A stretch of 61,501 nt of DNA from Deltaproteobacteria bacterium (lineage in GTDB: Bacteria; Desulfobacterota; Syntrophobacteria; BM002): contig JAJDNL010000197.1 in the NCBI GenBank assembly GCA_022340745.1, positions 1 to 61,501 on the forward strand, read 5' to 3'. Under the pieces are notes generated by a model, which was not told the origin of the DNA, searched no databases, and was given only the letters and a program-made list of their open reading frames with translations. This document shows, piece by piece, positions 1 through 61,501 of the stretch. Numbering within the stretch: position 1 is the first letter of the stretch; each line of letters opens with the position of its first letter. The translations under genes and the position numbers were made by a program.

Positions 1-182
1 GTCATTACGCTCCGCTGTCATTATGCCTTGGGCGTCATTTAAGGTCATTAAGTCAATACATTAAGCTGTCATCCATAGTTAATTGTAATTGTGCCATTGA
101 TACAACTTAATGACGGCTATAAGGCCTAATGACGGGCGCAGCCCGAGTGACAACGGAGCGCCCAAGCGCGAAGTGTAATGAC
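1..182. repeat. GTCATTA/TAATGAC clustered-motif palindromic element, copy 1 (may be truncated by the window edge)
   Basis: The left arm has GTCATT at 1, 17, 34 and 44. The right arm has TAATGAC at 108-114, 127-133 and 176-182. The arms are near-identical to 36741-36924 and the centre is divergent. Confidence 0.8.
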
Positions 183-230
183 TGCGCTTTCCCGTTTACA
201 GAATCTGTGATTTTTTGGGAGAAAGACACG

Positions 231-1145
231 GTGTCGCTACGAAACTTTGCAATACTGCTCGTACTCAGCCTCATCTGGGGTGCTTCCTTTCTTTTTATTA
301 AAGTGGCCGTGGCTACCATTCCCCCTTTGTCCGTGGCTTTCGGACGTACAAGCCTGGCCGCGGTAGTGCTCTATTTGGTTTTGCGCTCACGGGGCTTCAG
401 AATGCCGGGACGGAGTCCTGTCTGGGGAACATTTCTGCTCATGGGGTTCTTCAACGGTGCTGTGCCTTACACCCTCATAACCTGGGCCGAGATTCACCTG
501 GACTCTGGTTTGGCCGCGATTATCAATGCGGTCATGCCACTGTTCACCGTTCTTCTGGCCCACTTCTTCACCCGGGATGAACGACTCAACATTGTGAAAA
601 TCGCGGGTATTTTCTTGGGGTTTTGCGGCGTTGTGGCACTCATTGGCCCTGCGGCTTTGAAAGGGTTGGGCAAGGATGTACTGGCTCAGTTGGCGGTCAT
701 GGCCGCAGCCTTGTGTTATGCCATTGCGATAATTTTGGGGCGACGATTGCAAGGGGTTACGCCTCTGGTGTCCGCCACCGGCCAACTATGTTGCGCTGCT
801 TTTCTCACCCTACCCATGATTCTCGTCTTTGATGCTCCCTGGTCGCTGTCACCGTCATTTATCTCGCTTGCGGCGTTGACCTGCCTTTCCCTCCTGGGGA
901 CAGCTCTGGCTTATCTCCTCTATTATTATCTGCTGCCGCGCATCGGTTCCACTAATCTCAGCCTGGTAACCTATTTGATTCCCATAACCGGGGTCTTTTG
1001 GGGTGCGTTGCTGTTGGGCGAGAGACTCCACTGGAGCGCTTTTCTGGCACTGGGCCTGATCCTTGCCGGGATTGCCGGGGTGAACAATCGCTTGCCGAAA
1101 TTGGCATTCACCAGGAAGATAGGGGTTGAGACCACAGCCAAATGA
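231..1145 (+). CDS. EamA/DMT-family permease
   Basis: ORF 129-1145 is highly hydrophobic with about 10 TM segments and an LIWGASFLFIKV EamA-like motif. The ATG at 129 lies inside the TAATGAC repeat, so the in-frame GTG at 231, preceded by GGGAGA, is preferred. Confidence 0.75.
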   Translation: MSLRNFAILLVLSLIWGASFLFIKVAVATIPPLSVAFGRTSLAAVVLYLVLRSRGFRMPGRSPVWGTFLLMGFFNGAVPYTLITWAEIHLDSGLAAIINAVMPLFTVLLAHFFTRDERLNIVKIAGIFLGFCGVVALIGPAALKGLGKDVLAQLAVMAAALCYAIAIILGRRLQGVTPLVSATGQLCCAAFLTLPMILVFDAPWSLSPSFISLAALTCLSLLGTALAYLLYYYLLPRIGSTNLSLVTYLIPITGVFWGALLLGERLHWSAFLALGLILAGIAGVNNRLPKLAFTRKIGVETTAK

Positions 1146-1231
1146 CACGCCAGGTCAAAGTTAGATGGTTTTGCCGGTAAAAATGGCGAGTTGTTGTAAA
1201 GTACTGCAGCATTGAGGTTGCAGTGTGTATG

Positions 1232-1256
1232 TTTCTTTTTCCTGACACCTGACACC
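1232..1256. repeat. Half copy (right arm only) of the GGTTTCAG/CCTGACACC element
   Basis: The sequence TTTCTTTTTCCTGACACCTGACACC matches the right arms at 34297-, 50229- and 58257-. Confidence 0.6.
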
Positions 1257-1501
1257 TTTCCCCCCAACCTTGGCTTCCTTGCTCTGTCGCTCAGGAGATT
1301 GACTTTTTTGCAATCAAGCCGAATTTTAGGCATAGCTCATGCACTCGCAGAGTGTTGAAAAGTGACGTATAATCCAGTTGGCAATCTTGACGACTCATCA
1401 GGAGAGACGTGATACTATCTTGGTAGCGTTTTCTTGTTGTGGCTATTTCTCGGGCGAAGATAAGTATGGCAAATAACCAAGCAAAAAGGAACATAACAAT
1501 C

Positions 1502-2062
1502 ATGAATGAAGAAGAACCCAGTAAGAAGAAGAGTGGTAGTTTGGTTATTCGTCAAATGGAGATTGACGACCTGGCGGATGTATTTCACCTGGGCGAGAAA
1601 CTCTTCACCGCCCGCGAGGTGCCGAATCTCTATCGGACCTGGGACGAGTATGAGGTAATAAGTCTGTTTCAGAGTGAGTCTGAGTTTTGCCTGGTGGCAG
1701 AGCTTGACGGCGAGATTGTGGGCTTCGTCCTCGGCACCACCATAGAAAAGACCCAGTCCGCCTGGAAGTACGGCCAGCTTGTCTGGCTGGGCACCGAACC
1801 CGAACTGCAGAGAAAAGGAATTGCGCAGAAACTCTTCAAACATTTCCGCGATCTCATGCTGGAGGACGGTGTCCGTATGCTGCTTACGGACACTGAGGCG
1901 GACAACCTTCCTGCGCTTCATTTTTTCAGGAAATTGGGATTCGGGCATCCCCAACAACACATCTACTTGACTCTTAACCTCTCCGACCAACTGAAGGAGC
2001 TTAAGGGTAAGAAAGAAAACCAGCGGTCCCAGCCCCGCCGTTTGCGCAGTAAAGATGAATAA
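1502..2062 (+). CDS. GNAT-family N-acetyltransferase
   Basis: An acetyl-CoA motif A-like segment is present (VWLGTEPELQRKGIAQKLF). The start was chosen at the ATG at 1502 with an upstream AAGGAA; ATGs at 1439 and 1466 are also possible. Confidence 0.8.
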   Translation: MNEEEPSKKKSGSLVIRQMEIDDLADVFHLGEKLFTAREVPNLYRTWDEYEVISLFQSESEFCLVAELDGEIVGFVLGTTIEKTQSAWKYGQLVWLGTEPELQRKGIAQKLFKHFRDLMLEDGVRMLLTDTEADNLPALHFFRKLGFGHPQQHIYLTLNLSDQLKELKGKKENQRSQPRRLRSKDE

Positions 2063-3161
2063 CCAAGATACCGCCATAGATCCAGAGCGTTTGCGCCGGC
2101 TTTTACGCCACCTCATGGACATCTACAGTCCTTCGGGCAAGGAAGAGGAGATCCTGGCCTACCTGTACGGCCATGCCAAAAGGAAAGGTCTACCGGTCAT
2201 CCGCCAAGAAGTGGACGACAGCCGCTACAACTTGATCGTAATTCCACCGGATACAGATGCCCGTGTCGCCCTTATTGGCCATCTGGATACGGTGGTTGCC
2301 TATGATCTGGAGAACTACGGTTATGAACAACAGGATGATCTCATCATCGGCTTGGGCGCAGCAGATATGAAATCCGGTTGTGCCGCAATGATAGAGGCGT
2401 ATTTGAGTTTGTGGGAAGCTGGACACCGGCAACTCCCGGTGGCCCTGGTTATGGTGGTGGGAGAAGAAGAAGAGGGAGACGGCGCTGAGCGCTTGCTGGA
2501 GGAATATCATTTCCCCTGGGCCATCATAGCAGAGCCCACAGACCTTTGCCCATGTCTCAGTTGCTACGGCTACATGGAAGTCCAACTGAGTGCCAAGGGT
2601 AGGAGAGTGCATGCCTCCCTGGCCAGTCGGGATCAGAATCCCATCGAGACCATGCTCGGCTTACTTCTTCACATTTCCCACTACATGGTAAATGATCGGC
2701 CGGAAGGCATCTACAATATCCGAAATCTCTTGAGCACGCAGGCGGGTTTTGCCGTTCCTGACTGGTGTGAGGCCTGGCTGGATGTTCACCTGCCACCCCA
2801 CGCTCCCATCGGTGATATTTCCCTGGAGCTGGAAGAGATTGTGGACGGCGTCCAGAAAGAGAGTCCCCAGGTTGATACCAACATCCGCCTTGCCACCATC
2901 GAAGCAGGTTATGAACTGCCGGAAAGAGGCACAGTGGTTGAGGCCCTGCAGGCTACCTACTCCCGCCACTCTCTTGCCTGGGAACCTCGGTCCTTCCCCA
3001 GCCATTCCGACGCCAATCAGCTCTGGGCTTCCGGCGTCAAGCCCATTCTCCTCGGACCTGGTCAACTGGAGAAGGCCCACGCCCCAGAGGAGTCGATCTC
3101 TTTTCAGCAGGTAGTGGACGCTACCAAGCTTTATCGAGATCTGATTATCTCTCTGTTGTAG
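2055..3161 (+). CDS. M20-family metallohydrolase (ArgE/DapE-like deacylase)
   Basis: It has GHLDTV and GAADMKSG motifs and an acidic metal-binding EEEG segment. The start overlaps the GNAT stop (ATGAATAA). Confidence 0.8.
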   Translation: MNNQDTAIDPERLRRLLRHLMDIYSPSGKEEEILAYLYGHAKRKGLPVIRQEVDDSRYNLIVIPPDTDARVALIGHLDTVVAYDLENYGYEQQDDLIIGLGAADMKSGCAAMIEAYLSLWEAGHRQLPVALVMVVGEEEEGDGAERLLEEYHFPWAIIAEPTDLCPCLSCYGYMEVQLSAKGRRVHASLASRDQNPIETMLGLLLHISHYMVNDRPEGIYNIRNLLSTQAGFAVPDWCEAWLDVHLPPHAPIGDISLELEEIVDGVQKESPQVDTNIRLATIEAGYELPERGTVVEALQATYSRHSLAWEPRSFPSHSDANQLWASGVKPILLGPGQLEKAHAPEESISFQQVVDATKLYRDLIISLL

Positions 3162-3275
3162 AAGGGAACAAGACCTGACCCCTTATTGAATTGCCAATCA
3201 GGTTAGCATTACCTGTTAACCAAGTTTGCACTCTCTAACTAGTCTAAATTCCATGTATTTTCCTTCCTCATCCGA

Positions 3276-3302
3276 GAAATTGCCAACGTAGTTGGCAATT
3301 TC
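3276..3302. promoter_or_regulatory. Perfect 12-bp inverted repeat GAAATTGCCAAC-GTA-GTTGGCAATTTC; a third AATTGCCAA copy lies at 3190
   Basis: The palindrome was read directly. Its right arm overlaps TGGCAA-N5-TCGCA (3293-3308), which resembles the sigma-54 -24/-12 consensus TGGCAC-N5-TTGCA with two mismatches. Confidence 0.3.
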
Positions 3303-3485
3303 TTCGCAAATGGCCTCGGGGATCCCTCTACAGTGCATACTGTATGAGCAAAAAATATCCCACTATATCAATGACTTAATTTGGTTGAGAAAATCACAAT
3401 TAGTGGTCTGCGACATGGCATGCAAGTTGCTCTTAAGCACTACCAACAAACAGAGCCCCTGTAATAAATGCAAGGAGAAACCAAA

Positions 3486-3686
3486 ATGAAAACTGACCCA
3501 CAGACTAAGTGCAGCAGTTGTGGAGCCCGCTATTCCTTCGTGGCACTGGGCAGGAGAGAGTATTTTATTCCTTGGGGGTCACATTGTCTCTGTGATAAGT
3601 GCCATAGGTTCTCTATCATGGAAGCATTTAAAACTGGGCTAAAACGGCCGTTTGAACCTCTCAAACGATATGGTGATATTCGCTAA
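3486..3686 (+). CDS. Small Cys-rich protein (CxxC...CxCxxC, zinc-ribbon-like), function unknown
   Basis: An AAGGAG sits 8 nt upstream of the ATG at 3486. The Cys motifs are CSSCG and CLCDKCH. Confidence 0.4.
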   Translation: MKTDPQTKCSSCGARYSFVALGRREYFIPWGSHCLCDKCHRFSIMEAFKTGLKRPFEPLKRYGDIR

Positions 3687-3737
3687 ATCATTCTATGTGG
3701 TCTTTTGGCAGCCTTGAAAAAACATTGACCAGAAAGG

Positions 3738-4037
3738 GTGATGAAAATGAGAAAATGGCCCAAGACTGAGTCTGAAGATCTAGGCTTTGTGCTGAAGTAC
3801 TGCTTGGCGAGCACATACCCCGCAAGCGATGATCGCTGTTGCTATGTAAAAGCTAAAATACTGGCCAAGTCTTCCGAGATCTCTATAGGCAGGAGCGACT
3901 TCAAAGAAGTGGATGGAATCTTTCTTTGTCGATACCCGGACGAAAAAATGCCTACACACGAAGCACACTTAACTTCAGAGCTAGACCAATGTCCCAACCC
4001 AGAGAGAAGAAAGATGATCGATGCGTTGGCTGTCTGA
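3738..4037 (+). CDS. Hypothetical protein
   Basis: This is an open frame with an upstream AAAGGG and no recognisable motif. The start is ambiguous (GTG 3738, ATG 3741 or ATG 3747). Confidence 0.3.
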   Translation: MMKMRKWPKTESEDLGFVLKYCLASTYPASDDRCCYVKAKILAKSSEISIGRSDFKEVDGIFLCRYPDEKMPTHEAHLTSELDQCPNPERRKMIDALAV

Positions 4038-4126
4038 CAAGCCTCTCTCATTGGGATTTGATCATTATCTTCTCCACTGTCACGCCTTACATCCAAAAAG
4101 TCGGGTTAAGGAGTACTGGGAGTAAA

Positions 4127-4408
4127 ATGCAAGAGGAGAGAAGGAAATTCATTAGACATCTGCTTGAATGCTCTGTCACGGTGGTAACCCCTCAAGGTAC
4201 TATGTCAGGACAAGCAAGAAACCTTAGTGGAGATGGCGCTCTAATTTGTTGTAAGCAGCCGCCAAAACCAAGGGAAAGCATGAGTTTGACTATCAAATTT
4301 TCTGATGGATTCTCTTTGGAAGTGCCTTCTGAAGTTGTGTGGTCCTATAAGACTAATGCTGGTGATGAGAAGAGCTTGTACAAGATGGATGTTCGCTTTC
4401 TCAGATGA
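4127..4408 (+). CDS. PilZ-domain protein (putative c-di-GMP receptor)
   Basis: RRKFIR (RxxxR) is followed about 25 aa later by NLSGDG (D/NxSxxG). The ATG at 4127 has an upstream AAGGAG. The longer ORF from 3926 overlaps the previous gene. Confidence 0.65.
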   Translation: MQEERRKFIRHLLECSVTVVTPQGTMSGQARNLSGDGALICCKQPPKPRESMSLTIKFSDGFSLEVPSEVVWSYKTNAGDEKSLYKMDVRFLR

Positions 4409-4580
4409 GAACAATGGGGTGAGCAGTCCAACTGTGGCTAAAGTATGCTCGCCTGCAAAGCCGCATAACGAGTATTTCCTTTCGACAAAGCTTCATGGCT
4501 TCCCTGCTCAATGATCCGTCCCAACTGGGAATGGACCTGTTAATAGCACTGTCGCTTTTAAAGAAGTAAAAATCTGCCTT

Positions 4581-5993
4581 CTACAAATGAAACACCACCA
4601 TCTTGCGTTCGGTCATCTCCTCCACCGCATAGCGAGGACCCTCCTTGCCGAACCCGCTCTGTTTCAGTCCCCCGTACGGCATGAGATCCACCCGCCACTG
4701 CGGTCCCCAGTTGACCATGAGATTGCCGCTATGGACTTCACGAATGAACTTCATGGCCCAATCCAAATTGCGGGTAAAGATGCCAGCGCTCAGGCCATAT
4801 TTGGAGTCATTGGCCAGGGCAATAGCCTGGTCTATGTCGTTGAACCGAGTGGCTGCCACGGCCGGTCCGAAGAGTTCGTCGCAAGAAATCCTTTGTTTGG
4901 CATCCACGTCAGCGACCACGGTAGGGGAAACAAGGTTTCCGTGGCGGCTGCCGCCGGTAATCAGTCTGGCCCCGCTGCTGAGCGCCTCGTTGATCCACCC
5001 TTCCACCCGGATGGCATCAGGTTCCCTAATCATGGGCCCCATCTTGGTTTGCTCGTCCAGGGGATTGCCGGTGGCAATGGCCTCGACCTCTGGTCGGAGC
5101 ACCTCGAGGAAATCTTCGTAAACCTGATCATTGACCAGCACTCTCTGGGTTGAGATACATACCTGGCCGGCGAGGGCGTAGCCGGTGGCGGCCGTGGCCC
5201 GGGCAACCTGTTCAAGATCGGCATCCGGCATGATTATTAAGGGCGAGTTGGAGCCCAGCTCCATGGTGACTTTCTTGATGCCTGCAACCTGGCAGATTCT
5301 TTCGCCGACGCTGGGGCTTCCCGTAAAAGAGATTTTTCGGACCCGAGGATCTCCACACAGTTGCTCGCCTACTGAGCCGCCCGGTCCGGTAACGCACTGG
5401 ATGCCTTCAGGGGGCAGACCAGCCTCCAGGAGCAATTCAGTGAAGCGGAGAGCAGTGAGCGGGGTATCGGTGGGGGGCTTGGCGATCACCGCGTTGCCGG
5501 CGGCCAAGGCAGGTCCGACCTTGTGGCAAAGGAGATTTAGGGGAAAGTTGAACGGGCTGATGGCAACCACCACGCCGCAGGGCACCCTGAGGGTGAAGCC
5601 AAGCTTTCCCTGTCCCCCTGAGGCCGCATCAAGCGGGATGGTCTCGCCGCGGATTCTTTTTGCCTCTTCAGCAGATAGTTCTATGGTTTCTGCAGCCCGG
5701 ACCACCTCGAATCTGGATTCCCACAGGGCTTTGCCCGATTCCTTGGAGATAAGACGAGCACAGTCTTCCTGGTTCTGCCTGAGCAGGGCGGCGGTCTTGG
5801 TGAGGATGCTGTAACGTTCATAGGCAGGCAGTTCGGCCATAAGCCGCGCGCCTCTGGTGGCGCTCTCAAGTGCCTGGTCCACCTCCTTGGGGCTAGCATG
5901 AGGTACCGTATCCACCACGCTGCCATCGAAAGGGTTGAGCACCTCGATGGTAGCTTGGGCTTCAATCCATTGTCCGGCAATGTACATCCGCAT
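4581..5993 (-). CDS. NAD(P)+-dependent aldehyde dehydrogenase
   Basis: The product is 470 aa with the ALDH signatures FTGS, MELGSNSP and the catalytic-Cys context GQVCIS. Confidence 0.9.
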   Translation of the reverse strand: MRMYIAGQWIEAQATIEVLNPFDGSVVDTVPHASPKEVDQALESATRGARLMAELPAYERYSILTKTAALLRQNQEDCARLISKESGKALWESRFEVVRAAETIELSAEEAKRIRGETIPLDAASGGQGKLGFTLRVPCGVVVAISPFNFPLNLLCHKVGPALAAGNAVIAKPPTDTPLTALRFTELLLEAGLPPEGIQCVTGPGGSVGEQLCGDPRVRKISFTGSPSVGERICQVAGIKKVTMELGSNSPLIIMPDADLEQVARATAATGYALAGQVCISTQRVLVNDQVYEDFLEVLRPEVEAIATGNPLDEQTKMGPMIREPDAIRVEGWINEALSSGARLITGGSRHGNLVSPTVVADVDAKQRISCDELFGPAVAATRFNDIDQAIALANDSKYGLSAGIFTRNLDWAMKFIREVHSGNLMVNWGPQWRVDLMPYGGLKQSGFGKEGPRYAVEEMTERKMVVFHL

Positions 5994-6048
5994 TGGTCAG
6001 ACTTCCCTACTTACCCAAATGTTGGATAGCCACTGTGGGTCTGCAATA

Positions 6049-6657
6049 TTAGGGTGGACCCAGTTTTCTTATTTCTTCGACGATTTCCCGGCTGAGGGTG
6101 GTTAGAGCGTCGCTCTGGGCCGCAACCAAACCGTCGTAGTCATCGGTCAGTACTGGTTCTTCAATGAGAGTTTTTCGCACCACCAGTTCCTTTGCCTCCT
6201 GTTGGCCCACCAGCGACCAGATGACGCGAAGAAAAACCTGCTTACCCACCTGGCCGTCAAACTGCTCAACATTCACCTTGATCTGATAGGTGGGAGAGAA
6301 CGTATCCCCCCAGGGATAGACAGCCACTCGATCCGTCGGCAGAAGAGCGGAAATGTTTTTTGCCAAGACTCGGGAGAAATCTCCTGGCAATGATGCGGCC
6401 CACCGATGGAACTCGGAAATCTCCAGCTGATTTTGGCTTTTTCTGGTGACGATCTGCGGCCTGTCGAGATACGCCGGAAGCTCCACCGGTCCGACACCTA
6501 TGGCGATGTCCATACCGAGGAGCGCAGCAGGATTTTCCTGCTGACCGCTTGGCAAGGAACTCAGCTTATAAAACTGGGTGGTAGGGGTGCTGCCGCAACC
6601 GGCAAGTAAAAAGGCGACAAACAAGAATGGCCAACCCCAGGATAGTCTATTTCTCAT
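6049..6657 (-). CDS. pqiC: PqiC/YmbA-like ABC-type transport auxiliary lipoprotein
   Basis: It has a lipobox (LLAGCGS) and sits immediately downstream of pqiB with an 11-nt overlap. Confidence 0.7.
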   Translation of the reverse strand: MRNRLSWGWPFLFVAFLLAGCGSTPTTQFYKLSSLPSGQQENPAALLGMDIAIGVGPVELPAYLDRPQIVTRKSQNQLEISEFHRWAASLPGDFSRVLAKNISALLPTDRVAVYPWGDTFSPTYQIKVNVEQFDGQVGKQVFLRVIWSLVGQQEAKELVVRKTLIEEPVLTDDYDGLVAAQSDALTTLSREIVEEIRKLGPP

Positions 6658-8272
6658 TGCCCTTTTCCTTTCCGAAAACCAGGGAATCCGGATGCCGTTC
6701 TAGGTAATCCGCCAGGATGCTGATATTGCGCGCCGCATCCGCAAGCTCTCCCAGGGCCCGCTTCAATTCGTGACCGGTGGGGGACTCTGCATTCAGCAGC
6801 CTGTCCACCTTGATCAGTGTCTTCTGAGTCTGCTCTAAAGTGGCGTTGGCTGCAGGCACAACACTGGCATCGAGATTCTGCACCAGCTTCTGCAAATCTT
6901 CGGTGACCTTATTCAGGTGCGCCATGGTGTCCCGCAGATCGTTGCCAATCTGCTCCAGAGGGATCTTCTCGAATTTATCGATGATTTTGCTTACATTTCT
7001 GGTTATCTCTTCCAGAGGTGTTGGTATGGTGGGCAGCTCCGCATAGGGCTCGCCCCAGACGATTTTCGCGGGAGTTGCGTCGGGGTACATGTCCAGGGCA
7101 ACGTAAAGTTGTCCGGTAATAAGACTACCCTGTTTAAGCTGGGCCCTGAGACCTTTTTCCACCAGAAACTCCATGCCCTCCCGCCGGTCCATCGTTTTCT
7201 TGCCGACCCAGTCAATCTTCTCCGGTTCCAACTCAATTAAAACCGGGATGTGAAAAGCCCGCTTTTTCCAATCGAATTCCAGGTTGATGTCTGTGACCCT
7301 GCCGATTTCAATGCCCCTAAAATCCACCGGCGCCCCAACAGTTAGACCCCTGACCGAACCTTCGAAATGCAACAGCCACGGCCTCTTTTCCACATAGGCC
7401 GCCTCAAGGCTCTTCTCACGGCTGTCGTAGAGGCGAAAGGTCTGATTTTCTGGAGCGGGACTGCCAGGCTCGAGATTCGTCGGGGTATCGAAGGCAATCC
7501 CCCCGACCAACAGGGCGACAAAAGACTCGGTGTTGACCTTGATACCGCCGGCATCAACAGACACATCCAGCCCCGAGGCATTCCAGAAGCGGGTATTTCG
7601 GCGAACGGCCTCATGATGGGGGGCATCGATAAAGATCTTGATATCCACAGCCGCACCGCCTTCTTCAAGTTCGTAGGCCACAACCTGTCCCACCTTGATC
7701 TGCCGGTAATAGACCGGGGAGCCGATGTCCAGGGAGCCGAGTGTCTCCGCTTTCAGCGTGAAATGGGCACCCGGGAGCCCCGTGGTTATGACGGGCGGTA
7801 CCTCCAGCCCTTTAAAAGAGAGAGTCCGCTTGCCGGGTTTTCCTGGTTCAATACCAATATAAGCGCCGGAAAAGATCGTTCCCAAACCGGATACCCCGCC
7901 GGCAGCCACCCGGGCCCGGACCACCCAAAACCGCGTGCTCTCGGTAAGATATGGTTCAGCTCCCTTGGTCATCTCCGCGGTGACGATGACGTGGGAGAGG
8001 CCTCTAGCGAGAGTGATGGATTCAACCTGTCCGACCTCAACGTCCTTGTATCTGATCTTGGTCTTGCCGGCCTCCAGCCCTTCGGCGGTGTCGAAGGCTA
8101 TGGTGATCGTGGGCCCTTTCTCGGATACGGCCTTGTATACCAGCCACCCACCTATGAGTACCGCCACCAGAGGGACGAGCCAGACGATAGAGAAAGAGAA
8201 ACCTTTCCTGGTCTTGACTATCGCTTCAGGGGTGGACGAAGGATTTCCGCTGCCGCTATCTTGCTCATTCAT
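6647..8272 (-). CDS. pqiB: Intermembrane transport protein PqiB (multi-MCE domain)
   Basis: It has an N-terminal TM segment, repeated MCE-like segments and a C-terminal helical region. The start is set at MNEQ (8272), 8 nt overlapping the upstream gene. Confidence 0.85.
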   Translation of the reverse strand: MNEQDSGSGNPSSTPEAIVKTRKGFSFSIVWLVPLVAVLIGGWLVYKAVSEKGPTITIAFDTAEGLEAGKTKIRYKDVEVGQVESITLARGLSHVIVTAEMTKGAEPYLTESTRFWVVRARVAAGGVSGLGTIFSGAYIGIEPGKPGKRTLSFKGLEVPPVITTGLPGAHFTLKAETLGSLDIGSPVYYRQIKVGQVVAYELEEGGAAVDIKIFIDAPHHEAVRRNTRFWNASGLDVSVDAGGIKVNTESFVALLVGGIAFDTPTNLEPGSPAPENQTFRLYDSREKSLEAAYVEKRPWLLHFEGSVRGLTVGAPVDFRGIEIGRVTDINLEFDWKKRAFHIPVLIELEPEKIDWVGKKTMDRREGMEFLVEKGLRAQLKQGSLITGQLYVALDMYPDATPAKIVWGEPYAELPTIPTPLEEITRNVSKIIDKFEKIPLEQIGNDLRDTMAHLNKVTEDLQKLVQNLDASVVPAANATLEQTQKTLIKVDRLLNAESPTGHELKRALGELADAARNISILADYLERHPDSLVFGKEKGNEK

Positions 8273-8903
8273 GATTTGTCTCCATGGAATCCCAGATGAG
8301 CCTGGGATCAAAGCTCATGGCGGCAAATATGGTGGTCACCACCACCGCCGCAAAGTAAATTGCCCCAGGCCCGGCATCGATGGTTGCCAGGGCGCCCAGT
8401 TTTACCAGAGCCACAAGAATGGTAACCACAAAAATGTCCGTCATGGACCAACGGCCAATCGCTTCGGTTATGCGGTACAACCGGGTACGATCTTTTGGCC
8501 GCCATTGCCATTTACGCTGAACCGAAATAAGTAAAAAGGTGAGAATGAAAAGTTTCGCCAGGGGAACAAAAATGCTGGCAATAAAAATGACCAGGGCTAT
8601 GGGCCACATGCCGGTTTGGAGGAAGTAAATTACCCCGCTCATAATGGTGTCCGATTGGGCGTGGCCCAAAGAAGTAACCTTGGTTATGGGAAGAACGTTG
8701 GCGGGTATGTAGAAGATAAAGGCAGCGATAACCAGGGCCCAGGTTCTTGACAGGCTGCGGGGTTTGCGCTGGTGTAACACTGAGCCGCACCGGGGACAAA
8801 TCATCTCTCCCTTGCCATGAACCGCTGGGGCCTTGCTCACCAGATGGCAGCTGTGGCAGCTAACCAATGAGTTGTCTAGAGCTGTTGGGAATCCTTGCTT
8901 CAC
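8265..8903 (-). CDS. pqiA: PqiA-family membrane protein, second-half homologue
   Basis: It has a zinc-ribbon-like CHSCH...CPRCG followed by TM helices. The GTG start at 8903 overlaps the upstream TGA (GTGA). Confidence 0.75.
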   Translation of the reverse strand: MKQGFPTALDNSLVSCHSCHLVSKAPAVHGKGEMICPRCGSVLHQRKPRSLSRTWALVIAAFIFYIPANVLPITKVTSLGHAQSDTIMSGVIYFLQTGMWPIALVIFIASIFVPLAKLFILTFLLISVQRKWQWRPKDRTRLYRITEAIGRWSMTDIFVVTILVALVKLGALATIDAGPGAIYFAAVVVTTIFAAMSFDPRLIWDSMETNHE

Positions 8904-9505
8904 CTCTCTATCTCCAATCTGTCCCAAACAAGGTGCGGATCCAGGGATGCCGCCACTGCCGCCAAAACGAATATCAGTATAACAAAAGAATATAAAGCCA
9001 AACCAGGGATGATGCTTGCCATTTTGGCCAGTTTGACCGCGGAGACCAGGATGCCGATCATGAAAACTTCCATCATTGACCAGGGCTGGATAGTCCGGAT
9101 GAAGCGAAAGACCAAGGCGGGCTTCCACCAGGGCAGCCGCTTGAACTTAAGCGGCAGCAGCATGTAGAGTGTCCCGGCCAGCTGGAGGAAGGGGAATAAA
9201 ATGGAGGTAAGAAACACCAGAACAGCCACACTCCGCATGTCCTGCTTGTATAGTTGTTCTACCCCCGTTATCAAGGTAGTCTCGCGTACCAACCCTTCAC
9301 TCTTGAGCGCTAGAAAGGGGTAAATGTTGGCAACAGCAAATAAGATCAGCCCGGCAATGGCCCATGCTAAGGTGCGATCCAGGCTGTTTCGCTTGTGCCG
9401 CTGCAACACGGCGCCGCAGCGACTACATTTGGCTGCGCTTCCCTCCGGCAAAACCGGAAGTTTGTAGAGGAGGTCACACTCGTGGCAGGCTATGAGGGAG
9501 TTCAT
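8900..9505 (-). CDS. pqiA: PqiA-family membrane protein, first-half homologue
   Basis: It has CHECD...CSRCG followed by TM helices. The start is set at MNSLIACHEC (9505) after GGAG. Confidence 0.75.
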   Translation of the reverse strand: MNSLIACHECDLLYKLPVLPEGSAAKCSRCGAVLQRHKRNSLDRTLAWAIAGLILFAVANIYPFLALKSEGLVRETTLITGVEQLYKQDMRSVAVLVFLTSILFPFLQLAGTLYMLLPLKFKRLPWWKPALVFRFIRTIQPWSMMEVFMIGILVSAVKLAKMASIIPGLALYSFVILIFVLAAVAASLDPHLVWDRLEIER

Positions 9506-9712
9506 CCTCGATCTCCAACCTTCGTTAGCAATGGAGCTATCCCCACATCGGGCGCCCAAAACAATATCATGGGAGATGATCTTGCGGAAGTATGGATACA
9601 AAGAAGCTTGGTTTATTTGCCCTCTTTTTTGGCAATGTGACGTCGCAAAGGGCAGCATACCATATTTGTGCCTATGGTTGAAGCGCAGAACCGCAGGGAG
9701 ACTGTCTCACAA

Positions 9713-9850
9713 TGCGTCATCCCGGCCAAGTCTCGCAAAGCGGGACGCGAGCCGGGATCCAGTAAAAATAGGACTATATGCAAATTTCGTTGGATTCCGG
9801 ATCTCGCCCGCCTTAGGCGGACTCGTCCGGAATGACGGGTTCGGCGATTC
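9713..9850. repeat. REP-like composite palindrome (CGTCATCCCGG...CCGGGATCCAG / GGATTCCGGA...TCCGGAATGACG)
   Basis: Two internal hairpins are bounded by GTCAT and ATGAC. Relatives occur at 11774, 13752 and 56974. Confidence 0.75.
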
Positions 9851-9883
9851 GCGGCACAGCAATGGCACAAGGGATTTGTGTCG

Positions 9884-11083
9884 TTAGCTCAGGGCTACCC
9901 CTTCTGCTTTTTCTTGCATGGCTTTTAGATAAAGTGGAGACATGTTGCGCAGGGTCTGAACCACCTCTTCCAGCACTTCCAGAAAGCGCTCGATGTCAGA
10001 CTCTGTGGTATCTCGCCCAAAAGTAATGACCAGGGTCCCCTGGGCATCAGCAAAATCACGACCGATGGAGAGCAGCACGTGGGAGGCTTGCAGGGCCCCG
10101 GCGGCACAAGCAGATCTGGTGGAAACGGCGATATTCTCTTCATCCAGCATGAGAACGATACCTTCGCCCTCAATGTACTGAACTGATACCGAAACCAGAT
10201 TGGGCAGGGAGAGTTCCGGATGGCCATTGATAAAGATATTCTTGATGCGACTTTGCAAACCTTCAGTCAACTTTTGCTTGAGCTTTCGCGTATGTTTGAT
10301 CCGAAAGTCCATTTCTCGGGTGGCAAACTCTGCAGCAACACCCATACCGATGATACCGATAAGATTTTCAGTGCCGGCTCGCTTGTTGTTCTCCTGCACG
10401 CCACCATCCAAGAGAGGCCAGATTCTGGTGCCCCGGCGAATATATAGACCTCCAACTCCCGAGGGCCCATAGAACTGGTTGGCGGCAAAGCTGAGTAAAT
10501 TCACTCCCAACTTCTGGACATCTATCGGGACTACACCCACCGAATCTACCGCATCACAGTGGAAGATAACCTTCTTTTCTTGGGTGATACGGCCGATCTC
10601 CTCAATGGGCTGGATGGTTCCGATTTCGTTGTTACTGTGCATTATGGTCACCAGGATGGTGTCCTCCCTGATGGCGTCAGCCACATCACTGGGATTGATC
10701 AGGCCGTATTCATCAACCGGTACAGAGGTGACCTTATAGTCCATCATTTTCAGGGCTCTGAGGGTACGGAGGATGGCATTGTGCTCTATGTTCGAGGTGA
10801 CAATGTGTTTCCCCTTCTCTGCATTGGCAAATGCAACCCCTTTGACTGCATGATTAACGGATTCTGTGCCACTGGAAGTGAAAACAACCTCTTTTAGCAC
10901 CGGGCTGTTAATCAGTCCGGCCACCTGCTCCCTGGCCTGCTGCAAAGCAGCCGCTGCCTCGTCTCCCAACTGATGCTGACTCGATGGATTGCCGTAGTTC
11001 ATCTTAATGGCTTCAATCATGGCCTCCTGCACTTCCGGCAGGAGTGGATTCGCCGCAAGATGATCCAAATTCAAAATACTCAC
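9884..11083 (-). CDS. NifS/IscS-family class V aminotransferase-fold protein lacking the PLP-binding lysine
   Basis: The SSGTES, HSNNEIG and SACAAG (catalytic Cys loop) motifs are conserved. The canonical SFSGHK(I/L)YGPKG reads SFAANQFYGPSG. The start is probably the GTG at 11083 after GAGGAGG (the ORF call is at 11098). Confidence 0.85.
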   Translation of the reverse strand: MSILNLDHLAANPLLPEVQEAMIEAIKMNYGNPSSQHQLGDEAAAALQQAREQVAGLINSPVLKEVVFTSSGTESVNHAVKGVAFANAEKGKHIVTSNIEHNAILRTLRALKMMDYKVTSVPVDEYGLINPSDVADAIREDTILVTIMHSNNEIGTIQPIEEIGRITQEKKVIFHCDAVDSVGVVPIDVQKLGVNLLSFAANQFYGPSGVGGLYIRRGTRIWPLLDGGVQENNKRAGTENLIGIIGMGVAAEFATREMDFRIKHTRKLKQKLTEGLQSRIKNIFINGHPELSLPNLVSVSVQYIEGEGIVLMLDEENIAVSTRSACAAGALQASHVLLSIGRDFADAQGTLVITFGRDTTESDIERFLEVLEEVVQTLRNMSPLYLKAMQEKAEGVALS

Positions 11084-11094
11084 CACAAACCTCC

Positions 11095-11607
11095 TCAATG
11101 AGCCTCGTCTAATTCACGACCACAGTTGACACAGACCGGGGAGTCCTCCTCCGCCTCCATATCACAATAGGGGCAGTAACAGGCGTCGCCATGATGGTGC
11201 TCGTGTTTGTCGCTTCTCTTGGGTCCTTCTCTCACTATGCCTGCCTTCCTGTCCTGATAATCCCTGATGGCCAGTTGCAAGGCATCGGCACCAAGGTTGG
11301 AGCAGTGCAGTTTGTTCTTGGGAAGACCCTCAAGGGCCGCGGCTACCGATTTATTGTTTATTTTCTGGGCCTCACCAATGGTTTTTCCTTTAGCCATTTC
11401 GGTAAGGATGCTGGAAACTGCTATGGCCGCACCACAACCAAAGGTGAGAAAGCTGATATCATCGATGTAGTCATCTTTCACTTTGATGTAGATGGTCATC
11501 ATGTCACCACAAATGGGATTGCCCACTTCTCCCACCCCATCTGCATCCTTCATTTCACCCACGTTTCTCGGGTTCTTGAAGTGATCCATCACTGTTTTTG
11601 AATACAT
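11095..11607 (-). CDS. iscU: IscU/NifU-type Fe-S scaffold with a Cys/His-rich C-terminal extension
   Basis: The three scaffold Cys contexts are present (PICGD, FGCGAAIA, HCSNLG). The tail is HEHHHGDACYCPYC...CVNCG. Confidence 0.9.
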   Translation of the reverse strand: MYSKTVMDHFKNPRNVGEMKDADGVGEVGNPICGDMMTIYIKVKDDYIDDISFLTFGCGAAIAVSSILTEMAKGKTIGEAQKINNKSVAAALEGLPKNKLHCSNLGADALQLAIRDYQDRKAGIVREGPKRSDKHEHHHGDACYCPYCDMEAEEDSPVCVNCGRELDEAH

Positions 11608-11773
11608 ATGAAACCTCCCATCCATAGCTAATACTAGTTATAGATAATCTAAGTAACCATTTGCTCTTGTCAATGGTGGTCCGTTTTCATCACTCAGTCC
11701 GGCCATTCAGTAAGCTGCACTTACAGCCGAGCCACCCCTTGAACACCAAATATCCAGGACGCTATTCTTTTTT

Positions 11774-11823
11774 CTGGATTCTCCGCCGCAGGCGGACTTC
11801 GCGCCTTCCGGAATGACAAGGCC
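11774..11823. repeat. REP-like half element (GGATTCTCCGCCGCAGGCGGA...TCCGGAATGAC)
   Basis: It matches the right halves of the elements at 9791-9850 and 13861-13923. Confidence 0.65.
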
Positions 11824-11856
11824 GTTTTGTATTCTTTAAAGTCTATCGGCACACTA

Positions 11857-12036
11857 GCCCGGATGTTTCATGAATCACCTGTTGCGACCGCGGATTCGGG
11901 CAACCTTCCTGGTGTCCTCGGGTGCCGGGCCCTGCGACGTACCGTTAAGGTACGCCTCGGGACCAACACCCTGCGGTTACCAGGTGGCTCGCCCGTCTTC
12001 GCAGTCTCGCGACAGCAATTCATGAAACATTCGGGC
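11857..12036 (+). ncRNA. Candidate structured ncRNA, 180-nt rod with 6S-RNA-like architecture
   Basis: A closing stem of about 27 bp pairs GCCCGGAUGUUUCAUGAAU..CUGUUGCG with CGCGACAG..AUUCAUGAAACAUUCGGGC. Internal pairings are CCUGGU/ACCAGG and GGGUG/CACCC. The apical hairpin is CGUACC-GUUAA-GGUACG. Two G.U wobbles favour the + strand. There is no convincing ORF and no second copy in the window. Confidence 0.4.
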
Positions 12037-12431
12037 TAAATTTAATATAACACTCGGAAGGAGAAGATAAAAGGATGGTAGTGGAGTGAGAGGCTGATCC
12101 GACGGAAAAAGGGGGATTGCCATTGCCGTCGGGTGAACGCCGCCGAGGCGGAAGCCATCCGACCTACTCAGAAAACTTACATTCGATGATCTCAAACAGG
12201 CTACAAATTTTTTCTTAACGCCCACTTGAAAATATTACATAAGTTCTTAGTTTTTTAGCATAGGACAATATTACACTAGATAGTGTATTTTGCTGATTTG
12301 CTGAAGAAACGACTACGAGAACCAGTCTCACTGGTCGAGTCGTTGCCCCTTAACCAGACGCCTGCTCGAGGGGATATGGCAATGCAAGTCAGAGCTCTGT
12401 TTTCGGCTTGTCAGCAATGAGGTGATGGTAA

Positions 12432-13397
12432 ATGGCAGTTACATTTCAGGACTATTACGAAATCCTTGGCGTTGAGCGGGATGCCAGCGAGAGTGAGATC
12501 AAAAAGGCTTATCGCAAGCTGGCGCGCAAGTACCACCCTGACGTCAACAAGGATAAGGAGGCCGAGGAGAAGTTCAAGCAGGTGAACGAGGCCCACGAGG
12601 TACTGAAAGATCCTGAAAAACGGCAGCGCTACGATCAGCTGGGCCCCGATTGGCAGACAGGCCAGGACTTCAAGCCGCCTCCCGGCTGGGAAAATGTTCA
12701 TTTCGAATTCAGCTCTGGCCCGCAAGCGGAAGCCTTTCATTTTGGCGGCGGCTTCAGTGATTTCTTCGAAACGCTATTCGGTGGCAGCATGGGTGGCGGA
12801 GGCGCTGCGAGGGCAAGACAGGCCTCCTGGGTCATGCGAGGCCAGGACCAGGAAGCCCAGATAGAAATTGGTCTTGAAGACGCCTATCGTGGTGCCACCA
12901 GGACGATTACCCTGCAGGGACACGAAATTGACCCTCAGGGTCAGGTGCGTCCTACGGTGCAAAATATACAGGTGAAGATTCCACCCGGGGTCACCGACGG
13001 AACACGCATCCGGCTGAGCGGCAAGGGCGGCGAGGGTATGGGTGGCGGCACACCGGGAGATCTTTACCTCAGGGTGAACATCGAGCCTCATCCGCGCTAC
13101 AGGGTTGACGGGCATGACCTCCAGCTAGAGGTGAGTATAGCTCCCTGGGAGGCCGCTCTTGGTGGTACGGTGGAGGTAGCGACAATGGACGGCAGCGTAA
13201 ATCTGAAAATTCCTCCCGGAAGCCAAAGTGGACAAAAGCTGCGTTTGCGGGGAAAAGGCCTTCCGAAGAAGGGTGGTCAGCGAGGAGACCTTCTTGCCCG
13301 GCTTAAAATAGCAGTGCCCAAGGATTTGAGTGCGAGGGAAAAAGAACTTTATACAGAATTGGCACAGATATCCAGTTTCGATCCTAGGAAGGAATAG
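12432..13397 (+). CDS. cbpA: Curved-DNA-binding protein CbpA (DnaJ homologue without zinc finger)
   Basis: It has a J domain (DYYEILGV...YHPDVNK), a G-rich linker and no CxxCxGxG repeats. It is followed by cbpM. Confidence 0.9.
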
Positions 13398-13408
13398 GGA
13401 GAGCACTA

Positions 13409-13735
13409 ATGGGTACCAGTCGATATCAGATTGTTCACTACAGATATGAAAGCCGGTCTGAATCGGAAAATCTGGTTACAACGGGGGAGTTAGCAAGACT
13501 GGCACGGCTGCACCCGGAGATGGTGGACAAATTGGTGGACTGGGGACTCATAGATCCGGTGAAATGGAAACCCAAATTATTGTTTCCCGAGACTGCAGTG
13601 CCCAGGATCTGGCGAATTATGCGCCTTCGCCGGGATCTGGGTATCAACTGGTCAGGCATTGGTGTCGTTTTGGATTTGCTTGACAAAATTGAAGAGTTAG
13701 AGCGAGAAATCGCCTGGCTTCGCAAGAAAATATAA
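13409..13735 (+). CDS. cbpM: Chaperone modulatory protein CbpM (MerR-like)
   Basis: It aligns by eye to E. coli CbpM (TGELARLARL..GLIDP; RLRRDLGINWSGIGVVLDLLDKIEELERE). Confidence 0.8.
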   Translation: MGTSRYQIVHYRYESRSESENLVTTGELARLARLHPEMVDKLVDWGLIDPVKWKPKLLFPETAVPRIWRIMRLRRDLGINWSGIGVVLDLLDKIEELEREIAWLRKKI

Positions 13736-13751
13736 GCGTCGGAGACCGTGT

Positions 13752-13923
13752 GGCGATTCGTCATCCCGGCCACGTCCGCCTAAGGCAGACGCGAGCCGGG
13801 ATCCAGACAACGTCCCCGCGAAGGCGGGGAACCAGACACCAAATGAAGTCATTGAACTTTCACTGGATTCCGGATCTCGCGCAGCAAAGCTGAACTCGTC
13901 CGGAATGACGGGTTAGGCGAATT
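13752..13923. repeat. REP-like composite palindrome between cbpM and clpB
   Basis: It comprises CGTCATCCCGGCC..GCCGGGATCCAG, then CCCCGCGAAGGCGGGGAACCAG, then GGATTCCGGA..TCCGGAATGACG. Confidence 0.75.
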
Positions 13924-13982
13924 GTGACATGGTCTCCGAGGGGAGAGGAAATAAGACTCACGGAAGGGGGGATACTCATTCA

Positions 13983-16628
13983 ATGGATTTCAACAAAATG
14001 ACGCAAAAAACACAAGAAGCGCTGCATCAGGCGCAAAGCACCGCGCTGCGCTATGGGCATCAGGAGGTTGACGGTGAACATCTGCTGCTGGCCTTGCTGG
14101 AGCAGGCCGAGGGTCTGGTGCCTCGTCTGTTGAGCAAGATGGATGTGCCGGTAGAAAACCTCAGAGCTGAGGTGGAAGCAGAACTGCAGAAACGACCCAG
14201 CATCTCAGGACCAGGGACCGAAGCAGGAAAGATCTATGTGACCCAGCGACTCAACCGCATTCTGATAAAAGCGGAAGAGGAGGCCAAAAGGCTAAAAGAC
14301 GAGTATGTTTCAGTAGAACACCTTGCTCTGGCACTGATGGATGAGGGGACGGCCACAGAGGCAGGGCGCATCTTTAAGAATTTCAACATCAGCCGCGATC
14401 GTTTCCTGCAGGCGCTCACTGAAGTGAGAGGCCATCAGCGGGTGACCAGCTCCACGCCGGAGTCCACCTATGAGGCCCTGGAACGCTACGGACGCGATCT
14501 GGTACAGGAGGCCCGGAAAGGGCGGCTTGATCCGGTGATCGGCCGGGACAGTGAGATAAGGCGTGTTGTGCGCATACTCTCGCGAAAGACCAAGAACAAC
14601 CCGGTACTCATCGGGGAGCCCGGGGTGGGCAAGACCGCTATCGTTGAAGGACTGGCCCATAGGATAGTCAAAGGCGATGTGCCTGAAGGGCTCAAGGATA
14701 AGACTGTCTTTGCCCTGGATTTGGGTGCCTTGGTGGCAGGGGCCAAATATCGCGGTGAATTTGAAGAGCGACTCAAGGCAGTGTTGCAGGAAATCAAAGA
14801 GAGCGAAGGCTCCATTTTGCTTTTCATTGATGAACTGCACAACATAGTCGGGGCGGGCCGGGCGGAAGGCTCTATGGATGCAGGAAACATGCTGAAGCCC
14901 ATGTTGGCCCGGGGAGAGTTGCACTGTGTTGGCGCCACCACTCTGGATGAGTATCGCAAACACATAGAAAAAGACGCTGCCCTGGAACGTCGCTTTCAGC
15001 CGGTGGTGGTGGATCAGCCCACAGTGGAAGACACCATAAGCATTCTGCGGGGACTGAAAGAGCGCTATGAGGTCCATCACGGGGTCAGGATCCAGGACAG
15101 TGCGCTGGTGACTGCGGCGGTCCTATCCAACCGCTACATCAGCGACCGCTTTTTGCCAGACAAGGCCATCGATCTGGTGGACGAGGCCTGTGCCACCATT
15201 CGTACAGAGATGGATTCCATGCCCACCGAACTGGATGTGGTGACCAGGCGGGTGATGCAGCTGGAGATCGAAGAGGCGGCCCTGAAAAAAGAAAAAGATA
15301 AGGGCAGCAAGGACCGGCTGGAAACCTTGCGCAAGGAATTGGCCGAACAGCGGACCAGGGCTGATTCCATGCGGGCCCAGTGGGAGGCGGAAAAGGGTGC
15401 TATTCACAAGGTTCAAGCTCTGCGCGAAGAGATCGAGAAGCTCAGGTACGATATCTCCGTGGCCGAGCGCAATTATGATCTCAATCGAGCAGCAGAACTC
15501 AAACACGGCACCTTGCCGCAGCTGGAAGAAAGACTCAAAGCTGAAGAGGAAATGCTGGCAAGCAAAGAGGGAACAGGCAGGCTGCTGCGTGAAGAGGTCA
15601 CAGATGACGAGATTGCGGGAATCGTCTCCCGCTGGACTCACATACCGGTTACCAGGCTGGTTGAGGGAGAACGGGAGAAGCTGCTGAAGCTCGAAGATCA
15701 CCTGCACCGAAGGGTGGTAGGACAGGACGAAGCGGTCAAGGCAGTGGCTGAGGCGGTAATCCGCTCTCGCGCCGGAATCAAAGATCCAAACCGTCCGGTT
15801 GGCTCCTTCATATTCCTCGGGCCCACCGGAGTGGGAAAGACGGAGCTTGCCCGGGCCCTGGCGGAAAATCTCTTCGATGATGAAAAGAACATGGTGCGGA
15901 TCGACATGAGCGAGTACATGGAAAAACACACTGTGGCCCGTCTTATCGGGGCGCCGCCGGGGTACGTGGGTTATGAGGAAGGTGGTCAGCTTACTGAAGC
16001 GGTGCGACGGAAACCTTTTTCGGTCATTCTCTTTGACGAGATAGAAAAGGCCCATCACGATGTATTTAGCATCTTCCTGCAGATCATGGATGATGGTCGC
16101 CTCACCGATTCCCACGGTCGCACCGTGGATTTCAAGAATTGCATCATCATCATGACCTCTAACGTGGGCAGTCAATATATTTTGGACACCACTGATACGG
16201 ACGAAGCAAGTTACCAACGTATGAAGGAGCGGGTGCTTGAGGCCTTGCGCCAGCACTTCCGCCCTGAGTTTCTCAACCGGGTGGACGAGACCCTGGTTTT
16301 CCACGCTCTCAGCCAAGAGGAGTTGGCCCAGATTGTTGATATCCAGGTGTCCTGGCTCCAACGACGCCTTGAGGATCGGCGGATTGAGTTGGAGGTTAGC
16401 GATGAGGCCAAGAATTTGCTGGCGGAGCGAGGCTACGATCCGGTTTATGGTGCTCGTCCATTGAAGAGGGTGATTCAAAAAATGGTGGAAACACCATTGG
16501 CCACAAAGATCATGGCCGGCGAGGTGCCTGATGGCAGTCGTCTGCATCTGAGCGCAGATGAACAAGGGATTGTCTTCAAAGTGACGCCGCCGGGGGAAAA
16601 GGGTGAGGCAGTTATGGAGGCAGTCTAG
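13983..16628 (+). CDS. clpB: ATP-dependent chaperone ClpB
   Basis: It has two AAA+ modules ([16 protein letters not shown]), a coiled-coil middle domain and a Clp N domain. The start is set at MDFNKMTQ. Confidence 0.97.
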
Positions 16629-16630
16629 TC

Positions 16631-16700
16631 CAGCAGGCAGCTGACGGCAAGCAGCTGGCAGTATAACTTTGCTGCCCGCTGCCTGTTGCAAGCTGCCAGC
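16631..16700. repeat. Stutter hairpin of the CAGCWGG family between convergent clpB and a small ORF (possible bidirectional terminator)
   Basis: CAGCAGGCAGCTGACGGCAAGCAGCTGGCAG is followed by a loop and then CTGCCCGCTGCCTGTTGCAAGCTGCCAGC. Confidence 0.6.
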
Positions 16701-16736
16701 TTAGTGGGTTCGCAGTGCGACTAGCTGTTGATTTGT

Positions 16737-16982
16737 TTAGGTACCTTCCTTCTTCAGTTCATCAATGGCAGTTTGATAGAGATTTCGTAGCTTATTCTCG
16801 TTACTTACCATGGTGCGGGTGATTTTACCGAAGTGGGCCTTTAGAATTTCGCTGGCCTCGTTCCAGGTCCCCCGCAATGGGGCGAGGTCAGTTTTCGCCT
16901 CCTGAAGCTTTTTCTTGAACAGATCGATCATCATTCTGTCCTTCATCTCGCCCACATCAGTGATCCCGTCCGTTTTTTCCAT
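16737..16982 (-). CDS. Hypothetical small helical protein (81 aa)
   Basis: It has a strong RBS (AAAGGGAG) and a charged, helical-looking sequence. No motif was recognised. Confidence 0.5.
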   Translation of the reverse strand: MEKTDGITDVGEMKDRMMIDLFKKKLQEAKTDLAPLRGTWNEASEILKAHFGKITRTMVSNENKLRNLYQTAIDELKKEGT

Positions 16983-17212
16983 GACAAAACTCCCTTTCTC
17001 TCATATTCAGCAAACAGTGGAGCCTTCAACTGCCAGTTTCACAAAATGTCCTGGTCCAGGGTGTTTATATGCATGATTTGGAAACAGTAGTTTATTAACA
17101 CAAAATTGTGATAAAATGAACGTACTTGATTTTGCTGATGTTACCGCATCTTGCGGAAAATGTAAAAGACTTTTGTAAGTAACTTCTTGGTTGACCAGGA
17201 GCCAGAGATTAG

Positions 17213-17354
17213 AATGCGGATTGCGGATTGCGGATTTGAGAAAAATTGAAGTACAGAGAAAAACGACTCGGGGACGTGGGGACGCGGCGAAGTAATCGGT
17301 AAGCAGTGGACGATCAAAGAGCCGACTAAACTGCTTACTGCTCACCGCTCACTG
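17213..17354. repeat. Heptamer stutter tract: (GCGGATT)3, (GGGGACG)n, and hairpin GTAAGCAG/CTGCTTAC
   Basis: Read directly. The modules recur at 18781, 52885, 55644 and 37683. Confidence 0.7.
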
Positions 17355-17382
17355 TTTACCAAAATAACTTTGGGCATTTACA

Positions 17383-18213
17383 ATGACCGGCTACTTTTTA
17401 TCCATGAATCATCTGATTACTCTGGAGGAGAACCTACCCAATCTGGCTCCTGTCGATGATCCAGAAGTAGCTCGAATGATCCGCTCTGCGCGGGGGGTGG
17501 TCATGCCCCGGGGTGCAACTGAAAAACGTTATCGGAAGATTGCTGCCCTGGCGCCAAACCGCTTTCCCAATCTAGACTCCCGCTACAAGTATCCAGGAAA
17601 GACCAAGCAGGCTATGCTCTTTCGGTGTCTCAATGTCCGCCACCCGAAAACCATTGTCTATCCGAGTCCTCAGAGCGTTGCCGAAGCTGAGGCAACGACC
17701 CTCCCCCTGGACTATCCCTTTGTGCTCAAAGGAGATGTGGGTGGTGGTGGCAGTGCAGTTTTTCCAGTCACCAGCCGCAACGATCTGCTGAATGGTCTTA
17801 CTCGTCTCCCGGCAGAAGCGCCACTTCTGTTACAACAGTGGGTGGAACATGGCGGCATGGATCTCCGGGTGGTTGTGGTGGGTGCGAAAATGGTAAGCTA
17901 TTTTCGAGTAGGGGGAGGCAACTTCTATAACAATGCCTGTCGCGGTGGGCGTATCCGCCCAGAAATCTTCCCTGAGTTGCAGTATTCCGGTCTGGCTGCA
18001 GTTGCCAAATTTTGCCATCTCAGCGGCATAAACCTTGCCGGTTTCGATCTGATGTTCCCTGATGACGGTCCACCGGTCTTCATTGAGATAAATTACAATT
18101 TCGGCCGCAAGGGATTGGGTGGCACACCCGGGTTCCGCCGAGTTTTCCAGGAAGCCGTGGGGTTGTGGCAACAGGGAATGGCGTACCCAACACCGATCCT
18201 CTCCCAGATTTAG
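17383..18213 (+). CDS. ATP-grasp domain protein (RimK-like ligase)
   Basis: It has a Gly-rich loop (KGDVGGGGSAVF), LLLQQWVE, DLRVVVVG and a C-terminal FIEINYNFG segment. Confidence 0.7.
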   Translation: MTGYFLSMNHLITLEENLPNLAPVDDPEVARMIRSARGVVMPRGATEKRYRKIAALAPNRFPNLDSRYKYPGKTKQAMLFRCLNVRHPKTIVYPSPQSVAEAEATTLPLDYPFVLKGDVGGGGSAVFPVTSRNDLLNGLTRLPAEAPLLLQQWVEHGGMDLRVVVVGAKMVSYFRVGGGNFYNNACRGGRIRPEIFPELQYSGLAAVAKFCHLSGINLAGFDLMFPDDGPPVFIEINYNFGRKGLGGTPGFRRVFQEAVGLWQQGMAYPTPILSQI

Positions 18214-18256
18214 GCCGGATTATTCATAAAATCACTTCGCGTTCATGAATAATCCG

Positions 18257-18398
18257 CCCTCCGGGCCCCTCGCCTTCGCTCAGGGTCCTGAGCCTGTCGA
18301 AGGACTTCGACTCCGGCCTTTGCAGGCCTTGGCTCAGGGCTAACCTTGAGCGGGTGCGAAGCACCCTGTCGAAACCCGCAACAAAGATCTTCAATTCG
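18257..18398. repeat. REP-like element of the TTCGCTCAGGG...GAGCCTGTCGAA type, flanked by two local hairpins (18217-18255, 18399-18437)
   Basis: It shares CTTCGCTCAGGGT..TGAGCCTGTCGAA with 57046-57110. Confidence 0.65.
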
Positions 18399-18479
18399 TT
18401 GCGGGTGCTTATTCACAAATCTAAAAGATTTGTGAATAATGCAGGTTAGGCAAGAATGCCCTCAGGCAGCAACCGCAAC

Positions 18480-18680
18480 TCAGCACGTTGTACACATAGG
18501 GCGACTTGGACTTGCTGGCAGCTTGCTGGTTCCATTGTCAGGAGTTCCGACTGCGAAGGTGGACATGAGTTTCTTAACATCTCCCTGGCAGAGCGGACAG
18601 TTCACGTTGGTCTCCTGCTGCATCACCAGCTTGTCAAAGGTATATTTGCACTTATCACAGTTATATTCGAAGATTGGCAT
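18480..18680 (-). CDS. FmdB-family zinc-ribbon protein
   Basis: It has MPIFEYNCDKC...CPLCQG, the typical CxxC_CxxC_SSSS N-terminus. Confidence 0.8.
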   Translation of the reverse strand: MPIFEYNCDKCKYTFDKLVMQQETNVNCPLCQGDVKKLMSTFAVGTPDNGTSKLPASPSRPMCTTC

Positions 18681-18750
18681 AAATTACCCCCTGTTTGCTA
18701 GGAATTTGTAGTAAATATAATAATTGAAATTGATGAATTCAAGGGCCTAG

Positions 18751-18920
18751 GGCATAGATCATGGAGCATAGAGGAAAATTGCGGATTGCGAATTTCGGAT
18801 TTGAGATGTGGGATGTGAGACTAAGGGATTGAGGAATTAGGGGATTTAAGAGATTTGAGCCTCGATAACGATTTACCGCTTACCGCTTAGCGCTTACTGC
18901 TGACTCCTGACTCCTGAATT
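18751..18920. repeat. Composite tract of at least six different 7-nt stutter modules
   Basis: The order is (GCATAGA)n, (GCGGATT)n, (GAGATGT)n, (GGGATTW)n, (CCGCTTA)3, (CTGACTC)2. Confidence 0.8.
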
Positions 18921-18965
18921 CTAAAGTCCGTAATGCAATGGAGTGATCGACGGGCGGATATTATT

Positions 18966-19763
18966 ATGAAAATAGCGACTTGGAATGTGAACTCGATTCG
19001 GGTGAGGTTGGAAGCGGTCTTGGATTGGATGGCGAAAAGCCAGCCTGATGTTCTCTGTCTGCAAGAGATAAAGGTCACCGATGAGCTTTTCCCCGTCGAT
19101 TCCTTCATGGCACTTGACTACCAAGTGGTCGTGAGCGGGCAAAAGACCTACAATGGGGTGGCCATCATAAGCAAAGGCGAGATGACCGAGGTGGAGGCCG
19201 AGTTTCCAGACTATGGGGCGGAGGGACAGAAGCGATTCATTGCTGCAACAATAGGTGGAATAAGAGTGGTTAACGTTTATGTTCCAAACGGCTCAGCTCC
19301 AGATTCGCCCAAGTTTGCCTATAAGCTGGAATTCATCCGGCAGCTCCACCGCTACTTGAAACGGCATCACGAAGCGAAAGCACTCCTTGTGTTGACTGGC
19401 GACTTCAATGTGGCCCCGGAGCCCCGCGATGTCTACGATGCTGATGAGATGCAGGGGGAGATAGGCTTCCACCCCGAAGAGCGGGCGGCGCTGGCAGAGT
19501 TGATGGGCTGGGGATTCGAGGATATCTTTCGCCGGCACCACGAGGAAAGCGGACTCTATAGCTGGTGGGACTACAGGGCTGGTGCCTTCCGGCGTGACAT
19601 GGGGCTCAGGATTGACCATATCTGGGCGACGATGCCACTGGCTAACCTCAGTTTAGAAAGCGGCATGGACAAAGAGCAGCGTTCTCTTCACAAGCCCTCT
19701 GATCACATTCCGGTGTGGGCCACCTTCGACGCCGGGCGCATAACGCAAAGCGAAAAAACATAG
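18966..19763 (+). CDS. xthA: Exodeoxyribonuclease III
   Basis: It has MKIATWNVNSIR, LCLQE and C-terminal SDHxPV motifs. Confidence 0.9.
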   Translation: MKIATWNVNSIRVRLEAVLDWMAKSQPDVLCLQEIKVTDELFPVDSFMALDYQVVVSGQKTYNGVAIISKGEMTEVEAEFPDYGAEGQKRFIAATIGGIRVVNVYVPNGSAPDSPKFAYKLEFIRQLHRYLKRHHEAKALLVLTGDFNVAPEPRDVYDADEMQGEIGFHPEERAALAELMGWGFEDIFRRHHEESGLYSWWDYRAGAFRRDMGLRIDHIWATMPLANLSLESGMDKEQRSLHKPSDHIPVWATFDAGRITQSEKT

Positions 19764-19804
19764 GGCATGGAGCATAGAGTAAGAAGTCAGAGGTCAGAAG
19801 ACGG
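19762..19804. repeat. Heptamer tract (GCATRGA)2-(GTCAGAR)3
   Basis: The sequence is GGGCATGGAGCATAGAGTAAGAAGTCAGAGGTCAGAAGACGG. Confidence 0.65.
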
Positions 19805-19846
19805 AAACACAATTGAATTCTGTCTTTTACCGATTACAATAAATAA

Positions 19847-19895
19847 CAGCGAAGCGTAGTGACCTAATGACGGCGCAGCCATATGACGCGAAGCT
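19847..19895. repeat. Fragment related to the GTCATTA/TAATGAC element
   Basis: ACAGCGAAGCGTAGTGACCTAATGACGGCGCAGCC resembles the arm sequences of the copies at 1-182 and 36741-36924. Confidence 0.5.
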
Positions 19896-19927
19896 CGATG
19901 AGAGCTGAGCACTGCTGCCAGCCTTTA

Positions 19928-20599
19928 CTAGATTGAGATTTTTTTGAAGAACACAAGCGTGCGTCCTCCCCGGTTTCGGGGAAGTTCCAGTGAGACTATC
20001 CGACTGACCTCGAGACTTTCTGTCAAGGCGAGAGCCTCGAGTTCACTGTGTTCCTCTGTCGTGGTGGGCCCGAGCATGGCAACCAGCGTGGTGCTCGGTT
20101 CCAAAAGGGGAGAGATCAACTGGAGTAGTGGGGCCGGCCGCCGAAAAGCACGGGAGATGATGGTGCGAAAAGGTCTCCCTGCGTGTTTCATTTCCTCAAT
20201 CCGACCATGGAGTACGGAGACCCCTTTGAGTCCCAAGGTGCGAATGAGGTGTTTGATAAAGGAGACCTTTTTTCTACTTGCCTCCACCAGTTGAACTTCA
20301 AACTCAGGGCAACCGATCTTGAGTGGAATGGAGGGAAAGCCCGCGCCTGAACCGATATCCAGAAGTCTGCCAGAACTGTCTAGGTATGGAAGAGGAGTGA
20401 GAGAATCAATGAAGTTCTTAATAATGATATCTTCAAGATTCTTTATGCCGGTGAGGCTAAATGTCCTGTTCCACTCCAGAAGTTCCTGCAGGTAGAGCCA
20501 GAAGAGCTGAACGTGCTGCGCCCCCAGGGAGACGCTCACCTCCTGAGACGCCTGCAGAAACAAACGGGTGAATCTGTCTCTGTCCACCTTATTTCCCAA
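19928..20599 (-). CDS. rsmG: 16S rRNA m7G527 methyltransferase RsmG
   Basis: It has a SAM motif (LLDIGSGAGFPSIPLKI) and follows mnmE. Confidence 0.9.
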   Translation of the reverse strand: MGNKVDRDRFTRLFLQASQEVSVSLGAQHVQLFWLYLQELLEWNRTFSLTGIKNLEDIIIKNFIDSLTPLPYLDSSGRLLDIGSGAGFPSIPLKIGCPEFEVQLVEASRKKVSFIKHLIRTLGLKGVSVLHGRIEEMKHAGRPFRTIISRAFRRPAPLLQLISPLLEPSTTLVAMLGPTTTEEHSELEALALTESLEVSRIVSLELPRNRGGRTLVFFKKISI

Positions 20600-21983
20600 T
20601 GCAAAATCGACTAAAAATCTGATCCAATAAATCTTCGGTTGTGGTCAACCCAACAATCTCTCCCAGATGAGCTAAAGCCTCTTGCACTTCAAAGGCGATG
20701 AGTTCTGGGGAAGACTGATCATCAAGCAATTCCAGCCCTCGGTTCACTGCCTCCAAACTTCGCTCCAAGCACAATTTATGCCGCAGGTTGGGCGCTACTA
20801 TAGAGGTCTCTGTATCGAGCCGCCCCCCAAGAATGGAGAGAAAAACGGCGTCCTTCAATTCTTCCATACCATCGCCATAAAGTGCAGAGGTTTCCACGAT
20901 GGTCTCTTCAGGAAAATGGTCCCTGACTGCGACAAAATCAGGATGAGATTCAAGGTCTACCTTATTCAGGACAATAAGCCTCGGTTTGTTGCCAATATCT
21001 TTGTAGATCTGATGATCCTCAGGTGCTAGTGGGACACTTCGGTCCAACAGGAACAGTACCAGGTCAGCCTGAGCCAACCGTTCTCTGGTAAACTCCATGC
21101 CCAGTTTCTCCACAAGCTCCTCAGCCTGGCGCAGACCGGCGGTATCCATGAGCCTCAAAGGAATTCCTCGCAGGCTAAAGGATTCTTCAATAACGTCGCG
21201 GGTGGTACCAGGAACGGGAGTGACCAGGGCACGGTTTGAGCGCAGGAGCTTATTGAGCAAACTAGATTTTCCAACATTAGGCTTGCCGGCGATGATTACC
21301 GCTAGACCCTCCCGCAAGATACGACCATCCTCATAGTGCTCCAGTAATTGGGTTATGGAATCCTGTACCTGCTGACGCAAACGTGTGGCCAGATCTTCGC
21401 CCGCCACAATTTCCACGTCCTCATCCGGAAAATCGATGGCTGCCTCAAGCATGGCAAGAATGTCCAAGAGGTGGCCACGCAGTTCTGTGATGATGGTTTG
21501 CAGCCCGCCTTTTAGGTGCTCGCTGGCAAGGTCTAGACTTCTTCTGGTCTTTGATTGAATCAAATCTAGAACCGCCTCAGCCTGGGTCAAGTCAATGCGC
21601 CCGTTTAGGAAGGCACGACGGGTGAACTCTCCAGGTTCTGCCAACCGGGCACCAGTCCGAATCACCAGGTCTAGAATGCGGTCTAGCACAGCGAAGCCGC
21701 TGTGACAATTGATTTCGACCACGTCTTCCCGGGTGTAGGTAGAGGGTGCGCGCATGAAGCTGACAAGCACTTCATCCACGGTGTTTCCAGTGTTGGGGGC
21801 AACGATGTGGCCGTGATAAAGGTGGTGGGATTGTATGGTTTCCAGAGAACCGGATTGGTCAAACAGTCGGCGGCCAATAGCCCAGGCCTCAGGGCCACTG
21901 ATTTTTATGATGCCGATACCGCCAGCGCCTATGGGGGTGGCGATGGCGGCAATGGTATCCTCGAAGGACTGGCAAAGTTTCAT
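20589..21983 (-). CDS. mnmE: tRNA modification GTPase MnmE
   Basis: It has DTIAAIATP, a G domain (GKPNVGKSSLLN, DTAG, NKVD) and a C-terminal CIGK. Confidence 0.95.
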   Translation of the reverse strand: MKLCQSFEDTIAAIATPIGAGGIGIIKISGPEAWAIGRRLFDQSGSLETIQSHHLYHGHIVAPNTGNTVDEVLVSFMRAPSTYTREDVVEINCHSGFAVLDRILDLVIRTGARLAEPGEFTRRAFLNGRIDLTQAEAVLDLIQSKTRRSLDLASEHLKGGLQTIITELRGHLLDILAMLEAAIDFPDEDVEIVAGEDLATRLRQQVQDSITQLLEHYEDGRILREGLAVIIAGKPNVGKSSLLNKLLRSNRALVTPVPGTTRDVIEESFSLRGIPLRLMDTAGLRQAEELVEKLGMEFTRERLAQADLVLFLLDRSVPLAPEDHQIYKDIGNKPRLIVLNKVDLESHPDFVAVRDHFPEETIVETSALYGDGMEELKDAVFLSILGGRLDTETSIVAPNLRHKLCLERSLEAVNRGLELLDDQSSPELIAFEVQEALAHLGEIVGLTTTEDLLDQIFSRFCIGK

Positions 21984-22019
21984 CGTCCCGGAACCACTGG
22001 GCCCGGATGGAGGTTGGGC

Positions 22020-22691
22020 CTATGAGTTACGTGATGTGGTCTGTTTTCCTCCAGCGTGTTCTTTTCTCACGGGAAAGACCACCACTTTACGCAAGGCCCC
22101 ATCCCCCTTGCTTTTGGTCCGCACTTTGCGATCGTCCTTTAAGGCCAGGTGAATGATGCGACGGTCGTATGAGCTGAGGGGGCTGCTGGCTGCCGGTTTG
22201 CCAGATTTCTTAGCGCGGTTTCCCAAATTCAGAGCCACCTCGGTAAGGGCCTTGCGTCGCCTCTCCCGATAATTTTCTGTATCCACCACAATATGGGCCT
22301 TTTTGGATGCTCGCCGATTGTAAATCTTGTTGACAATGAACTGCAAAGATTGCAAGGTCTGGCCTCGTTTTCCTATGAGCAGGCCGGAGCCGTTGCTCGA
22401 TATGTCCAATTTGATCCGGTCCTCGGCCCACGTAGCTTGCACAGTAGTTGGAACCTGGATGTAAGCGAGAATGGTTTCCAGAATTTCTCTCGCTTCTGCA
22501 AGCGGAGTATCATCGCCGGATTCTTTTGGAGACACCAGGATCTTTGCTTGTCTGGTACCAATGCCGAAGATGCCGGATGAACCTTGGGAAACAATTTCAA
22601 TCTCCAGCTGGTCCGCGGTAAGGTCTAGACGTTGACACGCAGTTTCAATGGCCTCCTCAACTGATTTTCCTTCTATTTCCATGGTAGACAT
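22020..22691 (-). CDS. jag: Jag-family RNA-binding protein (KH + R3H)
   Basis: It has a Jag_N-like N-terminus, a KH-like IGKRGQTLQSLQ and an R3H-like region. It sits between yidC and mnmE. Confidence 0.85.
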   Translation of the reverse strand: MSTMEIEGKSVEEAIETACQRLDLTADQLEIEIVSQGSSGIFGIGTRQAKILVSPKESGDDTPLAEAREILETILAYIQVPTTVQATWAEDRIKLDISSNGSGLLIGKRGQTLQSLQFIVNKIYNRRASKKAHIVVDTENYRERRRKALTEVALNLGNRAKKSGKPAASSPLSSYDRRIIHLALKDDRKVRTKSKGDGALRKVVVFPVRKEHAGGKQTTSRNS

Positions 22692-22760
22692 GGTTTCCTC
22701 CGAAATCCACAAACCAAGCAACACGAATATGCTCTCAGTAACAGTCAACAGCGGACGCAA

Positions 22761-24437
22761 TCAGGCTGCGTGCTTGTTGATGTAATACTGTTGACCAACG
22801 GACAGAACGTTGTTGACGAGCCAGTAAAGCACCAGACCGCTCGGAAAGTTTATGAAAAAGAAGGTGAAGACCACAGGCATCATCATCATCATCTTCTCCA
22901 TCTTGGGGTCACCGCCGGTGGGTGACATCTTCTGTTGGACATACATGGAAATGCCCATGAGAATGGTTAGTATAGGAAGTCCGTTACCAAGATAAGGGAT
23001 TTGGACTCCTATCGGAAACCGATCCGGCGCTGACAGATCATTAATCCACCAGAAGAAGGGAGCATGACGCAGAGCTATGGAGCTATAGAGCAGCCGATAT
23101 AAGGCAAAGAAAACCGGAATCTGCAAGACCATAGGCAAGCAGCCTCCCACTGGGTTTACCTTATGGGTCCGGTACATTTGCATGATCTCTTGGTTCAACT
23201 TTTCTTTGTCATCTTTATATTTTTCCCTTATTTTTTGCATTTTTGGCTGAAGTTTCTTCATTGCCCTCATGGACACATAGCTCTTATGGGTGAGGGGCCA
23301 GAAAAGAATCTTGATGAGCAGAGTTAGTAAGATGATAGCCACCCCGTAGTTGTGGAGATAACGGTAGAAGAACTTCAGACAGACAAGAAGTGGTTGAGCA
23401 ATGACATCAAACCAACCAAAATTAACTGCTTTGGCAAGCTTGGGGTCAGCATCCTTCAGAGTGTTTACCACCTTGGGTCCAAAGTAAAGCTTGTAGCTAA
23501 ATTTCTGTTGGACCCCAGGTTGAAGAGCTACTTTAGGGCCAATTAAGGTAACCTCCACCATCTGGGTAGCTGTATCCAGAGCCTCCAATTGAGCGTGATT
23601 GGGAGTTAGCTCAACAGGTAGCAGGGCCATAATAAAGTACTGGCCAGTGTAGGAAACCCAATCGATGGGACCAGGAAATTTCTCTTCCCCTTTGATCTTT
23701 TTAAATTTCACATTTTTCAGTTCATTGTTTATCAATAAAGCGGGCCCTTGAAAGGTGTAGCGGCTTCCGGTCCCGGCGGAGATGGGCTGACTAATGAGGC
23801 TGAGCGTGGGGGCATTTTCCCAAGGCTGATTGCCCAGGTTCTCAACGCTCACGGTGAGATCGATCAGGTAGGTGTCCGCGATGAAATGGTACTGACGAGT
23901 AATGCGCAACCAACCTGGGGCTTCATAGCTGAAGGTAAGGGTGTGGTTTTGGCCCTCGCCGACCGTCACAGACGTTTTGCTGTCTGCCACATAAGGGGCC
24001 AAATTCAGCGCTGCGACCGGGCGATCTACAAAATTGAATGCCAGAGGCAAATCCTCGATTTTGCTCGTCTTGACCAATTCTTTCCCCGGCGAATCTTTCT
24101 CTATGGTTTCCCGATATTTTTTAAGAACAAAACTCCTGAGCCGCGCTCCGGTTTCCGTGAACACCGCACGGTAGAGCGGGGTTTCTACCGTCACGTCCCT
24201 CGCTGTGTGAGCAGTTGGAGTTGGGAGAGAAGGTGCTGAAGGTGTGGGAGCTTCACTTGGGGGGATTTCAGGAACCGGAGGTTTTGCCTGGTCAGGCTTA
24301 GTTGGGGCCGTGGGAGCCTGCTCAACCGGAGGTGAGGCACTAGGTGGTGCCGGCTGCCTTTTCGGGAGGAAAAACTTCTCCCACAAAACCAGCACGATGA
24401 TACAGAGTACTATCGCCAACAAGACGCGTTTTTCCAT
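22761..24437 (-). CDS. yidC: Membrane protein insertase YidC
   Basis: It has an N-terminal TM segment, a Pro-rich linker, a large periplasmic domain and a conserved 60-kDa IMP core (MQKIREKYKDDKEKLNQE, GCLPMVLQIPVFFALY). Confidence 0.95.
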   Translation of the reverse strand: MEKRVLLAIVLCIIVLVLWEKFFLPKRQPAPPSASPPVEQAPTAPTKPDQAKPPVPEIPPSEAPTPSAPSLPTPTAHTARDVTVETPLYRAVFTETGARLRSFVLKKYRETIEKDSPGKELVKTSKIEDLPLAFNFVDRPVAALNLAPYVADSKTSVTVGEGQNHTLTFSYEAPGWLRITRQYHFIADTYLIDLTVSVENLGNQPWENAPTLSLISQPISAGTGSRYTFQGPALLINNELKNVKFKKIKGEEKFPGPIDWVSYTGQYFIMALLPVELTPNHAQLEALDTATQMVEVTLIGPKVALQPGVQQKFSYKLYFGPKVVNTLKDADPKLAKAVNFGWFDVIAQPLLVCLKFFYRYLHNYGVAIILLTLLIKILFWPLTHKSYVSMRAMKKLQPKMQKIREKYKDDKEKLNQEIMQMYRTHKVNPVGGCLPMVLQIPVFFALYRLLYSSIALRHAPFFWWINDLSAPDRFPIGVQIPYLGNGLPILTILMGISMYVQQKMSPTGGDPKMEKMMMMMPVVFTFFFINFPSGLVLYWLVNNVLSVGQQYYINKHAA

Positions 24438-24580
24438 ACTCTAAAGCTCCTGCGACAGATGAGAAAGTTCGGCCCAGTCAATTCAAGTACATGTATGGAC
24501 CAGCCCTTTGAATCCGGACTGATTCAGAGCAGAAATAACCGCTAGCGCTCCACTGAGTGACGGGCATAGAGGTCTTCTGA

Positions 24581-24802
24581 TCACCGGTGGTTATCAATTG
24601 GGTCGTAACCGCCAGCATGCAACGGATGGCAACGCAGAAGGCGTCGGGAGGCAAGTACCAGGCCTCGACCCACACCGAATGTGGTAATGGCCTGGTGAGC
24701 AAATTCAGAACACGTGGGGGTAAAACGGCAGGATGGGCCTAACCATGGCGAAATGAAGATCTGGTAAGCTCGAATACAGGCGAGCAAAAATGCTTTAATC
24801 AT
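24581..24802 (-). CDS. yidD: Membrane protein insertion efficiency factor YidD
   Basis: It has the motif [23 protein letters not shown]. Confidence 0.9.
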
Positions 24803-25185
24803 ATGCAGTTGTTTCTAATGAGCACGGCTGCTAATTCCTCGCGCACGTCATGATAAGCAAGCGTTGCCGCGTCTTTTTTAGCTACTATCACCACGTCATG
24901 TGATGGTGGCAACTTGTGCTTATGTAAACGAAAAAACTCGCGAAGGCAGCGTTTAACTTGATTTCGCTTGACTGCGTTTCCTACCTTCTTGCCAACAGTG
25001 ACCCCCAGACGCGAAAACTTTAGTCCATTTGGCCGCAGGATGATGGTGAAGTTTTGAGTATGGCGACGGCTGCCGTGGCGGAAGGCAAGCTCATAATCCT
25101 TCCGGCGTCGTAACCGTTCGTACTTCCTGAAGGAAAATCCTTTTTTTAACAACGGAGCCGACGCCACCATACGGATCCTGGGCAA
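24799..25185 (-). CDS. rnpA: RNase P protein component
   Basis: It is a basic protein with the RNR-like motif [14 protein letters not shown], located between rpmH and yidD. Confidence 0.85.
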
Positions 25186-25225
25186 AATCTTGTTTTCCTG
25201 ACTCGTGCGATTCCGGCCAAATTCT

Positions 25226-25360
25226 TCAGACGGCGAGCCTTTTCCTCCCCTTTGCCCTTCTGCGGCTAATTACTTTCCGGCCCGACTTTGTGCGCATGCG
25301 GACCAGAAAACCATGGGTCCTTTTCCTCCGGGTGTTGCTTGGCTGATACGTCCGTTTCAT
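25226..25360 (-). CDS. rpmH: 50S ribosomal protein L34 (44 aa; absent from the ORF track)
   Basis: Hand translation of the reverse strand gives [44 protein letters not shown]. Confidence 0.92.
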
Positions 25361-25514
25361 TGTTTCACTATTCCGTTATGAGCCGCTTGTTCTGTCCCAC
25401 TCTGAAAACGGCTGTTGTGTGTCCGCCTTTGCAATGGGAAATTATCAGAGCGGGCTCAACTGTAACCATAAAGGCGTTTTTAATAAACACATAGAAGAGG
25501 TTTTGTCAAGTGCT

Positions 25515-25708
25515 AAGGGATATTAAGGAGATTTGGGATTATTGATTGGGGATTTAAAAGCAAGAAGTCAGGAGACAGTAGCCAGGAGTCAGTCGAGAAG
25601 AAGTACTCCTTTTTTGATTTTTTATTCTGGATTCTGAATTCTGGCTCCTGACTACTGGATTGGGGATGTGGGTTGTGAGAATTCAGGGATTCAGAAATTT
25701 GGGGATTC
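25515..25708. repeat. Composite stutter hairpin: (GGGATTW)n-(AGTCAGG/CCAGGAG)n, loop, (CTCCTGAC)n-(GGGATGT/GGGATTC)n
   Basis: Read directly. The right end abuts the LysR stop codon (25708-25710). Confidence 0.75.
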
Positions 25709-26604
25709 TACTTATCTCGATTCTCTATAAGGTAATCCATGAAGGCCTGGCCTATCGGTGATCTGGAGCGCTTTTTGTGAGTGACCAGATAGAAATGACG
25801 AGTCAAAGAAAGCCCTTGAACGGGGATGTGGCATAGTCGCTCAAATTGCAGTTCGTCGGCAATGGCACGGCGCGACAGAATCGAGACTCCCACCTTGGCC
25901 TTAATGGCTTGGCGGATGGCGTCGGTGCTCCCCATCTCCGCCACTGCCTTGAATTCTCTGGCGTCGAGCCCTGCCTGTTCCAAAATCTCCAACATGGTCA
26001 TCCTGGTTCCCGAGCCTTGCTCGCGCATAATGAAAGGGGCGTGTGAGAGCTCCTCCAACCTGATGGCTGACCGTTTTGCCCAATGGTGGTCAGGTGATAC
26101 CGCCAGCACGAGTTCATCGTAAAAAAGCTTCTCGAACTGTAGTTTGTTGTTCTTTATTTTAGCTCCAACTACTCCGAGCTCCAATCCGCCATCGAGGACC
26201 ATGTTGGCTATTTTCATAGTATCGGCGATGACGAGCTTGATGAAAATATTGGGGAATTTTTCCCGAAAGCGGCCGATGAGGGAGGGAAGAATATATTGGC
26301 CGGGTATGGTGCTACCGCCTAGCTCAAGATCACCAGACATTTTTCCCCGGTAACGTGCAAGAGTCTGACTTGCCTCTCGTTTGAGATTGAGCATGCGGCG
26401 AGCATAATTATAAAGAATCTCACCTGCGCGGGTGGGCACCACCTCTCGGCCAAGGCGATCAAAAAGCCGCACGTCTAAATGAGTCTCCAGATGGCGAATG
26501 TGCTCGCTCACAGTGGGCTGAGAAAGCAGACAAGCCTGTCCCGCTCGTGAGAAACTTTTCAATTCGTATACTTTGCAAAAAACCTCGAGCCTACGCAAGT
26601 CCAT
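25708..26604 (-). CDS. LysR-family transcriptional regulator
   Basis: It has an N-terminal wHTH (FSRAGQACLLSQPTVSEHIRHLE) plus a LysR substrate-binding fold. Confidence 0.9.
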   Translation of the reverse strand: MDLRRLEVFCKVYELKSFSRAGQACLLSQPTVSEHIRHLETHLDVRLFDRLGREVVPTRAGEILYNYARRMLNLKREASQTLARYRGKMSGDLELGGSTIPGQYILPSLIGRFREKFPNIFIKLVIADTMKIANMVLDGGLELGVVGAKIKNNKLQFEKLFYDELVLAVSPDHHWAKRSAIRLEELSHAPFIMREQGSGTRMTMLEILEQAGLDAREFKAVAEMGSTDAIRQAIKAKVGVSILSRRAIADELQFERLCHIPVQGLSLTRHFYLVTHKKRSRSPIGQAFMDYLIENRDK

Positions 26605-27187
26605 AACATAATCCTTCGGTGGTTAATCCACGGGCATTGGAGGTTATGCAGTAATTAGTCAGCTCCAAGGCCATATGGCACAAGGTGCAAGGCACAGGGT
26701 ATAAGGCAAAGGACTAAAATCCAGGAGTCTGAATTCAGCATTGATATGATAAAAACTGAAACGAGTCTATCTTGCTATTGATTACTATGAATTAATCCAT
26801 TATTTTTTTGATCGCAACCGATAGGTTGCTCCTACATGCCGGGTATCAATTAACACCATTTCTGTAGGAGCAAGCTTCGCTTGCGAAAAAAACCTTCAAC
26901 AATAGTACAGTTCATCCCAGAATAAGGAAATCCTTGCCCTGGTGTCAAGGCAGGTAAAAGTCTCAGTTTGGTGACCAGCACGGGGCTGGCTCCTGCAAAC
27001 CTTTTTCCTTGACAAAGCGGAGCTAAGCCGGTAGAAAAGTACAAACTTATCTTGTGAAAAAAAGCTTAATTCGGCGCGATCCTGGCTCCTTTCCTTCTGT
27101 GATAGACACAGATCGGGAAGTGTGATCTCGCCGCAGTGTCTCACCATTCATTCCTTAAACCAGCACTCCAACTTATTGAGGCGTTCC

Positions 27188-27754
27188 ATGACCGGAGAAA
27201 ACAAGCAACAGAATTCGGGTCTGCTCGGCTGGCTTCTCTTTGTAGTAGGCTTCACTGGTGCACTGTTTGTTGGTTGGGTTATATTCCCACAACTTCTTTT
27301 TTCTACTCAATACCAGCCCATCAATTATAACCACGTCATCCACCAGGAAGAGGCGGGCATGAGTTGCGAGGATTGTCACTATTTCCGAGACGATGGAACT
27401 TATGCCGGCAAGCCCAAACTGGCTGCTTGCGCTGAGTGTCATGAAGAACCTCAAGGAGAAACCGAGAGCGAGGCAATGCTGGTGTCAGAATATGTCGAGC
27501 CGAAGAAAGAGATTCCTTGGGTTTCCTATTCGCGGCAGCCTGACAACGTCTTCTTCTCGCATGCTGCTCATGTGAAGATGGCAGAGATGGAATGCACAGA
27601 CTGCCATGGGGACGTGGGACAACAGACCGAGGCTCCGCCGGTCAAGATTAACCGACTGACGGGCTACCCCAATAAAATAATGAAAATGTACGTGTGTGAA
27701 GATTGTCATGCCCGGGAGCATGTGTCTAACAGTTGTAACGTCTGTCATAAGTAA
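27188..27754 (+). CDS. qrcA: Membrane-anchored pentahaem cytochrome c (QrcA-like)
   Basis: It has one N-terminal TM helix and five CxxCH motifs (CEDCH, CAECH, CTDCH, CEDCH, CNVCH). Confidence 0.75.
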   Translation: MTGENKQQNSGLLGWLLFVVGFTGALFVGWVIFPQLLFSTQYQPINYNHVIHQEEAGMSCEDCHYFRDDGTYAGKPKLAACAECHEEPQGETESEAMLVSEYVEPKKEIPWVSYSRQPDNVFFSHAAHVKMAEMECTDCHGDVGQQTEAPPVKINRLTGYPNKIMKMYVCEDCHAREHVSNSCNVCHK

Positions 27755-27791
27755 GAACAGGCGAGGCTAGTCATTGAAGGGGAAGGATCTT

Positions 27792-30164
27792 ATGAAATTA
27801 GACAGAAGAGCCTTCGTTAAACTGATTGCAGGGGGGGTGGGCGGAACGCTGTTGTCGCCGCTGCCGTGGAAAATGGCGGATGATACAGCCATCTGGAGTC
27901 AGAACTGGTTCTGGCGGCCGTCACCCGAGAGGGGTGGGGCCACCACGGCGAGTACTGTTTGTCAGCTTTGCCCCGGTGGTTGCGGCGTCAGGGTTCGGCT
28001 CATTGAGGAAAAGAATGCGGTCAACATTGATGGCAACCCCACCCATCCGGTCAACCAGGGAGGGATTTGTCCCTTGGGCGCTGCTGGGCTCCAGTACTTG
28101 TATGGTCCCAGCCGGATTGAAACACCACTGCAGCAAACAGGTAAGCGGGGCGACCTCGAGACTATGAAGGCCATCGGTTGGGATGAGGCTTTGGAGATCC
28201 TCTCCATCAAGTTGCGCCGTATGAGGCAAAAGGCCAGAGGCCTTGTCTGTGTGAGCGGTAAACGTGAGGGCACTGTCCCCGAACTTTTCGCTCGTTTCCT
28301 CCACGCTTACGGTTCGCCGAACTACATGGTGATGCCGGCTGCGGTTGACGCAGAGTCTTTGGGATTGTTTGTTAGCCAGGGGAACAGCGGTGCTATCGGC
28401 TATGACCTGGAAAACGCCAAGATGGTCGTAAGTTTTGGTAGTGACTACATTGAAGGCTGGGGTTCTCCCAACCGCATGATGATGGCATTTGCTGATTGGC
28501 GGAGCAATTCAAAGCGAGATCGCACCAAAATCATCCAGGTGGCGACGAGAGGTTCGCTAAGTGCTTCCAAGGCCGATGAATGGGTGGCTGTTGCTCCGGG
28601 TACAGAGGCGGCACTCGCTTTGGGTCTCGCCCAAGTAATAGTGAGTGAGGGGCGTTACGATCGTACCTTTGTAAACAATCATACATACGGCTTCGATGAG
28701 TTCAAAAGGCTGCTGCGCCAGAACTATACTCCGGAAAAGGTGGCTGAAATCACGGGAGTAGTCAAAGAGAAGATTGTTGGACTGGCGCGGGAGTTTGCGG
28801 GAACCAAACCGGCTGTAGCCCTGAGTGGCTGGGGACAGGGAAGAATGCAGGGTAGCATGTATGATTTCCTTGCGGTGCAGAGCCTCAACGCACTGGTGGG
28901 TAGCCTGCACAAGCCGGGTGGAGTAACCAGGAGGCCAAAACTACCTTTGGCTCCGTGGCCGAAAGTGGTGCTGGATGCTACCAGTCTGACAAGCGAAAAT
29001 GAGCCCAGATTAGATGGTTCCAGGGGGAGCCAATTCCCCTTGCCAGGGCAGCTATTTTATAACTTTGTCAAGAACGTTAACGAGGGGAACCTTTATCCTG
29101 CAGAAATGCTCTGGGTGTATGAGGCCAATCCCGCCCATGACCTTGCCGATGTTCAGCCCTTCCTGGCGGCTCTGAATAAGATCGGCACCGTGGTCTCGTT
29201 CTCTTCCTTTATGGACGAAACCACCCAGTTGGCCGATCTGGTGCTTCCGGGTCCGACCTATCTGGAACGGTTGGAAGACATACCCACACCGCCAGGGCTG
29301 CAATACCCGGTCTTCGGCTTGAGCCACCCAATTTTGAGTCCGCGGTTTGAGACGAGACATCCAGGTGATGTGCTTATTGCATTGGCACATTCCCTTGACG
29401 GAAGTGTCGGGGCAAGTTTTCCCTGGTCCGATTATGAAACAGCACTGAAGGAAAGGGTGAAGGGACTGGCAGATGCTGGCCGGGGTCAAGTTGCGGATGA
29501 GCCAGGACTGCAACCGTGGAAAGGCGGCCAGGGCCGACAATTAGCCCCTAACTATGATTCATTTGACGACCTCTGGGAGAAGCTTATCGAACACGGTTGC
29601 TGGTTCGATACCTCTGAGGCCATGCCCTCGTGGGCGTCGGCTTTTAAAACCCCTTCGGGCAAATTCGAGTTCTATAGCCAAAAAATGCGGCAGGTTGGCA
29701 TCAGGGGGAATGATATCACTTACCTACCACATTTCGAACAGGTGGAGCCGGCCGGCGATCCGCGTGATTATCCGTTACTTCTCATGCCCTACGAGACGAT
29801 GGCCATCACCAACGGTCCGGTGGCAAATCCGCCATTTATGACCAAGACGCTCTTTGACTTCCAACTAAAAGGAAATGACTCTTTTGTCGAGGTCAACCCG
29901 AACACCGCGGCCAACATGGGCCTCAAGGAGGGCGATCGGATTGCACTTCAGACCGAACGGGGTACGCTCAAAGTCCGTGTCCACCTGACTGAAGCGGCGC
30001 GGCCTGATGTGGTCTTTATCCCTACCGGTTTGGGACACAGTGGTTTCGATTCTTACATCAAGGGCAAAGGAGTCAATGCCAATATGATTCTGGTGGCCCA
30101 GCAGGATCAGGTCACCGGCCTTGTCACTTGGTGGGTAACTCGGGTGAAAATCTCCAAAGTATGA
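27792..30164 (+). CDS. qrcB: Molybdopterin-oxidoreductase-family subunit with Tat signal (QrcB-like)
   Basis: It has a twin-arginine motif (DRRAFVKL) and an N-terminal CxxCxxxC...C FeS motif (CQLCPGGC...ICPLG). Confidence 0.8.
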   Translation: MKLDRRAFVKLIAGGVGGTLLSPLPWKMADDTAIWSQNWFWRPSPERGGATTASTVCQLCPGGCGVRVRLIEEKNAVNIDGNPTHPVNQGGICPLGAAGLQYLYGPSRIETPLQQTGKRGDLETMKAIGWDEALEILSIKLRRMRQKARGLVCVSGKREGTVPELFARFLHAYGSPNYMVMPAAVDAESLGLFVSQGNSGAIGYDLENAKMVVSFGSDYIEGWGSPNRMMMAFADWRSNSKRDRTKIIQVATRGSLSASKADEWVAVAPGTEAALALGLAQVIVSEGRYDRTFVNNHTYGFDEFKRLLRQNYTPEKVAEITGVVKEKIVGLAREFAGTKPAVALSGWGQGRMQGSMYDFLAVQSLNALVGSLHKPGGVTRRPKLPLAPWPKVVLDATSLTSENEPRLDGSRGSQFPLPGQLFYNFVKNVNEGNLYPAEMLWVYEANPAHDLADVQPFLAALNKIGTVVSFSSFMDETTQLADLVLPGPTYLERLEDIPTPPGLQYPVFGLSHPILSPRFETRHPGDVLIALAHSLDGSVGASFPWSDYETALKERVKGLADAGRGQVADEPGLQPWKGGQGRQLAPNYDSFDDLWEKLIEHGCWFDTSEAMPSWASAFKTPSGKFEFYSQKMRQVGIRGNDITYLPHFEQVEPAGDPRDYPLLLMPYETMAITNGPVANPPFMTKTLFDFQLKGNDSFVEVNPNTAANMGLKEGDRIALQTERGTLKVRVHLTEAARPDVVFIPTGLGHSGFDSYIKGKGVNANMILVAQQDQVTGLVTWWVTRVKISKV

Positions 30165-30172
30165 GGTAGAAA

Positions 30173-30922
30173 ATGAGTGGGAACAAGTCAAGCGGAGTTC
30201 GCTATGGCATGGTCATCGATATTGACAAGTGCACCGGTTGTACGGCGTGCTCGGTGGCCTGCCAGCAGGAGAACAATGTCCCTTTCAGAGAAGATGAGAC
30301 CAACAAGGTGCGTTCCATTACCTGGATGGAGATATACCAACTCGACAATGGCATGCCCTATCCCGAGTATCGCCAGGCCTATTTGCCCCGACTGTGTCTC
30401 CACTGCGGTGCATCTCCCTACCCGCCATGTACCTTTGTCTGTCCAGTGAATGCTACGCACCGAGACGAAGACACCGGCCTGGTGAACCACATTCCTGTTC
30501 GCTGTATTGGTTGCCGGTACTGCATTTCCGCCTGCTCATACCATGCACGCTATTTTAATTGGTGGGATCCAAAGTGGCCCAAGCCCATGGAAGAGATGCT
30601 CACTCCGAATGTCTCTCCCAGAATGCGGGGGGTGGTGGAAAAATGCACCATGTGCGTCCATCGCTTGCAGCTGGCTAAAGACCGGGCCTTTATGGAGGGA
30701 CGCAGTGAGCTTGAGGAGGGTGAATACGTACCAGCCTGCGTGGAGTCCTGTCCAGCCAAGGCCATGACTTTTGGCAACCTGTTGGATCCCGATAGCGAGG
30801 TGGCCAGACTGGCCAAGAGTAGTCTTGCTTTTCGACTTCTGGAAAAGCTCGGCACAGAACCCAAAGTTTACTACCTGAGCAGTCAGGATTGGATTCACAA
30901 ACTGGCTGATAAAGTTATGTAG
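30173..30922 (+). CDS. qrcC: 4Fe-4S ferredoxin-type subunit (QrcC / NrfC / PsrB-like)
   Basis: It has four Cys clusters (CTGCTACSVAC, CLHC...CP, CIGCRYCISAC, CTMC...CVESCP). Confidence 0.85.
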   Translation: MSGNKSSGVRYGMVIDIDKCTGCTACSVACQQENNVPFREDETNKVRSITWMEIYQLDNGMPYPEYRQAYLPRLCLHCGASPYPPCTFVCPVNATHRDEDTGLVNHIPVRCIGCRYCISACSYHARYFNWWDPKWPKPMEEMLTPNVSPRMRGVVEKCTMCVHRLQLAKDRAFMEGRSELEEGEYVPACVESCPAKAMTFGNLLDPDSEVARLAKSSLAFRLLEKLGTEPKVYYLSSQDWIHKLADKVM

Positions 30923-30959
30923 GCCAGATTAAAACCACCAGGGAGAAGAGAGGAATACC

Positions 30960-32192
30960 ATGGATTCAGCATTAATCCCTGAAGGGGTAAAGCGGTGTTC
31001 ATTTAAGGCTTTCAGCCTCTGGTTACTGGTGATCTTCGGAGTCATTGGCTGGGGCGTCTTGGGTGGGTTCATGGTCCTGTGGAAGGGACTGAATATGACC
31101 GGCCTCAACGACTCTTTTGGTTTTGGTCTGTATATCACCGCGGACCTGGCGATCATTGCTCTTGGAGCAGGTGCCTTTTTCACCGGTTTTCTCACATACG
31201 TAGTCGGGAAAAAGGAACTCAAAGATATCATCAACCTGGCCGTGGTGGTTGGTTTCATCTGCTACACTGGGGCCCAGCTAGTTCTGCTGCTGGAGATTGG
31301 CCAACCCATCCGGGGCTGGTTTTCTTTCTGGCATCCCAATGTGCACTCCATGCTCACCGAAGTGATTTTCTGTATCACCTGCTACACCATTGTGCTAACC
31401 GTAGAATATATACCTTTAATTCTCGAAAACCGACAGTTGGACAAGGTGCCGGAATTCCACTATTTCAGCCACAATTTACACGAGATAATGGTGGTTTTTG
31501 CGGCCACCGGAACCTTTTTGAGTTTCTTCCACCAGGGTTCCCTGGGTGGTCTTTACGGGGTGATGTTTGCCCGGCCATTCGCCTTCCGCACCGGATTTTT
31601 CATCTGGCCCTGGACCTTCTTTCTTTTTGTAGCCTCGGCGATAGCTTCTGGTCCGGCCTTGACCATTCTCGTCTGTAAGATGGTGCAGGGTGTATCGCGG
31701 AAACAGCTGGTGCGGCGTGAGGCCATATTGCTGTTGGCCAAAGTTACCGGGTACCTGCTTACTTTTTACCTGATTTTCAAGTTCCTGGATACCTGGTGGT
31801 GGGCAACTCAGACGTTGCCAAAAATGGGAGTCAGTTTCACTGAGGTATTCCAGGGTCCATACGGTATGTGGCTCCTTATTGCTGAACTGGGTGTGTGCGG
31901 TGTTATCCCGGCCACTATTCTGCTGATCCCGAAAGCCAGAGAGGATGATGTCTTGCTGATAGTTGCCTGCGTTTTGGATTGCGCCGGCATTGTCATCAAC
32001 CGCTTCGTCTTTACCATACAGAACCTGGCGTTGCCGGTATTGCCTTTCGAACAGGTGCAAATCTACGTACCGACCTGGACGGAGTGGGCACCCACTGTTG
32101 GCGTGCTGGCATATGGGGCGCTCCTGCTCTCGCTTTCCTACCGTTACCTGCCCATGTTTCCAAGGGAGCGAGAGCTAAATCCCATAGACTAA
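30960..32192 (+). CDS. qrcD: NrfD/PsrC-family integral membrane quinone-interacting subunit (QrcD-like)
   Basis: The product is 410 aa with about 10 TM helices. It is the last gene of the four-gene operon. Confidence 0.85.
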   Translation: MDSALIPEGVKRCSFKAFSLWLLVIFGVIGWGVLGGFMVLWKGLNMTGLNDSFGFGLYITADLAIIALGAGAFFTGFLTYVVGKKELKDIINLAVVVGFICYTGAQLVLLLEIGQPIRGWFSFWHPNVHSMLTEVIFCITCYTIVLTVEYIPLILENRQLDKVPEFHYFSHNLHEIMVVFAATGTFLSFFHQGSLGGLYGVMFARPFAFRTGFFIWPWTFFLFVASAIASGPALTILVCKMVQGVSRKQLVRREAILLLAKVTGYLLTFYLIFKFLDTWWWATQTLPKMGVSFTEVFQGPYGMWLLIAELGVCGVIPATILLIPKAREDDVLLIVACVLDCAGIVINRFVFTIQNLALPVLPFEQVQIYVPTWTEWAPTVGVLAYGALLLSLSYRYLPMFPRERELNPID

Positions 32193-32216
32193 TCTTCAAT
32201 AAACAGACACCGAAAG

Positions 32217-32250
32217 AAAAAGCCCCAGGAAATCCGGGGCTTTTTCTTTT
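32217..32250 (+). terminator. Rho-independent terminator after qrcD
   Basis: The stem GCCCC(AGG)...(CC)GGGGC is followed by TTTTTCTTTT. Confidence 0.65.
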
Positions 32251-32268
32251 GTAGGTGAGGGCATACAA

Positions 32269-32408
32269 GATGTGAGATATGAGATGTGAGATATGAGATG
32301 TGAGATATGAGATGTGAGATATGAGATGTGAGATATGAGATGTGGGATGTGAGATGGAAGAGACGAGTTTCTATCCCACATCGCACATCACAGATCCCAT
32401 ATCATATC
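32269..32408. repeat. About 13 tandem heptamers (GAGATGT/GAGATAT; 14-nt super-unit) plus a partially complementary arm at 32373-32408
   Basis: Read directly. The right arm runs into the nadB stop codon (32407-32409). Confidence 0.9.
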
Positions 32409-34038
32409 AGGACCACTGATCGAGGCGGAGTGTGGTGTCCCGCTGCCAGCGTTCGTCATCTTTTTGCGGATGGTCAATATTGAAATGCAGGCCCCTGCTT
32501 TCGTGGCGTTCTAAAGCGCAGTTTACAATCAACTCCGCCACGGTAGCCAGATTCCTCAGTTCAATAAGATCACTGTTGAGGCTGATGTTCGGGTAGTGCT
32601 CGTTGATCTCCCGTTGAATCTGGGCCAAGTGATTTTGTGCCAGACGCAAACGGGTGTCTTTACGGACGATACCCACGTAGTTCCACATCAGACGCCGGAT
32701 TATGTCCCAGTTATAGGCGATGAGTACCATCTCGCTATCATTGGCGTTCAACGGCATCTCCAGGGGGGGAACTTCGGGAAAGGAGATATTTTCTGTGGGT
32801 GAACTGGGCTGGCTGTTAATATCCTCAGCAGCATTGTGCGCGAAGACCAGAGCTTCCAGCAGAGAGTTACTGGCCAGTCGATTAGCTCCATGAAGCCCAG
32901 TACAGGCTGACTCTCCCAAGGCATAAAGATGCTGGATGCTCGTGCGCCCGTATTTATCGGTCCGCACACCACCGCAGATGTAATGGGCGGCTGGAACGAC
33001 AGGTATGGAATCTCGGGTGATGTCGATCCCGAGAGACAAGCACTTTTCATGAATGCCAGGAAATCGCCGCCGGAGGAAATCAGCGTCACGGTGGCTGATA
33101 TCGAGGTATACGCAGTCGTCGCCGCTCTGTTTGATCTCGGTGTCTATGGCGCGGGCCACAACATCACGACAGGCCAGATCCTTGAGCGGGTGGTATTTAG
33201 CCATGAAAGCATGGCCTCTTTTGTCAATGAGACGTCCCCCCTCACCACGCACTGCTTCAGAAATGAGAAAATTCTTTGCGTGGGGGTGATAGAGACAGGT
33301 GGGGTGGAATTGGACAAATTCCATGTTAGCTATATCTGCCCCGGCTCTATAGGCCATGGCTACACCGTCCCCTGTGGCCACATCCGGGTTGCTGGTGTAG
33401 ACGTATACTTTGCCAGCACCGCCGGTGCAGAGCAAAGTATCTTTTGCCAGATAGGTGAGGATTCGATTTCCCTCAATATCGAGAACGTATGCGCCCCAGC
33501 ACCGCTCCTGGCGCTGGGTGGTCAGCAACCCCCTCTTTAGCAGGTGGCATTCTACGATTAGATCGATGGCGATATGGTTTTCAAAAATCGAAATGTTGGG
33601 ATGGTCCTCGGCCATGGCAACCAGAACTCTCTCCACCTCTTTCCCAGTCATGTCCTGGGCATGGACTATACGGCTACGGGAATGTCCACCTTCGCGAGCG
33701 AGATCAAAAGGGAGGGAATCCTGCTGACTCAATTGAAAGCGTACACCCATTTCCGCCAGTTCCCGGATGCGAGTGGGGCCGTTTTTAATTACCATCTCGA
33801 CCACATCAGAATCACACAGGCCATCTCCCGAGTTCAGGGTATCCTGAACATGGAGGTCAAAAGAATCGTCAGGGCTCAGCACCGAGGCGATTCCTCCTTG
33901 GGCGTAATTGGTGCTGGTTTCGACTTTTTCCTTCTTGGTCACCACCGCAACCTTGCGGTGATCCGCTATCTTGAGGGCGTAGGTGAGGCCGGCGATGCCA
34001 CTGCCGATCACCAGCGTATCGTATGTCATTGTGTCCAT
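32407..34038 (-). CDS. nadB: L-aspartate oxidase
   Basis: It has a FAD motif (DTLVIGSGIAGL) and a fumarate-reductase/succinate-dehydrogenase-like core. The product is 543 aa. Confidence 0.95.
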   Translation of the reverse strand: MDTMTYDTLVIGSGIAGLTYALKIADHRKVAVVTKKEKVETSTNYAQGGIASVLSPDDSFDLHVQDTLNSGDGLCDSDVVEMVIKNGPTRIRELAEMGVRFQLSQQDSLPFDLAREGGHSRSRIVHAQDMTGKEVERVLVAMAEDHPNISIFENHIAIDLIVECHLLKRGLLTTQRQERCWGAYVLDIEGNRILTYLAKDTLLCTGGAGKVYVYTSNPDVATGDGVAMAYRAGADIANMEFVQFHPTCLYHPHAKNFLISEAVRGEGGRLIDKRGHAFMAKYHPLKDLACRDVVARAIDTEIKQSGDDCVYLDISHRDADFLRRRFPGIHEKCLSLGIDITRDSIPVVPAAHYICGGVRTDKYGRTSIQHLYALGESACTGLHGANRLASNSLLEALVFAHNAAEDINSQPSSPTENISFPEVPPLEMPLNANDSEMVLIAYNWDIIRRLMWNYVGIVRKDTRLRLAQNHLAQIQREINEHYPNISLNSDLIELRNLATVAELIVNCALERHESRGLHFNIDHPQKDDERWQRDTTLRLDQWS

Positions 34039-34253
34039 AATTTTTTGACCAAGTAAAATAAAATAAACGGTTATCGTCTTTTCTTAACGCTCATTGCTCT
34101 GCGACATGCGCTTAGCGTTCTCTGTCTGTGGCAGGGAATCCAGGCGGAACCACACAGCTAAGTATTTATTATATATCGCTTCCAATGAAAACTCCAGAGC
34201 AGTGGGATTTTCGAAGGGCGTGGTCAGAAGTCAACTGCTTTGCAGGTAAAAGA

Positions 34254-34339
34254 GGTTTCAGGTTTCAGTGTTCAGGTTTCAGTATTTTTGTTTTTCTTTC
34301 CTGACACCTGATCCGCCTCCGGCGGAACACCTGAAACCC
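34254..34339. repeat. GGTTTCAG/CCTGACACC inverted-repeat element, full copy
   Basis: GGTTTCAGGTTTCAGTGTTCAGGTTTCAG is followed by a loop and then TTTCCTGACACCTGA(insert TCCGCCTCCGGCGGA)ACACCTGAAACCC. Confidence 0.8.
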
Positions 34340-34556
34340 TGAGATCGGGTCCTTTGGGCTCGGATTATTTATTCCCACCCATTGACAAAAGTGATTATTT
34401 AGGCTTTAAGTAGTTTCCGCCCGGGATTTCCGGATGAAAACGCGTTAGGAAGATCTGAAAGCACGTTAGTTGAATTTGTGTACATTTAAAACCAGGGCCG
34501 CTCATTTTTGGGATTCAGCAGATAAGGCTGAAGGGGCCCTTTCTGTGAGGGAGTTA

Positions 34557-34775
34557 ATGCCAAAGGAAGAAGCAATAGAGGTTGAGGGGACAGTGGTGGA
34601 GACCTTACCCAATGCAATGTTTCGGGTGGAACTGGCCGACGGGCACCGGGTCCTGGCCCATATCTCCGGAAAGATGCGCAAGTATTACATAAAGATTGTT
34701 ACTGGAGACAAGGTGACAGTTGAGCTGTCACCGTACGATTTGACTCGAGGACGGATTACCTTTCGGGCAAAATAG
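34557..34775 (+). CDS. infA: Translation initiation factor IF-1
   Basis: The sequence is [68 protein letters not shown]. Confidence 0.95.
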
Positions 34776-34821
34776 TTCTATTGTGAAAGGTACGCGCAAG
34801 CTCCTCGACTCTTTTCCGCGC

Positions 34822-34850
34822 TTGACCCCTGTGCTTTTCTGTATTATATA
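34822..34850 (+). promoter_or_regulatory. Putative sigma-70-type promoter of csp (TTGACC-17-TATATA), giving a 5' UTR of about 105 nt
   Basis: The hexamers were read directly. A long leader is typical of cold-shock genes. Confidence 0.4.
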
Positions 34851-34960
34851 AAAATCCTTACGTGTTATCGTTCGCAAGTCAGTTGGGCCTTTGAGGATTG
34901 TTTCCCTTGCCAGAGTGGCGCCCTGGGGCTTGGAACAAAATTTTTTAGGAGGTTTTCGCT

Positions 34961-35161
34961 GTGGCAGAAGGAACTGTTAAATGGTTTAGTGAAAGGAAAG
35001 GGTACGGCTTCATTGAGCAAGATGAGGGTGGGGACATATTTGTTCATCACTCCGCCATCAACATGTCCGGTTTCAGAACTCTTCATGAAGGTGACCGGGT
35101 GAGCTTTGAGGTGGGAGAGGGCAACAAGGGTCCTGCAGCCGAAAACGTCACGAAGCTTTAG
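34961..35161 (+). CDS. cspA: Cold-shock protein (CspA family)
   Basis: It has [30 protein letters not shown] (RNP1/RNP2). The start is GTG with an upstream AGGAGG. Confidence 0.95.
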
Positions 35162-35183
35162 TTCACAGAAACGCGTTTATCAT

Positions 35184-35232
35184 GGGCATCTTGTCTAAAT
35201 AAGATAAGATGCCCTTTCTATTTCCATTTTTG
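35184..35232 (+). terminator. Rho-independent terminator after csp
   Basis: GGGCATCTT...AAGATGCCC is followed by the T-rich TTTCTATTTCCATTTTT. Confidence 0.7.
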
Positions 35233-35260
35233 AGACTCAGGTCCTCAGGGGCCCGGGAAA

Positions 35261-35356
35261 GTCGCATAGAGCATAGCGCATGGCGCATAGCGTACAAATA
35301 TAGGGAGCTTTGGTATTGGCAGTTTTTCGCTTTGCGCTCTGCGCTTAGCGCTTTGC
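35261..35356. repeat. Stutter hairpin (GCATAGM)4, loop, (GCGCTNW)4
   Basis: GTCGCATAGAGCATAGCGCATGGCGCATAGCG pairs with CGCTTTGCGCTCTGCGCTTAGCGCTTTGC. Confidence 0.75.
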
Positions 35357-35553
35357 ATCATGGGATAGCTCAAAGTCAAGTTTCTCAAAGTATCCGTGAT
35401 GTGCGAGGTAAGGGCGAGAAACTTGACATATAAAGCCTAATTATATATTAGTCTGCGTGTAAAAGGGGATGGGGAGTAAACTTCACTGGCAACTTATTGA
35501 AAATAATTAAGTTTATTTAGTCCTGGCAAACCTGGTCTTCAAGGCCAGTCTAT

Positions 35554-35665
35554 GTATGATTTATGATTTGAGATTGTAGATTGCAGATTGAGGCTGCATG
35601 CATTCTTTACGGCGAGGTACCAAGCTTTTAAATCTGAAATCTTCATTCTAAAATCTAAAATTTCA
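35554..35665. repeat. Stutter hairpin (GATTTRW/AGATTGN)n, loop, (AAATCTN)n
   Basis: TATGATTTATGATTTGAGATTGTAGATTGCAGATTGAGG pairs with TTTTAAATCTGAAATCTTCATTCTAAAATCTAAAATTTC. Confidence 0.75.
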
Positions 35666-35783
35666 CTGGGTGGCTCGAAGCCGGGTCCTGAGGGTTTGGA
35701 TTCTTACTTGCGACAGCCAGGAGTTAGGCAATCACTGAGGGTGGTTGACGACTGGCTGATAACTGACGGTTTCGGAGGGATGC

Positions 35784-36008
35784 ATGGACGAACAGCAGGT
35801 TGAGAATGTAGAAGAGGAAGAAACCGAAACTGAGGCAGACAAGGTAGACCTGAACCGGGTTTTTCGGGAAGCAGAGCGCGATCTCAACTCCATGTTTCCG
35901 GATGGTGAGATGCGAAAATTCCTCCGGCGGGTTAAGAAGAATCGAAGCAGCAACGAACGTTTCCTGAAGGGAATCAAGCGCGAAGAACTCTGGGAGGAAG
36001 ATGAGTAG
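35784..36008 (+). CDS. Hypothetical acidic protein (74 aa), translationally coupled to the HAD hydrolase
   Basis: It has a GGAGGG RBS and overlaps the next start by 8 nt. Confidence 0.45.
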   Translation: MDEQQVENVEEEETETEADKVDLNRVFREAERDLNSMFPDGEMRKFLRRVKKNRSSNERFLKGIKREELWEEDE

Positions 36009-36702
36009 AAACACCGTAGACAAGGGGAATTTCGGCTCCGATGGAGCCATCAAGGCTGTAATTTTCGACTGTGATGGCGTTATCGTTGACTCGCGAGCGG
36101 CAAATGCCAGCCTGTATAATCAGTTTTTGTCTCACTTTAACAGGGAACCGCTCAACGAGGACCAGCTCAATTATGTGCACAGCCACACGCTCCAAGAATC
36201 TCTGAAATTTCTCCTTGGCGATGACAGTCTGATTCGGGAGGCAGAGCGGTTGTGGCAGGAAATGGACTATGGACCCCTCATAGAGTTGCTTACTCTGCAA
36301 CCAGGCTTAATGGAGTGTTTGGAGTTGCTCCGCAGTCACTACAAGACTGCCATCGCCACCAACCGCACCCGAACAATGGGCCAGTTGTTGGAAAGATTTG
36401 GACTGAATCCATATTTTGATCTGGTGGTTACCTCCCTTGATGTGCACCATCCCAAGCCACACCCAGAATCAGTCAACAAGATTCTTTCGTATCTCGATAT
36501 CACGCCTGATGCAGCATGCTACGTGGGTGATTCTGATGTTGACCGGGAAACGAGTGAACGCGCAGGTGTACTTTTTATCGCTTACCGCAATGAAGAGCTC
36601 AAGGCAGCTCATCATCTCTCCCACTTTGATGAACTGATCCCTATCCTAAAGCAACACAGCCGGATGCAGGGTGGGCACCGCCCGTCATTCACTAGGGACT
36701 AG
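36001..36702 (+). CDS. HAD-superfamily hydrolase (phosphoglycolate-phosphatase-like)
   Basis: It has motif I FDCDGVIVDS, motif II ATNR and motif IV GDSDVD. Confidence 0.85.
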   Translation: MSRNTVDKGNFGSDGAIKAVIFDCDGVIVDSRAANASLYNQFLSHFNREPLNEDQLNYVHSHTLQESLKFLLGDDSLIREAERLWQEMDYGPLIELLTLQPGLMECLELLRSHYKTAIATNRTRTMGQLLERFGLNPYFDLVVTSLDVHHPKPHPESVNKILSYLDITPDAACYVGDSDVDRETSERAGVLFIAYRNEELKAAHHLSHFDELIPILKQHSRMQGGHRPSFTRD

Positions 36703-36740
36703 GAAGTAAGCACTAGGCACCCACAAGTCATATGCTTCTA

Positions 36741-36924
36741 GTCATTACGCTACGCTGTCATTATGCCTTCGGCGTCATTGATAGTCATTAGGTCACCATG
36801 CTATGCTGTCGTTTTTACCTAACCTTCCTTGTTTTGCGTTGAAACAACTTAATGACGGCCGTAAGGCCGAATGACGGGCGAAGCCTTACTGACAACGAAG
36901 CGCATCTGCGCGAAGTGTAATGAC
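36741..36924. repeat. GTCATTA/TAATGAC clustered-motif palindromic element, copy 2
   Basis: The arms are near-identical to 1-182 in the same orientation. The centre is divergent. Confidence 0.85.
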
Positions 36925-36951
36925 TTGAATGTGGCTTTGAAAGAGAGCGGG

Positions 36952-37719
36952 ATGCAGGAAAAGGAGCTTCTCCTGATAGGCACGGTGCATCGCGATCCGG
37001 ATGGCGCAGCCAAGCTGAGAAAACTGCTTGCCGAGAAGCGCCCCGTGGCAGTGGCGATTGAAGTTAGCCCCTACGGACTCTTTTACCGACGCAGAAACGG
37101 CCGCCGCTTGCTACGGCGTCTGATGAAAACAGTAACGCGTCTGGCTGAAAACCTACAGGTTTCCTGGCAAAGCTGGGGTCAAATCCACGCCATCCGAGCT
37201 CAAATCCAGCTACCTTTTGAGTACCGCACCGCCCTGAGCTACTGTCGAGATACTGGCGCTGCGCTTTCTTGCATCGACTCCTCGACCTGGAGCAAACGAT
37301 GGATCGATGATCATTGGTGCCATTTGCTGAGCCGCGAGAATCTGGAAATACTGCTGGCAGAACGCCCGCAAGATCAGAAACAAGAGGTCGACAGGGGCTA
37401 CAAGATGGCCACTCTTCTTTTGCGCTCCCGGGAGGAACCGTTCGTTCCTGCGGTCGCACAAATCTGGTCAGCCGATCTCCACTGGCAGCAGAGAGAGAAT
37501 GACTTAGCACAGACGTTAGAAGAATTGTATGCTGCGGTGGCAAAGGGTCGACTGGCATATGTTGGTGGCTGGCAACATATGCTTGGCCCCAACGCAGGTG
37601 GTACCCTTTATGAGCGTCTGGAGCATCTGCAGCCGAGGAGGGTGTTGTTGGATGAGGGGGAAGCATGGGCAGGAGAGAAACGACACGGAGACGCGGAGAA
37701 ACGGCGAGACGGAGATTAG
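36952..37719 (+). CDS. TraB/GumN-like family protein (tentative)
   Basis: LLLIGTVHRDPDG...PVAVAIEVS, CIDSS and C-terminal YVGGWQHMLG resemble the TraB/GumN pattern. The ATG at 36871 lies inside the repeat, so ATG 36952 is preferred. The last ~12 codons are encoded by stutter repeat. Confidence 0.45.
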   Translation: MQEKELLLIGTVHRDPDGAAKLRKLLAEKRPVAVAIEVSPYGLFYRRRNGRRLLRRLMKTVTRLAENLQVSWQSWGQIHAIRAQIQLPFEYRTALSYCRDTGAALSCIDSSTWSKRWIDDHWCHLLSRENLEILLAERPQDQKQEVDRGYKMATLLLRSREEPFVPAVAQIWSADLHWQQRENDLAQTLEELYAAVAKGRLAYVGGWQHMLGPNAGGTLYERLEHLQPRRVLLDEGEAWAGEKRHGDAEKRRDGD

Positions 37720-37880
37720 AGGTCAGAAGTCAGACGACAGAGGACAGACGACAGAAATTCTTATGTGGGAGCGGCTTTTAGCCGCGATCAAGCGATTTCA
37801 TAACCTTTAACGCCTTCAACGAATCAACTAATTCTCTAATTCTCTAATCAACTAATTTCGGATTTCGGATTTAGATGTTC
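37683..37880. repeat. Stutter tracts (GGAGACG/CGGCGAG)n-(GTCAGAN/GACAGAN)6 ... REP-like TGTGGGAGCGGCTTTTAGCCGCGAT ... (CTAATTCT)n-(TTTCGGA)n
   Basis: Read directly. The tract starts inside the preceding CDS. Confidence 0.7.
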
Positions 37881-37957
37881 AAATTTGATATTCTGCTCAA
37901 CAAGCTTGAGTGCTTTGTGGTAGTAATCGCATATCAACCAAGCTACAATGAACGCTG

Positions 37958-38232
37958 CCCTTGGTCGTGCTAGACGGGGAGTTAGCGGTGCCCTGTAGCC
38001 CGAAATCCGCTTATGCGGGGTTGAATCCCCCATGGAGAGTATTAGTCGGACCAATGCCTGTCTGTGGTTGGTGCTGATCGGACACTACGCAACAAACGGA
38101 TATGAACCCCGTCAGGTCCGGGAGGAAGCAGCGGTAAGTATTGCAGTTTGTGTCGTGGTCACCTCTGATCAGAGCTACAACGCAGGCGGCTTTTGGAAAA
38201 GCTAAGCCCGACGTGGGGTGCACGGCCAAGGG
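37958..38232 (+). ncRNA. ffs: Signal recognition particle RNA, long (Alu-domain-containing, Bacillus-type) form
   Basis: It has the domain IV motif GUCAGGUCCGGGAGGAAGCAGC (38111-38132) and an Alu-like GGUGCCCUGUAGCC (37987-38000). The terminal helix pairs CCCUUGGUCGUGC with GCACGGCCAAGGG. The length is 275 nt. Confidence 0.85.
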
Positions 38233-38314
38233 TTTCTTGCGCTTTAGGAGGGTAGTTGTTACCGGCGCTGGATAGAACCGAAGACTTTCTCAGAACCACA
38301 AGCGCCGAATCTAA

Positions 38315-38398
38315 GGGTTTCAGGTGTCGGGTGTCAGGTGTCAGGGAAAAGAAAAATAAAAGCCATAAGCTGAAACCTGAAACCTGAACACTGAAACC
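38315..38398. repeat. GGTTTCAG/CCTGACACC element, full copy in inverted orientation
   Basis: GGGTTTCAGGTGTCGGGTGTCAGGTGTCAGGG is followed by a loop and then GCTGAAACCTGAAACCTGAACACTGAAACC. Confidence 0.8.
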
Positions 38399-38456
38399 TT
38401 AAATATTGTGATTTGTGACTTGGAATTTCTGTTTCACCATTACTCCAATTTTTTGA

Positions 38457-39230
38457 CTATAGTTTGTCCCAGAGAGACCGCTCTTGTTCCTCTGTGAGTT
38501 CTTGCCAATTTTCGCCCCCCTCTACTAAGTTACCTTCTACTTTCCCAATCTCTAGGCAGAAACGCTCAAGGCTCTTGGTAAGCTCTTCCTCTGCCCGGAT
38601 GCCTGCGGGGAGCGTGAAGGCCACCAGCAGTAGGAGCAGTTTGCCCAAAACGGGCGCAAGCGAACGTTGATTATCTTGAGCGTTTTGCTCAAGTAGCATC
38701 GAGAAAGATTGGTGCAGTTCCGAGCGCAGAATATCTTGGTGGAGGGGCCGCCGCAGAGATCGACCCAGTCTTGAGAGGGTGCGATATGAGCGCATAAGGG
38801 CAGGAAGCGCACGAGGGATATCACAAAGGAGAACACCAAGTGATTCTTGGGGCTTTTCCTGGCGCTTAATCTCCTCCCAATTAAGTTTGACTTGCCGGGC
38901 AGAGTCTACCTCGCGATCGCCAAAGACGTGGGGATGTCTTCGTACCATTTTCTCGCCCACTCTTTGCAGTACCTGCTCCATTTGAAACTGGTCTTGTTCT
39001 CCATAGAGGTTGGCCAAGAAAATTGACATGAAGATCAGATCTCCAAGCTCTTCCGCGACCTGATCGGGAGCATGGTGATCCACCGCATCCACGAGTTCAT
39101 AGACTTCCTCGAGGAGGTAGCGTTTGATGGTAGCTGGCGTTTGCTCGCGATCCCACGGGCAGCCGTCCTCGGCTCGCAACCGGGTTATGAGATCCAGCAA
39201 CCTCTCGAATTCTTTTCCGGGTTCAGCCAT
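38457..39230 (-). CDS. mazG: Nucleoside triphosphate pyrophosphohydrolase MazG
   Basis: It has GCPWDREQT, EEVYEL and EELGDLIF motifs. Confidence 0.9.
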   Translation of the reverse strand: MAEPGKEFERLLDLITRLRAEDGCPWDREQTPATIKRYLLEEVYELVDAVDHHAPDQVAEELGDLIFMSIFLANLYGEQDQFQMEQVLQRVGEKMVRRHPHVFGDREVDSARQVKLNWEEIKRQEKPQESLGVLLCDIPRALPALMRSYRTLSRLGRSLRRPLHQDILRSELHQSFSMLLEQNAQDNQRSLAPVLGKLLLLLVAFTLPAGIRAEEELTKSLERFCLEIGKVEGNLVEGGENWQELTEEQERSLWDKL

Positions 39231-39313
39231 TCTGTATCCTAATTAAAAATACAAGTGTATCAAAAATGCGGTCAAGAAACTGAGCTTTCGTATTCATCGC
39301 GTGTTAGCGAAGT

Positions 39314-39874
39314 TCATTGCTTTATTTTCTTTTTGATTGAATCGGCTATTTGCTGTTGCTGCAGTTGACGGACGAGCAGCTTATGCCTTTTTTTATAGCG
39401 GTCTCGTAGGTCCTTGGGTGTTAATGTTACCAGGAGATAGCCAGCCCTTTGAACATGCACAGAGAAGAGAGATTCTTTCAGGAGCTTAGAGTTACCAGGG
39501 AGAAATAGGGTTAACACTGCGACCAGGACAACGGCTGCCACCATTCCTTTGAAGAGGCCGAAGGCGCCACCCAGGAGGCGGTCCGCCCATGCCATGAGCA
39601 TAGCCCGACTGAGCTTGACGAAGAGGTAACCCAGGAAGACGACAGCCAGCCACGTAGCGGCATAAATAACAATGTAACTGAGTATCTCGAGGTAAGGTGC
39701 AGACGGAAAGTGGCGCCGAAGCACTGGGAGCATCTGAAGGTACAGATGACCGGCCACCACAAAGCCAGCGAGAAGTCCCAGTAGACCGGCCACCTGTCTA
39801 ATCATACCCCGGACGAGGCCGCGAATCAGGGCTGCAGCTAGGATGGTCAGGAGTATGAAATCAAGGATGTTCAT
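39314..39874 (-). CDS. cvpA: CvpA-family membrane protein
   Basis: MNILDFILLTILAAALIRGLVRG is followed by 4 TM helices. The N-terminal 78 codons of the ORF call are repeat-derived. Confidence 0.8.
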   Translation of the reverse strand: MNILDFILLTILAAALIRGLVRGMIRQVAGLLGLLAGFVVAGHLYLQMLPVLRRHFPSAPYLEILSYIVIYAATWLAVVFLGYLFVKLSRAMLMAWADRLLGGAFGLFKGMVAAVVLVAVLTLFLPGNSKLLKESLFSVHVQRAGYLLVTLTPKDLRDRYKKRHKLLVRQLQQQQIADSIKKKIKQ

Positions 39875-39888
39875 AACTTGCCCAAAAA

Positions 39889-40102
39889 GAGTCCGTTGTC
39901 CGTCGTCCGTGGTTCGTTGTGTAGACGGAATAGCACATAGAGCATAGCGTGTATGGACGAGAAAAGCGGGAAAAGCAAAAAGTCGGCCGCTTTCCTTTCT
40001 CGTCTTGGCCCTTTCTCGCTTTAACCCAATCCATTTTGAGCTCTGCTCTTTGCGGCGAGGGCAGTGAGCTGACCACGGACCACTGACTACTGACCACGGA
40101 CT
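39889..40102. repeat. Nested stutter hairpin (outer ACGGAC-type arms, middle GCATAGA-type, inner GAGAAAAGC/GCTTTCCTTTCTC)
   Basis: The outer arms 39891-39928 and 40071-40101 match about 22/26 as an inverted repeat. Inner arm pairs were read directly. Confidence 0.7.
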
Positions 40103-40310
40103 TGACAATTGGCGTAGGAGGTATCAGATTCACTCTTTGCCGTCAAGGATAAATGGTTTTTGTTATTAAATAAACAGCAGATAAACAAATGAATGGTAGC
40201 CTCTGCTACTTGCAGGGGCGGGGAGTTTGTGTTAGATATCCAAGCTGTAAAATAGGGAAGTTTACGTGGGCACTCAGGATTGAAAATGCTTCAGCGAACA
40301 GATTTCCCGT

Positions 40311-40410
40311 AGCGACACGACTTGAGCGACTCGACCTGAGCGACTCGACCTGAGCGACTCGACCTGAGCGACACGACCTGAGCTCGTCGACAGGTCTCGT
40401 CGACAGGTCT
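40311..40410. repeat. Five tandem 14-mers (AGCGACTCGACCTG) followed by two 13-mers (CTCGTCGACAGGT)
   Basis: Read directly. It lies upstream of yjbQ. Confidence 0.9.
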
Positions 40411-40502
40411 TGCTGCAGGGAGCTTCGATGGAAGTCTCGTTTGAGACGGGAAGACCGATCCTGCGGCTGAATATTAGGGTTGAGATACGCGGACAAGCGG
40501 CC

Positions 40503-40928
40503 ATGACTGTAACAACCAGCACTGCAGAAGTTAGCACCAAGATCGGCACTGATATAGTGGACATAACAGGGCTCGTAACCCAACACTTGGCTCAAAGTGG
40601 AATTCACCACGGGGCCATGATCCTTTTTGTGCCTGGATCAACAGGGTCTCTGACCACCATCGAATACGAAAGTGGTGTAATCCAAGATCTTGCTGATGCT
40701 ATAGAGCGCTTAGTACCGCGGGAGATCCCATACGCCCACGATCAGCGGTGGGGTGACGGCAACGGTCACTCTCATGTTCGTGCCGCCCTATTAGGACCTT
40801 CTTTGCACATTCCCGTAATAGAGGGTCGGTTGAGCCTGGGTACGTGGCAACAGGTAGTGTTTATTAATTTCGACAACCGGGCGCGCCGCAGACGGTTAAT
40901 CATTCAGGTCATGGGAGAAAAGGAATAG
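40503..40928 (+). CDS. yjbQ: YjbQ/UPF0047-family protein (secondary thiamine-phosphate synthase family)
   Basis: It has [29 protein letters not shown] and GTWQQV motifs. Confidence 0.85.
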
Positions 40929-40932
40929 AGAC

Positions 40933-41922
40933 TTGTCCGTGACGATACATGCCAGTTCACGTGGCCCTGGTGAGGTTGTACTCACCTTTGATGACAATGC
41001 TCTGCTGCTAAATCTCTGTGGGGAGCGCAATGCCAATCTGAAACTTATTGAGGAGGCTCTCCAGGCAAAACTCAACCTGCGTGGTGACCGGATTACCCTG
41101 ATTGGGACAGAGTCTGAAGTAAAGCTGGCTCAACGCGTCCTTGAGGAGCTGTACGGACTGCTCAGCGAGGGCTATCCTCTCTACCCTAGCGACGTCAACC
41201 ACGCCATTCAGATCCTCAGTGGAAATTTCAAGGCTCATCTCCGAGATATCTTCTTAGATTCAGTATACGTCACCTCCAAGAAGAGGGTTATCACCCCTAA
41301 ATCTCTGGCGCAGAAAGAATACATTGACGCCATCCGCGCCTACGATATTGTCTTTGGTATAGGTCCTGCAGGGACCGGGAAGACTTACCTCGCGATGGCA
41401 ACTGCTGTTGCGGCTCTTAACACCGGTGAAATCAACCGTGTCATCCTCGTGCGACCGGCGGTTGAAGCAGGCGAGAAGCTGGGCTTTCTTCCCGGAGACC
41501 TGGTGGAGAAGGTAAACCCCTATGTGCGACCGCTCTATGATGCCCTCCACGACATGATTGACTTCGAGCAGACGAGCACGTTACTGCAACGAGGAGTTAT
41601 TGAGGTTGCACCTTTGGCCTTCATGAGGGGCCGAACCCTCAATGATTGTTTCGTCATTCTCGATGAAGCCCAAAATACAACCTCAGAGCAGATGAAAATG
41701 TTTCTAACCCGACTGGGGATAAGCTCCAAAGCGGTGATAACAGGCGATATCACTCAGATTGATCTGCCCAACGGCACACGCTCTGGGCTCATTGAGACCG
41801 TGGAGATACTGACGGATGTCGAAGGATTGAAATTCGTCTACTTTACTGATAAAGATGTCATTCGTCATCGGTTGGTGCAAGATATCATCAAGGCATATGA
41901 GCGGGCTGAAAGAAAGAAGTGA
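40933..41922 (+). CDS. ybeZ: PhoH-like ATPase
   Basis: It has Walker [12 protein letters not shown] and Walker B ILDEAQN. It is followed by pgpH and ybeY. Confidence 0.9.
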
Positions 41923-42156
41923 AGCTGAGAACAGTAAGGCGTGGATACATACACGGCTTAAGGTTTGATATATGGTAAGGTGGAAATGGCGCGCAATTTG
42001 CTTGCCCGGTATTAACATTGCGGGTCACCAAGGTGAGACGAATTGCGTTTGAGTTTACTCAGGGCTATCAATTAGGCTGACTGTACCCCGGTTGAAACCC
42101 TAGTGAGATTTTCGCCGGAGCCAAGTGATAGAGGATTTGCAGGGACCAGATAGGCT

Positions 42157-44640
42157 ATGGAGCTATTAAAAAAGAAAAGGCAGCGGGGCGCTGACAGCGC
42201 GAGACGGTCAGCAAGACGTGAACGCCGTGATACCGTCCAACCTGATGATCAAGTGAAGCCGCACCTGTGGCAGCAAGTCCTGCTTCTTGTCTGCTTTAGC
42301 ATCGTACTAGGCGTTCTGGTTTCCCCCCATTACAGTGTCCTCCCAATGAACTACCAGGTTGGAGATGTGGCGGATCGCGATATTAAGGCAGCCTACGACT
42401 TCCTGGTGACCGATGAAGCAGCCACTCAAAAGAAACGCGAGGAGGCGGGGCGTACATCTATGGCCGTCTATGACCTGGATGAAGAGACGGTCCAGAACCT
42501 TCGTGAGCGGCTGGATGCTGCTTTCACTATGATGCGCGCCATATATCAACAGCCAGCAGAAAGCAGTGGAGTAGAAAAGGGGGCGAGCGCGAAAGACAGT
42601 CGTGTCATCCATAAGTCTGCCAAACAGAAGGCACTGGAGAAAAAGAAGGATTTTGAGGCAGAGCTCGGGATAACCATCTCCGATACTGATTACGCCATCC
42701 TGGTTAAAGCGAAATTTGATCTACGTTTTGAAAACGCGGTACTAGATCTGGCAGAAAACGTTCTTGCCGGTGGTGTCGTGGGGAACAAATCTTTGTTGCT
42801 CAGCCAGATGCAAAATGGCGTAGTCCTCAGGAGCGTTCAAAAGGGAACCGAACATCAGGCCATGGATGCCCTTAGCTATCTCAGCGTCGAAGCTGCCAGG
42901 CGGCAGATGAGGCTGCGAGCGAGCGCCATATTGGAAGAAGAAAATCGCAGCGTGCGTAACGCCATGGTACATCTGGCCCAAGCACTCCTCCCACCAAACA
43001 TCACCTTCAACCGCAAAGAGACTGAACTGCGTAGACAAAAGGCTGTTGAGGCAGTAAAGTCGGTCTTTTTTCAGGTCAAGAAGGGAGAGATGATCGTCCG
43101 TGAGGGCCAAAGGCTGGGCGCAGAGCAGGTACTCAAGCTGCAGATGCAGGCCCAGGGTAAGGTCGAGCGCGGGGTGATTTTCACTATGCTTGGCACCGCT
43201 TTGCTGGGTGGGTTGCTTATCTGGCTTGCTGTGTACGTTGCTGGGAAATACATCCGTCGATTTTCAACTGAAACCAAAGACCTGCTCTTCCTAGCAGCGG
43301 TTCTCACTATACTTTTGGTGCTGACCAAACTTTCCGTAGGTGTTGCCGACGCAATCCATAGTGCTTTTCCTTTTATTAGCCAGGCGGCCATTTTTTACCT
43401 GCTGCCCATGGCCGCCGGGGCAATGCTAGTAACCATCTTTTTCGGGCCGACAATTGCCATCATATTCGCCTTCTTCCTCGCCTTGTTGGCCGCGTTGGTC
43501 CTGGACCATCAGATCAACCTCCTATTCTACTATCTGATCGGCTCCCTGGTGGGAATCCAGGGAGTGGTCGTCTGCAGAGATCGGAGCACACCTTTGCGCG
43601 CTGGGCTGACTGTGGGACTCACGAACGCCATGGTAATCCTGTTTGTTACCATTGCCTACCAAAAGGTATTGAGTACCCAGACGGGGGTGTCCTTGCTTTT
43701 TGGTGTCGCCGGAGGACTGCTCAGCGGCGTTGTCACCACCGGGTTGTGTCCTGTGGCTGAGATGGTATTCGGCTACACCACCGACGTCAAACTGCTCGAA
43801 CTGGCGAGCATGGATCAGCCTTTACTTCGAGAACTCATGGTACAGGTCCCCGGAACCTATCACCATAGTATAGTTGTGGGAAACATGGTTGAAGCGGCGG
43901 CAAAATCCATAGAGGCCAATTCATTGCTTGCCAGGGTGGCGTCCTACTACCACGACATCGGCAAGATCAAAAAGCCCCAGTATTTTGTAGAGAATCAGGC
44001 TGGTGGAGAAAACAGACACGAGCGCTTGGCTCCTTCAATGAGCAGTCTCATTCTCATTTCACACGTTAAAGACGGGGTTGAACTGGCCAAGCAGTATCGC
44101 CTAGGTCAAAGTATCCAAGACATCATACAGCAGCACCACGGCACCAGTCTCATCTCCTACTTCTATCAGAAAGCGGTTGACCTCCAAAAAAAGCAAAAAA
44201 ACAGCAAAGGGGGAGATGTGCCACAAGTGTCGGTGGAAGACTATCGTTACCCTGGGCCAAGACCGCAAACGAAGGAGGCCGGTCTGGTGTTACTGGCAGA
44301 TGCGGTGGAGGCGGCTTCTCGCACTCTGAGTGATCCCACGGCTGCCCGGATCCAGGGACTTGTCCAGAAGATTATTAATAAGATTTTTTCAGACGGCCAA
44401 CTGGACGAATGTGAGCTGACCCTCAAAGATCTGCATCAGATCGCCAAGAGCTTCATTCAGATCATCATGGGCATATCTCATCAGCGGATTGAATACCCTG
44501 AGCCTGTCGCCAAGGGTTCAGAAGGAAGAGTGCGCGCCGATGGAGATCCAGGTCACCGACCAGCAAAACGAGATCGAAACGGAACTCAAGAAGATAGAGA
44601 CGAAGGCGAGGAAGATCTTAAGCGCCTTGGCATCTTCTGA
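42157..44640 (+). CDS. pgpH: 7TM-receptor HD-GYP/HDIG phosphohydrolase (PgpH/YqfF family)
   Basis: It has an extracellular N-domain, 7 TM helices and an HD domain (HHSIVVGN, YHDIGK, HH). Confidence 0.85.
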   Translation: MELLKKKRQRGADSARRSARRERRDTVQPDDQVKPHLWQQVLLLVCFSIVLGVLVSPHYSVLPMNYQVGDVADRDIKAAYDFLVTDEAATQKKREEAGRTSMAVYDLDEETVQNLRERLDAAFTMMRAIYQQPAESSGVEKGASAKDSRVIHKSAKQKALEKKKDFEAELGITISDTDYAILVKAKFDLRFENAVLDLAENVLAGGVVGNKSLLLSQMQNGVVLRSVQKGTEHQAMDALSYLSVEAARRQMRLRASAILEEENRSVRNAMVHLAQALLPPNITFNRKETELRRQKAVEAVKSVFFQVKKGEMIVREGQRLGAEQVLKLQMQAQGKVERGVIFTMLGTALLGGLLIWLAVYVAGKYIRRFSTETKDLLFLAAVLTILLVLTKLSVGVADAIHSAFPFISQAAIFYLLPMAAGAMLVTIFFGPTIAIIFAFFLALLAALVLDHQINLLFYYLIGSLVGIQGVVVCRDRSTPLRAGLTVGLTNAMVILFVTIAYQKVLSTQTGVSLLFGVAGGLLSGVVTTGLCPVAEMVFGYTTDVKLLELASMDQPLLRELMVQVPGTYHHSIVVGNMVEAAAKSIEANSLLARVASYYHDIGKIKKPQYFVENQAGGENRHERLAPSMSSLILISHVKDGVELAKQYRLGQSIQDIIQQHHGTSLISYFYQKAVDLQKKQKNSKGGDVPQVSVEDYRYPGPRPQTKEAGLVLLADAVEAASRTLSDPTAARIQGLVQKIINKIFSDGQLDECELTLKDLHQIAKSFIQIIMGISHQRIEYPEPVAKGSEGRVRADGDPGHRPAKRDRNGTQEDRDEGEEDLKRLGIF

Positions 44641-44974
44641 GAGCGAACTCAGTATCGTGCTGGTGGACGATGAACAGATGAGTTCGCTCAACTGGGCATA
44701 TCGAGGACGCCAAGGCCCCACGAATGTTCTGGCCTTTGCCATGCGTGAAGGGGAATTTGGCGATATTTCCCCCCAACTCCTCGGTGACGTTATCATTTCT
44801 CTTCCCACAGCCCAACGGGAGGCAGACGAGGCGGGTATTTCACTCGACAGCACTATTTCCCGTCTTCTCGTTCATGGGATTCTGCACCTGGTTGGCTTTG
44901 ATCACGAAAAGGGCGAGGACTCGGCTCAAGAGATGGAACAGCGAAGCACTGAGCTGTTGGCCCAACTCGATTAA
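44540..44974 (+). CDS. ybeY: Endoribonuclease YbeY
   Basis: It has the HGILHLVGFDHE zinc motif. The only ATG that preserves the N-terminal domain is at 44540, giving a 101-nt overlap with pgpH. Confidence 0.9.
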   Translation: MEIQVTDQQNEIETELKKIETKARKILSALASSESELSIVLVDDEQMSSLNWAYRGRQGPTNVLAFAMREGEFGDISPQLLGDVIISLPTAQREADEAGISLDSTISRLLVHGILHLVGFDHEKGEDSAQEMEQRSTELLAQLD

Positions 44975-44976
44975 TA

Positions 44977-45230
44977 TCGTCCGTAGTCCGTAGTCAGTTG
45001 TCCGTGGCTTACTATTCATATAGTTATAGTCCCTTCGAACATTGTAGAGATTTTGCCTGGTGAGTCTTTGGCTGCTGATACTGAGCAGGATCAGACTATT
45101 TGGAGCCCGGAACCGGGGAAATTTATACCCAACTTTCTCTCGGGAGAATCCGGGTCGCAAATAACAAATTTTGAGTGATTAATTCACTGAATCGTTGATA
45201 CAACGGACAACGGACGACTTACAACGGACG
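44977..45230. repeat. Pair of ACGGAC-type heptamer arms (44977-45007 and 45201-45230) in inverted orientation around a 193-bp ORF-free core
   Basis: The arms match about 24/30 as an inverted repeat. Confidence 0.65.
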
Positions 45231-45250
45231 CATTGATTGGAGGTGTTAGC

Positions 45251-45994
45251 GTGGCGAAGCTGGCAGTGAATGTGAATCATGTGGCTACTTTGAGACAAGC
45301 GCGCCAAACCGAGGAGCCGGACCCGGTCACCGCTGCGGCTCTCGCGGAACTTGCTGGAGCCCAGGGAATTATCGTCCATCTGCGGGAGGACAGGCGTCAC
45401 ATCCAGGAACGTGATCTGAATCTATTGAGACAGACGGTGAAGACCAAATTGAACCTGGAAATGGCTGCAACCCAGGAAACGATCAAGATCGCCCTAAGCC
45501 TTAAGCCTGACATGGTTACACTAGTACCGGAAAAACGGGAAGACCGCATCACTGAAGGCGGTTTAGAGGTTCAACTGAACAGAGAAAATCTAAAAAAGTA
45601 CATCCGACTGTTCAGGGACGCTGACATTATGGTGAGTCTTCTCATCAACGCTGATCTGGATCAGGTGAAGGCAGCACAGTGGGTGGAGACCGATTACATT
45701 CAGGTTCACACGGGCACTTTCTGCGAAGCACGAACAATAAGCGCAAGACAGGAAGAATTCGATCGGATTCAAAACGCGGTGAAGTTGGCTCACAAGGTTG
45801 GCCTTGGAGTAAATGCTGGCCACGGCTTGCACTACCGCAACATTGCCTGGCTGGCGGATGTTGCAGAAATAGAAGAATTCAATGTCGGGCATGCCATAGT
45901 AGCTCGGGCAGTGCTGGTTGGTTTTGAGCGAGCTGTCCGTGAGATGGTGGGTTTGATCACCTGGGGAGCCACGTGGCGGCGAACAGGTCCATGA
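45251..45994 (+). CDS. pdxJ: Pyridoxine 5'-phosphate synthase
   Basis: It has LAVNVNHVATLRQAR and HLREDRRHI. The GTG start at 45251 follows GGAGG. Confidence 0.9.
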   Translation: MAKLAVNVNHVATLRQARQTEEPDPVTAAALAELAGAQGIIVHLREDRRHIQERDLNLLRQTVKTKLNLEMAATQETIKIALSLKPDMVTLVPEKREDRITEGGLEVQLNRENLKKYIRLFRDADIMVSLLINADLDQVKAAQWVETDYIQVHTGTFCEARTISARQEEFDRIQNAVKLAHKVGLGVNAGHGLHYRNIAWLADVAEIEEFNVGHAIVARAVLVGFERAVREMVGLITWGATWRRTGP

Positions 45995-46368
45995 TTCGAG
46001 GGATAGGCGTTGATATAGTTAAGGTGGACCGCATAGAGAAGGCGGTGGCACGCTGGGGCTATCGTTTCTTGAAGCGTATCTTTACGGCAGCTGAAATCGA
46101 GCGTTGTCAGAAACGTGCCCGACCGGCACAATGCTTGGCATTGCGGTTTGCGGCCAAGGAAGCTTTTGCCAAGGCTTTGGGTTTAGGAATGCGTAAGGGT
46201 CTACGCTGGCGCGATATCGAAGTTGTGCACGATAATTTTGGTAAGCCTGACTTATTGTTGCACAATCAGGCCCAACGGTTGCTCGAGGCTGTGGAAGCCA
46301 GTAGAACCTGGTTGAGCCTCTCGGATGAACGCGAATCCGCTCTTGCGGTAGTAGTGCTTGAAGGATAG
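45991..46368 (+). CDS. acpS: Holo-[acyl-carrier-protein] synthase
   Basis: It begins MIRGIGVDIVKVDRIE and overlaps the pdxJ stop (ATGA). Confidence 0.9.
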   Translation: MIRGIGVDIVKVDRIEKAVARWGYRFLKRIFTAAEIERCQKRARPAQCLALRFAAKEAFAKALGLGMRKGLRWRDIEVVHDNFGKPDLLLHNQAQRLLEAVEASRTWLSLSDERESALAVVVLEG

Positions 46369-46373
46369 CGAGA

Positions 46374-47927
46374 ATGCGCGCGGTGACAGCCGAAGAAATG
46401 GCCGAAATGGACCGTACCGCCATCGAAGTGGTGGGTATTCCCGGTATTGTCCTCATGGAGAATGCCGGTCGTGGTGCCACAGAGGTCATGTACCGCTATT
46501 TCCCCGAACTGAGAGGGAAACGGGTAGCAGTACTTGCTGGCGGAGGCAACAACGGCGGTGATGGCTTTGTGATTGCCCGCCACCTCTGGCAACAAAGGGT
46601 AGAGGTTTCCGTCTGCTGTCTAAAGAAGCGGGAACGCTATCAAGGCGACGCCAAAATAAATTTAAAGATCATTGAGAAGCTGGGTGTCCCCGTCGAGGAA
46701 TACACTGACAGTGGTTCTCTAACCGCATTGAAAGAGGAATTATTGGAAGCCGACCTGCTGGTGGACGCTATCCTAGGGACAGGACTGAAGGCCCCGGTGC
46801 GAGGCTTTTATCGAGAAATCATAGATATGGTTAACCAGCTTGCAGGACCGGTGTTAGCGGTAGATTTGCCTTCGGGGCTGAGTGCCACCAGCGGTCTCCC
46901 ACTGGGTACCTGCATTCAGGCCACTGTGACCGCCACCTTTGGATTACCCAAGGTTGGTCAGTTGGTTACACCGGGCTGCGCCTCTGTGGGTCACCTGGAG
47001 GTAGTTGATATCGGGCTGCCGAGAAGTGTTACGGAAACTCCAGATCCACCCAGGATTTGGTTGGAAAAAGGTGATCTTGCAGGTATGCTCCGTCCTCGAT
47101 CTACCGGCAGTCACAAGGGTTCATTCGGTCACGTTCTCGTGGTGGGCGGCTCAGTGGGAAAGACCGGCGCCGGTGCTATGACTGGTTTAGGTGCGGCGCG
47201 GGCCGGTGCCGGCCTGGTAACCCTGGCGGTGCCGACCTCCTTACATGGGCTTATGGAGGTCAAACTCACAGAAGTCATGACTGAGCCCCTAGCAGAAACT
47301 GCTGATCAAACAGTGTCTTCTGAGGCTCTGCCGAGGCTGCAAACACTACTCGAGGACAAGCAAGTCCTGGCTCTCGGGCCGGGAATCTCTGTCCACGAAG
47401 AGACCGCTCAGGTAGTACTGAAACTGGTGGAGAGCAGCCCCTGTCCAATAGTTCTTGATGCTGACGGAATTAATGGACTGGTGGATAATTTGGATGTTCT
47501 GGTCAGGGCCAAGGCACCGGTGATCCTGACACCACATCCAGGGGAGATGGGCCGGTTGTTGAAGCGCAGCGCAGCCGAGGTGCAAAATGAACGGCTTGCT
47601 TTGGCCCAATCCTTTAGCCAGGAATATGGTGTAACGCTCGTACTCAAAGGGGCGCGAACACTTATCAGCAGCCCGGAAGGGCGGTTGGCGATAAACAGTA
47701 CCGGCAATCCTGGGCTTGCCAGCGGTGGCACTGGTGATGTACTCACCGGATTGATTGCCGGCTTTGTGGCTCAGGGGTTTTCGCCCTTTGAGGCCGCCTG
47801 CATGGGAGTCTACTGCCACGGCAAGGCAGCTGACCGCTTGGCTAAACGCTTGGGTGAGCAGGGTATGCTGGCAATGGATCTGCTGCCGGAAATACCTGCA
47901 GTGCTGAAGTCTTTGGTTGAACATTGA
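46374..47927 (+). CDS. nnr: Bifunctional NAD(P)H-hydrate repair enzyme Nnr (epimerase + ADP-dependent dehydratase)
   Basis: It has YjeF_N (GGGNNGGDG) and a C-terminal carbohydrate-kinase-like domain (GGTGDVLTG). Confidence 0.9.
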   Translation: MRAVTAEEMAEMDRTAIEVVGIPGIVLMENAGRGATEVMYRYFPELRGKRVAVLAGGGNNGGDGFVIARHLWQQRVEVSVCCLKKRERYQGDAKINLKIIEKLGVPVEEYTDSGSLTALKEELLEADLLVDAILGTGLKAPVRGFYREIIDMVNQLAGPVLAVDLPSGLSATSGLPLGTCIQATVTATFGLPKVGQLVTPGCASVGHLEVVDIGLPRSVTETPDPPRIWLEKGDLAGMLRPRSTGSHKGSFGHVLVVGGSVGKTGAGAMTGLGAARAGAGLVTLAVPTSLHGLMEVKLTEVMTEPLAETADQTVSSEALPRLQTLLEDKQVLALGPGISVHEETAQVVLKLVESSPCPIVLDADGINGLVDNLDVLVRAKAPVILTPHPGEMGRLLKRSAAEVQNERLALAQSFSQEYGVTLVLKGARTLISSPEGRLAINSTGNPGLASGGTGDVLTGLIAGFVAQGFSPFEAACMGVYCHGKAADRLAKRLGEQGMLAMDLLPEIPAVLKSLVEH

Positions 47928-47931
47928 AAAC

Positions 47932-48080
47932 GAGCAGGCAGCAGGCAGCAGACAGCCAGCAGTAGGTAGATTTCACATTTCTCATTACCCATTTATCATT
48001 TGAAATTGGGGCATTAAGTCAAAGGAGCATGAGATCTGAGCAAAAAATGATAGATGAGAAATGAGCAATGCGAAATGAAA
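47932..48080. repeat. Stutter tracts (GCAGGCA/CAGCAGN)n and hairpin (TTTCWCATT)n / (AAATGAGNA)n
   Basis: Read directly. The right arm contains the tsaE start codon. Confidence 0.7.
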
Positions 48081-48565
48081 GACCCCTGCGCACATGGGAA
48101 AGGCGCACCGAAAGCCCTGAACAAACTCAGTCACTTGCCGAGCGACTAGGCCGGTTACTCCAGCCAGGTGATGTGGTTGCCTTGGTGGGGGAATTAGGCA
48201 GCGGCAAGACTCTTTTTTCTCAAGGACTGGCCCGGGGATTGGAGGTTCCGGAGACCTTCTACATTACCAGCCCGACCTTTCCCATGATAAACGAGTATCC
48301 CGGAAGAATACCCTTCTATCATATGGATTTGTACAGAGTTGATAGCGCTGCGGAGTTCACTGAGCTCGGGATAGAAGAGATCCTTTACGGGCAGGGGACA
48401 GTGGCAATTGAATGGGCTGAACGCTTAGGTGAGAATCTGCCAGAGGAGCGGTTGGAAGTTCACCTGGCATTTAATGATGAAACCGGGCGAAGTCTCACTT
48501 TTCATGCATTCGGGGTGAAGGCAAAAAAGCTTCTGGATTCACTGATTCAGGTATTCAGGGATTAG
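48068..48565 (+). CDS. tsaE: tRNA t6A37 biosynthesis ATPase TsaE
   Basis: It has the P-loop GELGSGKT and a conserved HMDLYR. Confidence 0.85.
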   Translation: MRNERPLRTWERRTESPEQTQSLAERLGRLLQPGDVVALVGELGSGKTLFSQGLARGLEVPETFYITSPTFPMINEYPGRIPFYHMDLYRVDSAAEFTELGIEEILYGQGTVAIEWAERLGENLPEERLEVHLAFNDETGRSLTFHAFGVKAKKLLDSLIQVFRD

Positions 48566-48695
48566 GGAATTTAGGAATTTAAGATTTCAGCGACTAGACA
48601 ATTGTGGTTCAAAGTAACAAAGTAGTAAAGTTGCTAATCCCTCAATCCCTCAATCCCTCAATCCCTCAATCTCTTAATCCCTCAATTTTCTAATC
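48554..48695. repeat. Stutter hairpin (GGGATTW/GGAATTT)n, loop, (CCCTCAAT)5 octamers
   Basis: Read directly. The left arm overlaps the tsaE stop. Confidence 0.85.
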
Positions 48696-48826
48696 ATTCC
48701 TTGCTTTTTTCCATTGACACTCGCCACCGTATAGGTCATCCTAAAAATTTTATAGTGAAAATCTTCCAGATCCGCACGGGCTATGGCGAAAGGGCCGAGT
48801 TGCTGATATTGAGGGGAGTTTGCCCA

Positions 48827-50068
48827 ATGGCGCTCATCGTTCAAAAATACGGCGGAACTTCGGTGGCCAACACCGAGAGAATTAAGAAGGTGGCTGAGCG
48901 CGTCATCGCCACCCGCAACGCCGGTCATGACGTGGTGGTAGTGCTTTCTGCCATGGCTGGAGAAACCGACAGGTTGATTCAGTTAGCACAAGAGGTGGCT
49001 GAGCGACCGGACCCCCGGGAACAGGATGTGCTGCTTGCTACGGGTGAGCAAGTCACGATCTCTCTTTTCAGTATTGCCGTAAAACAGATGGGGCACGAGG
49101 CCCAGTCTCTGCTAGGCCATCAGGCGCGAATATATACGGACCACGCTTATGGCCGAGCGCGCATAAGTGAAATTCGCACTGAACCGATCTGGCATAACAT
49201 CTATAAAGGTTGCATCCCGGTTATCGCTGGTTTCCAGGGTCTAGATGGAAGAGGCAACATTACCACTCTTGGTAGGGGGGGCTCAGACACCACGGCTGTT
49301 GCCGTGGCTGCTGCCCTTGCTGCTGATGTTTGCGAGATTTACACCGATGTGGCCGGAGTGTACACCACCGATCCCAACATCTACCATAAGGCGAGGAAGC
49401 TACAGCGCATTGCTTACGATGAGATGTTGGAAATGGCCAGCATGGGGGCCACGGTGTTGCACATTCGCTCGGTGGAATTTGCCAAAAAATTCAATGTACC
49501 TGTCCATGTGCGCTCTTCTTTTGTGGATGAGTCTGGTACTATGGTGGTTAAGGAGGAAAAGTCCATGGAACAAGTGATGGTCTCTGGTGTCGCTTACAGC
49601 AAAGGTGACGCCCGCATCACGCTGGCAGGACTACCTGATGTACCCGGTGTTGCCGCCCGGATATTTACCGAAATCGCCAAAGAGGGCATCGTGGTGGATA
49701 TGATCATTCAGGGCAGCACCGGCGACAGAAGCTTGGCCAACCTGAGTTTCACTGTTCCCCGGTTGGATCGCCAAGCCGCTATTGGTGTCCTGGAGGGGAT
49801 GAAAAAAGAGTGGACAGATTTGGATATCTCCAGCGATGAGAATATTGCCAAGATATCTGTCATCGGAGTGGGCATGCGTCACCATGCCGGAGTCGCTGCT
49901 AAGATGTTTCAAGCGCTGGGCCACGAGGGTATCAATATTCATATGATCAGCACCTCGGAAATCAAGGTTTCCTGCGTGATAGACGATAGCCACACGGCCA
50001 AAGCCGTACAGATTCTCCACGATGTTTTTGAATTAGATCAACCGTTGCAACACGAGATCCCAAAGTAG
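48827..50068 (+). CDS. lysC: Aspartate kinase (monofunctional, two ACT domains)
   Basis: It begins MALIVQKYGGTSV and has SAMAGETD, GRGGSDTTA and C-terminal ACT repeats. Confidence 0.95.
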   Translation: MALIVQKYGGTSVANTERIKKVAERVIATRNAGHDVVVVLSAMAGETDRLIQLAQEVAERPDPREQDVLLATGEQVTISLFSIAVKQMGHEAQSLLGHQARIYTDHAYGRARISEIRTEPIWHNIYKGCIPVIAGFQGLDGRGNITTLGRGGSDTTAVAVAAALAADVCEIYTDVAGVYTTDPNIYHKARKLQRIAYDEMLEMASMGATVLHIRSVEFAKKFNVPVHVRSSFVDESGTMVVKEEKSMEQVMVSGVAYSKGDARITLAGLPDVPGVAARIFTEIAKEGIVVDMIIQGSTGDRSLANLSFTVPRLDRQAAIGVLEGMKKEWTDLDISSDENIAKISVIGVGMRHHAGVAAKMFQALGHEGINIHMISTSEIKVSCVIDDSHTAKAVQILHDVFELDQPLQHEIPK

Positions 50069-50140
50069 GTTGGGGGTTGATTGTTTCATAACGCGTTCCT
50101 ATGAGTTACACTTTGTTGTGGCCCAAGGACGAGAGAGGGC

Positions 50141-50170
50141 AGAAGGCACTAGGCACTAGACACTAAATAC
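50141..50170. repeat. Heptamer tract (GGCACTA)3
   Basis: The sequence is GAAGGCACTAGGCACTAGACACTAAATAC. A relative lies at 36704-36721. Confidence 0.6.
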
Positions 50171-50192
50171 GAAAAAAGGGAGTCAGAATTAA

Positions 50193-50253
50193 GGTTTCAG
50201 ATTTCCGTGTTTAGCTTTTGTGTTCTCTTCCCTGACACCCGACACCTGAAACC
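50193..50253. repeat. GGTTTCAG/CCTGACACC element, degenerate copy
   Basis: The sequence is GGTTTCAGATTTCCGTGTTTAG...TTCCCTGACACCCGACACCTGAAACC. Confidence 0.7.
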
Positions 50254-50365
50254 TTGAAATTTCTGATTTAAGCGATGTTCAATGGATTTTTCAGCTGATC
50301 GCTGACGGCTGTCCGCTGATTGCTACAATGAATACATTGCGCCAATAAAGGAATAGGAAAGAGAT

Positions 50366-51949
50366 ATGCGTAAGATAGAAATTTATGACACCACGTTGAG
50401 GGATGGAACCCAGGCTGAAGACTTCAACCTTTCCTTGGAAGATAAGATTCGCACTTCCAAGAAGCTTGACGAGCTGGGCATACATTACATCGAGGGTGGC
50501 TGGCCGGGATCAAATCCGAAGGATGTGGCCTATTTCAAGGAAATCAAGAACTACGAATTGAAACATTCGAAAGTTGCAGCTTTCGGCAGCACGCACAACC
50601 CTCGCTCCTCAGCGGCTAAGGACCGCAACCTGGACGCACTGCTCAAAGCAAAAACCGAAGTGATTACCATCTTTGGCAAGAGCTGGGATGTACACGTGCG
50701 CGACGCCTTGCGAACCACACTTGAGCGCAATCTGGAAATTATCCACGATTCTCTGGCTTTTCTGCGGCCGAAGGCATGGAAACTGTTTTACGATGCCGAA
50801 CATTTCTTTGATGGCTTTAAGGCCGACCCTGAATACGCACTTGCCACCCTCAAATCAGCGGTGAAAGCAGGGGCCGACTGCCTTGTTCTCTGTGATACCA
50901 ATGGCGGAACCCTCACCACAGAACTGCAGAAGATCATCCGGCGGGTCAAAAAGGAGTTGCCCAAGGCGGAATTGGGCATACACACTCACAACGACTCGGA
51001 GTTGGCTGTGGCCAACTCGCTGGCGGCTGTGGAACTGGGTGCAAACCATGTTCAGGGCACCATGAACGGGGTAGGGGAGCGCTGCGGCAACGCCAATCTT
51101 TGTAGCATTATCCCAGCCATCAGACTCAAGATGAAGCTGGATTGCATTTCCGACGAGCAGCTCGCCAAGTTGCGTGAGAGTTCTCGGTACATCCTTGAAC
51201 TGGCCAACATTCGGCCCCACAGATATCAACCCTATGTGGGGAGGAGCGCTTTTGCCCACAAGGGGGGGATACACGTGGCCGCAGTTGAGCGCAACCCCGA
51301 AACATACGAGCATCTGCAGCCGGAGCTGATCGGCAACCGCCGGCGAGTTTTGGTGTCAGACCTTTCCGGTAGGAGCACAATCAGACAGAAAGCTGAGCAG
51401 TACGGCCTGAAGATTTCCAGCAAGGATCCCGTTGCCATGCAGGTTTTAGAAGAGCTCAAACAGCTGGAACACGAGGGTTTTCAGTACGAGGCGGCGGAAG
51501 GCTCTTTCGAGTTGCTGCTGAACAAGGCAGTGGGGAAGGTGAAACGATACTTCGAACTCGTTGGCTTTAGAGTTCTGGTGTCCAAAACGGATGAAGGCCA
51601 ACCGCCGGAGTCTGAGGCCACCGTCATGGTAAAAGTCGGTGGCAAAGTGGAGCATACTGCTGCCACGGGAGTGGGGCCGGTAAATGCACTTGACACTGCG
51701 CTGCGCAAGGCCCTGGAGAAATTTTATCCGGAACTCGCAGATATGAAACTCAACGATTACAAGGTGAGGGTCTTACCCGGTAAAGAAGGAACCGCTGCCA
51801 AAGTCCGGGTGCTCATCGAGTCGGTTGATCGTGAAAACGTATGGGGTACGGTGGGAGTCTCGGAAAACATTCTCGAGGCCAGCTGGCTGGCTCTGGTAGA
51901 CAGCATCAACTACAAGATGTTCAAGGACGAGAACGACAAGAAAAAATAA
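50366..51949 (+). CDS. cimA: (R)-citramalate synthase (LeuA/CimA family)
   Basis: It has [18 protein letters not shown] and a C-terminal LeuA-dimer regulatory domain. At about 527 aa its length is typical of CimA. Confidence 0.8.
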
Positions 51950-51976
51950 CAAAAACAACGCTAGAGAGACGCGGTA

Positions 51977-52083
51977 CCCTACTGGAGTACTGGAGTACTG
52001 CAAAGATGAAGTACAAGACTGAATTAGAAATATCTTCCTTTTTCCCCATTACTCAACAACTCCAGCACTCCAATACTCCAAAC
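51977..52083. repeat. Stutter hairpin (TACTGGAG)2-3, loop, (CTCCAN..)n
   Basis: CCCTACTGGAGTACTGGAGTACTGC pairs with CAACTCCAGCACTCCAATACTCCAAAC. Confidence 0.7.
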
Positions 52084-52155
52084 TAGTCGATGTGAAAACA
52101 TAAGTTGGCATTACGTTTCCTGCCAACGATCAGAACCCCGACGTCTCAGGATGAG

Positions 52156-52740
52156 ATGAACCGTTTTTCCCACTCTCAAACAGCTATCATCATTCTGGTG
52201 TCGCTTTTTATCCTGACCTTTTATGGCTGGCGCCATTACCACCACCAGCACCAAGGTGGAGAGTCCTCTCTCTTTCTTCCCACGAAATTAATCATCCAAG
52301 TAAGCGGTGAGGTTCGTAATCCTGGAATATACTTCTTCGATCCACCAGTCACAGTAAGTGAGACGGTGGCCGGCGCTGGGGGACTACTGCCGCAGTTGAA
52401 TCAGCAGTCAGGGTGGACCAGCGTGGAAGTTGGTCATGCCAGACGTGTGCACATCACGGCCACTGGCGATGGCCGTGCTGGGTTGCGTCTGGGATGGATG
52501 GATGTGTCCAGCCGGTTGGCCCTGGGAGTGCCACTGGATCTCAACCAAGCATCGGCAGCAGAGTTGGCCCTGGTGCCCGGAATAACTCAGACCTTGGCCG
52601 AACGTATCGTGGCTCAGAGGAACCGCCTTGATGGGTTTTCCAGGGTGGAAGATCTTCGTGCTGTTAAGGGTATTGGGCCGGTAACACTAGAACGGCTGCA
52701 GCAGTATTTGACAGTAGGTAGCGTAGGACGACGCTGGTAG
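52156..52740 (+). CDS. comEA: ComEA-family DNA-binding protein (TM + SLBB + tandem helix-hairpin-helix)
   Basis: It has LDLNQASAAELALVPGI...LRAVKGIGPVTLERL. Confidence 0.8.
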   Translation: MNRFSHSQTAIIILVSLFILTFYGWRHYHHQHQGGESSLFLPTKLIIQVSGEVRNPGIYFFDPPVTVSETVAGAGGLLPQLNQQSGWTSVEVGHARRVHITATGDGRAGLRLGWMDVSSRLALGVPLDLNQASAAELALVPGITQTLAERIVAQRNRLDGFSRVEDLRAVKGIGPVTLERLQQYLTVGSVGRRW

Positions 52741-52910
52741 GGGGAGAAACGGCGACACGGAGATATCAGCTAGCAGCAGACAGGTGGCAGCTGGCAGGAA
52801 AAAGATATCCTTAATGTGGACTCATTGCTGCATTCTGCTTACCGAAGGCTATCAGCTATATTTCCCTATGCTCTATGCTTTCTAAAATCCGCAATCCACA
52901 ATCCGCAATG
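52741..52910. repeat. Composite stutter tract (GGAGAAACGGCGACACGGAGA)-(CAGCWGG)n ... (complement of GCATAGA)n-(complement of GCGGATT)3
   Basis: Read directly. Confidence 0.7.
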
Positions 52911-52911
52911 C

Positions 52912-54000
52912 CTAGAGTCTTCTTACTCGAATTGACCGACGCTTCTCTCGTGGGATTTCCATAGTAACCGTGGTTCCCTCCCCGACAGTACTCTCGATCT
53001 TAATGGTTCCGTCGTGGTCGTTGATGATACGCTGACTTATGGTAAGACCAAGGCCCACATGCTCATTTTTTGTGGTGAAAAGCGGGTCGAAAACGAGCAG
53101 CAGATCTTTTGGCTTGATACCGCAACCATTGTCACTGACGCTGAAGTGGATGCGGTCTTCAACAGCGGCTACCTGGATAGTGACCACCACAGTAGGGTCA
53201 CCTGATTCCAGCGCATTGGTGATTACGTTGGCCAGACCTATGGCCATAAACTCTGCATCCATGAAGGCGCTTAGCGACCGTAGCTCTTTTGCAGGCGGTG
53301 TATTCCATTCTGAGGCTGCCTGCTTTAAAGTTTCTGGAATCACATCCAGAGCCCGGTTCAGCAATTGCTCAAAATTATCATGGGCCAGGGAGGGAAGTGG
53401 TAGGGTCGTAAAATCGGCGAGGTTCCTCAGCAGTTTATCCAGCCGGCTGGCTTCTTGATAGATAATATCCTGGTAAAGCTTTTTATCTCTCTCGTCAAGC
53501 CCTTTTCTAATCAACCGGGCGGCAAAGCCACCTATCGCCGCAATCGGGTTGCGAATGTGATGAGCCATCTGATCCACGACTTTTGCCATGGACCGCACTC
53601 TTTGGGTCTCCATGCGCTCCCGCTGGAGAATTTTCAAGGTACCAATATCCTGAATAGCAGCTATGATAATATCCTGCGTTTTGCTTCGGTAGAGCGATGT
53701 GGTGATATAAGCGAAAAATTCCCGGTTCTTTCGGTCTCGCAAGAGTGCCTCACCCTCAAACCTCCCTTTTTCTCTGGTGAGTTTTATTATATTGGGCAAG
53801 AAGATCTCACAATCGTCCTCCAAAAACATGCATGAGATTATACTATCGCGCCATTCTCCTTCTCCGAACCCCAGCAGCTGTTCAGCAAAGGTATTGGTAA
53901 ATATAATTTGTCCGCCTGGCTCAAACAGAACAATTCCATGAGGGATTGAGTGCAGAATTGCTTGAAGCAGATCCTGATCAAGAGAGTTGGGGTCAGTCAT
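52912..54000 (-). CDS. Cytoplasmic PAS-domain sensor histidine kinase
   Basis: It has a PAS region, an H-box (HHIRNPIAAI), an N-box, and G1 DNGCGI and G2 GLGL motifs. There is no TM segment. Confidence 0.85.
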   Translation of the reverse strand: MTDPNSLDQDLLQAILHSIPHGIVLFEPGGQIIFTNTFAEQLLGFGEGEWRDSIISCMFLEDDCEIFLPNIIKLTREKGRFEGEALLRDRKNREFFAYITTSLYRSKTQDIIIAAIQDIGTLKILQRERMETQRVRSMAKVVDQMAHHIRNPIAAIGGFAARLIRKGLDERDKKLYQDIIYQEASRLDKLLRNLADFTTLPLPSLAHDNFEQLLNRALDVIPETLKQAASEWNTPPAKELRSLSAFMDAEFMAIGLANVITNALESGDPTVVVTIQVAAVEDRIHFSVSDNGCGIKPKDLLLVFDPLFTTKNEHVGLGLTISQRIINDHDGTIKIESTVGEGTTVTMEIPREKRRSIRVRRL

Positions 54001-54239
54001 TACCACTTCCCAGAAAGGTTCACTGCAGCACAAAGGAAAAATACAGGGTGATTCTAGAACGGAAAGGAGTTTGAGTCAACGGGCTAGGCTGAGTTGTGCA
54101 ACATCGAAAACCTGGCCCTAGGGGTTTAGTCTGGGATCCAGCCTAGCGAGGGTCAGGGCTGAATGGTTTTTTGTTTAAGATTAAACTGTGCCGAACTTTG
54201 AGTCTCACTGGGACCGGAATACAGTCTCCTTTATATTTT

Positions 54240-54346
54240 GAATATCGAACATCGAACAAGGAATATCGAACAGCAGAAATTCGAAAAAATAAGACAGTTT
54301 TTTTCACTTCGACATTCTGCGGTTCCTTGTTCTGCGGTTCTGCTGT
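54240..54346. repeat. Stutter hairpin (ATCGAAC)n, loop, (GTTCTGCG)n
   Basis: GAATATCGAACATCGAACAAGGAATATCGAACAGCAGAA pairs with TTCGACATTCTGCGGTTCCTTGTTCTGCGGTTCTGCTGTT. Confidence 0.75.
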
Positions 54347-54471
54347 TTATATTCTCAAAGACTTGCTAGCTGATAGTTGAATGCTTGTCGCTGCAGGGAA
54401 GACCGGATTCGGCAGTCTTAAAATCTTCCCATGGGCCTTTCGTGAATCGCGGCATCACCATTCAATGCAGG

Positions 54472-55464
54472 TTAGCCACCTATGGCCACCATCGGACGAT
54501 TTTGGCATTTGCGAAAGACGTCAGACTGCAAAGAATGTTTCTCGGGTTTGTTGTCAATGGAAGCTCTCAGAATTTGAGCTAGCTCGGCGTCAGTAGCACC
54601 TTGACGGAGGGGGGATTTAATGTCCACTTCCTGATCGGAAAAAAGGCAGTTGCGCAGCTTGCCGTCAGCAGTGAGACGGATGCGGTTACAGGATGGACAA
54701 AAGTGGTGACTGATAGGGCTGATAATGCCGATGACCCCTTTGGCATCGGGCCAGCGAAAATGGCGCGCCGGGCCATTGGTGTGCTGGGAGACTATTGGTT
54801 CCAGTGGGGCCACAGTAAGGAGCTTTTCAAGAATCTCATCGGAGCTGACGTAATGCTGGAGGACCCATTGGCTATCGCCATTAATGCTCATGAACTCTAT
54901 AAAGCGAATATGATACGGTCGCTGGAGGGTCAATTTCGCTAGGTCCAAAATTTCGTCGTCATTGATTCCCCGCATCACCACCACATTGATCTTTATCGGA
55001 TCGAATCCGGCGTGCTCGGCTGCTTGGATGCCGCGCCATACTCTGTCGAACTCGTCACGGCGGGTGATGTGTAGAAATTTCTGCGGTTGGAGGGTGTCGA
55101 GACTGATATTGATGCGGCGAATACCGGCACTGTAAAGATCCTGGGCAAGTTCTTCCAACATGACGCCATTGGTTGTGAGGCTGAGGCTTTGCAGGCCGGG
55201 GATTCCTGCCAAGCGGCGACAGAAGTCAGTGACCCCTTTGCGTACCAGTGGCTCTCCTCCGGTGAGCCGAACCTTGGTTATGCCCAGGTCCATCGATACT
55301 TGAATGAGATGGAGAAATTCTTCATACGTCAAAATGTCGTCGTGAGCCAGCTTGGGTGCCCCACCTAATGGAGTGCAATAAATACAACGGAGGTCGCAAC
55401 GGTCGGTGATTGAGACCCTCAGATAGTCAATTGGTCGTTGGTAGCGATCGGTGAGCAGGGCCAT
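54472..55464 (-). CDS. moaA: GTP 3',8-cyclase (molybdenum cofactor biosynthesis protein A)
   Basis: It has the radical-SAM motif CDLRCIYC and the C-terminal cluster CPSCNRIRLTADGKLRNCLF. The start is ATG 55464 (an alternative TTG lies at 55497). Confidence 0.95.
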   Translation of the reverse strand: MALLTDRYQRPIDYLRVSITDRCDLRCIYCTPLGGAPKLAHDDILTYEEFLHLIQVSMDLGITKVRLTGGEPLVRKGVTDFCRRLAGIPGLQSLSLTTNGVMLEELAQDLYSAGIRRINISLDTLQPQKFLHITRRDEFDRVWRGIQAAEHAGFDPIKINVVVMRGINDDEILDLAKLTLQRPYHIRFIEFMSINGDSQWVLQHYVSSDEILEKLLTVAPLEPIVSQHTNGPARHFRWPDAKGVIGIISPISHHFCPSCNRIRLTADGKLRNCLFSDQEVDIKSPLRQGATDAELAQILRASIDNKPEKHSLQSDVFRKCQNRPMVAIGG

Positions 55465-55547
55465 GGCAATTCCCGGGAGCGAATTGGGCGCAATCAAAAG
55501 AAGTCCACAAAGTTCAAGACCAAGGGTTCCTTTATGTCTTTTTTGAC

Positions 55548-55576
55548 ATAATAGAAGAGGGGGTCATCGAAGTCAA
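55548..55576 (-). promoter_or_regulatory. Putative sigma-70-type promoter of moaA (TTGACT-17-TATTAT)
   Basis: The hexamers were read on the reverse strand, about 85 nt upstream of the moaA ATG. Confidence 0.4.
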
Positions 55577-55591
55577 GAAATTTGGGAAATA

Positions 55592-55744
55592 CGCGTAGCG
55601 CATAGCGCAAAGCGCAAAGCGAACGACGCGAGAATGCGAAAAAACGGAGACGCGGCGAATGTTCTTTTCATCTACTGTCTTTTAGCTATGTATCCTTATA
55701 ATTTTAGACATTTTAGCTCAATTTAGACACTTTAGGCATTTCAG
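55592..55744. repeat. Stutter tracts (GCGCAWA)4-(GGAGACGCGGCGAA) ... (TTTAGNC)5
   Basis: Read directly. Confidence 0.7.
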
Positions 55745-55872
55745 TGACTGTAGGGTGGGCATTGCCAACCAATGAACAAGCAACCAATAAAGACTCGGAA
55801 GCCAATTTTGCAGTAGATTATTGCATGTGTTAGGGTAGAATCTTGGTTGGCTAATATATGAGGATAGAGCGG

Positions 55873-56943
55873 ATGATAGTACTGGGTATCGAAAGCTCCT
55901 GTGATGAGACTGCTGCAGCTGTGGTGGAAGATGGGCACCGCATTCTTTCGAGCGTGGTTGCATCCCAAACTGCCATTCATAGTCCCTATGGGGGTGTGGT
56001 GCCGGAGTTGGCCTCGAGGCAGCACGTGAAGGTGATTGTCCCGGTGGTTTCCGAAGCGCTACAGCGGGCAGGTCTTGACTTGTCCGCTGTTGATGCTATC
56101 GCCGTTACCCAGGGACCAGGACTGGTGGGCTCACTTCTCGTGGGGATTGGAGTGGCCAAAGGGCTGGCTTACGCTAGCGGGAAACCACTGGTTGCGGTAA
56201 ATCATCTAGAGGGCCATATTCTGGCTGCTTTCTTGGAGGAATCACCACCTTCTTTTCCAGTAATTGCTCTGGTGGTCTCCGGGGGGCACACCAACCTTTA
56301 TGCAGTCAACAACTACAGCAACGTTACTCTTGTGGGCCGAACCAGGGACGATGCAGCGGGCGAGGCTTTTGACAAAGTGGCCAAGTTTCTTGATCTTGGC
56401 TACCCAGGCGGGGTGGTTATTGACGAGTTGGCCCGCAGTGGAAATCCCAGCGCCATTTCTTTTCCCAGGGCTTACCTGGAGAAAGACTCCCTGGATTTTA
56501 GCTTCAGTGGTATCAAGACGGCAGTAGTCAATTTCGTCCGAAAATATGTGGATTCCAATAAGGGTGGAAGTATTGGCATTTCCGAAAACAATGGCGACCT
56601 GGCAAAACAACTCCCTGTTCAGCTCGCCGATATAGCAGCCAGTTTCCAGGAGGCGGTGGTTGATGTGTTGGTGGCTAAGACCTGTTCAGCGGCTCAACGC
56701 TTTGATGCACGTCAGGTGGTGGTGGCTGGTGGGGTGGCCGCCAATAGCCGCCTGCGGGAGCGTCTGCGGGAGGAGATGGCCAGACTTGGTTTGCCGTTGA
56801 TGTTACCCAGAGCGGAGCTATGCACTGATAACGCGGCCATGGTCGCTGCCGCTGGTTTTCATCAGTTGGAAAAGACCGGCGGGAGTTGGGATTTTGATTT
56901 TGACGCCATTTCCCGCTGGCCGGATAAAACAGCAGGTAGCTAG
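55873..56943 (+). CDS. tsaD: tRNA N6-adenosine threonylcarbamoyltransferase TsaD
   Basis: It has MIVLGIESSCDETAAAVV, VNHLEGH and VSGGHT motifs. Confidence 0.95.
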   Translation: MIVLGIESSCDETAAAVVEDGHRILSSVVASQTAIHSPYGGVVPELASRQHVKVIVPVVSEALQRAGLDLSAVDAIAVTQGPGLVGSLLVGIGVAKGLAYASGKPLVAVNHLEGHILAAFLEESPPSFPVIALVVSGGHTNLYAVNNYSNVTLVGRTRDDAAGEAFDKVAKFLDLGYPGGVVIDELARSGNPSAISFPRAYLEKDSLDFSFSGIKTAVVNFVRKYVDSNKGGSIGISENNGDLAKQLPVQLADIAASFQEAVVDVLVAKTCSAAQRFDARQVVVAGGVAANSRLRERLREEMARLGLPLMLPRAELCTDNAAMVAAAGFHQLEKTGGSWDFDFDAISRWPDKTAGS

Positions 56944-56973
56944 CTGGTTGGAGTCTGAGCGCGAGCGCCAAGG

Positions 56974-57148
56974 GCGTCATTTCGGAATCCACCGCAGGCG
57001 GATATCCGGAATCCAGAGAAAACGATATCTAATTGGATACCCCTTCGACTTCGCTCAGGGTGGTGAGTCCTTCGACTTTGCTCAGGACCGTGAGCCTGTC
57101 GAACGGCCTGTCGAACCACGGATTTCGTCTGCCGTAGGAAGACTCGTC
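56974..57148. repeat. REP-like composite palindrome (CGTCATTTCGGAATCC...TCCGGTATGACG) carrying an internal TTCGACTTCGCTCAGGG...GAGCCTGTCGAA module
   Basis: It is related to 9713-9850, 13752-13923 and 18257-18398. Confidence 0.75.
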
Positions 57149-57192
57149 CGGTATGACGTCTCGGATGGAAAGAAAAAAGGAGACCAATAGTC

Positions 57193-58167
57193 ATGGCTGA
57201 AAATTTTGGCAAGATACTACTGACAGGAGCCACGGGTTTCGTGGGAGGTCGATTGCTTCATGCTCTCACTGGCCACGGCATGGAAGTGCGTTGTTTAGTA
57301 CGCTCAGCCGAAAAACTTCGGAAACGTCTTTTTCCTGAAGAAGAAGTTGAAATTGTTACGGGCGACTTACTCAAGCCGGAAACTCTGGACAAAGCCCTGG
57401 ACGGCATTGAGGTGGCCTACTATATGGTCCATTCAATGGGTGGTCGCACCATCGGAGAAAACAAGGTTTTTGCCGAAAGGGACCGAAGTGCCGCACGACA
57501 TTTCGTCAAGGCCGCGGACAGAGCTGGTTTAGCCCGAATCGTTTACCTTGGCGGTCTGGGCGAGACCGGCGATAATCTTTCTAAGCATTTAGCTAGTCGG
57601 CAAGAGGTGGCCCAGATCCTTTCCTCGGGGCGGGCGCAAATAACCGAACTGCGGGCGCCAAACATAATGGGAGCCGGCGGCGCACCCTTTGAGATGCTTC
57701 GCTCCCTGGTGGAGCGGTTACCGGTAATGGTCTGCCCCAGATGGATTGAAACTCGAGCACAACCCATTGACATCCGGGACATGGTTCATTACCTCATTGG
57801 TTGTCTTCGGGAGCCTGCCACTACTGGTCTATCATTGGATGTGGGTGGCCCGGAAATTCTTTCCTACCGAGATATGATGGAGATCTATGCCCGGGTACGA
57901 GGGCTGAAGAGACTCATTATTACCGTTCCGGTGCTCACTCCTCGTCTCTCCACCTACTGGGTTAACCTGGTGACGCCGGTACCATCTGGAATCGTAAATC
58001 CTCTGGTGGAAGGCTTACGGAATGAGGTTATTTGCAGAGACAATCGTATCCAGGAACTCATACCCATCGAGCTCACGACTTTTGAGCAATCAATTTGTAA
58101 CGCTTTGCAGGAAGTGGAAAAAGGACCGGGGAAATTGATGTCCCGACAGTCGTGCTTTCTGAAATGA
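57193..58167 (+). CDS. NAD(P)H-binding NmrA/SDR-like protein
   Basis: It has the Rossmann motif LLTGATGFVGGRLL. Confidence 0.8.
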   Translation: MAENFGKILLTGATGFVGGRLLHALTGHGMEVRCLVRSAEKLRKRLFPEEEVEIVTGDLLKPETLDKALDGIEVAYYMVHSMGGRTIGENKVFAERDRSAARHFVKAADRAGLARIVYLGGLGETGDNLSKHLASRQEVAQILSSGRAQITELRAPNIMGAGGAPFEMLRSLVERLPVMVCPRWIETRAQPIDIRDMVHYLIGCLREPATTGLSLDVGGPEILSYRDMMEIYARVRGLKRLIITVPVLTPRLSTYWVNLVTPVPSGIVNPLVEGLRNEVICRDNRIQELIPIELTTFEQSICNALQEVEKGPGKLMSRQSCFLK

Positions 58168-58219
58168 ACAACTTAATCACGAAGGCCAGGTCATAGTTCC
58201 ATTGCTTTGCCGGTAACGA

Positions 58220-58296
58220 GGTTTCAGGTTTCAGTGTTCAGGTTTCAGCTTTTAAGTTTCTTTTTCCTGACACCTGAAACCCGACACCTGAAACCC
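58220..58296. repeat. GGTTTCAG/CCTGACACC element, full copy
   Basis: The sequence is GGTTTCAGGTTTCAGTGTTCAGGTTTCAG-CTTTTAAG-TTTCTTTTTCCTGACACCTGAAACCCGACACCTGAAACCC. Confidence 0.85.
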
Positions 58297-58441
58297 TGAG
58301 ACTTACTGCTTAGAATTTGATATGCTGCAATGCCTATCACTCCAGGAGATCACCCCAAAAGGGTAAAGAGTAACTAATCCCCTCAACCTGCAATCCAAAG
58401 CCAAATCTCTCGGCCCGGGTTCTTTTCTACTTCACCGCTCA

Positions 58442-58636
58442 TTAGCCATTGTGGTAGCCCTTACCGCAAAAAGGGCTGGCGGCCAAGGCAGGAATGCTGC
58501 ATTCTAAGTGTCTTCTCGCATCCCTACGCATAGAGCGCCACATGATATAGTCATCTTCTTCAGGCCATATTTCGATACCAGGGCCAGCCCAACCAGATTT
58601 CAATCTTTTCTCATTTTCATCTCTATATTCTTTCAT
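58442..58636 (-). CDS. Hypothetical protein (64 aa)
   Basis: It has a GGAGGG RBS 8 nt upstream and lies downstream of, and co-oriented with, the lipoprotein hydrolase. Confidence 0.4.
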   Translation of the reverse strand: MKEYRDENEKRLKSGWAGPGIEIWPEEDDYIMWRSMRRDARRHLECSIPALAASPFCGKGYHNG

Positions 58637-58696
58637 TATTCAACCCTCCATTTAGTCTTCATGATCATTATCTACTTTTCTGGAAAATTAGGTACA

Positions 58697-59515
58697 CTAC
58701 CCTCTTGGCTCGGGGCCTGCAACTACCACTCCTTCCTCAGCAATCATCTCCGGCTTCATGTAATCAATTTCTGATAGGATAAAGTGTTCCACCGTACTCC
58801 ACACTTCTGGGTCCGCATCCATTTTGCTATGGGGAACGGATAATAACCTTCTCTCCCACGGTACACCTGACATATCAACTTCCTTGTCCTTGTAGTCAAA
58901 TTTCAAGTTCGCGATAATTTGTGTTTTGTCTGGATCTTGCGGGACAATCTCATCCTCTCCCACAAGTAACCACCCATCAAGTTGATAAAGGTTAGCAGCA
59001 CGTTTCACATTTGATGGAATTACATGATCATCATACATAAAGCCTACGCTATCAATCTGGACAGTAAGCAAAATCGGAATACCCATATCTTTAAGACTAT
59101 GAGATAATTTTACTACCGCGGCACCGCCAAGGCTGTGACCATACATAATTAGACGAACAGTGGTGCGCTCCCTCTCATCAAGATGACCGTCTCGGTTTCT
59201 ATCAAAAGAGCTATGAATCAATTCCATAGCCAGATCGCGTTTCCTATTCTCGAGCGTCTCAATGTGGACTTGGGAAATATTCATAGCATCAATCTTCTTT
59301 GCTAATTGCCTTACACCCCTGCTCGCATCATCCCAACTCTCACGACCACCAAGAAAACCCAGAATAAGCGTCTGATTATCTTCTAACGGTGTTGGGGTGG
59401 AGAAATGGTGGTACTGCTGCCCTCTAATGGAAGCGCACCCTGTCTGAAGAGCAACAACAATAAGCAAGGCGGCCAACCAACCTAAATTCACTGCCACTCT
59501 CTTTTTTTCTTTCAT
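58697..59515 (-). CDS. Lipoprotein with alpha/beta-hydrolase (lipase/esterase-like) nucleophile elbow
   Basis: It has a signal peptide with a lipobox (LQTGC) and GHSLGG. Its GC content is lower than its surroundings. Confidence 0.65.
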   Translation of the reverse strand: MKEKKRVAVNLGWLAALLIVVALQTGCASIRGQQYHHFSTPTPLEDNQTLILGFLGGRESWDDASRGVRQLAKKIDAMNISQVHIETLENRKRDLAMELIHSSFDRNRDGHLDERERTTVRLIMYGHSLGGAAVVKLSHSLKDMGIPILLTVQIDSVGFMYDDHVIPSNVKRAANLYQLDGWLLVGEDEIVPQDPDKTQIIANLKFDYKDKEVDMSGVPWERRLLSVPHSKMDADPEVWSTVEHFILSEIDYMKPEMIAEEGVVVAGPEPRG

Positions 59516-59663
59516 GATCTCTAACTCCAAGCCTTTGTGTTTTGTTCAGCACTAATAGTTGTCTGCGATTACTGTGCTCGTCTCGTTGTGTTGATAAAAG
59601 ATCAGTCTGAATTTGAGATTTGCAACGGTAAACGATTGGGGTGGTAATGGTAGGTAAAAACTA

Positions 59664-60620
59664 CTATATGAGTGAAAGCAGGTGGGTTCTGAGGTTGGCC
59701 TTTTTGTTCTTCAAACCGAGTTTGTCCCGGATGTTTTTCCGGTGGAAGTCCACCGCATTCATGGAGAGATTCAACATTTCGGCTATTTCTTTGCTGGCTT
59801 TCCCTTCCTTGACAAGAGTAGCCACTTGTATTTCCCTGGGAGTGAGATTTAGGTATTTCGAGGACAGCTGGTGCAGGAAAGGAGAGATAATGTCATTGAG
59901 GTTGGATTCGACTATTTCCAGGTAAGCCTTTTGCCTGGTGTCCAGACCAGCGTTTTTCAGATCTTTAAGATAGGGCATTATGAGTTCTTTGACGTTTACC
60001 AGTACCTTTTCTTCAAGTTCATGTTTGTCTTCTTCTCTTGCTTTCAGCAGAACTCTCAACGCTGTATTGGTTTGCTCAAGTTTTTGCGTTTGCAGTTCAA
60101 GTTCCAGCTCCCGCTCTCTCAAGGCCTCCTCGGCAAGCTTGATAGCAGTGACGTCCTCGTGGCTCACTACCACTCTCAGGGGGCCAGGATCAGCCATGCG
60201 AGTGGCCCTGACGTAACACCAGCGCTTCTCATCGGGTGAATGGCACGGGTAATCAGTGGCAAATTCGCTTATATCACCGGCAATTACTCTTCTGATCCCA
60301 TCAGCAACTTCATGTGCTTTTTCCACTTCTTTGGGATCGCCTACAGCTGAATCACATATCCCAAGATAATTCAAACCGACAGTGTCGGGCGGTGTCTCGA
60401 TCTTGTTCTCCAAGCCGAATCTTTGCCACGACCGGTTTGTTTCTAAGATGACGCCATTTTCATCCAATATGGCCATGTTGGCTGATAAGGAGTCCATTGC
60501 TACGTTGATGTACTGCCCAGTTAACCGGAGGGATTTTGTGGCCTCTTTAAGCGTGAGGGCCTCATCCTCTAATTCTTTGACCTTTTGTAAAAGTTCTTCA
60601 TATGTTGGAGCAGATGTCAT
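59664..60620 (-). CDS. PAS-domain LuxR-family transcriptional regulator
   Basis: It has an N-terminal coiled coil, a PAS region (YPCHSPDEKRW), a second coiled coil and a C-terminal LuxR HTH (LTPREIQVATLVKEGKASKEIAEMLNLS..VDFHRKNIRDKLG). Confidence 0.85.
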   Translation of the reverse strand: MTSAPTYEELLQKVKELEDEALTLKEATKSLRLTGQYINVAMDSLSANMAILDENGVILETNRSWQRFGLENKIETPPDTVGLNYLGICDSAVGDPKEVEKAHEVADGIRRVIAGDISEFATDYPCHSPDEKRWCYVRATRMADPGPLRVVVSHEDVTAIKLAEEALRERELELELQTQKLEQTNTALRVLLKAREEDKHELEEKVLVNVKELIMPYLKDLKNAGLDTRQKAYLEIVESNLNDIISPFLHQLSSKYLNLTPREIQVATLVKEGKASKEIAEMLNLSMNAVDFHRKNIRDKLGLKNKKANLRTHLLSLI

Positions 60621-60637
60621 GAATGGTACCCTTTGTG

Positions 60638-61501
60638 TCAGTGCAAGTGCTTTTGAATGTAGGTGTTGACTTTGAATTTCCGTTCGCAGCCACCATAACT
60701 CATGTAGCGTATCTTGCCAAAAATGGGACGCTCCTTCCAGGCCCGGTCGTGGACTCCCCCTATACTCCAGGCGATGCCAACATAGCCGTTTGCATCCCTG
60801 CCGTCGAGCTCATATTTGTCGTTGAGCAGGATGGCAACTTCCAGTGCCTCTTCTGGGGAAGCGGTCCATTCCAAAATCTTCTTGGCCCAATACATCCTCA
60901 AGTAGCCGTGCATCTTTCCTCTGTGAACCATTTCCATTTGTGCAGCATTCCAGAGGTCATCGTGGGTTTTGCCATTCTCAAACTGCTCCAGGGAATAGAG
61001 ATACTCTCTCTTGTCGCCACGATGTTCGTTAAGAGTTTTCTGGGCCCATTCCGGGAATCCAGCGAACCGGTCGTAGTCTTGATTATAGAAGCAGAAGTTA
61101 TCCGAAAGCTCGCGGCGGACAATGAGTTCCTCCAGGAAATCATCCTTGGACTCTTTGTTCACCTTCTTTTTTTGCACTTCCAGCGCCACCCGCTGCGCTG
61201 AGATCTGGCCGAAATGGAGGTACGGAGAGAGATTGGATACACCATCTTCGTTGGGATCATTTCTCTTAGAACCGTAACCTGAAAGTTTATTGGTCAGAAA
61301 ACGATGCAGAGCTGACGCTGCTGCCTTTTCTCCTGGCACAAGCCAGTCAACCTCGGGGACAGAGCGATCAATTTTAAGGGATCTGTCAGCTTCGTCCCAG
61401 TTTGTCTTCTTCACTTTCTTGGGCCAAGGAAAGGGATGTTTCTGCACCAGCGGAAAAGCCTTTAGAAACTCAGGGAGAGCACGATGGATCTTCTTTCGTA
61501 A
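60638..61501 (-). CDS. phr: Class II CPD photolyase, C-terminal FAD-binding part (5' end lies beyond the window)
   Basis: It has [45 protein letters not shown] and FGKIRYM. The frame stays open to position 61501. Confidence 0.85.

Follow-up and report, generated by a model that had tools for sequence, protein, structure and literature searches.

Heptamer arrays at the xthA locus

The stretch of DNA analysed here (the window) comprises 61,501 nucleotides, positions 1 to 61,501 of contig JAJDNL010000197.1 (assembly GCA_022340745.1) of a Deltaproteobacteria bacterium. A Zn_ribbon_8 gene (18481-18680, minus strand) and xthA (18966-19763, plus strand) diverge from a spacer that contains a tract that an earlier note, made from the sequence alone, had described as 170 bp of six concatenated tandem heptamer modules, and imperfect arrays of this kind were indeed found at 18751-18920. 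The first part of the tract reads GGCATAG/ATCATGG/AGCATAG, (ATTGCGG)x3.4, and (TGRGATG)x3; the second part consists of GGGATTW-type units of 7-8 nt, (TTACCGC)x4, and (TGACTCC)x3. The recurrences listed in the note for GCGGATT, GCATAGA, CAGGAGT, GGGATTW, GTCAGAR, GGAGACG, CAGCWGG, and ACGGAC are correct at every coordinate. The context is delta-proteobacterial, as had been supposed: the nearest XthA relatives belong to Syntrophobacterales/Desulfobacterota MAGs, with 76-91% amino-acid identity.

The flagged tract and further array sites of the window are as follows (strand is given in this and the later lists where one is assigned):

18751..18920, flagged tract: six imperfect heptamer arrays, all direct
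17215..17354, hyp81/RimK divergent spacer: (TGCGGAT)x3.1, GGGGACG/GCGGCGA units, and (ACTGCTC)x3.6; unstructured, z +0.29
19764..19800, xthA 3' array: GCATGGA/GCATAGA and (AGTCAGA)x3.3, immediately past the xthA stop
52741..52909, reversed-module site: GGAGAAACGGCGA units, (CAGCTGG)n, and complements of GCATAGA and of GCGGATT, the latter as (AATCCGC)x3.4
55592..55741, moaA/tsaD divergent spacer: (AGCGCAA/CGCATAG)x3.6, GGAGACGCGGCGA, and (ATTTTAGAC)x4.4; unstructured, z +1.50

The site at 52741..52909 carries modules of the flagged tract with order and orientation reversed, and it is likewise unstructured (z +0.61). The modules had also been described as hairpin-forming. This holds elsewhere in the window, where they recur, recombine, and often serve as hairpin arms; neither strand of the flagged tract itself shows more folding than shuffles do (z +0.50 and +0.65).

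Period and location of the repeats

In window spacers of at least 60 nt, strict period-7 tandem tracts number 17, whereas 200 dinucleotide-preserving shuffles averaged 0.07 and never exceeded 2; a comparison with shuffled intergenic sequence, on the scale of the genome, had been named beforehand as one refuting check. Periods 4-6 and 9-12 show no excess over shuffles in the same spacers, and period 8 shows a slight one (3 versus 0.01). Tandem Repeats Finder, applied to the whole window, returned 70 rows, of which 37 have a period of 7 and 9 a period of 14. An array holds between 2 and 13 imperfect units, usually of 7 nt and occasionally of 8 or 14 nt (median, 3.7 units; longest, 12.7).

On a Pfam-checked gene map, the 11.5 kb between genes hold 31 period-7 arrays, and the 50 kb of coding DNA hold a single one. 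The statement that almost every gap over 100 bp contains a module was too strong, since arrays are present in 20 of the 33 spacers of at least 100 bp (21 if the hairpin at 16631-16701 is counted), or about two thirds; a single array was found in the first 16 kb of the window. The clade uses at least 46 distinct heptamer units, more than half of which were seen just once. Heptamer arrays can also be mis-called as small open reading frames.

Several simple accounts of the arrays were tried and rejected. A covariance-model scan against Rfam (E up to 1) returned SRP RNA and two chance-level matches, and no heptamer array matched any RNA family. A universal 4-nt core (CTGA/TCAG or GATT/AATC) is not significant among distinct units: CTGA occurs in 5 units against 2.5 expected in the clade and in 6 against 2.6 in other genomes, and the best of 136 four-mers reached p = 6e-4 before correction. 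Insulation by stop codons was dismissed because the counts among 91 clade arrays (stops on both strands in 9, on one in 40, on neither in 42) match those of random heptamers of the same composition (0.15, 0.38, and 0.48, respectively). A replication origin was dismissed as an explanation for the repeat-rich zone near rnpA-gidB, since DnaA-box-like sites are at chance level (11 versus 11.5).

Inverted pairs and hairpins

Among 15 pairs of neighbouring arrays, 8 are reverse complements of each other (permutation mean 0.58, maximum 4 in 5000), and none shares units in direct orientation. The resulting hairpins are long, carry approximately one mismatch per seven positions, and are more stable than shuffles by z -3.0 to -7.4. 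Units are more alike within one array than between it and the facing arm. The periodic mismatches consist of T.C or G.A, not of wobble pairs, and thus pairing is optimised on neither strand. The following sites contain inverted arrays:

16631..16701, clpB hairpin: (CAGCWGG)n / (GCTGCCN)n inverted arrays, -46 kcal/mol, z -4.80
32268..32403, nrfD-like/nadB-like convergent spacer hairpin: (AGATGTGAGATATG)x6.4, 97% perfect, opposite (ATCCCAC)x4.4; z -4.53
35264..35661, cspA downstream pairs: (GCATAGC)n with (GCGCTTT)n and (TAAGATT)n with (TCTAAAA)n, inverted; z -1.86
39891..40410, cvpA/UPF0047 divergent spacer: (GTCCGTN)n at 39891-39917, with the complementary (ACGGACC/ACTGACT)n 150 nt away at 40071-40101; additionally (AGCGACTCGACCTG)x5.2 and a 13-mer x2.2 array
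44979..45229, ybeY/pdxJ spacer: (GTCCGTA)n and complement (ACAACGG)n, 197 nt apart
47933..48082, yjeF/tsaE spacer: (AGCAGGC)x3.4, then an (ATTTCNC)n / (GAAATGA)n hairpin; z -2.98
48535..48695, tsaE/aspartokinase spacer: period-8 (GGATTCAG/GGGATTAG)n opposite (AATCCCTC)x6.4; 46-nt arms, z -3.13

The last of these spacers includes (GAGGGATT)n at 48639-48665, which on the minus strand forms a canonical four-run G3 motif, defined by at least four G3 runs with 1-7 nt between them. This site, together with the resemblance of the GGGATTW-type units to repeats of Xanthomonas and Nostoc (PMC4692102), speaks for an action of G-rich heptamers through non-B DNA (G-quadruplexes), as has been proposed for Xanthomonas GGGAATC and Nostoc GGGGAYT. 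Such an explanation is nevertheless highly improbable here: the motif is the only canonical one in the window, and most units (GCGGATT, GCATAGA, GGTTTCA, CCGCTTA, and others) are incapable of forming G-tetrads.

Dispersed families

Some hairpins belong to families with copies at many loci. The five F1 copies of the window have a common loop and a common internal order of unit variants; they are listed here together with F2 and a composite element:

34245..34345, plus strand, F1 copy A: (GGTTTCA/GTGTTCA)x4, T-rich loop, (CCTGACA/CCTGAAA)n; the right arm contains a nested CCGCC..GGCGG insertion of 15 nt; z -3.46
38310..38404, minus strand, F1 copy B: 53 nt downstream of the mazG stop; z -7.37
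58213..58300, plus strand, F1 copy C: 46 nt downstream of the stop of an NmrA-like gene; z -4.59
50134..50257, plus strand, (AGGCACT)n arrays and F1 copy D (50189-50257)
1212..1257, plus strand, F1 partial copy E: degenerate left arm, T-rich loop, (CCTGACA)x2.4
25516..25707, GGGATTW mosaic with F2 (25552-25667): (CAGGAGN)n, TTTTTGATTTTTT loop, (ATTCTGR/CTCCTGA)n
37682..37872, plus strand, composite element: GGAGACG units, (GGTCAGA/CGACAGA)n, REP-like hairpin (37765-37787), CTAATTCT octamers, (ATTTCGG)x2.6

A 22-mer of F1 was found in at least 120 metagenome contigs of many taxa (GC 0.42-0.63) with variable loops; it occurs in no IMG/VR contig, and carriage of F1 by phages was therefore rejected. 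A right arm is present in 58 of 83 copies, and the median z is -4.4. The arms are direct arrays of 2-7 heptamers, apart from one outlier with a left arm of 12. Left arms use GGTTTCA 137 times and GGTGTCA 3 times, and right arms use CCTGACA 79 times and CCTGAAA 29 times, an asymmetry consistent with concerted evolution of each arm.

F2 and the composite element occupy non-orthologous loci in different genomes. In particular, F2 is located in a different spacer in relatives L001 and L007 and is missing from the orthologous spacer of L002, and the composite element has a counterpart upstream of xthA in L004, with 83% identity across 181 nt. A further array, (GCGGATT)3, occurs in 54 viral contigs (GC 0.39-0.70).

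Mobility of the hairpin families

It has to be considered whether the hairpin families are REPIN/MITE-like non-autonomous mobile elements moved by a dedicated enzyme whose gene lies elsewhere in the genome (a Y1 transposase of the RAYT type or some other transposase acting on single-strand hairpins), with orphan direct arrays as decayed or half copies. Their construction is REPIN-like: two arms of about 28-35 nt in inverted orientation flank a short spacer that is more variable, and the hairpins lie strictly between genes. Moreover, the sharing of loop and unit-variant order among copies within the genome, the changes of presence and locus between relatives, the very high copy number in metagenomes, and the GTGG plus GC-hairpin REP-like motif of the composite element are all in keeping with mobility. 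Against it, no transposase, RAYT (Y1 transposase) included, and no recurrent partner gene was found in the 61.5-kb window or beside 80 metagenome copies; a search for a partner gene beside the hairpins gave as recurrent neighbours only ubiquitous families (PAS/LuxR, sigma-54 activators, and short-chain dehydrogenases). Aligned F1 copies have inverted arms, but they show no evident target-site duplication, no internal palindrome within the arms, and no conserved 5' tetranucleotide of the GTAG type, and the arms themselves are direct heptamer arrays of variable unit number instead of a fixed palindrome. Mobility would also leave the single-occurrence units unexplained. We consider this account of the hairpin families quite unlikely.

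Turnover between relatives and strains

The modules extend beyond the window: relatives L001-L009 have arrays at the same spacers, built from a common vocabulary in altered order and copy number. Differences between them consist of indels of 7, 14, or 21 nt or of the replacement of whole arrays. The flagged tract is colinear with that of L003 save for an 8-nt and a 21-nt indel, the latter corresponding to three CTGRCTC units, and the left arm of the hairpin that lies immediately past the clpB stop codon is 14 nt shorter in L002. At the orthologous spacers of species with about 85-93% protein identity, different modules or none are present.

Unit number was also compared between strains, as suggested earlier. 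At the near-perfect array in the hairpin at 32268..32403, copy number varies in two near-identical strain contigs, L202 and L203, which differ by a 7-nt unit and have fewer 14-mers. They also show a possible flip of the hairpin, although their ends may instead be fold-back artefacts of assembly. Further near-perfect arrays lie at 40311-40383 and 48636-48686. In a further strain contig (L204), the entire spacer at 50134..50257 is swapped for a different heptamer mosaic. Short imperfect arrays, on the other hand, do not differ from those of the window in contigs that share 99.5-99.98% identity with it, which is expected if slippage requires perfect repeats and which led to the rejection of hypermutable contingency loci.

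Two side observations concern strain comparison and assembly. The arrays mark recombination breakpoints between strains. They also disrupt short-read assemblies, and two strain contigs terminate inside one array.

Possible cis-acting roles

Selection for function offers another explanation, according to which the arrays and hairpins are cis-acting elements and the hairpins are maintained by selection rather than arising as a mutational by-product. They could be terminators or insulators independent of a U-tract, REP-type stabilisers of mRNA 3' ends, translational regulators in 5' untranslated regions, or protein-binding arrays. Cold-shock-domain proteins bind about 7 nt each, and a cspA gene is present in the window (34961-35161). 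Strong hairpins stand directly after clpB and between convergent genes, and four of the five F1 copies of the window lie 46-121 nt past the stop of a co-oriented gene. Canonical intrinsic terminators are no commoner in the window than in shuffles (18 versus 20.9; 27 versus 19.7), so that the gene-end hairpins could be doing real work, and some metagenome copies of F1 abut a ribosome-binding site and start codon. Heptamer repeats of Nostoc had modest effects in promoter and translation reporters (10.1101/2022.06.06.494920), and translational control has been proposed for repeats of Beggiatoaceae (PMC4679880); both reports count in favour of a cis-acting role.

The larger sample of F1 points the other way. 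Among 87 copies, assessed with crude open reading frame calls on short contigs, there is no orientation bias to either neighbouring gene: the upstream gene is co-oriented in 39 and opposed in 39, tandem contexts hold 19 sense and 17 antisense copies, and of the tandem, divergent, and convergent spacers that harbour F1, divergent ones are as frequent as convergent ones. No U-tract was found after the heptamer hairpins of the window, which were also left unflagged by a terminator scan, and intrinsic (Rho-independent) termination was rejected on these grounds and on the lack of orientation bias. The change or absence of modules at orthologous spacers, the structureless state of the flagged tract and several others, and the unoptimised pairing described above likewise count against selected cis-acting elements, which we consider unlikely.

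Origin of the arrays

The arrays appear to be a lineage-wide intergenic property of a Syntrophobacterales-like clade, which includes the complete genomes CP070843.1 and CP070735.1, and represent a known kind of repeat in a new lineage. They are probably STRR-like heptanucleotide simple-sequence repeats shaped by unit slippage, concerted evolution, and partial REPIN/MITE-like spread, and largely non-adaptive; we hold this reading with moderate confidence. Slipped-strand mispairing, or unequal exchange, in a register of 7 nt would give rise to the arrays and alter their length; since 7 is not divisible by 3, such changes would be tolerated only outside reading frames. The same slippage may homogenise each arm and so bring about its concerted evolution, while repair templated by the hairpin, or descent from a master copy that was itself a hairpin, might preserve the complementarity between arms. 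REPIN/MITE-like transposition, or recombination of one array with a similar one, could carry modules from spacer to spacer. The elements would act mostly at the DNA level, although transcribed stem-loops may incidentally influence mRNA ends or stability.

Two observations stand against plain slippage. It does not account for the preference for 7 over 5, 8, 10, or 11, all of which intergenic DNA should tolerate equally, nor for the recurrence of identical arrays, such as (GCGGATT)3 and the F1 22-mer, in very different genomes. It is conceivable, though rather improbable, that the 7-nt register and the recurrence across genomes and phages reflect a specific DNA transaction and not generic slippage. 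An enzyme, or a property of the replisome or of repair, would then write or copy heptamer arrays and their complements, and this machinery would be common to Desulfobacterota, Acidobacteriota, cyanobacteria, and others. If so, the arrays would form a distinct repeat class with its own generating machinery, and a phylogenetic-profile search anchored on such lineages would reveal a dedicated mechanism.

Comparison with known repeat systems

No published description was found for the lineage or its units, and a literature search for the exact arrays or for heptamer repeats in Syntrophus, Smithella, and Syntrophobacterales gave nothing relevant. The kind of repeat itself is already known, and the earlier remark that it was not recognised as a described element family overstated its novelty, given the intergenic heptamer excess published for other bacteria (PMC4679880, PMC4692102, PMC2700814). 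None of the published heptamer units occurs as a tandem doublet in the window.

Heptamer repeats have been known since 1990, and in 2007 they were recognised as the commonest long simple-sequence repeat in bacteria. The resemblance to cyanobacterial STRR sequences that had been pointed out is borne out by tandem 7-nt units, several unit families per genome, and intergenic arrays at many loci. In contrast to STRR, the host here is Desulfobacterota/Syntrophobacterales-like and half of the neighbouring arrays form inverted pairs. Doublets of the STRR consensus units, which we take to be CCCCAGT, TTGGTCA, and CAACAGT, number 0 in the window.

As cited in PMC4679880 and PMC4692102, the survey of Mrazek, Guo and Shah (2007) reported heptameric repeats as over-represented in bacterial intergenic DNA. 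The specific excess at 7 nt, the non-coding location, and the proposed polymerase slippage correspond to the present findings. In these accounts of the survey the arrays are treated as independent, whereas many of those described here are hairpin arms or parts of dispersed composite modules.

The Xanthomonas GGGAATC and Nostoc GGGGAYT repeats (Rehm et al. 2015, PMC4692102) are likewise intergenic arrays, typically of about 4 units, which occupy the same gene gaps in related species and differ widely there in length and sequence. In Xanthomonas, some of the G-rich heptamers are arranged as inverted pairs capable of forming stem-loops, as here. Those genomes have one dominant G-rich, quadruplex-capable unit, in contrast to the unit diversity of the present clade and the single quadruplex-competent site of the window, in which doublets of GGGAATC and GGGGATT number 0.

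The nearest phylogenetic precedent is provided by a former deltaproteobacterium, Geobacter metallireducens, in which four tandem GGGACCG units are found at 49 sites and five MTYCTGA units at 16 sites (Aklujkar et al. 2009, PMC2700814). Units found in the window, CTCCTGA and ATTCTGA (18897-18917; 25624-25650), conform to the MTYCTGA consensus; GGGACCG doublets are absent from the window. The Geobacter elements, considered putative regulator-binding sites or RNA elements, have a fixed copy number and lie partly within genes (PMC2700814); unlike them, the arrays described here vary in copy number and are excluded from genes.

TAACTGA repeats also form intergenic arrays of 2-6 units; they are found in marine Beggiatoaceae, cyanobacteria, and Bacteroidetes and thus span distant phyla with no known vehicle (MacGregor 2015, PMC4679880). 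They consist of a single unit, although mixed heptamer assemblages have been reported in some genomes (PMC4679880), and they are mostly direct and often placed in forward orientation immediately 5' of start codons, in contrast to the unbiased F1. The window has 0 doublets and 3 singletons of TAACTGA.

REP, BIME, and REPIN sequences (PMC3116915) share with the present repeats an intergenic location, high repetition, a mosaic of short modules, and inverted doublets that form hairpins with a spacer more variable than the arms. F1 and F2 accordingly show the REPIN trait of an inverted-arm doublet forming a hairpin, intergenic and in many dispersed copies. In REP sequences, however, each arm is an imperfect palindrome of fixed form with a conserved end of the GTAG type, and a cognate RAYT gene exists; the arms described here are direct arrays of variable length, and no RAYT was seen in the window or beside the 80 metagenome copies.

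Repeats of the same kind are on record from cyanobacteria, Xanthomonas, Geobacter, and giant sulfur bacteria. The present clade, whose relatives include two complete MAG chromosomes, is a compact, repeat-dense example outside cyanobacteria, in which gain and loss of whole units, periodically mismatched inverted hairpins, and copy-paste dispersal appear side by side.

Heptamer arrays in intergenic DNA

The tract at 18751-18920, which lies in the divergent spacer between a Zn-ribbon gene (minus strand) and xthA (plus strand), is a chain of six imperfect arrays, much as the earlier note had described it in terms of concatenated heptamer modules.

Arrays of the tract at 18751-18920, in order
1st: GGCATAG/ATCATGG/AGCATAG, imperfect heptamers
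2nd: (ATTGCGG) x3.4
3rd: (TGRGATG) x3
4th: four to five GGGATTW-type units, 7-8 nt each
5th: (TTACCGC) x4
6th: (TGACTCC) x3

In the window, period 7 accounts for 37 of the 70 rows returned by Tandem Repeats Finder and period 14 for 9. The spacers contain 17 strict period-7 tracts; when they were shuffled 200 times with dinucleotides preserved, the mean was 0.07 (maximum 2). Period-8 tracts number 3 against 0.01 in shuffles, and periods 4-6 and 9-12 show no enrichment in the window spacers. The feature is genuine and statistically overwhelming, its specificity for period 7 is clear, and the arrays are excluded from genes: on a gene map verified with Pfam before counting, the 11.5 kb of intergenic DNA hold 31 period-7 arrays and the 50 kb of coding DNA hold 1. 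All the module recurrences listed in the earlier note were found at their positions, and its description is accurate save for two overstatements. The claim that almost every gap above 100 bp carries an array goes too far; arrays are present in 20 of the 33 spacers of at least 100 bp, or 21 if the clpB hairpin (16631-16701) is counted, which was detected by Tandem Repeats Finder only and missed by the array criterion. Only one array falls within the window's first 16 kb.

Inverted pairs and orphan arrays

Neighbouring arrays often pair in inverted orientation. Eight of the 15 array pairs no more than 300 nt apart are reverse complements (match at 6 or more of 7 positions); permuting units and orientations 5000 times gave a mean of 0.58 such pairs and at most 4, and direct-orientation sharing of units between adjacent arrays was seen in none of the 15. 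These inverted pairs are the longest inverted repeats of the entire window and fold far better than shuffles, their stems consisting of about six paired bases followed by a mismatch near each seventh position.

Inverted array pairs and their folding z-scores
38310-38404: z -7.4
16626-16705: z -4.8
58213-58300: z -4.6
32262-32408: z -4.5
34245-34394: z -3.5
48530-48679: z -3.1
47965-48082: z -3.0

Orphan direct arrays, which are joined by A-rich linkers, show no excess structure (18751-18920, 17210-17359, 52762-52911, 55588-55737); folding of the first of these does not improve on shuffles on either strand (z +0.50, +0.65). The proposal that the modules form hairpins holds for inverted pairs elsewhere and fails for the tract itself.

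Dispersed hairpin families

Some modules are dispersed copies rather than independent stutters. Family F1, a hairpin with heptamer-array arms, runs from (GGTTTCA/GTGTTCA)n through a T-rich loop to (CCTGACA/CCTGAAA/CCCGACA)n, and the loop and the internal order of unit variants are common to its five copies in the window.

F1 copies in the window
1212-1257: partial copy
34245-34345: copy
38310-38404: copy, minus strand
50189-50257: copy
58213-58300: copy

One additional copy lies in L009, one of the loci around xthA (L001-L009) taken from related genomes. The second family, F2, consists of (CAGGAGN)n, a TTTTTGATTTTTT loop and (ATTCTGR/CTCCTGA)n; it occupies the rpmH-LysR spacer in the window but the xthA-gidB spacer in L001 and L007, and is absent from the orthologous spacer of L002. 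A composite element of 180 nt (37682-37862) is 83% identical to a stretch upstream of xthA in L004. Within it lies a REP-like hairpin, GTGGGAGCGGCTTTTAGCCGCGA (37765-37787, plus strand), with GTGG and then a GC stem; L004, L005 and L008 have variants of it, the L005 loop holding a nested insertion. This hairpin is similar to Pseudomonas-type REP sequences, a hint of a possible RAYT/REP system in the clade.

An exact F1 22-mer was found in at least 120 metagenome contigs. Among the matches listed, 80 F1-bearing loci range in GC from 0.42 to 0.63 and encode one protein only with even weak similarity to those of the window; many taxa are therefore involved. The right arm is recognisable within 130 nt in 58 of 83 copies among the matches listed, where loops have a median of 18 nt (range 3-112 nt) and unrelated sequences, and the median hairpin z-score of the metagenome copies is -4.4. 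The arms are systematically imperfect complements, with T.C mismatches (G.A on the opposite strand): among the matches listed, left arms carry GGTTTCA 137 times versus GGTGTCA 3 times, and right arms CCTGACA 79 times versus CCTGAAA 29 times, an asymmetry expected if the arms are homogenised separately. A recurrent palindrome, TCTGACAACATGTTGTCAGA, adjoins F1 hairpins on their upstream side in a subset of contigs (L092, L125, L133, L144, L147, L151). That the hairpins are true mobile elements served by a dedicated transposase encoded elsewhere, a view that partly overlaps with the account preferred below, seems to us improbable.

Relation to neighbouring genes

F1 has no gene polarity. Of 87 copies (83 from metagenomes, among the matches listed, three from the window and one from L009), 39 have an upstream gene in their own orientation and 39 one in the opposite orientation; among the same matches, F1 is sense in 19 and antisense in 17 tandem contexts, and spacers are tandem in 36 cases, divergent in 13 and convergent in 8. 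No U-tract follows the heptamer hairpins, which a terminator scan of the window did not flag, and its candidates are no more numerous than in shuffles; the units contain stop codons as often as expected at random, and arrays and hairpins match no Rfam family. It is unlikely, if a little less so than mobility, that the arrays or hairpins are selected cis-regulatory or terminator elements. Action of the heptamers via G-quadruplex is very hard to credit, as the window has only one competent site. A mutational or selfish origin is favoured over dedicated function.

Occurrence in relatives and other phyla

XthA encoded beside the tract is 76-91% identical to MAG proteins labelled Syntrophobacterales, Syntrophobacteria, Desulfobacterota or Deltaproteobacteria, which bears out the delta-proteobacterial context proposed earlier; two of these MAGs, CP070843 and CP070735, are complete chromosomes. 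Gene order around xthA is kept in these relatives, and every one has period-7 arrays; of the gamma- and betaproteobacterial loci from the same search, most have none. Almost all relatives have heptamer arrays in the Zn-ribbon/xthA spacer; the most distant (L008) has none there. The modules are not confined to the window: relatives share a spacer vocabulary (GCGGATT, GRGATGT, GCATAGR, GACGCGG, GTCAGAR, CTGACTM), and the order, number and even presence of those arrays vary among them. Arrays also occur, often as inverted pairs, in Pyrinomonadaceae and Blastocatellia (Acidobacteriota), two further MAGs and cyanobacteria. Since relatives' spacers hold arrays, the feature is a property of the lineage, with parallels in other phyla.

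Heptamer hairpins flank xthA in Pyrinomonadaceae (L017, 3563-3651 and 4432-4538; L025, 9901-9933 and 10770-10801; L031, 3' of xthA). One consists of (AGTCAGG)n facing (CTGACTC)n, its unit matching one just upstream of xthA in the window, and a second of (GATTTGC)n facing its own complement; most other Acidobacteria loci are without them. (GCGGATT)3 was found in 54 viral contigs of IMG/VR (L206-L259, e.g., L237, L240, L245) with GC of 0.39-0.70; heptamer arrays saturate some of them, L237 having 14 in 13 kb and L240 a GCGGATT array of 149 nt.

Turnover between species and strains

Arrays gain and lose whole units and turn over fast among relatives. The window and L003, whose XthA proteins are 86% identical, are colinear over the tract at 18751-18920 at 87% identity except for two indels, one of 21 nt (three extra CTGRCTC units) and one of 8 nt within the 7-8-nt GGGATTW array; the left arm of the clpB hairpin in L002 lacks 14 nt. 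Short imperfect arrays are unchanged in contigs 99.5-99.98% identical to the window (L081, L204, L205), and a near-perfect array (AGATGTGAGATATG, x6.4) has units missing in strain contigs L202 and L203 (99.0-99.4% identical). L202 and L203, which are independent metagenome contigs, terminate inside the long heptamer hairpin at this array, with the loop opposite in orientation to that of the window, and L203 closes with 63 nt that reproduce 32338-32400 exactly as the reverse complement. This reversal may reflect either a flip by recombination between the arms or a fold-back assembly artefact. L204 is 99.98% identical over 5 kb, after which another heptamer mosaic fills the aspartokinase-cimA spacer (4994-5289 of L204 versus 50062-50351 of the window); the cimA/leuA-like gene downstream is 92.9% identical, and the drop to 93% past the spacer therefore indicates a recombination breakpoint at this repeat-rich site.

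Other features of the window

1-126, 36741-36868: dispersed intergenic repeat family lacking heptamer periodicity, from all-against-all spacer comparison
9715-9847, 13759-13920, 57004-57158: second such family, including a period-27 tandem (57042-57102)
11855-11875/12018-12038: 21-nt inverted repeat, 95% complementary, whose arms enclose 142 GC-rich nt; lies in the divergent NifU/DnaJ spacer (806 nt)
34961-35161 (plus): cold-shock protein gene, not listed before (CSD domain at E 5e-29)
35184-35214: terminator after this gene, 13 pairs and a T-rich tail
19928-25360 (minus): rpmH-rnpA-(yidD?)-yidC-jag-mnmE-rsmG cluster
8265-9128, 8900-9658 (minus): PqiA in two overlapping ORFs, one PqiA domain apiece

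For the element at 11855-12038, a MITE and a structured RNA are both conceivable, and the two PqiA ORFs result from a frameshift or belong to a gene that is truly split. The terminator is the only convincing canonical one in the window; the Rfam cspA thermoregulator match at the cold-shock gene is weak (E 0.05, far under the gathering score). The rpmH-rnpA-yidC-jag-mnmE-rsmG cluster usually lies near the replication origin. No dnaA adjoins it here, sites resembling DnaA boxes are as frequent as expected by chance (11 versus 11.5), and the cumulative GC skew reaches its minimum at about 10-12 kb.

Origin of the arrays and comparison with known repeats

In the best-supported account, which is probably correct, the arrays are heptanucleotide simple-sequence repeats like the short tandemly repeated repetitive (STRR) sequences of cyanobacteria. 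Slipped-strand mispairing in a 7-nt register, presumably tolerated outside reading frames only, would both create the arrays and change their length. Each hairpin arm would evolve in concert, the arms staying complementary through repair templated by the hairpin or because they derive from hairpin master copies, and modules may spread by REPIN/MITE-like transposition or recombination between similar arrays; transcript effects, if any, would be secondary. Neither this account nor its rivals explains the 7-nt unit length or the recurrence of identical arrays in unrelated genomes. Such repeats have received little study, and what is puzzling about them is the register and the recurrence across phyla.

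According to two later papers (PMC4679880, PMC4692102), Mrazek 2007 found that heptameric repeats exceed those with other unit lengths in the non-coding DNA of bacteria, and proposed slippage; as summarised there, this is the same phenomenon as in the window. The Xanthomonas GGGAATC arrays are a close parallel: some form inverted pairs, and related species carry the arrays at matching intergenic positions, where their length varies extensively (PMC4692102). Dozens of loci in Geobacter metallireducens carry heptanucleotide elements (4x and 5x), and the MTYCTGA consensus fits the window units CTCCTGA and ATTCTGA (PMC2700814). TAACTGA repeats are common to several phyla (PMC4679880) and heptamer repeats occur in Nostoc (10.1101/2022.06.06.494920). 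Doublets of published heptamer units are absent from the window, and a literature search found no report on such repeats in this lineage or with these exact arrays. The earlier remark that they are not recognisable as a described family goes too far: heptamer repeats were already known in bacteria, and the feature is not categorically new. The window's repeats differ from cyanobacterial STRR sensu stricto in both lineage and units, and from REP/REPIN sensu stricto in that fixed palindromic arms are lacking and a RAYT gene was not found; in behaviour, however, they are like both.
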